From positions 310,001 through 374,000 of the forward strand of contig CDROCS010002077.1 of NCBI GenBank assembly GCA_977020255.1: a DNA stretch of 64,000 nucleotides, written 5' to 3'. Below, piece by piece: positions 1 to 64,000 of this stretch. Both the position numbers and the translations under genes were made by a program. This stretch comes from Obrimoposthia wandeli. Its lineage: Eukaryota. The notes below the pieces were generated by a model. The model had not been told where the DNA came from, did not search any database, and saw only the letters and a list, made by a program, of their open reading frames with translations. Within the stretch, counting starts at the first letter, position 1; the number at the start of each line of letters is the position of its first letter.

Positions 1-1199
1 CACGTGGCAGTGCAGCAATATCGACTGGCGACATTGCTTGTCCCTGATATCGAGCGGGTGGCGTTACAGTCAGTCAAGGGTGATTCTGCCACCAGTGGTG
101 AGCCTGTTTCAAGCCCATTACTTCTAGTTTTGAATGATCTTGTAATATTATTAGGAAACTCTGTTAAAATAGTTTATAGTTGCTAATTTTTAGAGATAAC
201 AAAATATTTTTTATTAAATTGAGCATGAGCACTGTTTATTTGAGATTAAATATATATAAACAAAACCAAATAACAGTTGGCCAAACAAAGAATGATTTAT
301 GATTAATAACATTGAAAATGCACCAAAAGTAAAAAATAGTGATTAATTTTATGCGATTAATGATTAATCCATAACAACTTCTTCCCTGGAGCATCTTTTG
401 TCTATTGTATAGCGCTTGTAGGTCTTGATAGTGTTCTTTCCTATCCGCGCTTCAACAATTCGGTTGGATCCAGGCGGTACCGGAGCCCCTAAATAAGGAT
501 GGTGCATAATTTTATGTACTGTAATGATTATCTCACAGCTCCACGCCGATTATGGTATTGATATTTTAGGAAGCGTCAGTATTATTATATGACAAACAAA
601 AAGCACAACACAACAAGCTGTGAACACACTAAAACTAGCGAACAGTTTCCCTAACCACATATAGCTTACACACAAACACGAAGAAACAACTAGTTAACCA
701 GAAAGGAGTTCAATATAATTACCATAATACTCAGAGACCAATAGGTAGACAGCCAGCAAGCCTGAACAACTAGACGTGACACAATACATATACAGACGGA
801 GACAGGCAAGGAGTTATACAAGTTAGTTAGGTTGGAGCATAGATTATATTTGATCACCCACCTACATTTAAATGCGAATTTATTAACCTCTTAATCACTC
901 ATTGTTAATACGAAATTATTTTGTTATTGATTTAGTACTTACCTACCTCTTTTTTGGTGTTTAAATGAAACTAATTAATGTTATAACTATTGATGCATTC
1001 TATGTTGGTAACAACTATTCATAGAAGTCAAAATTTAGCCTGCTTGACACCTGTATTATAGTTTACGCTCCCCTGTCTGAAGATCCTGGATCCATTCCTG
1101 GAGTTGGTCACTTGATCTTGTGTAGTTTGCTCAGTTATGAAATGATCATCTCCCTTCAAATCAGCCTCAACTAATCTCTGATTCTTTTATAGGTCTTCT

Positions 1200-2150
1200 A
1201 AAGCATTGATTTATGAGAATGGAAACCTTAAATAGTGCACTTTCCGGTTTCTTTCACGGAATAACAACGTATTTTATTAATACCAATAAATATTTAGTAT
1301 AACGATAATATCTAATAAATTCATAATGTTTTATTCAAAGTGCTTCTTGTTTTCCATTGTTTGTCGTAATATTTTCTCAACAGTCAAGTCTTCAGCAGCT
1401 TGGATTTTTCAGCATTGTCACAGTTTCTTATATTCATCGGTAAATTGTTGTAAAGTTTTGACGACGATTTGCATGACATGATTCATTTTTAAATATTTCG
1501 GGCACACAATTTCCTGATTTATGATGCAGTGACATTACATCAGTCGACAGTTTCCGGCGATATTGTTAAAAATCATTGAAATTTATGAAAATGCAATTTA
1601 TAAATCAATAAAATTGATTTGACTAGAAACCTTCAGTAGAAAAGGAATACAAATTGCTAATTTATTAAGAATTCAAGCTTTATTTTGAATATCTGTTTCA
1701 TCCAGCACGCTTTTCTTTATGATGCCCAAAGAGCGTTGTTGCATGACACCAAGAGAGATGGAGCCGAACCATCCACCCGCCGTATGTTTGGAAAACTGTC
1801 GGCACCATATCGTTGCAGATGAGAACTTTCATAGTTTCCTCCACATCTCAACTCCGCGCACTGTCCTTTCGACTCACGACAATGGAAGGACAAATCAAAC
1901 GCTCTCATAATATCTTTGTCATACCATCAAACAGTGAAGAAACCCCGGTCGAAGAAGTGGTTGTGAACGGAACTTTTCGATTAGTTTGTGATGCTTTCTA
2001 GTAACTCGGAATACTAGATTATTTCACACACAAACTCCAAACTGTTCTTCTGTGATGAAACTATCATTTTACTTCATCCATTTACAATTGGCTTTGTTAT
2101 AAGTTCATATATCAAGATGTACAATTTTTTTATCCTTTCAAATGTTACCA
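1200..2150 (-). mobile_element. Decayed hAT (Charlie/Buster, GTF2IRD2-like) transposase fragment
   Basis: Manual minus-strand translation near 1480-1550 gives CHCIINQEIVCPKYLKMNHVMQIVVK, matching the hAT HCIIHQE..C...L...HVM..VVK motif. The surrounding frames are broken and the boundaries are approximate. Confidence 0.45.
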
Positions 2151-2658
2151 AAATTTCTTTGGGTAAATAATCAAATCTTCGCTGCCAGACATTCATCAGC
2201 GGGCTGACTCTGGTGAGAGAAGCGAGACTAGGTCCCCGAAGTCACCAGACTCCAACGACAGAGAGGTCAGCGAAGATAAAGGGTGAGTCATACGCTGTCA
2301 TTAGTGTATACTGTTCTAGTCTATATCTACCTGTCTTAGGAGACTTTTATCAATTTTGTAATAGCCTCGGCTAATTTTTGATAATGAATCGGTTGTTTTC
2401 CTCCTGGATTTTAAAATGTACTCTATCTCGCTCAACCATTCTTTGTGGATCTGCCTTGAGAAGCTGGCTGTGGAATAGAGGATGTATGTTGTGTCAAGTT
2501 GACTGCTACAATATGCTGAATGAACATAGATCTTTTGTGTGACAATCAAATACAGTAGCGAAGGAGTTGACATTGAAAACTGCACAGTTAAGTAGGCTTT
2601 ATTAAGACACAATTCAGCAAAACGCGGTGCAGCCAGGCTGAATCCTGAATACCGTTTC

Positions 2659-3987
2659 GTGAATAATCATGAATCAGGAGTGCAAAAGGGTGGAGCAGAG
2701 AAATGTGCCAGTGATGGCTCGCCCCCACCCTACAGACCACCACCACCTCTGCTGTCGCTTCCGGAGGAGTTGCTGACCAAGGTAGCTTTGGTGGTGGTCT
2801 TGTCGGGCCCAAATGCTCCTGACGTGGGTAGTCTGCTGGCGCTGGCGAGGACTTGCCGCCGAGTGCGAGACGTGCTGATGCGGCCCCAGAGTCCCGTGTG
2901 GCGAGCGGTCTGCTCGCGGCTGTGGAGACCCCTCCCTCTGGCTCCCACTCCAGCAGCACAGGTACTCACATTAGCTGTCTCCTCACTTGACCTGCCGATG
3001 TATGCTCATGATCAGGACTGGCTGGCGATGTGGCGGCGTCGGCCTCACCTTCACTCACACGGCTGCTATGCCGGCCGAGCCGCCTATGTACGTCGGGGAG
3101 AGCCGTCTCTGGGCACGGGTTCCCCGATGACACAGCTGGTACAGCATTGTCGCATCATGCGGTTCTGGGCAAAGGGCACCGTCTTGATGGTGGTAGCCGG
3201 TGGAGCTGCGGCGGCTGAAGGACTGCGTGATCTGGTAGCCCGAGTATGTTGTGTGGAGGGGCCCCAGCTTGTGGGGTTGCCGGGCTGCTCACTAGGCAGC
3301 TATAAAGTGATTGAAGACAAGGTAGGTGGGATAATAAGTGAGTGAGTGAGAGAGAGTGAGTAAGAGTGAATGAGTGAGTGAGAGTGAGTGAGAGTGAGTG
3401 AGAGTGAGAGTGAGTGAGAGTGAGTGAGAGTGAGAGTGAATGAGAGAGAGAGAGAGTGAGAGTGAGAGAGAGTGAGAGAATGAGTAAAGGTTAGTGAGTG
3501 AGAGTGATAGATATGGCGTGTCGCGCGTGCCCAGGTGGAAGTAAACATCAGTCGCCAGTACACGGATGTCAGCGGCCAGAAATACGGGTCGAGAAGAGGC
3601 GGCCATGGAGTCTTGGAAGAAAGCCACAGTCTGCAGAATTTGCAATTTGTGAGTGACATGGGTGCGAGTGTTTAAGCCACACCCCGCAACATAGGGCTCA
3701 TTATTGTCAAAAGCATTGCCAGGGTCTGTTATAGTAGTGTCATCTGCTTGTTACGAGCAACAAGGATGCTGTACTGTCGACTGGAGCCCTTCCTAACAGT
3801 CGTAACTTGTGTGCAGGTGCTGCAGATCGAGCGGTCCAAGAGTATGCCTAACTGCATGCTGACTTGGCACTCCTACAAGGTGGAGCACACCCGCAAGTTA
3901 GTCAGGGTTCACAGAGAGGGTGGTACTCAGACCGACCTCAATTTGACATCTGACTCGATGTCGAGTCCGAGTTTGGTTCAGGCTTAG
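2659..3987 (+). CDS. FBXO9: F-box only protein 9-like gene; exons about 2659-3321, 3535-3648 and 3817-3987 (true start uncertain)
   Basis: F-box motif LLSLPEELLTKV...LARTCRR...VWRAVCSRLW, followed by W..M..RRPHL..GCY.GRAAYVRRGE.S....Q.V...R.MRF...G.V.M typical of FBXO9. GT-AG junctions (AAG|gtaggt at 3321, ccag|GTG at 3535, TTT|gtgagt at 3648, gcag|GTG at 3817) keep frame. GC-rich exons lie in an AT-rich background. No clear ATG in exon 1. Confidence 0.75.
3338..3508. repeat. (GAGT)n/(GAGTGA)n microsatellite at the start of FBXO9-like intron 1
   Basis: Directly visible; it explains the spurious HSLSLSL ORFs. Confidence 0.95.
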
Positions 3988-4189
3988 TTCATTCCGTCTA
4001 AATAAAAGCCTAATAATATTCATATGGAGATTCAGAATTGAAAGCAGAAGTATAAGTTACTTCATTCTTCCGTTAATTTGTATAGCGATTAATTCTTCAA
4101 ATTTTGTTAAAGAAATGGCTTTTTAACCTACAGTCCAGCTTTTGTTTGAATCCACATTATTATTAATGAGTAAATAAACGACATTGTTG

Positions 4190-4760
4190 GCGTCCTAAAC
4201 GGAAACATTACAAGGAAACGTCAAATTGAGAAAGTGATAAGAACACGCAACAGTCTTATACAAATATACTCATCTAATAAGTAAATACCTGACTACTGAG
4301 ATAACTGCAATGCCAAGGTATGCGTTTATTACATCAAACCTCGATTTTAAAGTCTTTCAAAAATATTGTAACAAAGTCGTCATAATGATATTTATTTAAA
4401 GAAAATTGTCAGTACAAGTGAACATTTATTGAAGCTCCATTGGCTGCCGATCAATGCAAGAATTGAATTCAAGCTGCTTTTATGATCAAAAATGTATTCT
4501 CTCACAAAATATTTATATACTCATCTCGAGCCTGGTGCAGTGAGCATGTATATGCATCTGAGGAGCAACTATGATGACTGCAGATTGGCCAAGAAGTTCT
4601 CAAATAACAAACAGAGTGAGGGAATATTTGACAATTTATGCCCTGAAACTTCATCACAATTTACCGATGGATATAGAAACTGAGACAATGTTGGACATCC
4701 AAGAAGCCGCTGAAGACTTCGATATCCACCTGTAAAACAAAGAGCGTTTTTGAGTAATAA
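4190..4760 (+). mobile_element. L2/CR1-clade LINE 3' fragment
   Basis: Translates to CAFITSNLDF and KLHWLPINARIEFKLLL..., the conserved C-terminus of L2-type ORF2. A related copy lies at about 7070-7500. Confidence 0.7.
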
Positions 4761-7069
4761 TCCATAGACTTAATATATATTAGAGCTATATTAAACATAT
4801 AACCTTTGCTAATGTGTAATAATATTGACTAGTTTGTGTCAAATTTATTTTACAGTGCAAAAACTAAGAAATAACACAGATGTTAGAAATAAATAAAGGT
4901 CACAATATATAATAATTTTTGTTGGTTAAAATTTTGAAATAATATTTACCAGTGGATTTATCAAATAAAAGAAAATACCAAATATTGTTGTATTATAAAA
5001 TTGTGCAGTGTGCTTTCATTTATTCCTAACAATGCGCTTTACCATCAAACAACTTTGATATCGCCTTCTCTATCCTTAATAGTTTGTCCAGTAGATCCAG
5101 TCAATTCCCATTTAAAATAGAGCAGCGATATCTTTATGGGGCATTTTACCGATCAGAGATAATGTCATCCTCAGCCACATTCTGTAACAAAACTTCATCT
5201 ACAGATTTTGAAGTATAGCGTTATTCTTTAAGTTCCCGTGCATTGTTTAGGTAGGAGAGAATTCTCGGCTTATTTTCTAAAGAAAGATTTCTCATTCTTT
5301 GATATATGCCAACTTGGTGAGATGGCGGTCAAATTCAAGGCAATTTGCCCAGGCTCAGAAATCATAAGATATGCATATTTTTCTTTAGCGGTACTTCTTG
5401 ATTCAAATTAGCCCCTGTTCTGAACAACAACGTTGTAGGAGATTTACCAGCCAATTCAAAGACTCCCCATATTTAGAACTAACAGACGATTAACATATCA
5501 CTAAATTTTAACTTTTCCACACAGACTGCAGCTTCTTTCTTAGTATCACAAAATAATAATCCTTCTCGTTTAATACAATTTTCCTCGTGCAGCATTTTCT
5601 GACAATAGATTTTAAATAAACAAGGGTTTATTTTGAATTTGACCTTATGGTATTTTATTGACCTACAGTTTTATTTATGGATTACGATTCTAAAACATTT
5701 TTTATTGAAAGTTTTCCTATAATTCCGTCAAAGTTTTAAAGTTTTTAACTCAAAACTTGGTTAAACTTTACACGTAAGATCTTCCTAAACCTCGCTTAAC
5801 TAGAGAAGTTGCAGTACAAAACTTTTCATATTAGAATTATTTCTAACCGTAAACATTATATTTCATAATATTAAATCACAATCTGAAACCACTGGATAAT
5901 TTATTTAACTTAATAAAAATGGTAAAAGAATTATGTCAAAAATTGTCATACTTAATAATGTGTATGGCTAAGAATGATGACGTATAATTTGCGTGTAGTG
6001 CCCTTATAAGCATAAAATGCACCATGAGACAGCGGTTTCAACTCTCCGGTTTCCCACGCGCAGCAATGAGACCAGTGAAGCATATCTCAACATCAAGGAC
6101 GATAAATTCCCGAAAATGCTGTTTTGTCCCATCCGCATGGCTGGCCAATCACAACAGCAGCCACACTGATCTACCGTGCACCCTCTGTTGTGCATGCAGC
6201 AGACTAGCTATCTCATCCGATCACTACAGATTGACCTTGACCCACAGATAGCACCTTCACTCTGTACATACAGCTTTGGCTTAACAAATTCTGTTGCTTT
6301 CATCTTTAGGAAATTTTACACTTTATGCACTTTGTTAATCTTTAAACTATTCGGTCTCAAAATAGATGATCGCTTTCTTCTTGTTTCACATTACATTTTC
6401 GCATCACTATTTATTTTCTCCCTCTAATTAGTCCACAACGAGTAATTCTACGGTTTCAAAATTGCTCCTGAAAACCAGATTTGAATTCTAAATTCTTCTA
6501 ATTCTGGAAACAACAGTTAAGTAATAGTAAAATAAAGAACATTGTGCGTTTTCTATGAAAATTTTACGAACAACTGTCATATTAACGCCTCAATGAAGGA
6601 CGTTGCATACAGGTAGCATGAATAAAATGACTTATTGCATATAAAAACATCCTATCAACTTTAAGTATTATAATATAACTGTGAAGGTCGTATGTGCTTT
6701 ATATAAGTCATCAATCTCTGGTATCAAATATTATTTTAAGTGTGAACATATGAATTCTTTCAGTGTGCAATACTTGTTCATTATACTTTTGTCTGAAAAC
6801 TTTAGCCAAAATTGTTTTTGATGATGAATAAAATCAACACTATTTTCGAATTTTTGTTTGAAAAACCTTTAAAAAAAACGAATGTTACAGGTAGCATTAA
6901 CACAATTTTTTCACTCTTATTAACAGCTTATTACTTATAATTTATTAAAAAAATCTTCTAAATAATAAATTATTCTTAGATTAGTTCTTTAGGGGTAAAT
7001 CAACTGATAACAACATGCAACAGTCATAACGAAAAGATTTCGCTAATATGAAATTACCTCTACAATGTG

Positions 7070-7500
7070 AATAATACAGCAAGAATTGATTTTCCATTAA
7101 ATCACTTGCTAAAATTTCAACAGAGCCGCCATAATAATATTAAAATTTAAGAAAAGTCATAATAATAATTTAATGAAGCTCCATTGGCTGCTGATCAATG
7201 CCGGAATTGAATCTAAGATCTTACATATCAAAAATGTATTCTCACAAAAGCTCAAATATTCACATGATTTTCTCGAGCTTGGTGCAGTGAGCATGTATAT
7301 GCATCTTAGGAGCAACGATGAGGACTGCAGATTGGCCAAGAAGGTCTCAAATAACAAACAGAATGAGGGAATATTTGACAATTTATGCTCTGAATCTTTA
7401 CAACATAAGAACTGTAGCAATGTTGAAAAATTCAAGAAGCAACTAAATATTTTTCGATTAAAAATATATTACGAAGTTAAAGAAAAATTGAAGTGATTTT
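7070..7500 (+). mobile_element. L2/CR1-clade LINE 3' fragment (second copy)
   Basis: ORF 7173-7496 (MKLHWLLINAGIESKIL...) is visibly similar to 4420-4760. Confidence 0.7.
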
Positions 7501-10239
7501 GAGTAAAATATCAGATATTAGTGCTGCATTAGAAGTGCAAAGTGTCGTTCCGAACTCATCAGCTCATAAGACCCCTCTGAGTCATGAGCTGATGAGCTCA
7601 GATATGGGATTCCTGGACAGCTGGAGTTAAAGGTAAAGCCACTTGTACTCATGACTCGGGGGGGGGGGGTTCTGCTGAGTTGATGATCTTGAAATAACAC
7701 TTTACTATATTAGAAGACTATGATGATTAAAACCCATGACATACTCGACAGAATCATGTTTTAGACAAATCTAGGGTTGGATCTCATTAAACTGTGATAG
7801 TGAGTGCACATTTGTTTGAGGAATAGTTTTTTGAACTGTTTTTCACCTACATTTTTATCTTCTCCAAATTTATTTTTACATTTTTTAAAAAAGTTTCTAA
7901 TTGTTTAACGAGTAAAAGTTTTGTCAAGTTTTTTGTAACGTGTCAACTATTTGCTTACCTTTTGTTTTACTAATCTGATTTAAATATTTGTGCAAAATGC
8001 AAATATTATGAGCACGATACATTCAAATTTAATTTCACTTTCATCAGTTGTTTATGACCATCACTTCCCAAGAGTTAAACGGTACTACATTACCGGATAG
8101 CAATCATGGCACTACTAAAAAAAATAATCTTTTGTTTATAGTCATCAGGATAAAAATCAACTATATATTAAAATTTATTACTCTAAAACTGTAAAGCTCT
8201 TTCGCTAATATTTCAAATACTTCAGTTCACTTCCAAATTTGTTTGTTGTGAAATCATGATATTCTTGGTATATATTGACATCTACTCGAATGCAATTGTT
8301 GTTAGATTAGGAAAAATAAAGTGTAAAAAAAATTTAAAGTAATAATCAACCTTCTAAATTGAAGATAATTAAAATAATTTTAAAAATTGAAATAAAAAAT
8401 TAATTAAAATAAGTATTTTTAATTAAAAAACTAATTAATTTGAGACCTTGAAGGTATTGAGAGTATGTTTTTATGTAAGGGAGAACAATGTGAAAAAAGG
8501 CCGTAGTGGATGATTTAGTGGGAAAAGGACATATTTAGTTGACAGATCGTAACTCCACATCAACAATTGTAAGTCCCGACGGGCGACAGCCGGCAATCAC
8601 ACAGCAATGGCTGAGATCCGGCCTTCCACGAGTCTCCCCATCTTGGCACTGACCGCCGATTACCCTGTGACATCCGGTCAATAGTTTTAATCGCACCACA
8701 ATTAGCCACCAGGAGTCATGAGCGATGTAGATATTGCGACGGCATCTGGAAATCAGACCATAATTAAATTGGCAATTGCTGTGGGTCGTGTGGGTCTCGC
8801 ATCGCAGCAGCAACCGGCATCGACCAATTATCCGGCCTCGGGATTTAGTCGCAGGATCGATAATCGACCGACATCCGGTTTAACTATATAAGCAATCATT
8901 TCGCATTGTTTGAACACAATTAGTTAGGAGCACAAAGTTTAGGAGCACACATTTTAAGAGCACAAATAATTTAGGAGATACCCACAAGAAGTGTTCTGAC
9001 AAAGCACAAAAAACCTTCAGACTAGGAAAAACCTAGAGACTAAGATAGATAGGCCACATCCATCTGTAAGCCCTATCACTACAGAACTCTCGTTGGGGGC
9101 CTCCATACGATGATTCTAAGATTCAATAGAAAACTCCAATAATGCTTTTATCGATTAAAACGAAACTATTCTTTTTCTTGAATATTTTATTTATACCATC
9201 AACATCCGATTGTTTTATTGACAAGATATTGTAGTAAAATTTAGTTTTTCAAAGTGCAATAGGACCAATAAATCCATAGAAGTTTATATGTCAACTGTAA
9301 TACATTTCTGATTTACAGAATTCATATTTATTGTCTTTGTCATCTTCGAATATTGGTTGGGTCTCAAATACAATCTGCCTAAGTTGCTCTACCGACTTAA
9401 TATTTCTAGAGCGATTCATAATTATGAACAATCAACTAAAAGTGTTGAGTATATATACTTGATTGCACCCATCTGATTGACTAACGATTTTATTATATTC
9501 TCGACCCTGATTGGTTGATTCGTTCTGACCTATTAGGTATAAAAAGGGTGTGTTTGTAGTGTGGGTGTTATTCATAATGAAGCTTGCTAATATTAATTAC
9601 AATGGATTTGTATCTGATAATGTAAGTCAATTGCCTTTCAAATGAGGTTTATAATGTCAATATGGTTACAAGTGTAAGGATTATACGATTGCTATTAAAT
9701 GACGATATGTCTTCAGTTGATTTAATGTAATTTTTAAACATAATATTTTAAAATTGAAAAAGTTATTAAATTAATTGAAGTAATTTAATTCTATAAGCAC
9801 AAATTTGTTTATTCTACTATGCAAAAAAGCAGAGTAAATTACTTTAGATTACTATAGAATTGCTATATATATATATAGATTCCTTAAATACATTTTAAGA
9901 TAAATATAAGTTTTATGGCACGATTAAATAATTAAAAGTAATTTAATTATAACTGTATAATATACAGTGTATATTAGCATCATTATGTTATTCAAAATTA
10001 TTAAATAAAAGATTTTGAATTAAATAAAAAATGAAAAACATGAGAAAATAGTAACTAATTTTTTATTGTTAAAAAAAGATTTCAAATCAAAATAAAACTA
10101 TTTAAAATAACTTAAACTATTTAATAACTATTCCTCCAATACTCGTAAATTGTGGTTGGCAAAATCGGTTTCTTTTGAAATGTGTGGGTCAATAAGTAAT
10201 ACTCTATAGTTTCATACTGTTTAATGAATATGTTGGGGT

Positions 10240-11500
10240 TTCTATTTGAAACTCTTAAATTGATCCTCGTATGGAGGCCCCCAACGTGAGTTCAATAGCA
10301 ATATGGCTTGCAGTTATTCATGGCCTATTTAGATTTTTCTTTATCTGTCTCAATTTCTAATCTGAAGGTTTTGTTTTCAATCTGTGTTAGGGAGATGTGT
10401 GAAGAGTTGTGTGCACGGGTACTGGACAATTTCCCTAATTGTGGTGTAGTGTATGGCGGGTTGATACTTGCCTGGTTGTAGGGGTTTGTTCAATTCAACA
10501 CTGCTTAATTGTAGGGAAACTTTATTATCTAAATTCACTCTAACGAGGTTCCTAAAAATTATAACAATTAGTCCTAACTACTACACTAAACTTCACACAA
10601 ATGGGGATGTCTTAACGTATCGATTTTAATCGGTCTAACAAATTTACGAGTTCTATACTCTTTATTTCAAAACACAATTTACTTTCTTTAATCAAAACCC
10701 TATTTACTTTCTTTAATCAAAACACAATTTACTTTCTTTAATCACTCACCTTTCTGCTGAGCTTGACTGTGTCCTCTCGTCCGTTTATGCTCCCTCAATA
10801 CTTAGTTCAGGTATAGATTTGATGGCCTATTGTCTGCTGGTACTTCTTCCACGACTGAAATCAGATTAATGGTTTCGATATTAAAACCCGATTACCTCTT
10901 CTCAACTGGGCTTTTCAATAACTGGCACAATCGCTTCACCTGCAAACTCGCCAAACTGATACTTTTCTTCAATTTCGATTTAACAAACTCGGTTCAATCT
11001 GATTCTTTTCTTCAATTTCGATTTAATTGTGTTCGAGTTATCTTCTTATATAGCCTGTAGATCTGGCGCAAATGTGGCCCTAATAGACTAGAGGTCTCCT
11101 GAATAGAAACAATTAACTAACACTTAATTTAAGTGCACTTACTGTAGATCTGGCACTAATGGACTTGTCTTCTTTTCTTGCGATTTCGTTTCTGACGCTA
11201 ATGGAATTGTCGTTTGGTGATTTTTCTTTTCTTGCGAGTTCGTTTCTTAATTACTCTTGTTTTTTCTCTATCTTTCTTAATCACTCTTAGCTTCTTCTTA
11301 GTTACACTCAGTTCGGCTTAATCACTCTTAGTTCTTTTTTGGGGCCCAAACTTTCCCTTACATACAATGAATCATACACTTGACCTCTTCAAGGTCCTAA
11401 AATACTTTTTGATTTTATTTCGTTCTAATTTAATTCTTATTTTAATTTTTTATTCTTTTAACCTTTCTTTTCAAGGTTTTATTTTCCTATATAAATAATT
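10240..11500 (-). repeat. Dispersed non-autonomous repeat (family also at about 9010-9140 and 49400-50580, opposite orientation)
   Basis: Shared blocks seen by eye: gaactc(t/a)cgttgggg, taggccaca, ccttcaga, gcacttaaattaagtg and ggccccaaaaaa. No recognisable protein, so the class is unassigned. Confidence 0.5.
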
Positions 11501-13149
11501 AACTTATTTCTAAATTTATTAAAATCCTAATCCTAACAGTATGAACTTTTCATTAAAAACAAATTGGAAATAAATGATTTTATAATTGATATTTTGTCGT
11601 TTACTTGGTTTAATGTGAGAAAATCAATTGATTGGGAAAAACTAAAATAATATAAAATATTATGTCAAGCAGCCACAAATACTATAAAAAGAAATAAATT
11701 AGAAGGATATGAGACGAACACACTAATAAATGAGTTAGCAGAGAGAATTTTTAGCAGATTGAATGATGAAATATCTCATTCTAAAATGTTTACAACCCTA
11801 GCAACAAATTTAATCTATAATTTTAATAAAAAAGAATACTGTTATTTTATTTTTTTTTAAAAAATATTACAACTTATAAATAGTTTAAAATAGAAAAAAA
11901 ATACTAACTAATGTTTGAAGCAGGTCACTGTTAGAGTTAAATTTAAATGAACATTAAAATAACAAATACTTAAATAACTATCCTTACAAATAAATAAATA
12001 AACAAGAAAATAAATAACAACTGCTTAAGTTATGCATAAAGTTTATACCAAAAATACTTATTCAAATGTTATGTGGCGACCCACAATAAAGAATAATAAT
12101 TTTAAAATATTTATTAATTATATGTAAAATTCACCTTTTTACGAATAACTTTTTAAAGAAAGACCTTAGCTCAAAATCTGAACTACACATAAATTAGTAA
12201 TGAATTATCAATTTATTTCATGTATGCTCGAAAGTTTAAAGTTAAAGTTAAAATTTTGTACAGAATATTGAGTTTTAATATTATGAATTTTTAAACTTTG
12301 CACTTTTAAATGAATTCTTAAAATTTTGCGATTTATGTGCGTTTTGAAACTTTTGTTTTAATTTTTAAAAGTCTCCCTTACGGAGCTTCCTTAGAGTTGG
12401 CCCTAAATGATTGGGCATCACCTTTGGCAATGAATTTTTAAATATAGTTTTATTTATAGTAAGAAGATAATAAAGACTATCAATGTTTATTAAACTTTCA
12501 CTTGTCGTTCTGTAATTTTCTATATATACTTCTGTTTCCCGAGCTTATCAACTTTGAAACCTTTTATTTAAATAAATAATATCCAATATTTGCATTTGAA
12601 AAACTCTTTTTCAGATAATTTTATTGCTAAAATTTTGTTAATATCTTGCAGATATTTTCTAATTAAATAATTGAAATATAAGATATTTCTTCCAATAAAA
12701 TTCAAAGTCAAAAAAAATCTGTTTAGTAGCAATGTTTTCGAAATAGTTTTGACAGATTCTTTTGTCAGGTGAATTATCGAAATATGTATCAAATATGTTG
12801 AAAGAGTGTAACAAACTGAAGAGCAGATTTCCCAAATCAGTTGGTGTGTAAAAATAGAATGTAGTCAACATTTAGTGCAAGTAGAATCTGTAAGTTTTGA
12901 TGGCAAATTATTTCTAAATTCTAATCTCTTTTTTTAATTTCTAAAAATTGGTTCACTTGTTCATCTACCTTGTTAAATCCTGTTCTAGGTCCTGGTAATC
13001 TTTCTGGGACCACGGATACAGAAGAGAAGTGAAGACCCGCCTGATGCGTGGGAGAGAGGTGACGGCTTGTGAATGGTGGATAGCGAACCAATGAGGCCAG
13101 GCCTAAACTGGAGAGAGGAATACATTGCTCAGTCTATAGAAGAAGAGAC

Positions 13150-13369
13150 ATGACGGACTACAACAGCAGCATTACGTACAAGTGGGCGCATCTGGGTCTT
13201 CTGGCGATCCCGGCGGTGACCGTGTGGGGCAATGTACTCGTTTGTGTGTCTGTCTTTGTGGAGCGTAGACTGAGATCGACCTTCAACTTCTTCTTGGTCT
13301 CCTTAGCGGTCAGCGACTTATTGTGCGCCATTCTAGTCATGCCTGTTTCAGCTTGGAACATGGTCCGAG
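13150..13369 (+). CDS. Aminergic (5-HT2-like) class A GPCR, exon 1 (TM1-TM2)
   Basis: WGNVLVC (N1.50) and [17 protein letters not shown] (D2.50). Phase-1 donor CGA G|gtgagc. Confidence 0.9.
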
Positions 13370-13394
13370 GTGAGCAATATAGCACTGACAAGGA

Positions 13395-15482
13395 CACAAC
13401 AGATAGGCATAAGTAATAGCACGGTCATAGGTTGAAACAAGGGAGATCAAGGTCACATAAATGGGGCAAGTGAGAGCAAGGTCGCAGAAGCGGGGAAAAG
13501 AGAGAGTAAGATCACAAAGGTGGGGACGAGGAAGAGCAAGTTCACGGAAGCGGGGAAAACGTAATGCAAGATCAATGAAGTGGGGACAAGTGAGATCAAG
13601 GTCACAAAGGTGATGATAAGGGAGAGCAAGATCCCATAGGTGGGGACAAGGGAGCGCAAGGCCACAGAGATGAGAACAATAGAGTGCAAGGTCACGAAGG
13701 TGACGTGAAGATAGAGCAAAGTCACAGAAGTAGAGATACGAGAGCCAAATCACAGAAGCGGGGACAAGATACAGTAAGGTCATAGAGATTAGTACAAGGT
13801 AGAGCAATGCCAGAGATAAGCTGTTTCTTGTATTTAAATCAACACTAAGGTGAGCAAGATCCCATAGGTGGGGACAAGTGAGATCAAGGTCACAAAGGTG
13901 GGACAAGTGAGAGCAAGATCACAAAGGTGGGGACAAGTGAGATCAAGGTCACAAAGGTGGGGACACGTGAGATCAAGGTCACAAAGGTGGGGACAAGTGA
14001 GATCAAGGTCACAAAGGTGGGACAAGGGAGAGCAAGGTTACAGAAGTGGGGACAAGTGAGATCAAGGTCACGAAGGTGACGTGAAGATAGAGCAAGGTCA
14101 CAGAAGCGGAGACAAGTGAGAGCAAGGTCACAAAGGTGGGGACAAGTGAGATCAAGGTCACAAAGGTGGGACATGTGAGAGCAATATCACAAAGGTGGGG
14201 ACAAGTGAGATCAAGATCACAAAGGTGGGGACAAGTGAGATCAAGGTCACAAAGGTTGGGACAAGTGAGATCAAGGTCACAAAGGTGGGGACAAGTGAGA
14301 TCAAGGTCACAAAGGTGGGACAAGGGAGAGCAAGGTTACAGAAGTGGGGACAAGTGAGATCAAGGTCACGAAGGTGACGTGAAGATAGAGCAAGGTCACA
14401 GAAGCGGAGACAAGTGAGAGCAAGATCACAAAGGTGGGGACAAGTGAGATCAAGGTCACAAAGGTGGGGACAAGGGAGAGCAAGGTTACAGAAGTGGGGA
14501 CAAGTGAGATCAAGGTCACAAAGGTGGGGACAAGTGAGATCAAGGTCACAAAGGTGGGGACAAGGGAGAGCAAGGTTACAGAAGTGGGGACAAGTGAGAT
14601 CAAGGTCACAAAGGTGGTACAAATTAGAGCAAGATCACAAAGGTGGGGACAAGTGAGATCTAGGTCACAAAGGTGGGGACAAGTGAGATCAAGGTCACAA
14701 AGGTGGGGACAAGTGAGATCAAGGTCACAAAGGTGGGGACAAGGGAGAGCAAGGTTACAGAAGTGGGGACAAGTGAGATCAAGGTCACGAAAGTGACGTG
14801 AAGATAGAGCAAGGTCACAGAAGCGGGGAAAAGTGAGATCAAGGTCACAAAGGTAGGACAAGTGAGAGCAAGATCACAAAGGTGGGGACAAGTAAGATCA
14901 AGGTCACAAAGGTGGGGACAAGGGAGAGCAAGGTTACAGAAGTGGGGACAAGTGAGATCAAGGTCACGAAAGTGACGTGAAGATAGAGCAAGGTCACAGA
15001 AGCGGGGACAAGTGAGATCAAGGTCACAAAGGTGGGGACAAGTGAGATCAAGGTCACAAAGGTGGGACAAGTGAGAGCAAGACCACAAAGGTCGGGACAA
15101 GTGAGATCAAGGTCACAAAGGTGGGGACAAGTGAGATCAAGGTCACAAATGTGGGGACACGTGAGATCAAGGTCACAAAGGTGGGGACAAGTGAGATCAA
15201 GGTCACAAAGGTGGGGACAAGTGAGATCAAGGTCACAAAGGTGGGGACACGTGAGATCAAGGTCACAAAGGTGGGGGCAAGTGAGATCAAGATTACAGAA
15301 GTGGGGTCAAGGGAGCGCAAGGTCACAGATATGAGAACAAGAGAGTGCAAGGTCACGAAGGTGACGTGAAGAAAGAGCAAGGTCACAGAAGCGGGGACAA
15401 ATGACAGTAAGGTCATAGAGATTAGTACAAGGTAGAGCAATGCCAGAGATAAGCTGTTTTTTGTATTTAAATCAACACTAGG
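13395..15482. repeat. 30-bp minisatellite (GTGGGGACAAGTGAGATCAAGGTCACAAAG) with recurring variant units
   Basis: Directly visible tandem array in GPCR intron 1. It produces the 10-aa periodic ORFs GTSEIKVTKV and CPHLCDLDLT. Confidence 0.97.
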
Positions 15483-16199
15483 GTCTACATTTTCCCATTT
15501 TTTACCGTCCATATCTTCATTTATATTATTAAAATGTGAAATAACCATTATTTGCCATTAGTCCATTAACGACATTTCTAACTAATTTTGTTTGGAAGCT
15601 AAATCCACTATTCCAAGGTTTATGCAACTATTTCCGATTGTTTCTTAAACGCAACTTATATCTGATTTGAGTAGTTTAGCAAAGCCTGACGGTAAAGTAG
15701 TTTTCTTTGTGTTTTTAGAAAGAAACATTTCAAAAATTAGAAATCAGAACCGGTATTTTTAATCTAAAACAATTTAGAACGCAATCGTAATAACGTCATT
15801 AACTATGGAAATGTAAATTAAAAGAACATAAAGATACATATTTCCGAGCATATTTTCAATTAGCCGATGACAAAATGTACCTGCTAACACCGATATGTCC
15901 TCATTCTTAGCCTCTGTAACCAAAAAATCCAAATTTCAGCGATCTAAGAGCAGTTTGAGAAAGAAAAGAATATCTAATTAATTTTCACAATAAATACATT
16001 TTCGATTCCGTGTTTTAACCCTGTTTTGTTTTGGGATTAGCTTGCATAGGCAATAATCAAATCTAATGGACAACTCACTTATCATAATAATTTAAATAGC
16101 AAAATAATATTCGTGTATAAATGATAATGTTTATAAACATGGCATGATCTCAGGACGAAATAGGATGATGATAAATGTATGTACTTATTAAATTTGAAT

Positions 16200-16450
16200 T
16201 TATTATCATGAGGCAGCACGCATACACGTTCATCTTGACGAATTCAAAGAAAACGCAGATGACCACTCAAAGGAACAAGGTGAAAAATATTACAAGTATA
16301 ATAAGTTTCATTTCACAAGCTCTTCCGAGGAGCACTACAAGGATCAGTACAATGAAGGCATTATGGGACTTTATACTTGGAGCTTTTTGCGAGACAGAGA
16401 ACTTAAATATAGTTATCAAACTCGTAGAAAAACGTATTTTGGTTTAATTA
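16200..16450 (+). mobile_element. DNA-transposon transposase C-terminal remnant (probably Sola-type)
   Basis: Manual translation gives HVHLDEFKENADDHSKEQGEK...HYKDQYNEGIMGLYTWSFLRD. This matches the H.HLD.F..N.G..S.EQGERFHQ...Y.GQYNE.M..Y.W.L.R motif family. The superfamily name is uncertain. Confidence 0.45.
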
Positions 16451-16510
16451 TAGAGATGAATTTTGTATCCTCTCTGTATACAATCTTGTATTAAAATAAA
16501 TACGAAAATA

Positions 16511-17057
16511 GGACGTTTCAGACTTTTCAGATTTTTTATTGACATTGATGTTCTTTCTATTAGTTCTTTTTGGGTCAATTTATAAGAAATAGTTAGTTCT
16601 CAAATATCAAAACAAAATCTTACAGTTAAATAATTTATTTATAAACAATATTTACAGCAATAAATTAATCAATTATACTTAGATCTCTGTCTGTCCATAT
16701 CTCGAGGTGAGACAAACGCCTTGAAGAAAATCAGGGATGGACTTGCACTCAGAAGACTTGTCCTCACAAAGATTACGAAGTCCGGTTTGGAGTTCAGTGT
16801 ACATGTTCTTTGTTTTCTTCCTCGGTCTGATACCACGTTCATCTTGTAAAAGAATGCAAGAAACCGGAGCTGCCTCTCCTTGTAAGCACTCAATGAGCTT
16901 CCAGTCTCTAAGATAATTATGTCCAACAAGTGATTGAAACTTATTGTTCCAACCTTCTGAGACGTTGAAAACTATCTATTTCCTATAAATTGACCCAAAG
17001 AAGACTAATAGAAAGAACATAAACTTCTAACAAAAATCGGGAAAGTCTGAAACGTCC
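16511..17057. mobile_element. Small element bounded by imperfect inverted repeats of about 88 bp, containing a MULE-like transposase C-terminal remnant
   Basis: 16511-16598 is the reverse complement of about 16970-17057. The internal minus frame reads ELQTGLRNLCEDKSSECKSIPDFLQGV. No TSD found. Confidence 0.45.
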
Positions 17058-17989
17058 GTTCCCCAATAAATACTTCTACCCTTTGTGTTTCTTTAATTTC
17101 ACGGGAAATACAAAACTTTATTATGTGCTTTTGATATTTTATTATAAAATTGTTAAAGTGTGTTTTTAAAGTCATACGTTATAGGGTTTACACAATTCCT
17201 GTTAAAGCCCATATTTTCCCAACAAAAGCGGGAAGAAACAATAAATTGATCTCCTAAACTCAAAACCGAAGTCTGAACTTGACAATAACTCAAATTCACT
17301 TATTTGTGGCGTACAGCATCAGAAAATCATAATTTTAAATTAAAAAGCTCGTATCACACCATACACGCGAGAAATTTGATTAATTGCATGTAGATAAAAA
17401 TAATACTGTTAACTGATAAGTAGCCCAAACATGCACCTAGAAATAATTTATAATACACAATAACTTTATATTTTGCCGAAGAAAACAAAACATTAATGAT
17501 TAAAGACCTGATTAATATACCCAAAAAATTATAAAAATATGCTTCAAATATTCAATAAATATGCTTTCATGCTTTTCCTAATTTATAATATAAACTGAAA
17601 TGAATACCCAATAAATATTTGTTTGAGAAACACGATACTCCACAAGAAGTCATTTGAAATGAGACAGTCAAAAAAGTTTAAAAAATATTTCTCAATGTTT
17701 CATTTATTGAAGTTTGTCTGTTTTAATAAAAGCTGATCTTTGTTCTTTGAAAATCTTCTTTCGACTGAAGCTGAAGAAACACGTTAGTTTGAAATTCTAA
17801 TATTTATTTCGGGAAAATGTTTGCATAAATTACAATTTTCGGCAGATTCATTCAAATTTTCAGGGATTTCTTTTAGTTGCTGAAAGCCAGCGTTTTTGTT
17901 GAGTACATATTTCATCTTAAGGGTGGCTTCATAATTTTATGTAACTTTTCGCAGATTTATTGACAATATCAATTTAATCAACAAACTAT

Positions 17990-18240
17990 TCAACGTTCCA
18001 GCAGCTCATAATACAAAAAACATCTTTCTGATCCCACAGAATACACAACACTACCTCCGGTTTGATGATTCCGTTTCAGCATCGATGTGACGGCTGGTCC
18101 GGTTTTATCATGGTTTATGTTCTTTAAATGATCGTAATAAATCCATTTTTTGACATCAAGGACAATTCGGTGCAAAGACTTCCGTTCCTGCTTTTGAAGC
18201 AGAGCCTTATACGTGCTTAAGCTCCTTCAAAAACGTGAAA
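17990..18240 (-). mobile_element. Mariner (Mos1-like) transposase fragment
   Basis: LHRIVLDVKKWIYYD...YYELL is a decayed form of FLHRIVTGDEKWIYYDN...WWD..G..YYELL. Confidence 0.7.
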
Positions 18241-19574
18241 ATAAACACTTTCATATTAGGGTGCTTTTATGTTTTTCATTTACAATAAATTAATGTTATT
18301 TAAATTTAGACTGAATTTATAAATGTTCTTTTTATTTTTAATTGGTCAGAAAAAGGTAGAACCTTAATTGTCTTTAACATCAAAATCCTCTTTTCTAAAT
18401 CGTTAAAATCATTATCTATAATTTCTTTCGGATAGTGAGTTGTCATCATTAATGCTCAGGAGCAAACAACATGTTTCTTCAAAATAAATTAATAAAGAAA
18501 AACTTCCAGGAAATGTTGTTTTGCTGGCACATAATTCTAAAATTTAAATATAATGAAAATAATTTAATCTAAATATATAAACAAATGTTGAATAATAAAT
18601 TTTAATCTTACTGTATAGGACAATTATATAAATGAATATCAGCTTAAAACGCAATTAATTGTAGTACATTTTATGAAACGGTAAATACTTATTCAAGTAC
18701 CCAATGATATCTATATCAGATATTTTAAAACTTTTGGCGAGATCGATGTATTTTCCTGATTATTCTGTGAAGTGGTCTTGCCAAATCGGAAATTAAAACT
18801 GAATTTAAAATTCTGAATCACGGAATATTTTTAGATTCAAATTATTGGCATTGTGTTTTTATGATGATGTACGATTAACACCCCCATATGTCCTATATGA
18901 AGATCATAATCCCCCAATCTACTTACTCTATTTGACTCATCGCTTTAGCTAGTATATAACATCTGTTCTTGTTTATTTGCTTCAAATATTTAAATAAATT
19001 AAAGTGCCCTGAAGAATAATACATTTGAACTACATTGGCTATCGATTGTTGCTTATATAGAGTCAAAAACTTTTGTTTTGATTCAAAAATAATTAGCTTT
19101 AAAGTTACTTTCATATTTATATAAGCATTTAGAAATTGAAATTCCAAATTCCATTTATTTCACAAGAATCGACGATAATAGAAGACTGGCAATTCGAGAA
19201 TTGACATCCAAGAAAGAACCCCTGGCTTCCAGGTGCAAGCATACAAACTTAACAAAAGTTGGCAGTGAAAAAGCGAAATAACATTGAAGAATTCAGAAGT
19301 TCATGTTGAGGAATCACGACAGTTAACTACTCAAAGTTGCTGATTCGTAGAGCATCTGAAATAATAATTCTCGAAATTCTCGATAAATTGGCGCTGTATT
19401 AGATAACCTTTATGCTATATAAAAATAACTGGTGAATCAGTTTAGGAGAATCTATACATGTGTGATAAAATATTTGGATATATGTAGGCAGTTCAACTTG
19501 TATTACCTTTTATTTAATTTTGATTTTAGACAAATCGAACAAAGCATTATTGAATATGTGGTCTGCGACTGCAG

Positions 19575-19876
19575 GAGGAAGTCCGCCTCGCGGTATCTGC
19601 CTGGCGTGGTACAGCCTCGACGTCTTCTTCACGGCGACGACCATAATCCACCTGTGTGCCGTCTCCCTGGACCGATACCTCGTCCTCAACGACCCTCTTC
19701 GTCACCATGGTCACGGACCGAGGCCGCCCAGGTCATCTCTGGCGCTGCGGATTGCTCTGGCGTGGCTTGTGCCGTTCTGCATTGCGGGGCCACTGTTTCT
19801 TTTAGCTTTGCGACTGGAGACCAACGAGAAGCCCTCTTTTAGTGCGGGTGATAGCAATGGAGGCAACAGCAGCAAG
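19575..19876 (+). CDS. Aminergic GPCR, exon 2 (TM3-TM4)
   Basis: CLAWYSLDVFFTATTIIHLCAVSLDRY contains C3.25, the amine-binding D3.32 and DRY. Phase-1 acceptor tgcag|GA matches exon 1; donor AAG|gtgaat. Confidence 0.9.
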
Positions 19877-19884
19877 GTGAATGA

Positions 19885-19985
19885 ATAAGAGAGTGAATGA
19901 ATGAGCGTGAGAGTGAGTGAGAGTGAGTGATAGTGAATGAATGAGAGTGCGTGAGAGTGAGTGAGAGAGAGTGGGAGTGAGTGAA
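19885..19985. repeat. (GAGT/GAAT)n microsatellite at the start of GPCR intron 2
   Basis: Directly visible; Polinton 1 is inserted immediately after it. Confidence 0.9.
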
Positions 19986-19999
19986 ATATATTTGACACC

Positions 20000-20115
20000 A
20001 GTAGGTGGATGTGTCCGGTCTAATCCACACCCCCCTCCCCCATTGTCCTTTAAAACCGTGTAGGTGTGTGGAGTGAAATTTCGTGTAGGTGTGTGGAGTG
20101 AAATTTCGTGTATGT
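20000..20115 (+). repeat. Left terminal inverted repeat of Polinton 1
   Basis: Reverse complement of 35788-35888. The left copy has a tandem duplication of gtgtaggtgtgtggagtgaaatttc. Confidence 0.95.
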
Positions 20116-20416
20116 GTGTCTCCATTCCACCCAAAGGGGGGAAGGAAGGGGTACCCCCCCATATTTGTTAAACTTTTCCCATGAATCTCAAAAGTGGTTA
20201 GAGAAGACCACGAGAATCCATATTGACCCCGACGGCTTTTCGCAGACGAGATTTCAAATATTACTACTATTTTTAAGAAAGATTTTAGATTAATAAATTA
20301 CTACATGTTAAATATCTATGTCAGTTTTAGAATTTAGAGGAGAAAAATCGGTCAGATCTATATAATTTAGAGGAGAAAAACAAAATACGAGACAAAATTA
20401 TTTTTCAAAATATTTA

Positions 20417-20881
20417 TTAAACATAAAACAACATATTGGCTTCACTCAAAGTCCAGAGAGGCTGCATTTTCCCGTCATCAGCAAAATATCCATTCTGACG
20501 TATTGAGATATTCCATAGTTCTTCATCTAGAATTGGAGCAATCAAATATCCTAGATCATCTTTAAAATCCAGACTGGGATCAGTTTCAAGCTCGAAACAA
20601 TTTCCTTCATATACATAATCAGGAATGTAAAATCCCAAAATATTTTTCAGTTGATCAAAATCAGATGTTGTTAAAATTTCGATGAGATATTTTTTCTCCA
20701 CTTTTGATATTTTCACAGGATTCATAACTCGTATAATTTGATGCCTCTTTAATATATTACATAGTTTTCCTTTTGAAATTCTTTCTGGATAATAAAAATT
20801 TTCTACACATCTCTTATCCATTCTAAAATAAGGAAACTGATTAAAAACAATGTTTATAAAAAAAATACACATAAGATACAA
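20417..20881 (-). CDS. Uncharacterised Polinton protein, family X paralog A (likely start 20821)
   Basis: Shares PV.ISK....Y......DF..L and F.DD.G....W.I.IR..GY......P.W....A with 20957-21433 and 60589-60970. Confidence 0.7.
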   Translation of the reverse strand: MYLMCIFFINIVFNQFPYFRMDKRCVENFYYPERISKGKLCNILKRHQIIRVMNPVKISKVEKKYLIEILTTSDFDQLKNILGFYIPDYVYEGNCFELETDPSLDFKDDLGYLIAPILDEELWNISIRQNGYFADDGKMQPLWTLSEANMLFYV

Positions 20882-20956
20882 ATAAGATACAAATAAAACT
20901 GATTATTAAATGAAAGAAACATAGTAAAACCGATAACAATTTATTACACACAAAAG

Positions 20957-21433
20957 TTAAAACATAGAAATATGAGCACGTTCAATTTTCCACATAGGCA
21001 ACTTTGTTCCCATTTCATCTTTCTTGTAACCATAAAGTCGAATTGTTACAGTCCATTGCTTCTTTTTCGGAAACGCATCAATATCAACATATCTTCCATA
21101 GTCATCTAGAAATGCTTCATCGGCTCCTCAGATATAAAATTCGTTCTTATTGAAAGTAAAATTTGGAACTGCCTTTTCTATTTTCTGTTTAAAATATTGA
21201 AAATCAGATTTTTGAATACCTGATAGATAGTAGCTGAACTTTCTTCTTTCAATTGTCACAGAATTTACTAAAGCAATCAGTTGAGCCTTCTTCAAGAATC
21301 TGACTTTGTATTTGAAATATTGTTTCACTTCTTCATACATATCCTTATCCGATTCTTCAAACATTTCTTCGTCATCGCTTAATACCCGTTGGCTATCATC
21401 CATTGTTGATAATTGTCTTTGATATGAATGCAT
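20957..21433 (-). pseudogene. Uncharacterised Polinton protein, family X paralog B (one in-frame TGA at 21128-21130)
   Basis: Reading through the TGA continues in frame as GADEAFLDDYGRYVDIDAFPKKKQWTVTIRLYGYKKDEMGTKLPMWKIERAHISMF*. Confidence 0.7.
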
Positions 21434-21644
21434 TTACTGTGATTTGTCCTCCAATGGCACATTATTTTATACTAATTTCTAACAAAGACATGAATCTCAT
21501 TGGTTAATATAACTAAAGCATTGAATTTGATTGGACTAAATCTATATTAAAAATCAAAATTGATTGGAAGAAATATATCATCCAATTATAATAGGTTTGC
21601 AAGATAATTACAAGAAACGTGCAATAAAAAAGCAGGTTCAGACA

Positions 21645-21679
21645 TATATAAAGAAGATTTTACAGAATACAATTTCAGT
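21645..21679 (+). promoter_or_regulatory. TATA box (TATATAAAG) plus TCAGT initiator of the TBP-like gene
   Basis: TATA at 21645, TCAGT at 21675 (30 nt downstream) and ATG at 21683. ATTGG/CCAAT boxes lie at 21500-21590. Confidence 0.6.
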
Positions 21680-21682
21680 CTA

Positions 21683-22212
21683 ATGAAACTCGTAAATATA
21701 AATTATAAAGGTAGAACAGAAGATGATGTTTCGTACTTACCATTCAATGAATGGAAGCCGAGACAATATGTAGAAAAGTTTGACAATTTCACAGTTGTTA
21801 TTTTTCCTACAGGTTAGTTTTTTATTTTATTTTTATATTGAATTCTTTAGGAAATTGTCGTGTTATGGGATGCAAAATACCAATGCTTGGGTTCAATTTA
21901 CCATTTGGAATTCAAATCACTGCAATACAATCAATCACGATTTCGGCTAATCTCGGGAAACAGATAAATCTTTTTAAAACTGCAGAGAAAATGAAAGAAG
22001 AATGCATGTTTGAACCAGAAATTTTTCCTGCTTTCAGTTATTTGAAGTTTAAACCGCTATGTGTAAATATATTTTCCAGTGGTAAAGTTATGATATTGGG
22101 ATTGAAAAATTTTGATTATCCAGACATAGTTGATTTGATTTTAGAAAATATATCTTATTACATCTTGTTATCTTTTTTCTATAAACAAACCCCGTTTAAA
22201 CTTATTGTTTAA
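21683..22212 (+). CDS. TATA-binding-protein-like protein; two exons, 21683-21812 and 21851-22212
   Basis: The spliced product MKLVNINYKG...TVVIFPTGNCRVMGCK...IQSITISANLGKQINL...FEPEIFPAFSYLKFKPLCVNIFSSGKVMILGLK matches both TBP core repeats (TALIFSSGKMVCTGAK; YEPELFPGLIY..P..LLIF.SGKVVLTGAK). A 38-nt GT-AG intron restores the frame. Confidence 0.85.
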
Positions 22213-22486
22213 AATGAATAATACTATAAATAGAGACAATGAAGTGGATCGGCTTGCCGATGAAATATTTTCTGGAAAAATTAGGGGTAAAGAAATTTTA
22301 TCAGAATTAAAAAATAATGATATAACAAGAGATAACATTGAAATATTGGTTAGATCACACGTTATTCGAGAATTTAAAAATCGTACACAAATAAATAAAA
22401 TTATAGCCAAATATTCATTAATTAATTTTTGTATTACATCTACAATAGCTCTAACATTGTACATTTCAATAAGGAAACTTCTATGA
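22205..22486 (+). CDS. Small hypothetical protein with a C-terminal hydrophobic helix
   Basis: 93-aa ORF between the TBP-like gene and the ATPase, with C-terminal YSLINFCITSTIALTLYISI. Confidence 0.5.
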   Translation: MFKMNNTINRDNEVDRLADEIFSGKIRGKEILSELKNNDITRDNIEILVRSHVIREFKNRTQINKIIAKYSLINFCITSTIALTLYISIRKLL

Positions 22487-22523
22487 TAATATAAACAATA
22501 TTAAAAATGAAAGAGTATATGCA

Positions 22524-23171
22524 ATGGAGCTAAATAATAATGCTGTATTTCAAATAGTTGGCCCAAGTGGAAGTGGAAAGACACATTTCGTCTGTAAATT
22601 GTTGCAAAATGAATCTCTTTTCAAATCTAGTTTCAAAAATATTTATTGGCATCATGGTGGAGGAGGGGAAAGCGGGTTAACCAAAACAGAAGTTTGCAAG
22701 TTGAAGGGTATAAAATTTATTGAAGGATTTGATGCAAATTGGTGTGAAAGATTGAAAAAAGAAGATGTAATAATAATTGATGATTTGTATGAGGAGGCTA
22801 ACAAGGAATCGAACTTTAATAATTTATTTACAAAGATTGCAAGACATCGTGAAGTTACAGTTATATTTATCACTCAAAATCTGTTTCACCAAGGAGGTCA
22901 CCATAGAACAAGAAATCTTAATGTACATTACTTAGTTTTATTTAAAAATCCTAGAGATCAAACAGTTGTTGATTTTGTGGCCAGACAGGCATTTCCTCAA
23001 AATAAGAACTTTCTAGTTGATTCATTCCACGATGCTGCTAAACAAGCACATGAGTATATATTTATTGACTTTACACAAGCTTGTCCAGATGATTTACGTG
23101 TTTTAACAGACATATTTAATTCTAAGGGAATAACTGTTTATAAACAAATAGAGAACAATTATAAAAAATAA
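22524..23171 (+). CDS. A32/FtsK-like genome packaging ATPase (intact)
   Basis: Walker A GPSGSGKT, Walker B VIIIDD, and ITQNLF...RTRNLNVHYLVLFKNPRD. Confidence 0.93.
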   Translation: MELNNNAVFQIVGPSGSGKTHFVCKLLQNESLFKSSFKNIYWHHGGGGESGLTKTEVCKLKGIKFIEGFDANWCERLKKEDVIIIDDLYEEANKESNFNNLFTKIARHREVTVIFITQNLFHQGGHHRTRNLNVHYLVLFKNPRDQTVVDFVARQAFPQNKNFLVDSFHDAAKQAHEYIFIDFTQACPDDLRVLTDIFNSKGITVYKQIENNYKK

Positions 23172-23338
23172 ATTTACAAAGTTGATAGTAAAACGTAAAG
23201 TAAAATCTAAGAAATCAAAAAAAAGAATCATTAAGAAAAAAGAAGTGAAAAAATTAATCAAATCTGTAGTTAAAAATAAAAAAAAACTTAAATGGCTTCG
23301 AATATAAACAATATTTAAATTGAACCTTTTTTATTAAA

Positions 23339-23667
23339 ATGAAGAAAATACAAAGAAGCATACCCTATTTTAAAGCTTTAGTCAAAGCCTCTTCTAATAA
23401 GAGAATGATTATTCTTAAAGCATTTCCATCCTTTGTTGTAGATGATTTATTGGAAGTTTTATATAATATAGTTTTGGGTCGAGTAAAAGTTGGAAATCGG
23501 AAAAATATATTAAAGAAATATAGAAAAACTCTTCTAGATATTGCTAATGTAAAAGTAAAAAAAGGAAACGAAATATTATTCTTAAACAGAATGGTGGTTT
23601 CATAGGGGCTGTTATTCCAGTTGTTGCTTCAATTATCAGTAGTATTATAGCTGCGACAGGTTCATAA
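23339..23667 (+). pseudogene. Conserved small Polinton virion protein with a C-terminal Q.GG|F hydrophobic tail (frameshifted)
   Basis: SIPYFKAL...VVDDL...L plus a shifted tail, QNGGFIGAVIPVVASIISSIIAATGS*. Homologous to 59446-59856. Confidence 0.7.
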
Positions 23668-23695
23668 ACAATTATTTGTAAAATCAGCTAAAGAT

Positions 23696-23914
23696 ATGGG
23701 TGCTAGCCCTTCTTTACCTAAACTGAAATTTTCTTTCTATTCAAATTGTTGTAATGGAGAAGATATTGTTCAATCCAAAAGATTTAATTGGCTACACAGG
23801 AGTTTCAAAATTAGCAAAAAGAACAAAACAAAATTACAAGAAAACGCAGAAATGGCTGAGCGACCAGTTAGCCTACAGTCTGAACAAGCCGATGAGAAGA
23901 AGGTTTCCAACTAG
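23696..23914 (+). CDS. Small basic ORF overprinted on the integrase 5' end (MGASPS...CCNG)
   Basis: A homologous ORF sits at the same position in element 2 (59205-59378). Confidence 0.6.
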   Translation: MGASPSLPKLKFSFYSNCCNGEDIVQSKRFNWLHRSFKISKKNKTKLQENAEMAERPVSLQSEQADEKKVSN

Positions 23915-24781
23915 AGCTTACAAAACCAGCGGTCCTAATAATTTATGGCAAATGGTTTTGATGGAGATGATCCCATATTCTTCCATTAATAAGGGATATC
24001 GATATATTTTAACATGTATTGATGTATTTAGCAGGTTTGCTTGTGCAATTCCAGTTAAAGCAAAGTCTTCAATAGCTATGCTTGAAGCCATTAAAGAAAT
24101 ATTAAAAGAGGACATTCCACAAAATGTGCAAAGTGATTTAGGAAAAGAATTTTATAATAAGCAATTTCAGTCATTATTTAAACAAAATAATATAAATCAT
24201 TACTCTGTGTTTTCACAATACAAAGCAGCAGTAGTAGAAAGATTTAATCGTACTCTAAGAGATCGAATAAAAAAGTATTTCACAAAAGAAGGAAATAAAA
24301 AATGGATCCAAGTTTTACCTAAAATAATACGCATATAATCACTCTGAACATAGAGGTCTCAAGGGAATGAGACCTGTTGATGTTACTAATAAAAACTCTA
24401 TTGACATTTGGATGAACAGGAATAAAAAAGATAAAAATTAAAAAAGCTAAATATAAGAAAAACGAATATGTTCGAATTTCGAAAATTAGCTCTACTCCAT
24501 TTATTAAAAACTTTGATCAGAATTGGAGCGATGAAATATTTTGTATAAGTAAAATTGATCAAAAGAGTAATCCAATAATGTATACTATTAAAGATGCTGA
24601 CAATAATATCGTTCACGGTAAATTTTACGAGCAAGAACTACAAGTAATATCAAATAACCCTAGCGTTTTCTGTATTCAAAAAATATTAAAATCTAAGGGT
24701 ACAGGTAAACATAAACAATACTTTGTTAAATGGCATGGTTATTCAGACCCAACTTGGATATCAGTATCTAATATAATATGA
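23754..24781 (+). pseudogene. Retroviral-like (DDE) integrase with C-terminal chromodomain
   Basis: WQMVLMEM (first catalytic D changed to V), LTCIDVFSRF, QSDLGKEF, VVERFNRTL and YFVKWHGYSDPTWI. Several frameshifts. Confidence 0.92.
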
Positions 24782-25839
24782 ATTCTATGTATATGGTTTT
24801 ACCAAGTAACGGATGTCCGAAGACTCAACCAGATAATGACGCTAGTAGCTTTATTATCGATTGGGAAAATTCTATAAATCTCCAAGGAGAATGGAAAGCG
24901 GCTTTAACAGAATTTTCTTTTTATTATTCTCCAATTACTATCAAAAAAAACTCACATATTTCGTTTACAAAAGAAGTTTATCATGAAAAAACAACTGAAG
25001 TTGTGATCGGGTTTGATAGTAAAGGACAATTCTATTACAATTGTATAGATAAAGAAGTGAAAGTAATATTTGAAAATAACAAAGTCAGATTTAAAAATCG
25101 ATTAAAATTTCTTCAAATTATTAAAATTAATTTTGAATCTAAAAAAGAAGCTCTTCAATTCAGTTTTGATAGTGAACAAACAGTAGCTCGTAATAAACGG
25201 GATATAGTCTCATCTAAATCGGTTAGAAATATTCCTGGTAGAGTAGCAAAAGTGTTGTTACTTGAAACGAGACCAAAGACTGTAGTGAAACTGAAAAGGT
25301 TTTCAAAAGATTATAAATTAGATAGTGAAGTGAATTTCTGTAAATTAATACAGAAGGAATGTAGTGAATATTTTGATAAATGTGTAACATTAAAAAATGG
25401 TAAAATAACGTTTACAGTAAAGAGCAATATAATACGAGTTTTATTTGATGATAAACTCGCTAAAAACCTTGGTTTAAACAGTAATACCTTTGAAACCCAT
25501 ACAATAAAAACCATAAAAGCTAAAAATAAGGCAAAACTTTTAAATGCTGTTAATCATTTATATATTTATACTAATTTAATAGAACCAACGCTTGTAGGAG
25601 GACAGCGAGTTCCACTTTTGAGAACAATATGGATATCTAAAAATGAAACTAGAGATGGGGACACTGTCGGTATGTGTATAGATCAACCAATGTATCTTCC
25701 AGTTTCTCTCTTTTCTATAAACAATATTGAAGTAAATATTAGAGATGATTCCGGACAACTAATAGATTTCACGTACGGGGCCAAGACAAGTTTAACAATA
25801 CATTTAAGAAAACAAAATGGCGAATCCAGCAATAATTGA
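24778..25839 (+). CDS. Minor capsid protein (penton, single jelly-roll)
   Basis: N-terminal LPSN...N.AS.F.I.W.....L.GEW..ALTEF; C-terminal LYIYTNLIEP..VG....PLLR...YLPV....I.VNIRD..G. Confidence 0.85.
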   Translation: MNSMYMVLPSNGCPKTQPDNDASSFIIDWENSINLQGEWKAALTEFSFYYSPITIKKNSHISFTKEVYHEKTTEVVIGFDSKGQFYYNCIDKEVKVIFENNKVRFKNRLKFLQIIKINFESKKEALQFSFDSEQTVARNKRDIVSSKSVRNIPGRVAKVLLLETRPKTVVKLKRFSKDYKLDSEVNFCKLIQKECSEYFDKCVTLKNGKITFTVKSNIIRVLFDDKLAKNLGLNSNTFETHTIKTIKAKNKAKLLNAVNHLYIYTNLIEPTLVGGQRVPLLRTIWISKNETRDGDTVGMCIDQPMYLPVSLFSINNIEVNIRDDSGQLIDFTYGAKTSLTIHLRKQNGESSNN

Positions 25840-26194
25840 AGCTTATAGTCAAAGCCAACAAGGTGGAGAATTACCATATTTTGTTGGTAAACAATACGGA
25901 TCTGGCTGGCTTAGAACATTAGGTAGATTTGCCTTTCCTCTTTTAAAGAGACTCGGGCGATTTATATCAAAATTAGGAAAGGATTACCTTTCATCTAATG
26001 ACAATAAACTAATACCAACTTTTAAGAAGCATGCGCTTGATGAACTTGATAATGTTTTACCTGAAGTTGCTAATTTGATTAGAAAACGTAAATCAAATAA
26101 AAGCCAAGGAGGTAGTGGATATAAAAGTAAAAATAAGCTAAAAATTAATATAAACAAACGTAAGAAAGTTGAAGGAACAATATTTGCAAAATGA
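25817..26194 (+). CDS. Conserved small Polinton core/membrane-active protein
   Basis: YSQSQQGGELPYFVGKQYGSGWLRTLGRFAFPLLKR lies between penton and MCP; homolog at 56845-57246. Confidence 0.75.
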   Translation: MANPAIIEAYSQSQQGGELPYFVGKQYGSGWLRTLGRFAFPLLKRLGRFISKLGKDYLSSNDNKLIPTFKKHALDELDNVLPEVANLIRKRKSNKSQGGSGYKSKNKLKININKRKKVEGTIFAK

Positions 26195-27274
26195 GTTGCG
26201 CCAAAACTGAATTATGTATTTTTGATAAACCGCTTCCACAAGTAGTTGTAGATAATGCTTCCTTTGAAGAAATATTCCTTGTTAACTCAGTTTCAGGAAC
26301 CACTTTAACCGATTTAGAATTTAATATTAATGGTTCCAATAGCGAGTATTTAGATTTGAATGATACTTTGCTTTATGTTCAAATAAAAGTATTAAATCGG
26401 GATGGTACTAATTTAGATGAAAATGCTGATGTAACACCTGTAAATTATCTATTTAATTCTTTATTTAATGATGCCATTGTTACTCTTAATAATGTCAAAA
26501 TTGAAGGTGGAAATTCTTCCTATACTCATAAAGCTTTGATTGAAAGTCTTTTGAATTATAGTACTGATACTCAAAATACTAATTTGGCAACCATTGGTTA
26601 TGATAAAACTGATGCAACTCGCAAAGAATGGATTGCAGGTTCTAAAGCTTACGAAATGTGTGGGTCTTTGAGATTGAATTTCTTTGAACAACCGAAATAT
26701 TTAATTCCCGGTGTTAATGTACATCTTCGTTTGAAACGTAATAAATGGAATTTTTCTTTGATAAGCACGGACATTCTAAAACCTAGACTTGATATTTTGG
26801 ATGCAAAATTGTATGTTCGAAGAGTTAAAACCGAGCAATCAGTTTTAATGGCACATAATATAGGAATGGAAAAAAACAATGCTTGTTATCCTATTAGAGA
26901 AACTAAACTTATATCTTATTCTTTAGGTACGCGTTCACAAGCTTTTAATAAGGATCAAATTTTTGGTGATGTAAGATTTCGAAGGTAACGCTTATGCTTT
27001 GGCTTATACCCAATCTATTATTCGAAATTTGGGTCAACTAGATAAAAATATAAACAATAGTATTTCTTTCACTGACTTTAAAAACAGCTGCCCGTTCTTC
27101 ACATTTGTTTTGGCACCAGACTTTGATATAAACCAATGCCAACTACCAAAGGATGGAAATTTACGACTAGAAATTAAGTTCAATGCAGCTTTAACAAATC
27201 CTACTACGGTGCTTATTTACGGAGTATTTGATTCGGAAATACAAATCAATAAAAACAGAACTGTCATATTATAG
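26191..27274 (+). pseudogene. Major capsid protein (double jelly-roll), broken by an internal deletion
   Basis: KTELCIFD.P.PQVV, DLEF.I......YLDLNDTLLY, LFNSLF, FFEQPKYLIPGV and GNLRLEIKF. Relative to the intact copy at 55634-56848 it lacks roughly 45 aa after FGDVR. Confidence 0.9.
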
Positions 27275-27275
27275 A

Positions 27276-27656
27276 ATGGAGTAAGACATATTTTAAATTT
27301 ATATTTATTAATTTTTATTTAGTTCAAAACAAGTAAAAGAATCAGCAGAGAAGGTCCTGGGTGATAAATTCAATGGAGTTTATCCTATTGATATGATTCC
27401 ATTTTTTCAATCTGGAGGTTACATTATCAATACTCATACTTCGAATTTACCAGGAGAACATTGGATAGTTATATATGTTAGAGAGTGGACAATACATGTA
27501 TTTGATCCACTTGCAATGTATTATCCACACAAACTTGTTTCAACTATTCAAAAAGGACGAAGAAGAGTATTTTACAACAAGATACAATATAAGGATCCTG
27601 CGACGAGAAACTGTGGACATTTATGTATTTTATGGTTATCGTTACAAAACGATTAG
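27276..27656 (+). CDS. Adenain-like cysteine maturation protease; exons 27276-27280 and 27323-27656
   Basis: Spliced product MDSKQVKESAEKVLGDKFNGVYPID...IINT....PGEHW...FDP...NCGHLC carries the His/Asp/Cys triad. The oxyanion Gln position appears to be K. The intron is 42 nt. Confidence 0.88.
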
Positions 27657-27931
27657 TGTGTTATAAAAATAAAAATTTTAAATGTTTTATTTTGAATTAT
27701 TTTTTAAATCTCTAAAAATTTAAGGGTAAAATAATAAAAGACATAAGACAATTTTTTTAATACATTTATTAATCACAACATCACAATGAGATATGTCAGC
27801 AAAGATAAGGCATAATAAATAAGGTCCATCCTAAAAAAAGTATTGAAATAACAAATAAGTTAGAGTCTAGGTGCCATAGGGATCTAAAATTTTAAAAAAC
27901 TAAAATAAAAAAATAAAAAAATGAAAACCGT

Positions 27932-30900
27932 TTAAATTCTGAAGTGTCCATAAGCCAGGCTAGCGTTCTTTTCTACCCAAAAGCGCTTGTCGTCATTACT
28001 ACTCAACGCGATTTTGGTTGATTTATGGGAATACAGTTGATGGGCTCTTGAAATAAATCTAGTTTGCTCAACGCTTTCAATACACCCAGTATCATAAACT
28101 TTCCGGTAGGCCTCATGTGTAAGATTGTTTCTTCCCACACCCTTTGCTCTCATTGAACATGTATTATTAGATGCATGTAAACTGTAGCATTTAGGGCGTA
28201 GGAAAATACAATCATCATACGAAACCTGTCCCTCGATTTCATCCTTAAATTTCCCGATAATGTCCTTTAAACTCATAGAGTGTAGAGGATGGTTAACGGG
28301 ATATTTATGGGTATTTAGTAAGTTGTCCCTAAACATTGCTGGTAATAATTGATTATTTAAACTAACATTCCTACATTCTAAAAAGAAAGAGTCAGTGTCC
28401 CCAGCTGCGATTTTAATCTCACAATTAAATTCTTGTCGGTATTTCTCCAATTCTATGTATTGAAGCTCATACATTCTGAGTTTAGAAATGTCTAAAACCG
28501 TTTGACCTATATAACTCGGTCGATCGAGAAAAATACTCTGTTTTCCTAATAACACTGCTACCAAGTCATCTGCAATTGTAAAACTACGCTTGAAGTTGTA
28601 CTTGCTAGTATATGTTATTAGTTTACGCTCATCATTGCAAAACGTAGACAAATACGTTTCCGCAAGTCCTCTACAGTTTTTCCAAAGAGACTATTACTTT
28701 TTAACTTGTAAAAATCTCGATCGAATTTGCTAGTGGCCAAATTACGTTTTCTTGAATTCTTCTCAATATAGTCTTTAAACACAAAGTTTTGACTGAATCT
28801 TATAGCACGATGAATTCGAGTAACTTTCGCTCCCAACTTTAAGTAGAATTGAAGAAGCCGCCAATGCACAACATAATTCAACTTGTCTTCATGGGTTAAC
28901 AATAATTTCTTAACCTTTGAATTAGGTGGGCATTGATGAACAGGCGCTACTGGAAGATCATCTAATTTATCATGCACATTGGGAGGGATTTTTATGTACA
29001 CCTCAACCAAATAGCCGACGTCGGATGAAACTGTATCAACAGTAGCCAAATCTGTCATCAACTTATTCAACTGATCCACATCATAAACCTACTTAAAGTT
29101 GGCATGAGGTAGAGGTTGAGTAAGCGCCCACCCATACAAATTATTAATATCGATGTACAGAATCTCCGTGGATTGATTTTTGACAACATGATGTTTGTTG
29201 ACAAAAGTCATTCCACCGCGTATACCATAATCATACATTTGATACATCGCGGGATCTTGCAGTAACTTGATATTAATTTTAAGTGTTTTTAATGCTGTTA
29301 CCCATGAAAGACCAGGTAAACTAAAGAAATGCATGGGATCTAGCCCATCTTCTGCTAAAGACTTTACACGAAAGGACTCAAAAACATCAGCTAAAAGATA
29401 AATGTCTAACTTCATATAATAAAGCATATATTCTAAAAGATTTTGACAATTATTCACCCAAAATGTACGGGCCTCATTATAGTCTTGAAGACTTACACCC
29501 TCAAATTCAGTTATGGGTGGGATTTCAGTAGTATTTTCTAAATCTGCAAAGGTTTTCGCAAATTTATACGGAAAAATCCCCGTATCGTTAACCGAAGCTG
29601 GAAACACTGACTGTGTGATTGGCCATGCATTTAAAGATGCCGTTAAATGTTTTTTTAAAGACCCGCTAAAAACTGCAGAGAATCGATGAATCTTAAACTG
29701 CAGAATTCAGTATATGCAGTTAAAGATAAATATTTCTCTGAAGTTTGAGGTATACATGAAATTTCCCAAGAGCTTAATGTACCCAACACGTATTTAAGTA
29801 TATGATGCAAATCATATCCTTTGAGGTTATGAAACACGATGGGAATGCGTGGTTTTTTAGGGAGACGACGGCCAAGGTTACAAAGGTTGCACGCCGCTCC
29901 CAAGTATCGCCCCGTAACATGATCGTGATCTCTGACTAACTTAGACTGGGTTCCACACAAATAACATAATCTACAAGAATTAAAATTAACCCAGTCTATG
30001 CCTGTCATGATCATTGCTTGATGAGCATTGAGATCATACCACGGTTTGACAATTGTTGTTCCTAATTCCTCTAATTTTAACATAAAATCTAAAATACAAT
30101 TTGGATCGGAAAATTTATGATACTGGGTAATATTGGGGCCTAAGAATAGTAGTCCTGCCGAAGCCGGTAGGTGAATACTCTCATACTGGTCGTGCAATGC
30201 TAAAATTGACTCAAAATCTGCATACACCCTGAATTCCACGGGTATGCATTTTGCCCAATCCCTGAATTTTAAATCCTTATCCTTAGGCATGCTATATAGC
30301 GTATTGTCATCAGGATTTAGTGAGCATAATGTCAGATGTTTGCTGTAAGAGAGCTCGGATCGGAACCCATGCAAACATCTATGACACCACTTACACCTTA
30401 TCCTAACCGGTAAGGCTCCATTATCTAAATTTAAAAGACGATCTAAACTGGGAATTGCAGCATAATGGAATATATTATTATGTTCAAGCAAAATTAAGTT
30501 GACCTGAGTCCCTTCATTTTTGCTCCTATAAATTACATCTACAAAAGGATTTTTAAAAATTTCTTCATCTGTTACATTAACTGGGATATCAGTATTATAT
30601 TTGAATACATTAATACTCAAGTTATTAAGATGTTCAAATCTTGATATCGCAGTTAATTTAACAGGAAAATCTATTCCATGATACTGCAATTCATTTAAAA
30701 AAGGGGTATATTTACTGACACGCTCTCTATGCTCAGTAATTACATCCCTTTTGAGGATGGCCAACACGCTATACAGAAAGCAAAGGTTATCAATGTTTTG
30801 TACGTTAACAATGGAACGTGAAAGTTGAAGAGATCTAGGTGAAGGAATATATGAACTCCCCGAAAGATATATCATGTCAGTGAACTTTGTTAGAACAAAG

Positions 30901-31184
30901 CTAACATCGTGAATTTTAACTAGAGTCCATCCACTACTTAACTCGCTATAATTAGCAATTTTTTCATCAAGGTTTCTTCCAATTTCAGTTACAAAATTAT
31001 CATAAAAAACAGTTGCTTTATGTGAAAATACCCAAGTTTTAGTTTCCTCATTGACATTTTTAAACTGCACTGTTGCGCAAAATTGAACTTTAGCCTGTCC
31101 TAATTTAGTCACTTCTGATTTTAAAAGATTTTCAATATTTGAATCTACACCTACGTTTAATAAAATTTCATTTCCTAATGGCAC
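27932..31184 (-). pseudogene. Protein-primed family B DNA polymerase (pPolB) body, frameshifted into four or more pieces
   Basis: SGW..SGSSYIP, NIDNLCFLYSVL...HYAAI (vOTU-like), VYADFES, CYLC..DHDHVTGRY.GAAC..CNL (endonuclease VII-like), FHNLKGYD, IDSLQF, YIDINNLYG, KLKSNSLFGK, GDTDS, KCY and KGV. Confidence 0.95.
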
Positions 31185-31243
31185 CTTAACTATAACATAT
31201 TTATTATATAGGTGATACTCTATAGTAGCACCGTTTTCTCTAC

Positions 31244-32397
31244 CTTATTAAGAAATTGGCCTTGCCTCTTTCTTCCGTTTGTCGCTGACAAACCTCCCCC
31301 TAATTGAACGGGAAGACAACTATTTATATTAATAGTTGAGACAATCGCAGCTGAGGTTGAAGGTGCTGCTATTGGACATGCTGCCGATGTTGAGGCAATT
31401 GCAGCTGATGTGGAAGCTGCTGCTATTGTTGATGCTGCCGATGTTGAGGCAACTGTAGCTGATGTTGAAGGGACTGCTGACCTTTCCGATGAAGAAGCGG
31501 CTGTTGTAGAGGTTAGTGCTGCTGAAATATATTAAAAAATAAATATATTTTTAAAAATTATTACCTCTAAGACGTGCTAACATCGATGTAGGCACTCGCG
31601 ATGGTGGAGACATATCTGTTGTAGCAGATGACGATTGTAGAACGGTATTTCCTGATTAAATAATATAAATAAAATATATATATTAAAAATAAAATATATA
31701 ATTACAATTTACAAAAATAAAAAAATACCTAATGAAGGCAATCCAAGTTGAGCTGGAACGAAGTCCTCTTCATTGATGGAATCCATCCAGCTGTCGTCCG
31801 TTGACTCGATGAAATCGGATTCCTCGATGGTCTCCATACATGAGTTATCGCTCCACTGAGGCTGCTCCATCTCGAAATCTGACTGGGTGATATTTCGCAT
31901 CCAGTCATTGTTTGAGAATTGGGTTGCTGGTGCCAACTCCTCAAAATCTTCCTCGGAGATGTCATTCATCCACTCATTGTTAGACATTTGAGTGGATGGG
32001 GCAGCAGCAGAATCAGGAGCCGGGAGAGAAGGACCAATGGCAGGACCATAAACTGGTAGACTGACAGCCACTGTAAATGGAGGTGGAGCTCGAGCGGCCT
32101 GCGAATCGCGCACCAATTGGACGATATCCCTCTTCTTGTTGTTGGCCGTGAAACACGATAGGTGAGCTCGATGTTCACAGAAGAATTCTCGAAACTCCTT
32201 CTCCTCCATTGTTCTGCAGAAGGGGCAGACGAAGAACAGAACACCTTGAGACTTGGTCCGGTAGTATGCAGACATTGTCTCCATGCCGGACTCTCCTCCA
32301 TGCGGAGCCGAAGCACCGCAATACGCAGGGAATAGGTTACACGTAATCTGAAATAATAAATATTAATAAGGAAATAATAAAAATAAATTCTTACCAT
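31244..32397 (-). CDS. Spliced 5' extension of the pPolB gene; exons 32397-32395, 32347-31729, 31651-31565 and 31521 to about 31244
   Basis: Three GT-AG introns give one open frame. Its N-terminus aligns with the N-terminus of the intronless pPolB of element 2. Joining to the 31184 ORF needs a fourth intron or a frameshift. Confidence 0.7.
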
Positions 32398-32479
32398 AGG
32401 CATTATTTCAAATTGTCGGGGATTTAAATGAAGAAAGTGTTTGCTTATATACTAAAATTTATGCACGCATGCTCTTTTC

Positions 32480-32750
32480 CTATTGGATTAAAAAATTGAA
32501 TTTATTCCTCCACTGAGAAGGATTGTTTATCTGTTATTGGATGAAAAAATAATTTTATTCCTCCAATTAAAGAGAAGGATTGTTTATCTGTTATTGGATG
32601 AAAAAATAATTTTATTCCTCCAATTAAAGAGAAGGATTATTCATATATTATAGGTTGAAAAAATTTTTATTCCTCCAATCAAAAGGCTTATTTGTAAATA
32701 AATGTAAAATTTTAATAATGAATTCCTCCAATTAGAAGAATTGTTTATCT
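32480..32750. repeat. About five tandem 57-bp repeats with CCAAT/ATTGG boxes upstream of the spliced pPolB start
   Basis: The unit ttattcctccaattaaagagaaggattgtttatctgttattggatgaaaaaataatt recurs at 32502, 32555, 32612, 32667 and about 32720. Confidence 0.85.
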
Positions 32751-33254
32751 ACATGTCAAGTAATAATAAGAAAGACTTAAACATTTTTTATATGCGCAAT
32801 GGTCACCATGATTACGATATGGACAGCAAATATTTTGTGGAATATTTAATAGATGGTCACGTGAAATATTTAAAGTATTCAACCTCAATTTAGGAAAATA
32901 TTTTTTTAAAGTCTTATATCTTTTGCCATCCATGTCATCTAAAACATAAAAAATTCCATTTTCAATTTCAAAATTAGATTTAATAGTATCGAAAATACAT
33001 ATTTCACAAAAAGCCTTATGTCCTTCTTTCCATTTTAATAAATGGAAATATTTAGTTAGAGATAAATTAGTAAATTTTTTCTTATAATCTAAACTTTTAA
33101 ATGATATATCTATATGAAATATGAAATGCAAAGGATGAAAAACGTCGCATACATCCATAATACATAATTCTTTTATAATATAATCCCCATTTTTGTTAAT
33201 GAAAGCCTCAAAATCTATGATATATTCCTGCATAATTACCCAAATTTGTAGCAA
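32745..33254 (-). CDS. DEDD/DnaQ-like nuclease-fold protein (likely start 33233)
   Basis: IIDFEAF...YIIKELCI resembles ExoI (D-x-E); C-terminal CCPYRNHGDHCAYKKC. Homolog at 54754-55206. Confidence 0.6.
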   Translation of the reverse strand: MLQIWVIMQEYIIDFEAFINKNGDYIIKELCIMDVCDVFHPLHFIFHIDISFKSLDYKKKFTNLSLTKYFHLLKWKEGHKAFCEICIFDTIKSNFEIENGIFYVLDDMDGKRYKTLKKYFPKLRLNTLNISRDHLLNIPQNICCPYRNHGDHCAYKKCLSLSYYYLTCR

Positions 33255-33367
33255 ATCCCGTTGTTTATAACGAAAAACAATTAATCAAAAATTTATTAAA
33301 ATGACGAGGTAGTATTTAGACAATTTTATAACATAATCAATAAAGACAAAATAATAATCTATAAAAT

Positions 33368-33688
33368 TTATTTTTTTGTGGAAGGACCCTCTTCCGGTTT
33401 AATCTGGAGGATTCGCTTTCTTTCTGCTCGCCGAACATCCTCCGTCTCTTCTCTTCTTTTTTCCTCCGCCTTCCTTTTTTCCATTTCGATTTTCTTGTTC
33501 CACTCCACAACCCGACGTCGTTCTGCTAGCCGCCTGTCCTGAATCTCCACCCGACGATTCCACTCGGTCGCGACAGCAGTATATAAATTCTGGTTGAGGA
33601 TCCTCTTTCGTAAATCTCCTTTCTTCTCATTTAATCTTATATTTGCCTCGATCTTCGTCACCAAACTTTGCATTTTAATAAATTCCAT
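33368..33688 (-). CDS. Hypothetical charged coiled-coil protein
   Basis: 106-aa E/R/K-rich ORF with TATA-like and CCAATCA elements upstream (33720-33880). Confidence 0.55.
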   Translation of the reverse strand: MEFIKMQSLVTKIEANIRLNEKKGDLRKRILNQNLYTAVATEWNRRVEIQDRRLAERRRVVEWNKKIEMEKRKAEEKRREETEDVRRAERKRILQIKPEEGPSTKK

Positions 33689-33896
33689 TTTTTAATTATG
33701 AAGATGTTAATAAATTTGAACCTATATATATAAATTATATGTATATAAATTAAATATATTTTTAATCCAATCACAAGCAATTAAATCCCATTTATCAAAT
33801 GGAAGTTTAATAAATATATAACTAATCATTGCATTTATATTTAATCCTAAAAAATTTAATTATTCCTTAACAATCCAATCACATTCGAATAAGTTA

Positions 33897-34085
33897 ACTT
33901 TATTTTAATAAACTTACGGAGGATATTTTTAATATTACTAAATTCTAAAATTTATTTTTAACCTTGTTATTTTAATAAACTTAAGGAGGATATTTTAATA
34001 TTAAATTCTAAAATTTATTTTTAACCTTGTTATTTTAAAAAACTTAAGTAGTATATTTTAATATTACTAAATTCTAAAATAAATA
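33897..34085. repeat. Three tandem AT-rich repeats of about 62-67 bp
   Basis: The unit ttattttaataaactta..gaggatatttt.aatatt..taaattctaaaatttatttttaaccttg is repeated three times. Confidence 0.8.
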
Positions 34086-34109
34086 ATAATAAAAAGACAA
34101 CACAAGAAA

Positions 34110-35700
34110 CTAATGTTTATAAATTATATTTTTGAAAATCCTTACGAAGTCTTCATTGGGATCATCCGGGTCGTATTCCCTCCGACTTATTTTGATAGGA
34201 GAAAGCGGTACTGGTTCCTTCGTCTTTGGCCGGCCCGGTTTCTTTTTCGGCTTCACCGGTTGCTGTACAGCAATTGTCCTTCCCTCAGGTTTTGGCAATA
34301 GTTGCCGCAACTTTTTGGGAGGAGGTGCAGCCGATGTTGATGGCCTCGACATAGAAGCAGTAACCTTCCTCTTCCGCGGAGCTTTCTTCTGTTTCTCCTC
34401 TTTCTCACGCTGAAGCTGGCGTGAGACGGCATCCTGTTGCTCACGCTAATCTGGAAGCATTGCGGGTGTATCCAGTTCCGCCAGGAATTCATCCAAACCA
34501 AATAATTTACCTCGATGACTGGCAGATTAGCCTGTTTCACCAACTTGGCCTTCTTCCGATGGACCGTATTGGTTTTGATTCGATGACGTCGAGGTTTCTT
34601 AACTGCTGCTTGCTTCCTATCGACAGGTAGTCTCCGAGATGCCTCCTCCCAAATTTCCTCCACCAACTCAGCTTCCTAAGTGAATAATTAAATAAATTTA
34701 CTAATTTATAATGATATACCTCAATTTTAGCCGGAGTCGGTAGGTATCTCTGATCACTCCTGGGATCATCCTGGCTACATTGACTCGCCAAGTATTGCAG
34801 TTCAATTAGCCTCTCAATCGTGGTTACTGACGGTGCCAAATCCAGTTGCAGTTTCTGAAAATAAAATTAAAAATCATTTTAAATAAATGATTTCTAACCT
34901 CATTCGTCGCCTTTATTCTCCTATCGGAGATTGTGGCCTTCTGAATGGATCAGGCACTGTAATGTTGGGTATTGGAGTCGGAGTTGTATAGGGAGTGAGA
35001 CCATCCCATTCGTCAGTGAACAGATCCCACTCATCTTCATCCATTTCTGCAACCATGGACTCGTTGGCTCCTGGGGCTCCGATACTTGGCTGTATCCACT
35101 CCTCCTCCCCATCCGACGGAACGTCATCAGTAAAAAGCTCCTCGTCTGAGTCTGGTGTCAGTATTATCTCCGGTTGCCCACGCGAATCTGGAAGCATTGG
35201 GGGTGTATCCAGTTCCGCCAGGAATTCATCCAAACCAGCGTCATCCCAGGCCCTCTTCAAGTTTTGGCTGGTTGTTGGACGAGGAGAAGCAGTCTCCTGC
35301 AGGCGTTGTTGACTCGAGTGCGGACTTATCTCGATCGGCGAGACTGGGATCCTCTCATATAAAATAGGCCCGTCGTCCATTGGAGGAGGGAGAATCTCCT
35401 GCTGGCCAATCACCGCCTCAGAATAATGGCCAATTGAGGTTCGAATTTTTCTCGCGCGCCTCGTCTTCTTCACCTCTGCCCGCTTTGTCCTTTTCTTATG
35501 GAAAGGAGTAACTTCTCCTCAAGTCTCCTCAATTATCCGGACAGGTCCTGCAAATGAAAACAAAAATAAAATTTAAAATAAAATTTTATTTAAATAAAAA
35601 AAGCCTGTATTTATTACTCGTTGATCCACCGCGGGCCCGTAGGGCACGCTTTGGCCAATTTTTTGGCCTCTCAGGACCTTAATCAAAATTTTGGGAGCAT
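34110..35700 (-). pseudogene. Multi-exon gene for a low-complexity acidic/basic protein at the right end of Polinton 1
   Basis: GC-rich coding-like blocks are separated by 44-nt GT-AG introns (34898-34855 and 34719-34676; the exons flanking the latter are in frame). A few stops and frameshifts; the start is uncertain. Confidence 0.55.
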
Positions 35701-35787
35701 TATGAGATTTTTAAATTTACAGGGTGTTAAATGGAGTTAATTTTTTTTTTTGAGTGTTTGGGATGGGGAAGGGTAGAAAACGTTTCT

Positions 35788-35888
35788 ACACACTTACACG
35801 AAATTTCACTCCACACACATGCTCGGTTTTAAAGGACTGTAGGGGGGGGAGGGGGGTGTGTGGATTAGACCGGACACATCCACCTACT
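35788..35888 (-). repeat. Right terminal inverted repeat of Polinton 1
   Basis: Ends ...GATTAGACCGGACACATCCACCTACT, the reverse complement of the left end. Confidence 0.95.
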
Positions 35889-37129
35889 GACACTAATAAA
35901 TTATACACGCTTTTGCTGATTTGCAGAAATTAGTTTTTAGATTAAATCTTGTTGTTCTCTTCTCTTGTATTTGAATCAGTCCTCTAATTTCATGCTTGGT
36001 ATTTAACAGATGATTCATCATCATTGAGAATTCCTATTTTATTTTAAAATGACATATCACTTTCTTCAACATCGTTAAATTCAGTTGGATATTTTTTGGA
36101 ACATGTTGAGGCATTCGAGGACGTTGTAGATAGTGTCAATCCTGAAGATATCACTTGTGCGAGGGCAACATCTCAGAAGGTCATGCGCAAAGACAACATT
36201 AAACAAACTACTGCAACTGTATACAACAAAACTGTTAAGATTGTTGCATTCATCAATGAATTGATATTCTCAAAACAACTGGTACTAATGCAATTGCCGA
36301 TTTTACTAACAGAAAGATCAACTTTTGACGCTGAAATTGCAGTTAATCTGGACATAATATTAAACAAGAATCCAGGACTCAACTCTTTTACGTTTTGCAG
36401 GAAATAGCTGCAGAAGTTGAGGGAATATTTTATCTGAAGAGAACATTTTGACAGATGTAGTCTGGGCGAGGACAACCTCAAACAACTGGTCGGGTTGCTA
36501 CATAACAAGCCCCGGGTTAATTTTCTTTGTTATTTTAGTATAGTTTAGAATCAATTTTAATCATTTTGTTGTATAATTTGGAACCTTTTCTAGGTCTTAA
36601 AGTACTTATTTTCCGTATATGATACAGTTTTTGCTCGTATTCTCTTAGTGAACTTTTCTCGATTCTAAATTTAGAACATTTGGCAAAGGCCAAGTTTTGG
36701 AGGAAGTGGTCAAGTGGGACTGATAATGATTTTTAGCTGAAGTTGCTTCTGAAGAAATTAGTTGTACTTCACTGTGCAAATGTATTTTGGGTAGATTCTC
36801 AGCGTAGTATTACAACTTCTAAAATTCATCCATAGGGAGTTTTGAAAATGATTATATTTTTAGCTATTGTCCAAAGTATAATCTACAACTTTAAGAGCTG
36901 AATTACAGACATTAGCAGAAGTTATCTGTTTGAGGCCATCCGTAAGATTTAAAAAAATGTATTGGATCATAAAGTTGATATTTTGTAAATTCACCAATAA
37001 GAATAACTTAATACATTTAATGTATCACTACATCTAATAAATACACGATTTATTATTCAATATTGAATACATCTTTAATAATACATCCTAAATTCAATTT
37101 TGGCATCGATCGGCAGCAAAATGGGGATC

Positions 37130-37330
37130 CTTTAAATATCCTCTGTACAAGCACTTGTCTACAATTTGGATATAATTTCGACGACTTAGTTGACATGTTC
37201 TGAAATCATTTAATTGAAAATCGAGCCTTGAAGTAATAATGGCATGCGTTAACACTGTTATCTCAATGGTATGGAATTTTCTCATTTGATAAATATTTTC
37301 GATGTGCATGCTGCCAGCTCTTATCATTGT
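37130..37330 (-). mobile_element. L2-clade LINE fragment
   Basis: VLTHAIITSRLDF resembles the L2 motif LVHAFITSRLDY. Confidence 0.5.
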
Positions 37331-37429
37331 TTAGATTGACAAATCATGGTGCAACCAAAGTTACTCATGCTGCTTAAGATTCTAACTTACAATTTGACAT
37401 TTCTTCTGAATTAATAAATATTTGACTGA

Positions 37430-38280
37430 GACAAAAATGGAAAAATAACAACATCATTTTCTGATTTATATAAAGTTTTTTTATCGACAATCACTATTAA
37501 TAGAAATTATGAAAATGACATCAAAAGCTAATTTATTTATCAAGAAGGCGACTTGGCAGTTTACAATTAATTTGTAATAGTTGAACACAAATTCAATGTT
37601 TCCACGACCACAGAAAAGCGCGTTAGATAATAATAGGTCTGCATCAAGTTTAAGTGACATTAACGGGAAAATTCTATTTGACCAGTTACAATCAGAAATA
37701 ACGTTAAAACTAGCATTGTTTTTCAACTAATATCTTCAACTAAAGTGTATATTACAAAATACTAAAATAGAAAAAATTAAGTTTGAGTTTTAACTAAGAA
37801 CTACTGTTAAAAGGCAAGAAGATAGTTCTATTTAAAATGCACTATATTCCGGATTGACTTAATAATTTAAATGTAAATGAATTCATTCTTAATGGTTTAT
37901 TTATTATTGGAATTGTATTATTTAAGATATTTAAATTGTTTTTAAAAAATATGGAATACTACTAAAACTTTATTTATATAGTTTATTAAAATAATTAATT
38001 AAAGACTAAAATGTGTATATGACAAGTACATGTGTTCTATTCCCTATTTCAAAAAACAGGTCAGAACTTTGATTTCTCGTGTTAATTTGTGATTCTCTGT
38101 CAAGATTGTGTATTTACATGAACTCTGTAAACAATTATGTAACTCATTTCTCTCTATTTCGTCCTGTCTCTATTTTCACTCTATAATCCCCGAAAATAAT
38201 ATCTGTCTTTTTGATATTTATTATTAGGCTATTTATGGATTCGGTTCCTCATATTTCTGCTGTTTACTGAAATTGTATAC
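37430..38280. repeat. Dispersed repeat of about 850 bp, copy 1
   Basis: Nearly identical by eye, in direct orientation, to 46480-47310. Confidence 0.9.
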
Positions 38281-38819
38281 TTAATTATAAATATAAATAA
38301 AATATATGCGAAAATTTATAAATTTCTGTAATATACTTTCTTTATTATTTGTAAAATGTATTAGCATTATATTTCGAATTTTGCCGATTGAAAAAAGTAC
38401 ATGAACGATTTTCAGTTCATTCTCGATTTTATTACTTATAAATTAATAAATCTATTATTTATTACCCATGCTCAAATTACATGAATTCTTCGATAAAATG
38501 TACTTGAAAGTACAAATTAACATTCAAATAAAAGTGACTCAGAAAAATTGCTGAATCACGTAAGGATGTGACTTTTGAATTGGCCAATTAGGATCAAATG
38601 TTGGTTGTGCACTTCTAAGTGCTTGGTTATTGATAAATGTGTCATTAATTGTGCTGGATTGTTTCGTGGAGTTGGCTGTATCAAAACTGCAGTCTGGTGT
38701 AATCAGCTAAGATTTAGGTGTGTGTTGATGTTAGCAAAAAATAAAATGTAAGTAATTTCGTTACCTGTGCGAGTCTACGTTGGACATCTGCATCCGGATG
38801 TTACTGAAGCGGTTGTAAA

Positions 38820-41800
38820 CAGTGGTGGGATTCAAGGGTTCGCACCGGTTCGCGCGAACCGGTTCCTAAAAATATAAAAGTTCGCAGAACCGCCTGAACC
38901 GGTTCCTGGACTACCTTCTTCGACTGAAACGTACATAATCATCTGGATAAAAAAGATATAATTTTTTAATTCGTTGATTGAACGCATTATTTATTCTTAT
39001 TTATTCTTATATTAATATTAATGGGAAAGTCAAAATTTCGAAACTATTATTAAAATTCAGCAAACATTTAACTACAATATATTAATATTTAAACATAAAA
39101 AAATCCGAGCACAGATTTTTTTCATGTATATATAATATGGTGAAATGAACCTTCTACATATAACAATGGTTCAACCGTTTAAGTAAAATTGATAAATATA
39201 TTTTAATGATAAATTATATCGAGTGTTTTACATGTAATTTGTAATGGGATATTATAATATGATACACTAAATATTAAATTTATCACATGATACTGTTATA
39301 TAATATATTATTTCTTCAACAGATTAGCTCAATAATAATTAAGAATCATTTAATTGTAGATTTATCACCCTGTAATGAAGCGACAGCATAGTATAGCTGA
39401 TTTTTTTTCAAAATCTCCAAAGACTGATGGAAAGGAAAACTCTGAACAAACAAATTTCGCATCAGGTTCAGCAAGCGATAATATTTCGAAACAAGCAACA
39501 TCATCCGAATATCTAACATTACAGAAAGAAACTTGTGATAAAACATCTGAAAATGCAAATCTGCAAGATAAAGAGTATGAAATTGTTAGGAATAATGATC
39601 TTCCTGATTGTTGGAATGTGAAATAAGCCGAGATGTTTAAGCAGAAATACGATTGTTTAGTTGTTATAAACAAGAAACTAGGGTGTGATTCATGTGCCAA
39701 ATTTGATGCTTTAACTGGAAAGGATATACACATATCTAAAGAATGGAAGAAATGTAACGTTGAAGGACACGGGAAAAATAAAGCCGTTGAGCAGGCGTCT
39801 CTTAGGAAAAAAATGAACGACCATTTTACATCTAAAGCACACAATTTATGCGTTATGCATCTGAAAGAACGCGAAAATGATGGTATTACCAAAGCTATTG
39901 ATAAAATAAATGAAAAATTTAATAGCTCTACAAACAAAGTATTCAATACAGTTTATAGTATAGTAAAACGAAATCTACCGTTTTCTGCCGTTGAAGATGA
40001 AATTGAATTACAAATCAAAAATGGCTTAGATATGGGAGTAGGACTTCATTCTCGAAAAACTGCTGTTAAAATAGTTGATCACATTGCGAAAGAGATCAAA
40101 ACAAAAGTATTTGCTAAAATAATTCAACAAAATTTAAAAATTTGTGTTATCATTGATGAAGCTTCCACTATATCTAACAAGCCAGTTTTGGTAATTTTTG
40201 TAAAAGTTGAAGATAGTGAATTTTCGCCAACAATTTTTGTAGATTTAGTTCAGTTGGAGGGTCAGGATGCAGAAACAATATACACTACTTTGTTGAATAG
40301 TTTGAATAATGTAGGCTTTGATGACGAATATTTAACAAACAATCTAATAGCATTTTGTTCCGACGGGGCAAGTGTAATGCTTGGCAAAGTATCTGGTGTT
40401 AGCGCCATAATTAAACAAGGTTTTCCAGATATTATCATTTGGCACTATTTGAATCATCGTTTGCAACTCGTTTTGGATGATTCTATCAAAGATATAAAAC
40501 AGGTGAATCACTTCAAAACATTTATTGATGAAATTTACAAGATATTTCACCAGTCAAATAAGAACCAAATGGAAATTTTCAAAATTTCCGAACAACTTGG
40601 AATAGAAATTCTAAAAATTGGTAGAGTTTTAGGACCGAGATGGGCTGCTTGCAGTCTTAGATCAACAGTTGCAGTATGGCGTGCTTACCCAGCATTATTT
40701 GATTATTTTAGTAGCAAAGAAAAGTTCACAGGAATGGCCAAGCGTTTTGCAAACAGATATTTCCTTGAGGATTTAGCTTTAATGATAGATATATTAAAGG
40801 AAATATCATTACTTTCAAATGCTCTACAATGTAGAAATTTAAATTTGCCACGAGCCGAAAAGTTAATAAAAAGGTCAATCAAGGCGCTAGAAATGATGAA
40901 AGAAATGAAAGGTTCTTATGAAACAAAAATTGACGAGACTGTTGCTTCTGATGCATTTCTTCATATTAAGTTTGTTCAAAATAAGAAATATATTAACCTT
41001 CCTCGCCAAAGCCTGTTAGATTCTATTATAAAAAATATGAAACTAAGATTGATGGATTCTGATGAAATAAAAGCAAGCAAAAACTCCAAAGAAATTGATA
41101 ACAAAATTCACTGTTTAGTAAACATCGTTAGCCTTGAATCATGGGATATTGATGAAGTTGTTGTACCGTGGAAACAAGCTGAAGAAAAATTACCCGGATT
41201 CTATAAGCAGTTTCACCATAAAATATGCGTTAACGATTTCCGTGACTATGTAGAAAATGTTATATAAAACCATCCCAAAGATGTTCCTTCTACAATACAA
41301 AAAGCAAAAAATATTATTAATACAATTGCTTTGAGTTCTGCTGAAGCGGAACGCGGATTTTCAGTTATGAATGTGATATATAGCGATAAAAGGAATCGTC
41401 TTGAAGTTCAAAATGTCGCAAATCTTATGGTAATAAAGTTAATTGGTCTTCCTCTTAATTTATGGGATTCTATGGATTCTGTTAAAACGTGGCTAAGAAA
41501 ACACCACACAGCTGATGATAAAAGAGTGAAGCATTAAAATATGCGTTAACGATTTCCGTGACTATGTAGAAAATGTTATATAAAACCATCCCAAAGATGT
41601 TCCTTCTACAATACAAAAAGCAAAAAATATTATTAATACAATTGCTTTGAGTTCTGCTGAAGCGGAACGCGGATTTTCAGTTATGAATGTGATATATAGC
41701 GATAAAAGGAATCGTCTTGAAGTTCAAAATGTCGCAAATCTTATGGTAATAAAGTTAATTGGTCTTCCTCTTAATTTATGGGATTCTATGGATTCTGTTA

Positions 41801-42031
41801 AAACGTGGCTAAGAAAACACCACACAGCTGATGATAAAAGAGTGAAGCATTCATCTAATAGTTCTTATAATTCTAATGAATTATCAATCTGGAAATATTT
41901 GGAATATGATGGTAAATAAAATGATTAATTGGACTTGTTTATTATTAACCACACACGGAAAAATTGATTTAATTCCACATCAACCGGTAAATGAGCGAAC
42001 CGGTTGCTAAACAGTTTGAATCCCATCACTG
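38820..42031 (+). mobile_element. hAT DNA transposon (ZNF862/KIAA1586-like transposase), 3,212 bp
   Basis: TIRs CAGTGGTGGGATTCAA / TTGAATCCCATCACTG with a perfect 8-bp TSD, GTTGTAAA (38812-38819 and 42032-42039). Confidence 0.95.
39375..41919 (+). pseudogene. hAT transposase with two in-frame TAA stops and a duplicated 3' segment
   Basis: IIDEASTIS, AFCSDGASVM, HYLNHRLQL, RW and SSAEAERGFS (dimerisation domain). ORFs 39375, 39633 and 41331 are in the same frame. Confidence 0.92.
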
Positions 42032-42442
42032 GTTGTAAACTATAGATTCCAGCAGCAAGGAAGTACCTTTGCTATAAGAGTGTACAGAGATTTGGTTAGG
42101 AGAAAATCTCTTGGTTATGATTTTGTGAATTATAATCCTACAACTGAAGCAAATGCAACAATAGATCAAAGTAATTTCTTGAACAACTCAAAAGCACTTC
42201 TTGTTCTCGGTTATTATTCATAAATATTTTTGGATAACTTTTTAATATGGAGATCATTGCATGAAACATACTTTCTTTAAATTTCATATTAAAAAAGTTA
42301 TGATGTTTTTATCTGGAAATGCACAATGTCCAAGCCTATATTACATACGATCGAGGTTTTGAGACATAAATCAGCTAGTATTTCACTTATTTGACCATGC
42401 AACCAGCTTTCGCTGACCTCGAAGGTTACCCCACTGTTACAG

Positions 42443-42800
42443 ATTGCTGCTGACTCGTACAAGGGCTGCGGTCCCAACAATGCCTACTTCGTGGTGACTG
42501 CGACAGTGGTGACATTTGCATTGCCGCTGGCCATCATGGGAGTGACCTATGTGTTGACGGTGGCCTCCATAGTGCGGCAGACCGCCCAGGCCCGCTCTCA
42601 GCTGTCGCCGCCGTCGCCATTGCACTCCTCATCGGCCACAGCCACAGCTGCTGCCGCTGCCACCTCGCTGTCCTTGCCCACCGGTCTCGTCACCAGCAGC
42701 AGTGCGCGCTCCTCCCTCGTCTCCACTTCGCCAGCACCATCAGCTCTATGTCTCCCGCCGTCCTCGCCCTCGTTGCTTTCTAGGCTAGTCCACAAACCTT
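42443..42800 (+). CDS. Aminergic GPCR, exon 3 (ECL2, TM5, ICL3); 3' boundary approximate
   Basis: tacag|ATT is a phase-0 acceptor. The exon reads KGCGPNNAYFVVTATVVTFALPLAIMGVTY, followed by a Ser-rich ICL3. The donor is not resolved (must be phase 2). Confidence 0.8.
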
Positions 42801-43347
42801 TCGTGTGCGGGAAACCACCCGAAATTAGTCAATATGATCTGAGTAGACATGTTGCTGGTGTCCCAAATCATATTCATTCTTATAGCACCTCAATGTAACT
42901 ATTTATCTAACCATTTATCTTAGACAAGTCTTCAAACTGCTTCCAAAAATATCCATATTTCCAGCCGGTAGCTGATTAAACATTTTGAAATTGTCTATAT
43001 CTTGCATGATTGGAACGCTTTACAATGGACCAACGGTTTTCTTTGGGGTTGAGATCGGGACTATTTGATGACTACTCCATAAAACATTTGCCACTTAGAT
43101 CATGATTCTGTCCTCATAAAGTAGTGCATGGGAAGAAACGCTATCCTGCATAAGAACAAGCTGTGTTTGGCCAGACGTCTTTAGACCCTCCAATCAGCGA
43201 ACAAGAGTATCATTTAAAATCATTCAATGAGTAATTGAATTCATTTTAAGGCCATAAGACATTTGATATGAACCAACCAGCTTATTTCCAACAATTGGAG
43301 TCCAAACCATGACTTCTCGACTCTTGGGTTATTGGGAGAGATTACAA

Positions 43348-43410
43348 GCCGTGATGGTTTGGTGGTAGAATGCACAACTTGCAAGTAGTGAGATCTGTGG
43401 TGCAATTCTC
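43348..43410 (+). repeat. Degenerate tRNA-derived (SINE-like) sequence
   Basis: GCCGTGATGGTTTGGTGGTAGAAT resembles a tRNA 5' half with an A box; the B box is decayed. Confidence 0.35.
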
Positions 43411-43544
43411 TATTGCATTAACTAATTTTGTGTGGAACATAACAATATTATTATATTCCTAACTTAATATTTCGGTTGCATAAAAACTGCCACGACGCGA
43501 AGAGAACAGTTGTGACATACATAAAATACTTATTTTGTTGACAG

Positions 43545-43914
43545 GCAGTCCTCCTGTCGTGACTGGATTAGATCACGGAGCAGTGCTCATAAGAGAACTC
43601 TAGCAGCCATGAGCTCAGGCACCCGCGCGGTGCAAGTTCTGGGCATCCTCTTCTCGCTGTTCTTACTCTGTTACCTGCCCTTCTTCCTGGTGTACTTGCT
43701 CGACTTCTTCTGCCCCCCGTGTCGACCCACAACCGGACCCATGGTACCGCGCACGGAGTGGGTAGGCTACTCAGCCTCCATGCTCAATCCTATCGTCTAC
43801 CACCTCTTCAACCCCACCTTCCGCCGCACCTTCAACCGTCTCATGCGCGGTCACTGCTACCGGGTACGCAAGGCTCCCCCCAGTGTACACTCTCCTCGTA
43901 CTAATCTCCTCTGA
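43545..43914 (+). CDS. Aminergic GPCR, exon 4 (TM6-TM7, C-terminus)
   Basis: gacag| acceptor; RAVQVLGILFSLFLLCYLPFF and WVGYSASMLNPIVY..FNPTFRRTF (NPxxY). The pattern is closest to invertebrate 5-HT2 receptors. Confidence 0.9.
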
Positions 43915-46479
43915 CCTCAGCTACCTATAATCCCACGAGACATTGTACTACCCCCAAACTTGCTGGAATTCTTAAAGACTTTATCTACATCAGTAGACAC
44001 CAAAATAAGCTAACATAAACTATTTCCTCGAAACCGTTATATTTCAAATATGATACACCAAAAGACAATATTGAAAATTGATGTGCACTTTTTAGCTTTA
44101 AATAAATTAATCCAAACCAAATTACTGCATAAAACGAGAAAATATTATATCTAAATCAGTTATCCAATGACAAATTCAGGCTGAGGAAAAAGAAAGGATT
44201 AAATTGTCTTGGAAAATCTTTATCTTTTGCAATATTGGTAAAAGTTGTAGTTTGATATTCAAGTTAACCATTAAAAAACAAGGCTGTTTAGAGGTGTGTG
44301 TAAAAATAAATAAAAACATAACAATGATGTTAAAATTTGCGTGCAATGAGCAGTGTTTGCAAGTCAATTCTAGAAAAGTAATGTATAATATCACACGTAA
44401 CATTTTTTAATATTTCCCAAAAATGAAATGAAAAAAGATAACATAATAAATCATTTCTCTTTATTCGATTATATTTTTCCTTATTTCGGTTTTCACTATT
44501 TTAGGATTTGGAACTTTCTAAGTTTCTTCACTGATTTCAGATCAAAGATTCTTGTCGAATGCTGTACTCAACCTCCACTATGCCGACTTTCTTTAATTAA
44601 ATAATTTACTATTATCTTTGAAAATTATCATTTGATTTTCTGGAATTTGCACTTTGACCAAATTTTAGCCTCATTTGTTTGATTGACAGATCTTTAATCT
44701 CATGTTTATCTAACGTTTTTCTGAAGTGTTTCTTAAGATTGGAAATTGAGGCAGCATACGTATCTGTTCTTCTCATTTTCATTAACAGAAGCAAAATATT
44801 TTGTGTGTGTTTCCAAGTTGAGAATGAAATTAAATTTGCAGTATTTTTAAAATTATATGAATTCAATTCAATTAAAAAACATCTAAAACATGTTGTCAAA
44901 TGAAGTTACTATATATTTCACCAGCAAAGAAGCATACCTTGGAGGATAATGATAAATAGCAACGAGTTATATCTTATGAAATTATTTTTATAGAATTTTC
45001 CCTTTTTCGGTGTATTATTGTATAAATTTAGCAAACAATATTTCACTCTATTTTGTGTTTAAGGTATCGCCTTAAAATTTTAGATTAATTTAGAAGTATA
45101 TTAAAAAATCGATTTCTAATATAATTTATCACATATTTAACAAGTTTATAATTAAAATAAAAATTAGAATAGTTTAAATACATCAAATGAACGATCTTTT
45201 AATCCTGAGTTACTAATTCTTTAGATTATAAATAAAAGTTAAAACGAGCTTTTGATGAATTTTAAGATACGAGAATTTTACTTTATTAAACACATTAAGG
45301 GGATATTATAAACACGGGTTCGTTGCGATTTCAAACCATTTCTTATAAAAGTAACATTGATTAAATGAATCATTATCACTCAAGTATGTTTCCTTGTTAA
45401 CTAAGCTTCACTTCATGCAAAGACGAAAAGGGCAAAAGTCAAAATTGCAGGTGCGTATTAAAGTTGAAATATAACGGTATTTTGATATCCTTGGTTGCTC
45501 AAAAGTTGTACTAATTTACATATTTGATCGTAGTTGCTGTAAGTTTATCCATGAAACTTTCTTATTATTCATAAACACCTAAAAGTAACAAATAAAACTG
45601 ATGTATCTACAAATAGTTTACACGGTTTAGGATTATTAAATATTCACTACTTTGACATAAAATGTGCGAATTTGAATTGAACAAACAGAAGTAAAATTCA
45701 TTGAACAAATCTTGAATTAAATAATGACATCTTTATAAATCTCATTTATAAACTTTATCTTGTACAAATTTGCTTATTCTTGCTGTCGAAAAGATTCAAC
45801 TGTCTGAGGTTTGCACATGACTATGTTGAGACACAAAATGGGTTGCAGCTTATTCAACAATGTCTTCACTGACTCCAGACGAAGAGGCGTGATCCCTTCA
45901 TTATCCACGATTTTCTTGAAACTGATCAGCATTAACCAGCTCATAACACGGCAATCTCTTTTAAAAATAGAGTCGAATTTTGTCTGAATTGTCAAGCTTT
46001 GAATCAAAAATATGAATCAATGAAAAACTGACTTTTTCTTATAGGAAGAAATTCTTAATTTTATATCGCTTGATATAATTGAAATATATAAACGAAAATA
46101 GACAAGTGTGTTTTAATCCCACAAAAAACATTGTTAAAAGAAATTACCTCAGAAACGTGGTAAAATCGCGAGATTGATAATATTTGTTTACTTTAAACTA
46201 CAAAAAATCCTCAGTATTTAAGTCGAAAATAAAATCTAAAATTAAATTATTTGTCAGATCGATATTAAAATATCAAAATGTCCGATCCCAAGTTACAACT
46301 TTAAAACCCACATAGCTCATTTGTATCGGAATATTTAACTCTGATTTTTGTTCATATCGTCAACAATGCATAATCTTGGTACGTTTACAATTTTCTCTAT
46401 TATTGTTGTACTCATTCTGGCTCAAACATTTGAAAATTAATATTTGATAATTACTTCTACATTAATACATATTTTACTT

Positions 46480-47310
46480 AGACGAAAATGGAAAAATACA
46501 ACATCGATTTATATAGACTTTTTTCAACTAGCAATATAGAAATTATGAAAATGACATCAAAAGCTAATTTATTTATCAAGAAGGCGACTTGGCAGTTTAC
46601 AATTAATTTGTAATAGTTGAACACAAATTCAATGTTTCCACGACCACAGAAAAGCGCGTTAGATAATAATAGGTCTGCATCAAGTTTAAGTGACATTAAC
46701 GGGAAAATTCTATTTGACCAGTTACAATCAGAAATAACGTTAAAACTAGCATTGTTTTTCAACTAATATCTTCAACTAAAGTGTATATTACAAAATACTA
46801 AAATAGAAAAAATTAAGTTTGAGTTTTAACTAAGAACTACTGTTAAAAGGCAAGAAGATAGTTCTATTTAAAGTGCACTATATTCCGGATTGACTTAATA
46901 ATTTAAATGTAAATGAATTCATTCTTAATGGTTTATTTATTATTGAAATTGTATTATTATTTAAGATATTTAAATTGTTTTTAAAAAATATGGAATACTA
47001 CTAAAACTTTATTTATATAGTTTATTAAAATAATTAATTAAAGACTAAAATGTGTATATGACAAGTACATGTGTTCTATTCCCTATTTCAAACAACAGGT
47101 CAGAACTTTGATTTCTCGTGTTAATTTGTGAGTCTCTGTCAAGATTGTGTATTTACATGAACTCTGTAAACAATTATGTAACTCATTTCTCTCTATTTCG
47201 TCCTGTCTCTATTTTCACTCTATAATCCCCGAAAATAATATCTGTCTTTTTGATATTTATTATTATGCTATTTATGGGATTCGGTTCCTCATATTTCTGC
47301 TGTTTACTAA
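46480..47310. repeat. Dispersed repeat of about 850 bp, copy 2
   Basis: Matches 37430-38280. Confidence 0.9.
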
Positions 47311-47519
47311 AATTGTATCTTTAAAAATTAATAAAAATAAAATCTCCTTATATTTTATATGCGAAAGATTATAAATATTGTGTATTTTACTCATTTTTTT
47401 TTACTCATAAATGTTAATTTACTAGCATTAACATTTGAATTTTATCTTTATTGAAAAAAATTCTTAACAATTTTAAGTTCATTCCTAATTTCATCATTAG
47501 TTATATATATATATACACA

Positions 47520-47965
47520 CAGGCCCTGTAAGAGGGGTCAATTATGATATGGGCCTCTGAATTTAAGGAGCCTCCAAAATTTAGATATAAATTTTATAGC
47601 AAACTATGCAAACCTTTTAAAAAATGATTTAATACTTTTACGTATAGCAACAAAAAATATCCTTATAATAAAATCTAATACAACTATGAGAGGCCCTAAT
47701 TTTTGGCGTAATTCTACTTTCACTTGCCTCAAAAAATTTTTTCGTTGAACAACTAACTGCTGACACAAATTTGATTTTATAAATTTTACGTTTAGAACTT
47801 AAAATCTGCAAAACTTTCTTACTTAGAAATTTTTGCGGTACGTTATATGTTTTATCATTTTTTTGATATTTTGAATCAGATTTTTATTTTGGATCAATAA
47901 ATACGTACAAATTTTAATTTTTTCCCGTATAAAGGGGGCCACATATATTACCTGAGATGGGCCTG
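47520..47965. mobile_element. MITE-like element (CAGGCCC...GGGCCTG) in TA repeats
   Basis: Short inverted termini extend into the (TA)n flanks; no ORF. Confidence 0.45.
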
Positions 47966-49399
47966 TGTATATATATTTCTACGTATATTAGCGCTAATAT
48001 CTGATGAATCAAAGATTTTTACCCAAAGTGCTTTTTGATTTGTCCAACTTGTCAGTTAATTAACAATTTAAATGATGTTTATAGCAAAAATATTTGATAA
48101 TATTGACATAACATCATAATAATAATACAAAAATTTTAGTTTAACAATTTCAGTCTTTCCCTTGATAATACGTTAACACACAATCGATTTTATTTATTTA
48201 CTCTGATTGTAGGAATAATTTTGGTTCAAATATACAACCTGATCTTAATTTCATTGATAATTGATGTAAATTTATTTTCTTTCCAATATCTATAGTTACA
48301 GTTTCTGATTTCAATTTCTTTCTATTAATAATAAGAATGAAATTAGTGTTTATTGGGCAAATTGAGAATTTTTTTATTGACATGTTTAATTGAGGAAATC
48401 GGTGGAAATCGCCCTCGTTAGGGTTACGTTTCGTTATCTCTGACTTTACAGTGGAAATTCTCACAAAGCCAGATATAATGATAAAAAAGGTGTCTATTAA
48501 GGAAGACTATCAGAGATCGAGTGACCACTTCTGGGTCTCTTCGATATGCGATTGGATCCAAGTATTGTCAGGGAAATATTTAGCCCAGCCAAGGGCCACA
48601 CAGCTGAGAGCAGACCGAGTTATACACAATATGTTTCCAGTCTCGGCCAAATTCCCACTCCAGCATTCTTCGTTGTCTCCCTATCTCCTGTCGATTCGTG
48701 TCTCATGACATGCTGCTTGACTGACGGACTATACGTGCCCTCTCTCATTGACACACGTGTAACATAAAACTGCAGACTTGCCGTAGAGGACTGACAACGT
48801 TTTGGAAGACATAATTATTATATCAACAAATATTTTAAAATAGATTAACAAGTTTCGTTGACTATTGTGTTTACATTTGACCCATTTCTGGAAACCTGTC
48901 GACAATTTTGGAACCGTCTCTAATTAGAACAGAAACTAATAACAACAATTAATAAACATTTATATGCTATATTGTAAATTACGGTTTTACCAAATGGATC
49001 CCTCTTTTATACCTTGATGCATATTTCAACTCGATTAAATTCCAATTTAGCCCATGTCAAAGTGCGCACTAAGTTATCTGTTGTAATAGACTGTTTATTC
49101 GGCTAGTTTGAAATTTGGAGATATTCATATCAAAGTTCTGTTGAAGAAAATTGTATTTTCATTATAAATATCTTTCATAAAATATCCCCGAACTAGCTTC
49201 TATCTTCAATGGATATGAAAATTGACAAGTTATTGGATTAAATAGATCCCATCAATATTTTCTAGCATACAATTCAAGTACAATTCTTCATCTATTTCCT
49301 GGCTGCGATTTTGAACAAGTCGAACTACAGATAAGATTGGGGGATTTGTTCAGGATTTATTTCTAATATAAACCACTATGATTATACATGCTATTGTTA

Positions 49400-50580
49400 G
49401 GATTAGGTTTTGACTAAAATTAAAATAATTAATCATTTATACCAAAATAAAAATCCTTGAAAGCAAGGTTATAATTAAGATAAAATTAATTATAAAATTA
49501 AAATAATAAGAATAAAATTAGTTGGAAAATATTAGGACCACGAAGGTCATGTGTAAGCGTGTGCAGTATATATAAATATTAAAATTAAAGCAAAGGCCCC
49601 AAAAAACAAGAGTTAAATTAAGAAGAAAAGTTGAAAGTTGATTAAAAAAGAAGAATTAAGAAAGAAAGAAGGCCAATTAAGAAGAAAAACTGAATTGAGA
49701 AAATCAGAGCACTCAGACAAGTGCATTAGCACCATTAGCGCAATCGATTTGTAGTCACCGATAGACAGTCCCCAGAACAAACCAACAACGGAAGTCAACA
49801 ACGAAAGTAAGAGCACTTAAATTAAGTGCAAGTTACTTATTTATTTAGGAGTCGAGAAACCACTTAGCGACAACCGGGGAATCACACGAAGAAACTGAGT
49901 GCATCAATATAAAATGAATTATTACTCGACTGACGCCCAGAAAGGAAAAACGAATCGAAATCGAAAAATCGAATAATGAATTACCAGACAGATCGGGAAT
50001 AAATTGAAGATAAATCAGAAGATAAATCAATTTTAACGGGAAATTACGTGGATAAAGTTGTGTTTTTGTAATCAATTTTAACTATAAATTACGTGGATAA
50101 AGTTTTTTGATTAATTTTGAAGGTAAATTGCGTTGATAAATTATAAGGATTTAAACTAAAAGTCTCTATAAATTAGAGCAAGTTTTTGGTATTGTTATAG
50201 TTCCTAAGAAAAAGAAAAATTGTCCGTTAAGTAAGGAATTTGATTTAGAGAATCAGATTTAGATAAAAGAGTTTGATTTAGAAGCCTCCTTAAAACCAAC
50301 CCTAAAATAAAATCGATACGTGGTTCATCCTCACTTGTGCAGAGACTTTGTGAAAGTCTTAGGAATAGTCTGTCATTTTTAGAACGTAATTAGACGTGTT
50401 AATTTAGTGTGTTTAGTAATAAACGATTTCCTACAACTAGACAGCGTTGTTATAGACCCTTCAAATTTAGAAATAACAAACCTTCAGATAAGAATTGAGA
50501 CAGGCAAGCATAACATTAAGTAGGCCACAAACATCTACAAGTCCTGCTTCTATAGAACTCACGTTGGGGTTCTATATTAG
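49400..50580 (+). repeat. Copy of the repeat family at 10240-11500
   Basis: Shared motifs in collinear order with the reverse complement of 10240-11500. Confidence 0.5.
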
Positions 50581-53355
50581 AAAGACAGTTTTATATAGAA
50601 ACCCCAACACTATGGTAAAGTTTGATATAAATTATCTTATTTGCGAATGATATTCAAATGCAATTGGATTTTTCTCCAAAGAAGAAATGAAACTTTGGCA
50701 AAGATTGAAAATGCTATTAAGGAACTGATTATCTGCGTGGCTGGGAAAAATTTAAAGTTAAACAAGAATAAAACAGAATGCAGAATATTTGGGATAAAGA
50801 ATTCTTTTTGAGGTTTTGTGTAAATTATTAACAACAACAAGAGATATCAAACTAAATATCGAAGATTATGTTAAAAGTATAGGTCATGACTGAACAGAAA
50901 ATCAATAAGATCAAAACTAAGAAAAGTGTCTAGATCCCTGAGTTTCGATCGAGAAAAGACCCTGTTGAGGTTATTCGCTCAGTTAATTGTTCAAGATTAG
51001 CTTTTCAGAATTCACTGCAGTACTGTCTGTTCACTAAATCGTCTCCAAATGATTCTTTACCAGCTACCGATTGCATTGGTTACCAATAAGGCTGGAATTG
51101 AATTGAAAGGGGTTCAGAAAACATGCATATTAATAAACCAACATATGCCAGCTGTATGGTATCATTTGAAAATTCTAATTATGATATTTGGTACATTTTT
51201 TATGTTAATAAAGATGTTCTCAGTTATAAAAATACTAAACAAACATCTGTATATTTTAGTACTTCTTTATATTATGTTTCTAAACATATTTCCTTTACAA
51301 CAAGTGTAAGAGGATAAAAATTATGAGGTTGTGCTATTTTTGTCGTAAGAATTTTGAGTAGGACAGAACCTGTCATCAATGTTGACATTTTACCTGATCG
51401 AATCTCAGATGAGACATAATCATTATTATACTGCGACTAAACTGTAACTTATTCATCACCTTATCGATTTACACAGTTTTGATATTATTGGGATTTACCA
51501 AAGTGATATAATATCTCAGGGGTTAAATTAAGGTATTGGAATTTTGAATAATTAATTATGTATTAAAATACAAACTAGTAAAACTTTGGTTTGTGGGATA
51601 ACAGCTGCAATAAAATCAAACAAATAGAACATGTACAATAACTCAACAAATGGGCACACAACAAGTACGAAAGCTCGGTTACTGAAATATTGGGATTATT
51701 TAAAGATGAAATGATTCAGTTAGATTTCGTTGACATTTAAATATAAATTAGATTAAAAATGACCAAATATAATTTTTAAATCGAACTTACTGTTCTTCTT
51801 TTATTTTTGTCCAGAAGATTTGAGGCAAAATTTCCCATATAGACACCAATCGGATGATTGATGAAAGCTGGTATTTGTTTGATCTCAATCTGCTGTTTTT
51901 CACTTTAACATCATCTTATAATATATTTAATTTGTTCTCAAATGTGCTATGCTCAAAACATGGATCCAACAACCATTACATAATTGGTCAGCTATGACAG
52001 GCCCTCTTTTAATCTTTGTGAAGCTGAAATGAAGAACCGCTAATGTCAGATTAGATTTTTCCCAGCATCCAATGGAAATTAAAACTCACATAAATGGTAA
52101 ATTCGGCGTTATAAATTATGTTTGTTAATTTTATAATTTTATTTTTATTCAAATTGTGAGCCAACTCTAACTTATTCATTTTTATCTTTATTTAATCACA
52201 ATATGTCAGTAACGGAACTCTCGTACTTGTTGGGTATCCCATTTGTTGAGGTGGTCTACAATCTTTAATTGGTTGAGTTATCCTACATACCATAGTCTTA
52301 CTATTGTCGAATTTATTAAAATCCAATGATTTATTTTAACCCCTGATAAAAGCCAATCATATAAAATATTTTACAACCTTATTTTGAGGTTTCTCAACGC
52401 CTTTACTACATCGTTTTTTAAGACAAGTTATAATGAAGCCAAGGGAAAATTGTTGGTGATGAATCCCACTAGATGGATTTTGTTTCTGTTATCTCCTAAA
52501 CTAGAGTCAATAGGTGAGTGTAGACAATGATCAAATGTGAATTTCCCAAAAAATATTGTTATTTTCTAATGAGTCGCTGTCTGTTCGCTTTATTTTTCTT
52601 CTCAAAATTCCATCTTAAAATGCTAAATTTATTTATGTTAATTAATACTGAATATCGACTGTTGACAAAACAAAATATTGAGTTACACTGTCTAATAGAA
52701 TAGAAAAACAGAAACCTAAAGAAATAAACTATTTTCTGTAATTTTCTGTAATAGCTGATTTTAAAAAATATATTGACAGAATCTTCGCCCACGCGAACAA
52801 ATATTTTTAAAACACAACTTGTGGTATATAGTGAAATTAAATCATTAAAACTGTTCATATTTTAAAATCTACAAAATTATTTTGTGGATATTCCAGAAAT
52901 TGTAATTATAAATTTGCATTTATTGAATAACTAAATATCAATGACTGACCTATCGAAGACAAAAAGTGAAGGGATTGGAATAGTTTTGTTACGTCTCAAA
53001 ATCTGTATTGCATTTGCTCTTCGAGCAGTTATGTTGAGCAAAAGAAAATAATCCTACTTGGGCACCACAGAATATTTAAAACAATATTTTAAATCAAGTC
53101 AAATATTTCTAAGATATCAATTTTAACGATTACCAGAAAACTCACAGTAAGAAAACTCACAGTCGGAAATTTCACAGTAAGAAAATAAATATTTATTAAA
53201 CAATTTATTTAAAATAATTTATTGATAAGAAATATTGAATGACTATTTTTAATTGAGGAGTGTTATTTAAGAAAAAAATTAAAGTTCTTATGCATTAAAT
53301 TCCCAACCTTGATTATAACAGTTTCATCGGATTTATTACCCTTAATTTCTTAAAT

Positions 53356-53619
53356 ATGCTTGAATATATTACGTCTGAGCGAGGAAAGCAACTTATTGTT
53401 CATGAAGGTTATATTTTCCAACGGGATAAGATTTCCGATGAAAAGACAACCGGGACATGTACAGCTTACCAGAAAATGAAATGTTGTGCCAGAGTACACA
53501 GCTGGAAATGAAATTTGAAAGTATTTGGTCACCACAGTCACGCGATTGATCCGGCGCGAGTGAAAGTACGCAAGTGCAAAGAAGTAATGACGAACATGGC
53601 CAAAAATCAAATACATGCC
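53356..53619 (+). pseudogene. FLYWCH zinc-finger N-terminus of a MULE-type transposase, truncated by Polinton 2
   Basis: Manual translation gives MLEYITSERGKQLIVHEGYIFQRDK...CTAYQKMKCCARVH...HHSHAIDPARVKVRK. Subterminal aaaactcacagt repeats lie at 53135-53185. Confidence 0.75.
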
Positions 53620-53689
53620 AGTAGGTAGAAGGATGGAGTCTAGATCACTTGACCCCCCCCTTGTGCGCACACAATGTTAAAGGATTTTT

Positions 53690-54640
53690 CAACATAAGGG
53701 TGTCACACCATAAGGATGCCTTGCCACACCATAAGGGTATATGTTGCCTCATTATAGAAATGTCACACCACGAAGGTATATGTTGACTCACCATAAGGGT
53801 GTCTTGCCACACCATAAGGGTCTGGCTCAGAAAGGTTAAGATGGGGGGGAGGTGGGAAGGGTCAATTGATTTAGTCTCCACCCTTCTTTGATATACCACT
53901 ATAAGGTTGTGGTCGTCCATAATTTCAAGGGTCAAGGTCAGTTTTGACTTGAAGGTTTTAAGGTATGGTCATGACCGTCTATGGTCAACCAACATATCTA
54001 AAGAGTTGTGGTCGTCCATAGGTCAAAGGGTTAAGGTCAGTTTTGACTTGAAACTTTGAAGGTATAATTAAGTTCAACTATGGTTGGTCATCACATCTAA
54101 AGGGTTGTGGTCGTCCATAGGTCAAAGGGTCGGACTAAAAATAAAAAATTTAAATATCAAGGTTTTAGTACATGGTTGGAATCATCTTTTGAAGGTGAAT
54201 TCACCCATAAAGTATGGTCGTCCATAAATAAAGGGTCGAGCTAAAGACCAAATCAAGTTTTAAATGTCAAAGTTTGAATACATGGTTGTAATCATCTTTA
54301 GAAGACGAATTCATCCATATAGGTATGGTTGTCCATAGATGAAGGGTTAAAAAAAATTAGAATTTCATAGTTTCAAGTACATGGTTGTATTCGTCAACAT
54401 ATTACGAGTTTAATCATGTAAAAATTTTATGGTCGTTCACAAGGTAAGGGTTAGATTTGGCATAAATTAAGAAATTATATAGTATTCAATCAATTATTCT
54501 ATGTGAAAGTTCACTCTTAAAAGTTAAGGAATGTATTACGTAATCACACACACACTATTCTATGTGAAAATTTAGTCTAAAGTTCACTCTTATCAGTTAA
54601 GGAATGTGGTTTTTAACACACATACTATTCTATGTGAAAA
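53690..54640. repeat. Layered subterminal repeats of Polinton 2
   Basis: CACCATAAGG units (53693-53821), six GGT(C/T)GT(C/T)CA(T/C)A-anchored units of about 100-110 bp, and CTATTCTATGTGAAA-type x3. Confidence 0.85.
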
Positions 54641-54753
54641 TTTAGATCAATGTTTTTTTCCACGCTTACACATCTAAAGAATTATGTTAAAATTTCATTA
54701 AATAACTTAAATTATATATTAAAATAAAAATAAAATATCATTAATAAATATAT

Positions 54754-55206
54754 TTATATACAATTTACATAATCAATACATAGAGAAAAACATTTTAAAT
54801 AAGCACAATGTTTTCCGTGTTTTCTAAACGGACATCGAATATTTTTTGGCATTTTCTTTAAATTTTTGAAACTTTTATTATAATTCACAATTCTCAAATT
54901 TGGAAACATTCGTTTCACTAAATTAATTTTCTTTCCATCAATAGAATCCATAACATAGAATATTGTTTCAACATCATCAATATGAATATCAGAGCTTTCA
55001 CCTTCAAACCAGGATAACTGATGATGATGATTTATCAAATATAGATTTTTTCTTTTAACTGTAAATGATAAACTACTCCATGGTATTTGATTTTTAAACA
55101 CGTAATGAAATGGAAAAGTCATATCATTCACATACATTATACATAATTCCTTTGGAATATATTCTCCATTATTATCAATAAAACATTCTAAATCAATAAA
55201 AGCCAT
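54754..55206 (-). CDS. DEDD/DnaQ-like nuclease-fold protein
   Basis: AFIDLECF...YIPKELCI...HHQLSWFEG...CPFRKHGKHCAYLKC; homolog of 32745-33254. Confidence 0.6.
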   Translation of the reverse strand: MAFIDLECFIDNNGEYIPKELCIMYVNDMTFPFHYVFKNQIPWSSLSFTVKRKNLYLINHHHQLSWFEGESSDIHIDDVETIFYVMDSIDGKKINLVKRMFPNLRIVNYNKSFKNLKKMPKNIRCPFRKHGKHCAYLKCFSLCIDYVNCI

Positions 55207-55258
55207 TTGAAAAAAATAAAATAAAATACTATAATGTTATATTTGTTTATACTTAAAA

Positions 55259-55635
55259 TTATTTGTGTTGAAGTTTCAACCATAAAAGACTCAGAGGTCC
55301 ACAGTTTTTAGTTAATGGATTCTGACATTTAACTCGATTATAGTAGACTGGAATGTTTTCTTTTTCAAGTGTAGACACCAACTTTGAAGGATAATAGAAT
55401 CCAAAAGGATCAAACACTCGAATCTCGAATCTGTCAACGAATATTGCTATCCAATGTTCGCCTGGTAGATTTGAAGTATGAGTATTGATAATGTAGCCTC
55501 CGGGTTTTAATGATGGAATTTTATCCAATGAATATACTCCATTAAATTTGTTGTTCAATAATATTTTTCCGGATTTATAAATTTCTAAAGTACTAATTTA
55601 AATAAAGAATATAATATACAATAAGCTTACTTCTT
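55259..55635 (-). pseudogene. Adenain-like protease; 38-nt intron at 55630-55593; start codon apparently mutated
   Basis: TLEIYKSGKILLNNKFNGVYSLD...INT....PGEHW...FDP...CQNPLTKNCG. Confidence 0.85.
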
Positions 55636-56848
55636 ACTTTTTTTTTTTTTTCGTAATCTGAATTTCGGAATCAAATATTCCGTAAATCAAAACACTTGTT
55701 GGAACAATCAAAGGAGAATTAAATCTAATTTCAAGTCTTAAATTACCAGTTTTAGGCACTTGAGTAGTGTTTATATCAAAATCTAGTGCTAATAGAAAAG
55801 TGAAAATCGAACTTCCTGATTTAAAATCAGAAAATCTGATACCATTATTCAAGTTTTTATCTAAAATATTCATATTTCGAATAATTGACTGCATATATGC
55901 TAATGAAAAATTGTTATTATCTAGATTATAAGTTTCTCGATAATCTGTATTTCTAGCTAATGATATTGTTGAAACATTAAATGTATTGAACGTAGAAGAT
56001 TTAACTTTGTATTCCTTACCACCTTGAGGTGTATCTTTGAAAGCAATCAAAATGAACTTGGGTAAACGATAGTCTCCGAATATTTGATCTTTATTAAGTT
56101 CCAAAGAACCCTGAGGAATTGAATATGTTACTAACTGAGTTTTTCTAATTGGGTAAACTGCATTCTGACTTTGCAAACCTAACTGATGACCAATCATTAC
56201 TGAAGAATCAACTTTTACTCTTCTAACATACAATCTAGCATCTAGAATTTGAATAATTGGTTTTGAAGTTTCTGAATAGAGCAAAAAATTATGCTGATTT
56301 CTCATAAATCTCAAATGAACATTAATCCCTGTAATCAAATATTTTGGTTGATCAAAGAAATCTAATCTAATTGAATTACACAATGAAAATATTTTAGATT
56401 CACTAATCCATTGTTTACGACTTTCTGCATCATCATCATACCCGGAACATTCAAGGTTAGTATACTTGGTATCACTACTAAAATTCAAAAGAGTATCGAA
56501 TATAGCCTTATGAGTATACGTTCCATTTCCTCCTTCAACCTTTACATTATTAAGTGTTAGAATAACATCTCTAAACAAAGTTTGAAACATGTAATTCTCT
56601 GGAGTTACATCGTTATCTTTTATTAAATCAGTACCATCTTCATTTACAACTTTTAATTTAATATTTAACAAAGTATCATTCAAATCCGGATAATCTTCTT
56701 CAGATGCATGAATATTAAATTCTATGTCATTTAAATTTCCACCAGTAATTGAATTGATTGGAAATATTTCTTCAAAACTTGAATTTTCAATCACTACTTG
56801 AGGTAGTGGTCTATCGAAAATACACAATTCAGATTTTATACTAGTCAT
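55634..56848 (-). CDS. Major capsid protein (double jelly-roll), essentially intact
   Basis: 404-aa ORF: KSELCIFDRPLPQVV...FFDQPKYLITG...GNLRLEIRF. Confidence 0.92.
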   Translation of the reverse strand: MTSIKSELCIFDRPLPQVVIENSSFEEIFPINSITGGNLNDIEFNIHASEEDYPDLNDTLLNIKLKVVNEDGTDLIKDNDVTPENYMFQTLFRDVILTLNNVKVEGGNGTYTHKAIFDTLLNFSSDTKYTNLECSGYDDDAESRKQWISESKIFSLCNSIRLDFFDQPKYLITGINVHLRFMRNQHNFLLYSETSKPIIQILDARLYVRRVKVDSSVMIGHQLGLQSQNAVYPIRKTQLVTYSIPQGSLELNKDQIFGDYRLPKFILIAFKDTPQGGKEYKVKSSTFNTFNVSTISLARNTDYRETYNLDNNNFSLAYMQSIIRNMNILDKNLNNGIRFSDFKSGSSIFTFLLALDFDINTTQVPKTGNLRLEIRFNSPLIVPTSVLIYGIFDSEIQITKKKKK

Positions 56849-57246
56849 TTTTGGAAAATAGTACCTTTAAGACGTTTGTTTATACTATTTAAATTATTTA
56901 TTTTACGTTTAAGACCCTTTCCATTTTGTTCAACACAATTTGCGACTTTATTTAAACTCTCAACAGCATTATTTTTTAATTTTGAAATCAAAGTTTTGAC
57001 TTCTTTGATTGTATTTTCTTTGAGAGATGAAATTAAGTTTTTTGGATTTGTTAACGCAGTTCCTACCGTTTCGCCAATTGCATTGGCAGCACTTGTAGCT
57101 GCTGATAAACCAGCTTTTTTAATAAATGGAATAGCTAATCTAGAAATAGTTTGAAACCAACCAGATCCATATTGTTTACCAATAAAATAGGGAAGTTCAC
57201 CACCCTGTTGACTTTTGCTATAAAATTTTATAATTGATGTATTCAT
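56845..57246 (-). CDS. Conserved small core/membrane-active protein
   Basis: YSKSQQGGELPYFIGKQYGSGWFQTISRLAIPFIKK; homolog of 25817-26194. Confidence 0.75.
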   Translation of the reverse strand: MNTSIIKFYSKSQQGGELPYFIGKQYGSGWFQTISRLAIPFIKKAGLSAATSAANAIGETVGTALTNPKNLISSLKENTIKEVKTLISKLKNNAVESLNKVANCVEQNGKGLKRKINNLNSINKRLKGTIFQK

Positions 57247-57283
57247 TTTTTATATTTTTATATTTTAAATATATTTATATTGT

Positions 57284-58296
57284 TTATACTTTACGTAAAT
57301 GAAGAGTTAAACTAGTTTTTGCTCCATATGAAAATGGAATTAAATTACCAGAATCATCACGTATATTTACCTCGATTCTATTAATACGTGAATCTCTCAT
57401 TTTCAAGTACATTGGATTATCAATTTTAACATTTACTACATCTCCATATCGATATTTTAATGATTTTAACCAAATAGACTTTAACAGTGGAACATAATCA
57501 GATCCTACTAAGACAGAATCTGTTAAACTAGTATAAATATACATTTGATTATATGAGCTAGAAAGTGTTGGTTCTTGAAAACCTTAAATTCGTTTCTCAA
57601 AGAAAACATTATTTAAACCTAATAAATATGCAAGTTTTTCGTCAAATAAAACTGATTTACCTTTTTCTTTATTACAATATCAAATAATCCGTTTGAATCT
57701 ATATTACAGCTTTTAAAAATCTCATTACATTTACTGGCTATAATATTACATAATGAAGAACTATCTTGTATCAAATAATTTTGATTAAATTTTATTTCGT
57801 ATTCATATTCAGCTAAAGAATAAATTGTAATTTTCATTTTAGCATGAATATTTTTATTTATGTCAACAATTTCATCACTTGTTATAACATGACTAGAAAT
57901 TTTTTGTATTTCATTAAAACTTTTAATTTTTGATTCTTCTAAAGTTTCGAATTTTAACAACATTCGATGAATACTGTTAATTGTACTTATTTCTAATTTT
58001 TGATCCTTTGTAATTTTGAAATTGAAAACATTATTTAAATTATTAAAAATTAATCCATTTAAAATTTCAAAAGATACATCGAAAGTTTTCATTTCTATCT
58101 TTTCCAATTTATAAAGTATTTTTGAATTAGTTTGTATTGTTAAAGGAGTATAATTAAATACAAATTCAGTCAAGGCAACCTCCCATTCACCATCTAAATT
58201 TAGAGAGTTTTCCCAATCTACAGTAAATTGATTGGCTGTATTGTTAGGTTGAGTACTTGGACAACTATTACTAGGTAAAATAATATATTTTGACAT
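57284..58296 (-). pseudogene. Minor capsid protein (penton), frameshifted
   Basis: ILPSNSC...FTVDWEN..L.GEWEVALTEF and YIYTSL...VGS..VPLL...IEVNIRDDSG. Confidence 0.85.
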
Positions 58297-59317
58297 TATT
58301 CAATTTGAGAAGCAAATATCCAAGAAGGTTCAGAGTATCCGTGCCACTTTACGTAATATTGTTTATTCTTACCACGACCTTTAGTTTCTAAAATTTCTTG
58401 TATTCGATATAGTTTAGGTTTATCAATTAATTGTAACTCTTGTTTATAACATTTTCCTTTGATGATGATGTTATCAATATCTTTAAAATATACATTTTTG
58501 GATTTTGTTTATAATTAATATCATGAATTTGAAAAACCTCATCACTCCAATTTTGATTAAAATTTTTAATAAATGGACTTGTACTTATTTTTGATATTCG
58601 AACATAATCATCAATTTTATATTTAGATTTAACTTTCTTTTCTTTTGTTTTTGTTTCAACCAAATTTCAAATGCATTTTTATTATTTACATCTACAGGTT
58701 TTAAACCATCTAAACCTCTATGTTTAAAATTATTATAAGCATAAATAATTTTTGGTAATACATAACCCATTTCTTATTACCTTGTTTAGTAAAATATTTC
58801 TTTAACCGTTCTCTTAACGTTCTATTAAATCTTTCAACTACTGCAGCTTTATATTGAGAATATACTGAATAATGATTGATATTTTCCGTTTTAAATAATT
58901 TCTTAACATGTGAATTAAAAAATTCTTTACCTTTTCAGTTTGGATATTTACTGGTACATCATCAACAATTAAAGATTCTATTGCATGTAATAAATCAATA
59001 CCCAATTTTGATTTAATACCATCTGCCCTTGCAAAACGACTAAATACATCAATACAAGTTAAAATATACTTGAATCCGTTATTTACTGAAGAATATGGTA
59101 TCATTTCCATTAAATCCATCTGCCATAAGGAATTAATACCATTAGTTTTATATGATCTAGTAGGAAATTTACGTCTTAAAGGTTTATTCAAACTATATGA
59201 TAATTCATTTCTTAACCATTTTTGTGTGTTTGCTTTTGATTGTTTGACTCTTTTTGTCAATTTTTCTAACCCTGTATACCCGTCTGGATCTTCTGGATTG
59301 TTTCAAATCTTTTCCAT
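58297..59317 (-). pseudogene. Integrase with chromodomain (premature TGA at codon 5, frameshifts)
   Basis: WQMDLMEM, LTCIDVFSRF, VVERFNRTL and YYVKWHGYSEPSW. Confidence 0.9.
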
Positions 59318-59378
59318 TGCAGCATGAAGAATTAAAATTTATAAATAAGTTAGACAACTTTGTATTGTTTATCCCCAT
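59205..59378 (-). CDS. Small basic ORF overprinted on the integrase 5' end (MGINNT...CCNG)
   Basis: Homologous in sequence and position to 23696-23914. Confidence 0.6.
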   Translation of the reverse strand: MGINNTKLSNLFINFNSSCCNGKDLKQSRRSRRVYRVRKIDKKSQTIKSKHTKMVKK

Positions 59379-59445
59379 TATTATAAAAGTTAAATATATT
59401 TTAATCTGTTTATATGTTTGTATAAAACGAAAGTGTTGCATAGTT

Positions 59446-59856
59446 TTAACTTCTTGAACTTATAAGACCAGCTATTACTGATGCTATAGCGGGCAGTATG
59501 GCCAATAGGAATCCGCCATTTTGATTGTAAATAATGTTTCTTTTATTAATTTTACCACGTGAATTTGCTAAATTTATTAATGAATTTTTATATTTTAAAA
59601 TATTAGGATCAGGTTTAATTTTACCATAAACGATTTTATTTAAAATTTTTATTAAATCATCAACTACATAAATTGGAAATAATTTCAACATTTTCATTTT
59701 ATTCGTTTTTGATACGTCAATTAAGGTTTTAAAATAAGGTAAACTTTTTGAAAATTCAATATTATTACGATCATATAATACAGTGTTTATTAATTTTTTA
59801 ACTTCATCTTTATCTGTCGTTTTACTATGTTTAAGAATACTCTTTTTAAAATTCAT
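59446..59856 (-). CDS. Conserved small virion protein ending QNGG|FLLAILPAIASVIAGLISSRS
   Basis: Intact homolog of 23339-23667. Confidence 0.72.
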   Translation of the reverse strand: MNFKKSILKHSKTTDKDEVKKLINTVLYDRNNIEFSKSLPYFKTLIDVSKTNKMKMLKLFPIYVVDDLIKILNKIVYGKIKPDPNILKYKNSLINLANSRGKINKRNIIYNQNGGFLLAILPAIASVIAGLISSRS

Positions 59857-59876
59857 TTTATTTTAAAACTTTATTA

Positions 59877-60503
59877 TTATTTATTTTGTTTATAGACTGT
59901 AATACCATTACGGTTAAATATATCAGTAACAATTCTTAAATCATCAGGACATGATTGAGTAAAATTTAAAAATAAATAACCATGAGGTAAAGATGTAGCA
60001 TCATGAAACGCATCAATTAAATAACTCTTGTTATGAGGAAATGCTTGACGAGCAATAAAATCTATTACTGTTTGATCTCTAGGATTTTTGAATAAAATCA
60101 AATAATGTACATTAAGATTACGAGTACGATGATTTCCTCCTGATGATATAAATTTTGGGTTATAAAAATTACAGTAACTTCTCTATGTCTTGCAATTTTT
60201 GTAAATAAATCATTAAAATCAGATTCTTTGTTAGCCTCTTGATATAGGTCATCAATAACAATTACATCACCTTTTACGAGTCTTGTCATCCAATTTTCAT
60301 CAAAACCGTTAATAATCTTAATGTTTTTTATTTTATTAAATTCTTGGTTTGTTAAACCAGCTTCTCCGTCACCACCTTGATGCCAATATTTTATTAAATT
60401 TATTTTTAAACATTTTTGAATTTAATAATTTACAAACAAATGAAGTTTTTCCACTACCACTTGGTCCTACTACTTGAAAAGTCGAATTGTTTGTTAATAA
60501 CAT
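59877..60503 (-). pseudogene. Packaging ATPase, frameshifted
   Basis: ATG at 60503; VVGPSGSGKT, DVIVIDD, ITQNLY and LFKNPRD. Confidence 0.9.
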
Positions 60504-60588
60504 TATATATAAATATTAATATAAAATAAATATATCAGAATAAGTACATGTTTATAACAATAACAACATTTTATTAAATATTTATTTA

Positions 60589-60970
60589 TTAAACATCAAA
60601 ATATTCGATCGCTGTATGAATCCTCCAGATGAGAGTTGTTTCATTCTTTTTATTTATTTTATATCCGAGAATTTTTATTTCGAGCATCCAACTTCTCCCA
60701 TCTTCTTGAATATCCGAAATGTTTGTTCCGGAACAATCATAAAATTTGCACTTATCTCCGCGCATAAATATACCCTCATTCTTCAATGTCAATTTTCAAA
60801 TATTTGACGACATCATTGAATTGTTGAATGTCTTTGTCGTCAAAATCAGAGACTCGGTAATTGTACGAAGTTTTCGATAATGTCACTGGCAAAGTCATTG
60901 GATGAATCCATGCAGATGTCAAGAAGAACATATCATACTCGTAATACTTTTGAACGGCTTTATAAGGCAT
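60589..60970 (-). pseudogene. Family X protein (split by a frameshift near 60790)
   Basis: PVTLSK..YNY.......DIQQF plus FYD..G....W...I...GYK.....W.I..A. Confidence 0.65.
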
Positions 60971-60985
60971 TTTTAATTGAATGAT

Positions 60986-61450
60986 TTAATTATAAATTGT
61001 TTCGTATTTATATAATTTTTTTTTAATGTAAATCATGATATCGTTAACTTGATTTTGAAAATCTAAATTTCTAAGACATAAAATAACGACCTTTCCAGAT
61101 GTGAAAATATTTACACACAATGGATTGAAAATATTTAATCTTAAGCCTGGGAAAACCTCAGGGTCAAATGAACATGTATTACGTAACACATTCCATAATT
61201 TAAATAGATTGATACTTTGATCTAAATTTTCGCATACCGTAATTGATTGAATACCAAGTATATTTATTCTTAAAGGGTAAGAAATATTTTTAATAGGTAC
61301 CTTACATCCCATAATCCTGCATTTCTTATTTCTAAAAATAAGTATTGTATAATCTTTGGCTTTATAAACGTATTGTTCTGGTCGTGTTCGAAATTTTAAT
61401 TTGGATACATCATCTAAGCAAATTCCTTTATAATTAATATTTGTTAACAT
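60986..61450 (-). CDS. TATA-binding-protein-like protein (intronless, intact)
   Basis: MLTNINYKG...TILIFRNKKCRIMGCK...IQSITV...FDPEVFPGLRLNIFNPLCVNIFTSGKVVILCLR. Likely ATG at 61450. Confidence 0.87.
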   Translation of the reverse strand: MLTNINYKGICLDDVSKLKFRTRPEQYVYKAKDYTILIFRNKKCRIMGCKVPIKNISYPLRINILGIQSITVCENLDQSINLFKLWNVLRNTCSFDPEVFPGLRLNIFNPLCVNIFTSGKVVILCLRNLDFQNQVNDIMIYIKKKLYKYETIYN

Positions 61451-61546
61451 TGTAAGTAAAATAATTAAATTATTGTATTTATATATATATTTTTTTTTAT
61501 TCAGTATACAAATCAATCAATATCTCAAGTCTAATCAAATCAATCA

Positions 61547-64000
61547 ATGTCTCAATACCAATCATATCATCAGATGAGTATATGTAAAACTTATTCAAAT
61601 TATTGTTCATCGGAAACACATTTTAATCCTCAACTCTGTCATGATATCATGAAAAATTATTATGGTTATTCATACAAAAGGATAAATTATTTCATATGTC
61701 CAAAATGTTTAAGTACTGAAAATGTTGATTACAACTTATTTTATAGTCGGCATGTTAGTCATTTAACAGAATATAAAAATGGTAGTAAGAAAACATTATT
61801 TAAAATACCGGCTTTAAGCAAAAGAACTGATATAATTAATGAACCATCAAGCATAGTAATTTCAGCTCCTACTCCTTCACGAAAACGTAAAATAAATGAC
61901 AATATACAGACTAAAACATCGTTAGAAAATAGTTATTCAATGATATCCATGAAAGTAGATCATCTCAATCTTGTAAGTCTTAAGGTTCCAGTTTCATTAT
62001 TAAACGAACTAGAAAGAATAGTGCAATTAATGGGAAATGCAAAGATACAATACATCATTAGAATGAGGTTTGAAAAGAATGATGGAGAAACTAAAGAATG
62101 GTATGCTTCACATCGAGCAATGATTTTTTCACATGCTATAATTTCAGAAATGGAAGATACAATGGAAAATAAAGTTGAAGAATATTCAGAAAAGGGTAGT
62201 GGTTGGAAATTGATGAATATACCTGAATATGCATTTATTGCTACTAAATATAGTCAAATTTGTGCATTGTCAGGTCATTCATATATTAAATCACCAAATT
62301 CTCTTACAAAATCTAAAGCAGTCATAAATATTCAAAACTCTGATAATCTTTGCTTTATTTATGCAATATTATCAATACTTAAATATAATGAAATAGAAAT
62401 AAATAGAAATAGACCAAGTAACTATGAAAGATTTTTAAATGATTTTGTATATAATACTGAAGACATGCCAATGAAAATATCAAATATATCAAAATTTGAA
62501 AGGAAAAATCCTGGTATAATAATAAATGTATTCATATTCAATGAGGTAAGTGAAAAAGAATCAAAAACGGAAGTTATCAAGAATCCTTATATCGATGTTG
62601 CATACAAATCAAAATGAAGGAAGGAACTATAGTTAATTTATTGTTACTAGAATCCAAGGAATGGTTACATGATATAGGAATAAGTTGTCTTAACCGACTA
62701 TTAAATATTTGAACTGGAACGACTAGAATTAGCAGAAAATGGTGTGAAAAGTGTTTACATGGTTTCAAAACTGACTTGTCATTAGAAAAGCTTAAAGTTT
62801 TATGAGACTATAATCAAGAAAGCACTACAATGTATACTATGCCTAAGAATAAATACGTTAAATTCAATGATTGGTCAAAAACTATATCACCGAAATATGT
62901 CGTTTACGCTGATTTTGAATCTGTATTAGTACCAGATGAGAGTTATCATCAAAAGCATATGCCTGTCGCATCTGGTATGTTATTTATGAGTACAGATGAA
63001 ATTGAAACCCAGTATCAACATAATGTTGGTGATGACTGCATAGTTAAATTTCTTCAGTCAATAGAGAACTTGGCTAAAGAAAAGGTTTTGCCATGGTATT
63101 TAGATGCTCTTAAAAACGTAATGATTCCCTTAACAAATGCAGAGATTCGTACATTTAGCAATGCCGATGAATGTTATTTATGTCACGAATCATCTGAAAA
63201 ATATGTTAAAGATCATGATCACTTTACTGGCAAGTATCTAGGTCCTGCATGCAATGAATGTAATTTATCAAGAAAACTTCGTCCAACTTTACCTATTGTG
63301 TTTCATAATTTCAGAGGTTATGATTTACATCATATTTTAAAACATGCATTGAATAAATTTACTGACTGGGATATAAATATTATACCACAATCAACGGAAA
63401 AGTTTCAAGTCATGATTGTAAGATTAGGTCAAATAACTCTGAGATTTATAGATTCTTTGCAATTTTTGCAATCATCTTTGGAAAATTTAGCCGGTAAATT
63501 ACCAACTATTCCATTAACAAGATCAGTTTTTCCATCTAAACTTATTGATGGCAAAGGAATATTCCCATATTATTTTGCTACATCAATAAATGTCCTCCAG
63601 AATAAGTTAAGTTTACCAGTAAAATGGAATGATAAAATCACAGACACTGAATATCAAAAAGCACAAGATGTTTGGAAAATAACCAATTGTAGAAATATGT
63701 TGGATTATATGTTAGTTTACTTAAAGACTGACGTATATTTATTAGCTGACGTGTTTCAAACATTCAGAAGAAAAGCTCTCAGTGAAGATGGTTTAGAACC
63801 ACTTAACTTTTTTAGCATTCCTGGGTTGAGTTGGGCAAGTGCTCTAAAAATGTTAAAACATAAGGTTGAACTGATGCAGGATCCTGAAATGTACAACATG
63901 ATTTCTTCGGGTATACGAGGAGGAATGAGATTTGTCAATAAGCATCATGTAGTCGCTGATGAAGAAACAAGTCTTTTATATATAGATGTTAATAATTTAT
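61547..64000 (+). pseudogene. pPolB of element 2 (frameshifts near 62600-62800; runs off the window)
   Basis: GSGW, NSDNLCFIYAIL, VYADFES, CYLC..DHDHFTGKY.GPAC.ECNL, FHNFRGYD, IDSLQF, DVYLLADVF and YIDVNNL. The frame is open from 62828 to the end by manual reading. Confidence 0.93.

Follow-up and report, generated by a model that had tools for sequence, protein, structure and literature searches.

Each of two Polintons in a 64,000-nucleotide window of the Obrimoposthia wandeli genome (contig CDROCS010002077.1, positions 310,001 to 374,000 of the forward strand; the window is the whole stretch that we analysed) encodes a protein of roughly 150 residues that is, according to structure prediction, a two-lobed protein with the fold of TATA-binding protein (TBP), here called mini-TBP. 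Its DNA-reading face is altered at conserved positions, and a promoter-like word, YATAAACR, lies upstream of virion and packaging genes in the elements that carry it. This placement of YATAAACR before Polinton virion and packaging genes is new here, and mini-TBP is apparently an uncharacterised viral TBP variant with a matching promoter word. We consider it probable that mini-TBP binds YATAAACR, recruits host TFIIB and RNA polymerase II (Pol II), and is the element's late-gene switch.

Copy 2 (60986..61450, minus strand) is intact and intronless, with a stop-free translation of 154 amino acids, in which residues 67–139 alone matched the Pfam TBP profile (PF00352, E = 2.4e-11; 43.7 bits, cut-off 22.9). 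Copy 1, on the plus strand, consists of exon 1 (21683..21812), encoding N-lobe strands, and exon 2 (21851..22212), encoding the end of the N-lobe and the complete C-lobe with its FEPEIF stirrup; its spliced length of 163 amino acids was obtained by arithmetic, the exons having been translated separately. Exon 2 matched PF00352 (E = 2.6e-11), and exon 1 was recognised by the family profile with a probability of 98.5. At the level of Pfam only the C-terminal repeat passed, the N-lobe going undetected. An AlphaFold2 model of copy 2, built on 79 relatives, had a pLDDT of 97 and the two-lobed TBP saddle fold: its residues 1–150 aligned to residues 66–238 of yeast TBP (VIA Z 13.1, rmsd 2.6, 147 residues aligned), the first 38 VIA rows all contained TBP (Z 11.4–13.4) and the next fell to Z 7.0, and Foldseek returned a best E of 3e-9 and 44 matches with E < 0.001, with TBP-containing chains in the rows shown. 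Because the superposition covers the whole length, it establishes the N-lobe that Pfam missed, which in the model comprises four strands and no helices, H1 and H2 both being gone. Atlas features placed mini-TBP among TBP clusters, mostly with an archaeal label, at a recognition below the reliable level; PHROGs returned nothing for the six element proteins searched; and a co-fold that paired mini-TBP with the core of a TFIIB sharing 88% identity with the host exon, run without alignments or DNA, scored 0.02 (mark 0.34), which we count neither for nor against an interaction. A sequence-only reading of the window had proposed that two elements each carry a TBP-like protein with a well-kept second repeat and a first repeat that retained GCK and seemed to have lost its stirrup Phe and most of helix H2. 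The fold, the FEPEIF, FDPEVF, IF.SGKV and GCK signatures and both losses were borne out; that reading had overlooked that H1 is missing as well from the copy 2 model.

The exons of copy 1 are separated by a 38-nt GT..AG intron (21813..21850, plus strand) in phase 1, at the Gly codon before N-lobe strand 5, which carries an in-frame stop and breaks the reading frame. When 30 copies of the element-1 gene from the genome were compared, 29 had kept the GT..AG ends, at intron lengths of 36 to 40 nt, and among the 29 other copies length changes affected nine within the 38-nt intron, as against three within the 130 nt of exon 1 and two within the 299 nt of exon 2. In a metagenome element (L099) the codon and phase are shared, but the intron is 40 nt long and unrelated in sequence, and two more subfamilies in the host genome have an intron at the identical site. 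Judging from these patterns, the copy 1 gene is likely spliced, and splicing would imply nuclear transcription by Pol II.

Using yeast TBP numbering and an alignment of 79 family members, we found acidic residues at both the E186 and E188 equivalents (human E284/E286) in 76 members, Phe at the F116, F190 and F207 equivalents in 78, Pro at the P191 equivalent in 70 and Asn at the N69 equivalent in 71, with the K120 and K211 equivalents also kept. This stirrup supplies half (four of eight) of the residues through which TBP touches TFIIB (PMC10005294). Only three of the four intercalating Phe residues are present: the F99 equivalent, placed by analogy with the C-lobe F-P, is absent: in all 75 members scored, the residue preceding the N-lobe Pro is something other than Phe, and in 50 of those 75 it is Lys, Pro or Arg; an aromatic residue four positions earlier is kept in 63 of 79. 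The central Asn pair (N69/N159) is likewise incomplete, since the N159 equivalent is Ser or Thr in every member. This is one of eight altered DNA-facing positions, seven of them now polar or charged, the others being V122 to Arg (78 of 79), T124 to Met (79), L205 to Asn (78), V161 to Thr or Ser (78), V203 to Cys (61, assuming a one-residue gap after the preceding Pro), V71 to Asn (60) and I194 to Arg (59). The sequence-only reading had passed over this alteration of the DNA-reading face, which includes the three specificity positions I194, V203 and L205 of the yeast TBPm3 mutant (PMC1636458). Regarding the N-lobe helices, no H2 helix appears in the copy 2 model, and the G-to-Q span has a median of 22 residues versus 33 in yeast. 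The loss is graded across the family, with near-normal length for the H1 region in 20 of 76 members and for H2 in 6 of 79; one member (P0116) has a duplicated C-lobe segment, and P0122 and others have long extensions. The basic N-lobe helix is contacted by TFIIA, TAF1, Mot1 and Brf, and H2 carries three of the four basic patch residues for these factors, according to a survey of viral TBPs (PMC7221094). From these sequence features we infer that mini-TBP could recruit TFIIB while escaping TFIIA and TFIID.

Both genes sit within Polintons. Element 1 (20000..35888) has terminal inverted repeats (TIRs) at both ends and a 6-bp target-site duplication with one mismatch (19994–19999 and 35889–35894). 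Element 2 (~53620..64000) runs ~2.3 kb past the window end, its TIR pair being seen with the neighbouring stretch; its TIR is ~1 kb long with internal 99-nt repeats (53620–54703), versus ~120 nt in element 1. Each has genes for a protein-primed DNA polymerase B (pPolB), an integrase, an ATPase and a double jelly-roll (DJR) capsid protein, several of them broken. The core set was identified by matches to PF03175, PF00665 and PF04665 and, for the DJR capsid, by atlas features (0.97); an adenain-like protease was found as a PF00770 match in a related locus that clusters with a window ORF. Pieces of a host rhodopsin-family GPCR gene lie at 19556–19885 and 43609–43911 (plus strand), and between them are both element 1 and a 544-aa ORF (39633–41267), which we take to be transposase-like. 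A 30-nt repeat array of ~50 or more copies occupies 13400–15500, and another element-1-family copy, with a 236-nt tandem duplication at its ATPase start, begins ~3.5 kb after the end of element 2 (L159:5834–10000).

In element 1, a canonical-type TATA box, TATATAAAG (21645..21653, plus strand), lies 38 nt before the start of copy 1 and is a candidate host-read early promoter. ATAAACA motifs on the same strand follow at 22181..22187 (inside the 3′ end of the mini-TBP frame, 33 nt before an ORF at 22214–22486), at 22491..22497 (33 nt before the A32-like packaging ATPase, 22524..23171; PF04665, E = 6.4e-07), at 23304..23310 (35 nt before a basic ORF at 23339) and at 23664..23670 (upstream of both a small ORF at 23696, by 32 nt, and the retroviral-type integrase, 23754..24781, by 90 nt; the integrase is in pieces). 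Further motifs stand at 24711, 67 nt upstream of a gene without a library match (24778..25839, plus strand) that from its position we take to encode the minor capsid protein, and at 26150, 41 nt upstream of the broken 5′ part of the major capsid gene (26191..26988, plus strand). On the minus strand are the pPolB gene, in pieces (27932..30875), and a conserved element gene with a DxE motif and no library match (32745..33233), presumably DEDD-nuclease-like, with a YATAAACR-type motif at 33262–33268. In element 2 the minus strand carries the DJR major capsid gene (55634..56848; motif at 56877–56883, 35 nt upstream), an ATAAACA motif upstream of a broken ATPase (60549..60555) and a canonical-type TATA box, TATATAAAT (61477..61485), 35 nt before the start of copy 2; the pPolB gene (61547..64000, plus strand) is in pieces.

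The divergent neighbour of copy 1 (21128..21433, minus strand), shorter in this copy than in its relatives, represents the usual mini-TBP neighbour, a predicted T7 gp2.5-like single-stranded DNA-binding protein (SSB; pLDDT 92) also found at L072:1788–2135 and 19 other loci, with VIA Z of 8.0–8.4 to Enc34 SSB, DUF2815 and T7 gp2.5. In a look for a partner gene shared among carriers, the commonest neighbour was this SSB and not a transcription factor. The SSB gene is seemingly spliced in many loci, its upstream exon ending at GT. Between SSB and mini-TBP (21530–21600), CCAAT-type words occur on both strands, with no enrichment over shuffles across loci.

To define the promoter word we examined, for clustered genes of the two window elements and 51 loci, the 90 nt that precede each start, dropping nine ORFs with internal starts and collapsing regions more than 80% alike. 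YATAAACR, discovered and counted on these same related loci, was present in the 90-nt upstream regions of 50 of the 60 virion and packaging genes, compared with a mean of 2.9 and a maximum of 9 in 200 shuffles. It preceded ATPase starts in 15 of 15 cases, major capsid starts in 8 of 8 and minor capsid starts in 8 of 9, and it also stood before DEDD-like genes (7 of 8) and integrase genes (7 of 12). The last two gene types explain why our initial 'early' group scored above chance (17 of 101, versus 3.3 by shuffles); they were reassigned from it after the motif result was seen; 'late' here denotes gene type, not timing. The motif was found before none of 34 mini-TBP starts, none of six SSB first exons and none of nine pPolB starts, the pPolB figure being weak because these are mostly fragment starts. 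The core, ATAAAC(A/G), had a T or a C immediately in front of it at 74 of 80 sites. The motif lay 30–45 nt before the ATG at 47 of 68 sites, a preference whose p value is overstated by the relatedness of the loci, and its sense:antisense ratios were 10:1 and 12:1 in the late blocks of the window versus 8:9 and 6:5 in host flanks. Before the ATPase it was kept in 23 of 26 element-1 copies, and at sites that coincide with the YKQ codons of the ATPase it reads TATAAACAA in 13 of 13 loci. No initiator motif was evident downstream of it. The motif is not a canonical TATA box, a point missed by the sequence-only reading; C occupied TATA position 7 at 51 sites in 72 late regions versus two sites in 56 early regions. 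Ordinary TATA boxes preceded 12 of 34 mini-TBP genes, including both window copies (shuffle mean 2.8, maximum 9), and were not above dinucleotide shuffles in the broad early group (26 of 101; mean 15.7, maximum 28).

The same genome holds a distant Polinton family with a DJR capsid, an A32 ATPase and an integrase (L171, L175–L180; G000 C1961, C725, C2441 and C5437). Seven 20-kb regions of this family gave no mini-TBP match, and the motif preceded 0 of 14 and 0 of 13 ORFs in two copies. When six of the regions were extended to 30 kb, one strong mini-TBP match appeared, from an adjacent element-1 copy in which the motif stood before 4 of 4 ORFs. With the ends of the distant family not located, this correlation between gene and motif amounts to one independent contrast. 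In the distant family the integrase includes a domain like phospholipase A2 (PF08398), and instead of the motif, T-rich sequence lies upstream of many of the family's genes.

The mechanism that we favour would begin with the host machinery transcribing mini-TBP early, at an ordinary TATA box, followed in some lineages by splicing; replication genes would likewise be transcribed by host TBP in this phase. Once made, mini-TBP would, by virtue of its altered and more polar DNA face, prefer YATAAACR over the host TATA box, and its kept acidic stirrup would dock host TFIIB, which we propose as the partner because our search of the elements turned up no TFIIB gene. Without its N-lobe helices, mini-TBP would be free from control by TFIIA, TAF1 and Mot1, and mini-TBP seated on YATAAACR would bring host TFIIB and Pol II to the virion, packaging and integrase genes. 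The predicted fold, the pattern of conservation, purifying selection, the Polinton context and the position and strand bias of the motif come directly from the comparisons reported here; binding, specificity, use of TFIIB, escape from TFIIA, TAF1 and Mot1, and timing are what we would expect from them. Against this mechanism, the absent fourth Phe could weaken DNA binding by mini-TBP, TATAAAC might be near enough to a TATA box for host TBP, and ATAAACA also fits what we take to be the Forkhead consensus. The sequence-only reading had offered two roles, driving the element's own promoters or inhibiting host transcription; the positioned, strand-biased motif lends the former circumstantial support, and the latter found little.

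The last two objections lead to the strongest alternative, which we nevertheless regard as unlikely: that the motif is a real promoter read by a host factor (TBP, a paralogue or a Forkhead protein) and mini-TBP is a general helper, for example an unregulated supply of TBP for every promoter of the element, that of mini-TBP included. The word YATAAACR looks much like a TATA box, several TBP paralogues exist in the host, an A follows the core in 63 of 80 sites in Forkhead-like fashion, and mini-TBP genes have kept ordinary TATA boxes of their own at the frequency given above. On the other hand, the motif is strand-biased and positioned, the C at TATA position 7 marks late regions almost exclusively, and a Polinton family in the same host does without the motif. 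A Forkhead protein in particular would have to be reconciled with GTAAACA, which we take to be its usual form, being absent before all 15 ATPase and all 8 capsid starts, and with 15 of 80 sites ending in G. A host factor would also leave the near-invariant changes on the DNA face of mini-TBP unexplained.

With a eukaryotic TFIIB profile that found the host positive control, no TFIIB gene was matched in the two window elements, 51 metagenome loci or 21 stretches of the O. wandeli genome, a result to be read with most loci being partial and with room for a very divergent TFIIB to escape. Host TFIIB itself was closest to flatworm proteins among the named matches. The general factors of the host are expanded: we counted no fewer than five TBP-like loci, of which two share a contig in head-to-head orientation and two lack introns, together with several loci resembling Brf/TFIIB (L061–L065; L151–L158).

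Mini-TBP resembles a viral late-promoter TBP and lacks several defining traits of canonical, herpesvirus and giant-virus TBPs. With cellular and archaeal TBPs (PF00352; 1ytb, 1cdw, 1c9b) it shares the two-lobed saddle, the complete C-lobe and the kept stirrup, Phe, Pro, Asn and Lys equivalents listed above; it differs in its length of ~150 residues, in the absence from these copies of H1, H2 and the F99 equivalent, in its 22–24% identity and in the eight DNA-facing positions. The herpesvirus TBP mimics (KSHV ORF24, EBV BcRF1, HCMV UL87) likewise are viral TBP-fold proteins whose surface towards DNA is polar, a reported signature of the KSHV late-promoter mimic, and are tied to a non-canonical late-promoter word, TATTWAA (PMC12529657). 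ORF24 has polar residues at the V122, T124, V161 and L205 positions (PMC12529657, Table 1), but it is a 752-residue protein that keeps four Phe residues, is without the acidic stirrup, makes direct contact with Pol II and depends on five further viral proteins (PMC12529657), whereas mini-TBP is one small domain of 154–163 residues with its stirrup kept, outside the definition of such vTBPs and only weakly matched in structure to BcRF1 (E = 1.4e-3). Giant-virus (Nucleocytoviricota) TBPs also place the fold in a double-stranded DNA virus (best E = 2.6e-7), and the eukaryotic N-lobe signature is not conserved in them (PMC7221094); they mostly pair with a TFIIB of their own and have variable stirrups, unlike mini-TBP with its host-like stirrup and no TFIIB found, so that its carriers do not amount to a viral orthogonal TBP–TFIIB pair, and in a quick tree mini-TBP falls in a different clade. 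TBPm3 is changed at the same three positions as mini-TBP, but it is a laboratory mutant with F/T/V that accepts TGTA (PMC1636458), where the mini-TBP family has R/C/N.

A second alternative, which we judge improbable, is that mini-TBP reads the motif and starts transcription through another partner, an unrecognised element protein or a route that bypasses TFIIB, as the herpesvirus mimics do. Several small conserved element ORFs are without an assigned function, and most viral TBPs studied seem not to use host TFIIB (PMC7221094). Yet none of those ORFs is common to all mini-TBP carriers, mini-TBP has no extra domain, and the acidic pair kept in all but three members contrasts with ~40% at the first stirrup position in viral TBPs (PMC7221094).

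More doubtful still is a decoy or dominant inhibitor that sequesters host TFIIB or occupies host promoters and so damps host transcription. Retention of the TFIIB-facing stirrup alongside loss of one Phe and the regulatory helix would suit such a protein, but it would need neither near-invariant new DNA-face residues nor a matching motif in the element. TFIIB, moreover, binds TBP on bent DNA, and the genome apparently tolerates at least 150 near-identical, intact-looking copies.

Those copies, matching copy 2 at 95–100% identity in the 1.35-Gb genome, are the 150 scored of 41,129 first-look candidates; four contain stop codons, under a ranking that favours intact copies. Copy 1 had at least 40 matches at 96–100% identity (40 scored of 357). 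A Polinton core gene lay within 5 kb of 20 of 20 further TBP matches picked from the 150 listed, a figure to be read against the high density of Polintons in this genome. More broadly, 391 representatives (50% clustering) matched at E < 0.001, the weaker ones including ordinary TBPs, and 82 at E < 1e-10. We then took 80 of 244 loci and 5 more, 85 in all, from viral and metagenome sequence; 51 had a short-type mini-TBP, accompanied by a Polinton core gene in 19 and by some element gene in 43; in the 18 short-type loci of at least 3 kb these numbers were 12 and 17, and none of the 34 ordinary TBP loci had either. The mini-TBP scan of the viral collection gave five loci, all with ordinary or giant-virus-type TBPs, and scans of that collection for control Polintons (ATPase, capsid and ATPase alignment) gave no usable locus. 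Family carriers are rearranged elements that span 27–47% GC.

Between lineages, dN/dS had a median of 0.24 and a range of 0.05–0.54 (44 pairs with dS of 0.03–1.5 among 43 coding sequences), the top value including an intron-containing frame read straight through. Among copies of the element-1 gene the ratio was ~0.31 for shared variants and ~0.76 for private ones (21 synonymous, 66 non-synonymous, 3 stop variants), as expected if selection acts during replication and lapses after insertion. In a quickly built tree with 115 rows, for which motif-classed members were thinned to every second one and all others were used, the short proteins formed one clade (SH-aLRT 95, stem 0.69) apart from three host paralogue stretches, and the nesting among host TBP genes that capture of a TRF or TBPL would leave was not seen; two long-branch viral-contig rows adjoined the clade with unsure placement. 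The mini-TBP family is under purifying selection, linked to Polintons and not a recent capture, in agreement with the suggestion of the sequence-only reading that it is a stable, selected part of this lineage. That mini-TBP is a neutral passenger or a recently captured host TBP is largely refuted by dN/dS and the tree and, with the gene kept across rearranged elements and near-neutral private variants expected after insertion, has next to no chance of being right, for all that the private variants and stops of element 1 recall it.

Among the papers listed for Polintons, Mavericks or adintoviruses together with TBP, TFIIB or promoters, none dealt with this family or its motif, subscription journals and Repbase being outside the scope of the search, and the main text of the viral TBP survey by Ravarani et al. 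(2020) has no Polintons, Mavericks or adintoviruses (PMC7221094). Starrett et al. (2021) use the label 'TBP' in the legend to their Fig. 5 for a gene of a virus or element with an adintovirus-like PolB; it is a legend entry alone, in a section on non-animal datasets, and may or may not refer to the mini-TBP family (PMC8502044).

The broadest proposal, which we advance tentatively and with somewhat less conviction than the late-gene switch itself, is that a large clade of animal Polintons may run an early/late programme on a single TBP of ~150 residues that has shed its helices, is tuned to YATAAACR and borrows host TFIIB, a natural orthogonal TBP–promoter pair independent of the herpesvirus and giant-virus solutions. 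To our knowledge, how Polintons/Mavericks activate capsid expression, and whether those of animals follow a timed viral cycle, are open questions, and one small protein with a short DNA word makes the control of Polinton capsid genes testable. If our reading is true, a TBP can work with three Phe residues and without N-lobe helices, and nature has produced an altered-specificity TBP at positions that yeast genetics had already identified. With recent copies running to hundreds in the genome of one animal, the host carries many potential copies of the factor, and mini-TBP would be the switch that decides when endogenous elements make virions.

Follow-up and report, generated by a model that had tools for sequence, protein, structure and literature searches.

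In one of two Polinton/Maverick elements on a stretch of Obrimoposthia wandeli DNA, the protein-primed PolB (pPolB) very probably starts in small upstream exons that carry a Cys/His domain. The reading that we find reasonably likely as a whole is that of a spliced polyprotein, in which a Cys/His module is followed by a linker, a QxGG site with a basic patch, the terminal protein (TP), vOTU, exonuclease, and polymerase. The exon structure, the module family, and the place of the module before TP in relatives are established by sequence comparison.

Anatomy of the polymerase leader in element 1

The window (the whole stretch of 64,000 nucleotides that was analyzed) holds two Polinton/Maverick elements within AT-rich eukaryotic DNA, with a flanking exon of a rhodopsin-family receptor that points to an animal host; its right end cuts off element 2. 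Terminal inverted repeats, a Polinton criterion, were found on element 1; its right end begins with AG, the outer bases of its left end differ, and no clear 6-bp target-site duplication was seen. Its Pfam matches comprise an rve integrase with a chromodomain, in two ORF pieces (rve, E = 1.4e-11; Chromo, E = 2.3e-5, just under its cut-off), an A32-like packaging ATPase (Pox_A32, E = 6.4e-7), a TBP-like protein, and pieces of pPolB (PF03175, E = 2.8e-7 for an element 1 piece and 2.7e-21 for element 2). The capsid-type and protease genes of element 1 have no Pfam match; homologues of both stand in the same order in three metagenomic loci (L001, L003, and L004), and from motifs and gene order they are putatively MCP (double jelly-roll) and an adenain-like protease. 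Both elements are damaged: the capsid-type gene of element 1 is split, its pPolB gene is broken downstream of the leader by two frame changes and one in-frame stop, and the pPolB gene of element 2 likewise shifts frame, near 62620. The features on which the argument rests are as follows.

19999-35889, no strand: element 1, a Polinton/Maverick, with inverted repeats at 19999-20097 and 35785-35889
32490-32764, no strand: tandem repeats of 53-57 bp that precede exon 1 and in which an 11-nt motif occurs five times; candidate promoter or binding array
32395-32397, minus: exon 1, a lone ATG (donor ATG/GTAAGA); no further in-frame ATG before residue 23 of exon 2
32348-32394, minus: intron 1, 47 nt, phase 0, GC 13%, ATG/GTAAGA..TTTCAG
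31729-32347, minus: exon 2, with the Cys/His module, a Pro-rich stretch, and acidic-aromatic repeats; 206 open codons, GC 50%
32120-32344, minus: Cys/His module of element 1, with C-x6-C-x5-H (no fourth Cys), MxxYY, FxCPxC-x10-F-x3-H-x2-HL, and FxxxKK
31760-31972, minus: four acidic-aromatic repeats, [W/C]MxxIxxxDF; 76 residues with 23 D/E, 1 K/R, and 16 W/F/Y/L/M
31652-31728, minus: intron 2, 77 nt, phase 1, GC 6%; on retention the frame stops at 31709
31565-31651, minus: exon 3, a Ser/Thr-rich linker
31522-31564, minus: intron 3, 43 nt, phase 1, GC 7%
31244 (about)-31521, minus: exon 4, a Ser/Thr/Ala linker with 54-bp repeats, QLGGG, and RKRQ
31223-31244, minus: probable frame break, the sole stretch in which the leader and polymerase frames are both open; conserved TP sequence lies downstream
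29655-31244, minus: pPolB part 1, with TP-like (from about residue 6), vOTU-like, exonuclease start, and endonuclease-VII-like zinc insert
27932-29706, minus: remainder of pPolB in three pieces (two frame changes, one in-frame stop)
27276-27656, plus: adenain-like protease gene, with a 5-nt first exon, a 42-nt intron (27281-27322), and His/Asp/Cys motifs
61574-61810, plus: module of element 2, which opens pPolB; intronless, no Cys/His residue of the eight missing

The earlier note had proposed a lone-ATG exon and three GT-AG introns (47, 77, and 43 nt) that yield one frame, and this is borne out by GC content, intron phases, and open frames. The leader exons have a GC content of 46-50% versus 6-13% in the introns, and none of the 59-nt windows in the polymerase coding ORF is at 13% GC or below. 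With intron phases of 0, 1, and 1, every exon is open in the needed frame; the other frames of exons 2-4 contain 1-10 stops each. Introns 1-3 fit the U2 spliceosomal type in their GT-AG ends, their AT/pyrimidine-rich body, and the restored frame. The polymerase ORF of element 1 needs an upstream exon, because its first in-frame ATG is at 30875, inside TP. This, together with fusions and splices of the module to TP in relatives, also backs the claim that pPolB begins with the spliced ORF. We hold the anatomy of the spliced leader, as read from the sequence, with high confidence. The copies of the 11-nt motif upstream of exon 1 are tandem and hence not independent, and these repeats have no sequence counterpart in L001, L003, or element 2.

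Micro first exons are a habit of the lineage, because the protease gene has one in four of the five elements checked: a first exon of 5 nt (ATG plus two bases) and an intron of 38-42 nt, at the same position. That position is shared by four divergent elements, so the intron is inherited. In the protease gene of element 2 (about 55259-55650, minus strand), the intron-like stretch is kept and there is no ATG there. The five elements are the two of the window and L001, L003, and L004; the gene with the 5-nt first exon overlaps or abuts the end of the capsid-type gene, and ORF callers give it no start.

Several further features of the window were recorded. A TBP-like protein is encoded in both elements (21784-22212, plus strand, Pfam TBP E = 3.6e-11, in element 1; 60986-61516, minus strand, in element 2). 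An ORF of about 155 residues, with a DxE start and a C-terminal Cys/His cluster, is kept in five elements (32745-33233 and 54754-55206, both on the minus strand, and L001, L003, and L004); it adjoins pPolB or the protease gene in all five, has no Pfam match, and by its motif alone resembles a DEDD-type nuclease. Inside element 1, the region 33700-35550 (minus strand) contains GC-rich acidic/basic ORF pieces with AT-rich GT-AG gaps between them, probably another spliced gene, and there is an internal duplication of 69 bp (34432-34500 and 35169-35237). Near-identical direct repeats of about 800 bp, 9 kb apart (37500-38303 and 46536-47343), flank a region with a receptor exon and a transposase-type ORF (39627-41919) that has no Pfam match and that we assume to be hAT-like. 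A long 30-bp minisatellite with strong strand skew occupies 13400-15500, and repeats of 99 bp and 21-62 bp lie at the probable left end of element 2 (53700-54130).

The Cys/His module and its relatives

Residues 1-75 of the element 1 leader align gap-free with the N-terminus of the element 2 pPolB (BLASTP, 45.1 bits, E = 3e-10), so the relatedness of the two N-termini that had been claimed from their pattern holds. Their local score of 97 compares with a mean of 26 and a maximum of 55 for shuffled sequences, 0 of 5,000 of which scored as high, and 41 is the score of the runner-up among the window's 543 ORF pieces. The upstream C-C-H-C site is missing its fourth Cys in element 1, whereas element 2 and most relatives have it. 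AlphaFold, which had been suggested as a check on the N-terminus, predicts a confident module (pLDDT 83.5, pTM 0.69) with a helix, then a hairpin bearing CPxC, and then a helix bearing the His pair. When 356 residues of element 2 were modelled, confidence was high for the module and for the domain after it (TP) but not for the linker; the topology of the model fits an alpha/beta and then an OTU-like domain. Conserved Cys and His motifs lie at about ORF residues 155 and 260. Judged from its sequence, the module is probably a zinc-binding two-site Cys/His domain, and we are fairly confident that zinc would be bound by a C-C-H-H core and an optional C-C-H-C site.

The module begins three of the five long homologues of the element 2 ORF, with two copies in P0001. 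A module profile of five rows matched 66 cluster representatives at E ≤ 0.001, of which 65 look genuine; P0073, with CxxC repeats and no His pair, was dropped as a probable false positive. The core CPxC..F...H..H, often after C-C-H-C, is found in 1-3 copies per protein: a regex count of units in 60 of the 66 proteins gave one copy in 42, two in 15, and three in 3. The upstream part is more variable. Among the 81 units counted, the full C-C-H-C is seen in 27 and a Trp-containing segment takes its place in 21, while 33 have neither, in which case the protein often starts at the core; P0003 and P0004 likewise begin without the upstream Cys site. The C-x6-C of the shared pattern in the earlier note thus does not belong to the universal core; the spacing of the upstream site varies as well. 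In a 35-row alignment the core C, C, F, H, and H are invariant, an invariance that is partly circular because the matches came from a profile holding these residues and the rows (short, mostly single-module) were chosen by us; the upstream C, C, and H are present in 26-27 rows, the others being mostly gaps. Where the protein is long enough, the module sits directly upstream of TP; this applies to the 12 matches that have TP in the same chain.

On the one hand, the ligand order of the core, C-x2-C...F...H-x-H, is that of classical C2H2 fingers and of A0A7D4VFN9. The latter, annotated C2H2-type and belonging to Drosophila-associated adintovirus 2, is what the 356-residue model matches best in fold among viral proteins (E = 1.5e-9); the top fold matches of this model are adintovirus/MELD proteins. 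Five module-bearing matches also carry classical C2H2 fingers, and zinc-finger leaders as such therefore have precedent. On the other hand, the spacing of the module, C-x2-C-x13/14-H-x1/2-H, differs from the C-x2,4-C-x12-H-x3,5-H of classical fingers (PF00096 clan), and the helix-hairpin and the optional C-C-H-C site are additions to it. No Pfam family, C2H2 families included, reached its cut-off among the 35 members; the best recurring match below cut-off was CpXC (4 of 35 members, E = 0.004). A PDB sequence search with the module gave 0 matches, and fold searches of PDB and BFVD gave none at E ≤ 0.001. ARS2 (Z 2.8, rmsd 4.0, 49 aligned) and SERRATE (Z 2.4) were rejected as fold matches, since such scores are not meaningful. 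As for the beta-beta-alpha fold of classical fingers, a hairpin plus helix is predicted, and Kaiso fingers surfaced only at E > 6. The ESM Atlas yielded no usable match to the module (best score, 0.84). A word-based search with the module alignment against 2,313 long-protein candidates found nothing, and is a weak test, as known positives (P0001 and P0003) exist; a scan of viral contigs with a single protein query found none, and two distant pPolB loci in viral contigs are both without the module. The leader marks out a small family of domains, with at least 65 clusters at 50% identity, to which the Pfam, PDB, and BFVD searches gave no name.

A metagenome scan yielded 41 loci, four of which have the module (L001, L003, L004, and L008); no match to it in the more distant pPolB loci scored convincingly. 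Two unrelated loci, L001 and L008, splice the module onto pPolB. The module and TP-vOTU-polymerase share one ORF in P0001, P0003, P0004, L003, and L004, and the element 2 gene is also intronless. In L001 the leader is in six exons without a stop, separated by five introns of 42-46 nt (GC 5-13%), one of them within the module, and the intron phases join the module to the polymerase ORF; this locus also has another in-frame ATG, where the last exon begins. L008 has one intron of 61 nt (GTAAGT..TTCAG, GC 34%, 74% pyrimidine) in matching phase. The positions of the leader introns differ among element 1, L001, and L008. At the protein level only, 10 of 33 short matches end in an aromatic read-through just past the module, which is the effect expected of an unspliced intron. 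Directly upstream of its module-bearing pPolB, L003 encodes a stand-alone module ORF (52-735, plus strand) with a coiled-coil-like tail and an acidic-hydrophobic end; the module can therefore exist apart from the polymerase. P0069 is a similar protein, with module and coiled-coil-like tail and without TP. In a quick tree, 17 module-bearing rows fall in one supported clade of 22 rows, whose other 5 mostly lack the N-terminus, and 3 in another; the module label is biased, as many rows were found via the module. Three proteins (P0015, P0042, and P0045) have the module fused to a more distant TP/vOTU type outside the main clade, a placement that suggests exchange of the module.

The junction with the terminal protein and the candidate protease site

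At the junction between leader and TP, the earlier note had allowed a fourth intron or a frameshift; the frame does change, but the intron is not supported. A 59-nt intron before 31184, or another splice at the junction, would join leader and polymerase and leave the gene intact there, and GT and AG ends in compatible phase do exist, in a lineage that uses short introns. However, this segment has a coding-like GC content of 29% and 31% T, versus 6-13% and 53-62% in the three real introns, and 27% of the polymerase coding windows are as AT-rich. It also encodes the first TP strands, kept in 16 of 16 relatives: in element 2 its counterpart is the first two strands predicted for TP, and a profile of the 16 relatives, with element 1 left out, aligns it from residue 6, gaining 9.3 bits. 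Because 15 frame-compatible GT-AG pairs (all with GC 26-46%) lie near the junction, a compatible pair is expected by chance. The break resembles three more downstream in the same gene, and we regard a splice here as unlikely. A programmed ribosomal frameshift that determines how much leader-only product is made relative to full polymerase would fit the overlap of the two frames and the stop of the leader frame just past it, but the 22-nt overlap contains no canonical X XXY YYZ heptamer, and among the relatives compared at the DNA level (L001, L003, L004, and element 2) none changes frame here, the frame being either continuous or kept by splicing; this reading is very improbable. The junction is probably a frame break, due to decay or assembly error.

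The linker, described before as low-complexity, is not only that: exon 2 contains the four acidic-aromatic repeats. Acidic-hydrophobic windows occur in 20 of 79 proteins, some of them inside TP, so the repeats are not a family trait. A basic patch is indeed present in both elements (RKRQ at 31273-31262 in element 1), whereas a GG motif is present in element 1 and absent from element 2. The adenain-type site VQLGGG↓L stands as a motif (VQLGGGL, with QLGGG at 31306-31292) but not in its register. Since P4 is Gln or Met across the family, the predicted cut falls one residue away, at QLGG↓G; either register agrees with the consensus. The sites of adenain (clan CE) are (M/I/L)xGG↓x and (M/I/L)xGx↓G, Gln being accepted at P4, and the enzyme cleaves adenovirus pTP at QRGF↓G, trimming its N-terminal part (PMC4246237); QLGGG fits this consensus, with (M/I/L/Q) at P4. 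Those of the mavirus protease are GG↓X and GX↓G (PMC6048507).

The motif [Q/M]xG(x)G, as we defined it after seeing the sequences, is present no more than 62 residues ahead of TP in 14 of the 24 relatives with enough upstream sequence (two rows were dropped as too short), near-duplicates being among the positives (P0003/4/6 and P0028/43), and occurs 0 times in 5,678 residues of the polymerase body. The other 10 relatives, element 2 among them, lack it. The order of GG motif, basic patch, and TP in element 1 is the same as in L003, L004, P0025, and P0042, and the distance from motif to TP, about 25 residues, compares with 9-50 in relatives; the linker of element 1 does not align with that of L003. 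QxGG/QxGxG motifs were also seen in small putative core ORFs of both elements (25817-26194, plus strand; 56845-57246 and 59446-59856, minus strand), and the linker of P0042 has four QxGG copies.

Given that 14 of 24 relatives have the motif and element 2 does not, it is plausible, though not as a universal trait, that the protease of an element cleaves the leader; for release of the leader at the putative site, we see the chances as evenly balanced. Less likely, yet with a substantial share of the probability, is that the leader is joined and never removed by the maturation protease, the Gly-rich motif being only a flexible hinge and vOTU cutting between TP and polymerase. The relatives without the motif agree with this, as does the published proposal for pPolB processing, which relies on vOTU (10.1101/2024.03.18.585575), but the motif keeps its P4 Gln/Met and its position although the linker is unalignable, and it recurs in putative core proteins. 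A different possibility, about as unlikely as a splice at the junction, is that the four-exon ORF is a stand-alone regulator, with module and acidic repeats, and pPolB has another start. The ORF has its own stop (31222-31220), L003 ORF1 and P0069 are module proteins without TP, and a split between TP and polymerase is known in a coral polinton (10.1101/2024.03.18.585575). Yet the last part of the ORF carries the GG motif and the basic patch, which directly precede TP in relatives, at a spacing within their range, and the L003 pPolB has its own second module, whereas the element 1 pPolB has none and no in-frame ATG before TP. Finally, the leader might be a built-in early transcription regulator: a zinc-module DNA-binding domain with activation-like acidic-aromatic repeats that would be made alone, by retention of intron 2, or fused to the polymerase and freed by the protease, and that would bind the tandem motif array upstream of its own exon 1. 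The stop right after the repeats upon intron-2 retention, the stand-alone paralogue of L003, and the five copies of the 11-nt motif fit this reading, which we nonetheless consider improbable because neither the acidic repeats nor the upstream motif is common to relatives. If this is true, a single spliced Polinton gene would tie together the dose of replication protein, the maturation of the virion, and the control of transcription.

Under the spliced-polyprotein reading, a pPolB transcript starting at the lone ATG would be spliced by the host spliceosome and yield one polyprotein. The module would fold independently of TP, with zinc held by both sites described above, and may serve as a nucleic-acid/chromatin-binding accessory domain that guides the polymerase precursor to element ends or promoters in the nucleus; nucleic-acid binding is a tentative proposal, a little short of even odds. 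In lineages with [Q/M]xG(x)G, the adenain-like protease would remove the leader at virion maturation, as adenain trims pTP; the cut would free module and linker, and the basic patch of element 1 would stay on TP. Separately, vOTU may cut TP from the polymerase, as proposed in 10.1101/2024.03.18.585575.

Comparison with known systems

The elements resemble Polinton/adintovirus elements in their rve integrase with chromodomain, A32-like ATPase, putative capsid-type and protease genes, and in a pPolB with a predicted alpha/beta domain, a predicted OTU-like domain, and then the PF03175 polymerase (PMC8502044; 10.1101/2024.03.18.585575). Unlike the pPolB described with N-terminal domains D1 and D2 in 10.1101/2024.03.18.585575, where neither "zinc" nor "intron" occurs, the proteins here have an extra folded Cys/His domain and linker before TP. 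Adintovirus PolB has an N-terminal OTU domain, and the Cys-rich "Oncoid" and "Ziftr" are separate genes (PMC8502044; 10.1101/2024.03.25.586562). Like adenovirus pTP, the leader-TP region has an N-terminal part before the priming domain and (M/I/L/Q)xGG↓x or xGx↓G sites (PMC4246237). Unlike in adenovirus, TP here stays fused to vOTU and polymerase, the cut site is only predicted, and the part that would be removed is a Cys/His module, for which no likeness to pTP was detected. Expression of adenovirus pTP is nuclear and spliced, as is proposed here.

Core genes of vertebrate and nematode Mavericks have been described as intronless (PMC8097293; 10.1101/2022.07.12.499685), and introners are reported from dinoflagellate polinton-like proviruses (PMC12166617). 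Spliceosomal-type introns are thus known in such elements, in cargo genes and as introner insertions, but here, unlike in the intronless Mavericks, short host-type introns are in core genes (the 5' part of pPolB and the protease gene). In the literature covered, which is incomplete, neither the module nor a spliced leader of pPolB is described, and no demonstrated substrate of a Polinton protease was found. What is new here, at the level of sequence, is an uncatalogued Cys/His leader domain and inherited micro-introns on a Polinton pPolB, with a candidate protease site.

Polinton polymerases are annotated from open reading frames, for which hidden 5' micro-exons matter: ORF callers truncate both pPolB and the protease in this lineage, because both 5' ends are hidden in micro-exons. 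The [Q/M]xG(x)G motif is a concrete candidate substrate for the Polinton protease, and by analogy it suggests that some Polintons may mature their terminal protein as adenoviruses do, besides the proposed vOTU cut. Inherited introns in core genes would also imply that active elements are transcribed in the nucleus by host machinery.
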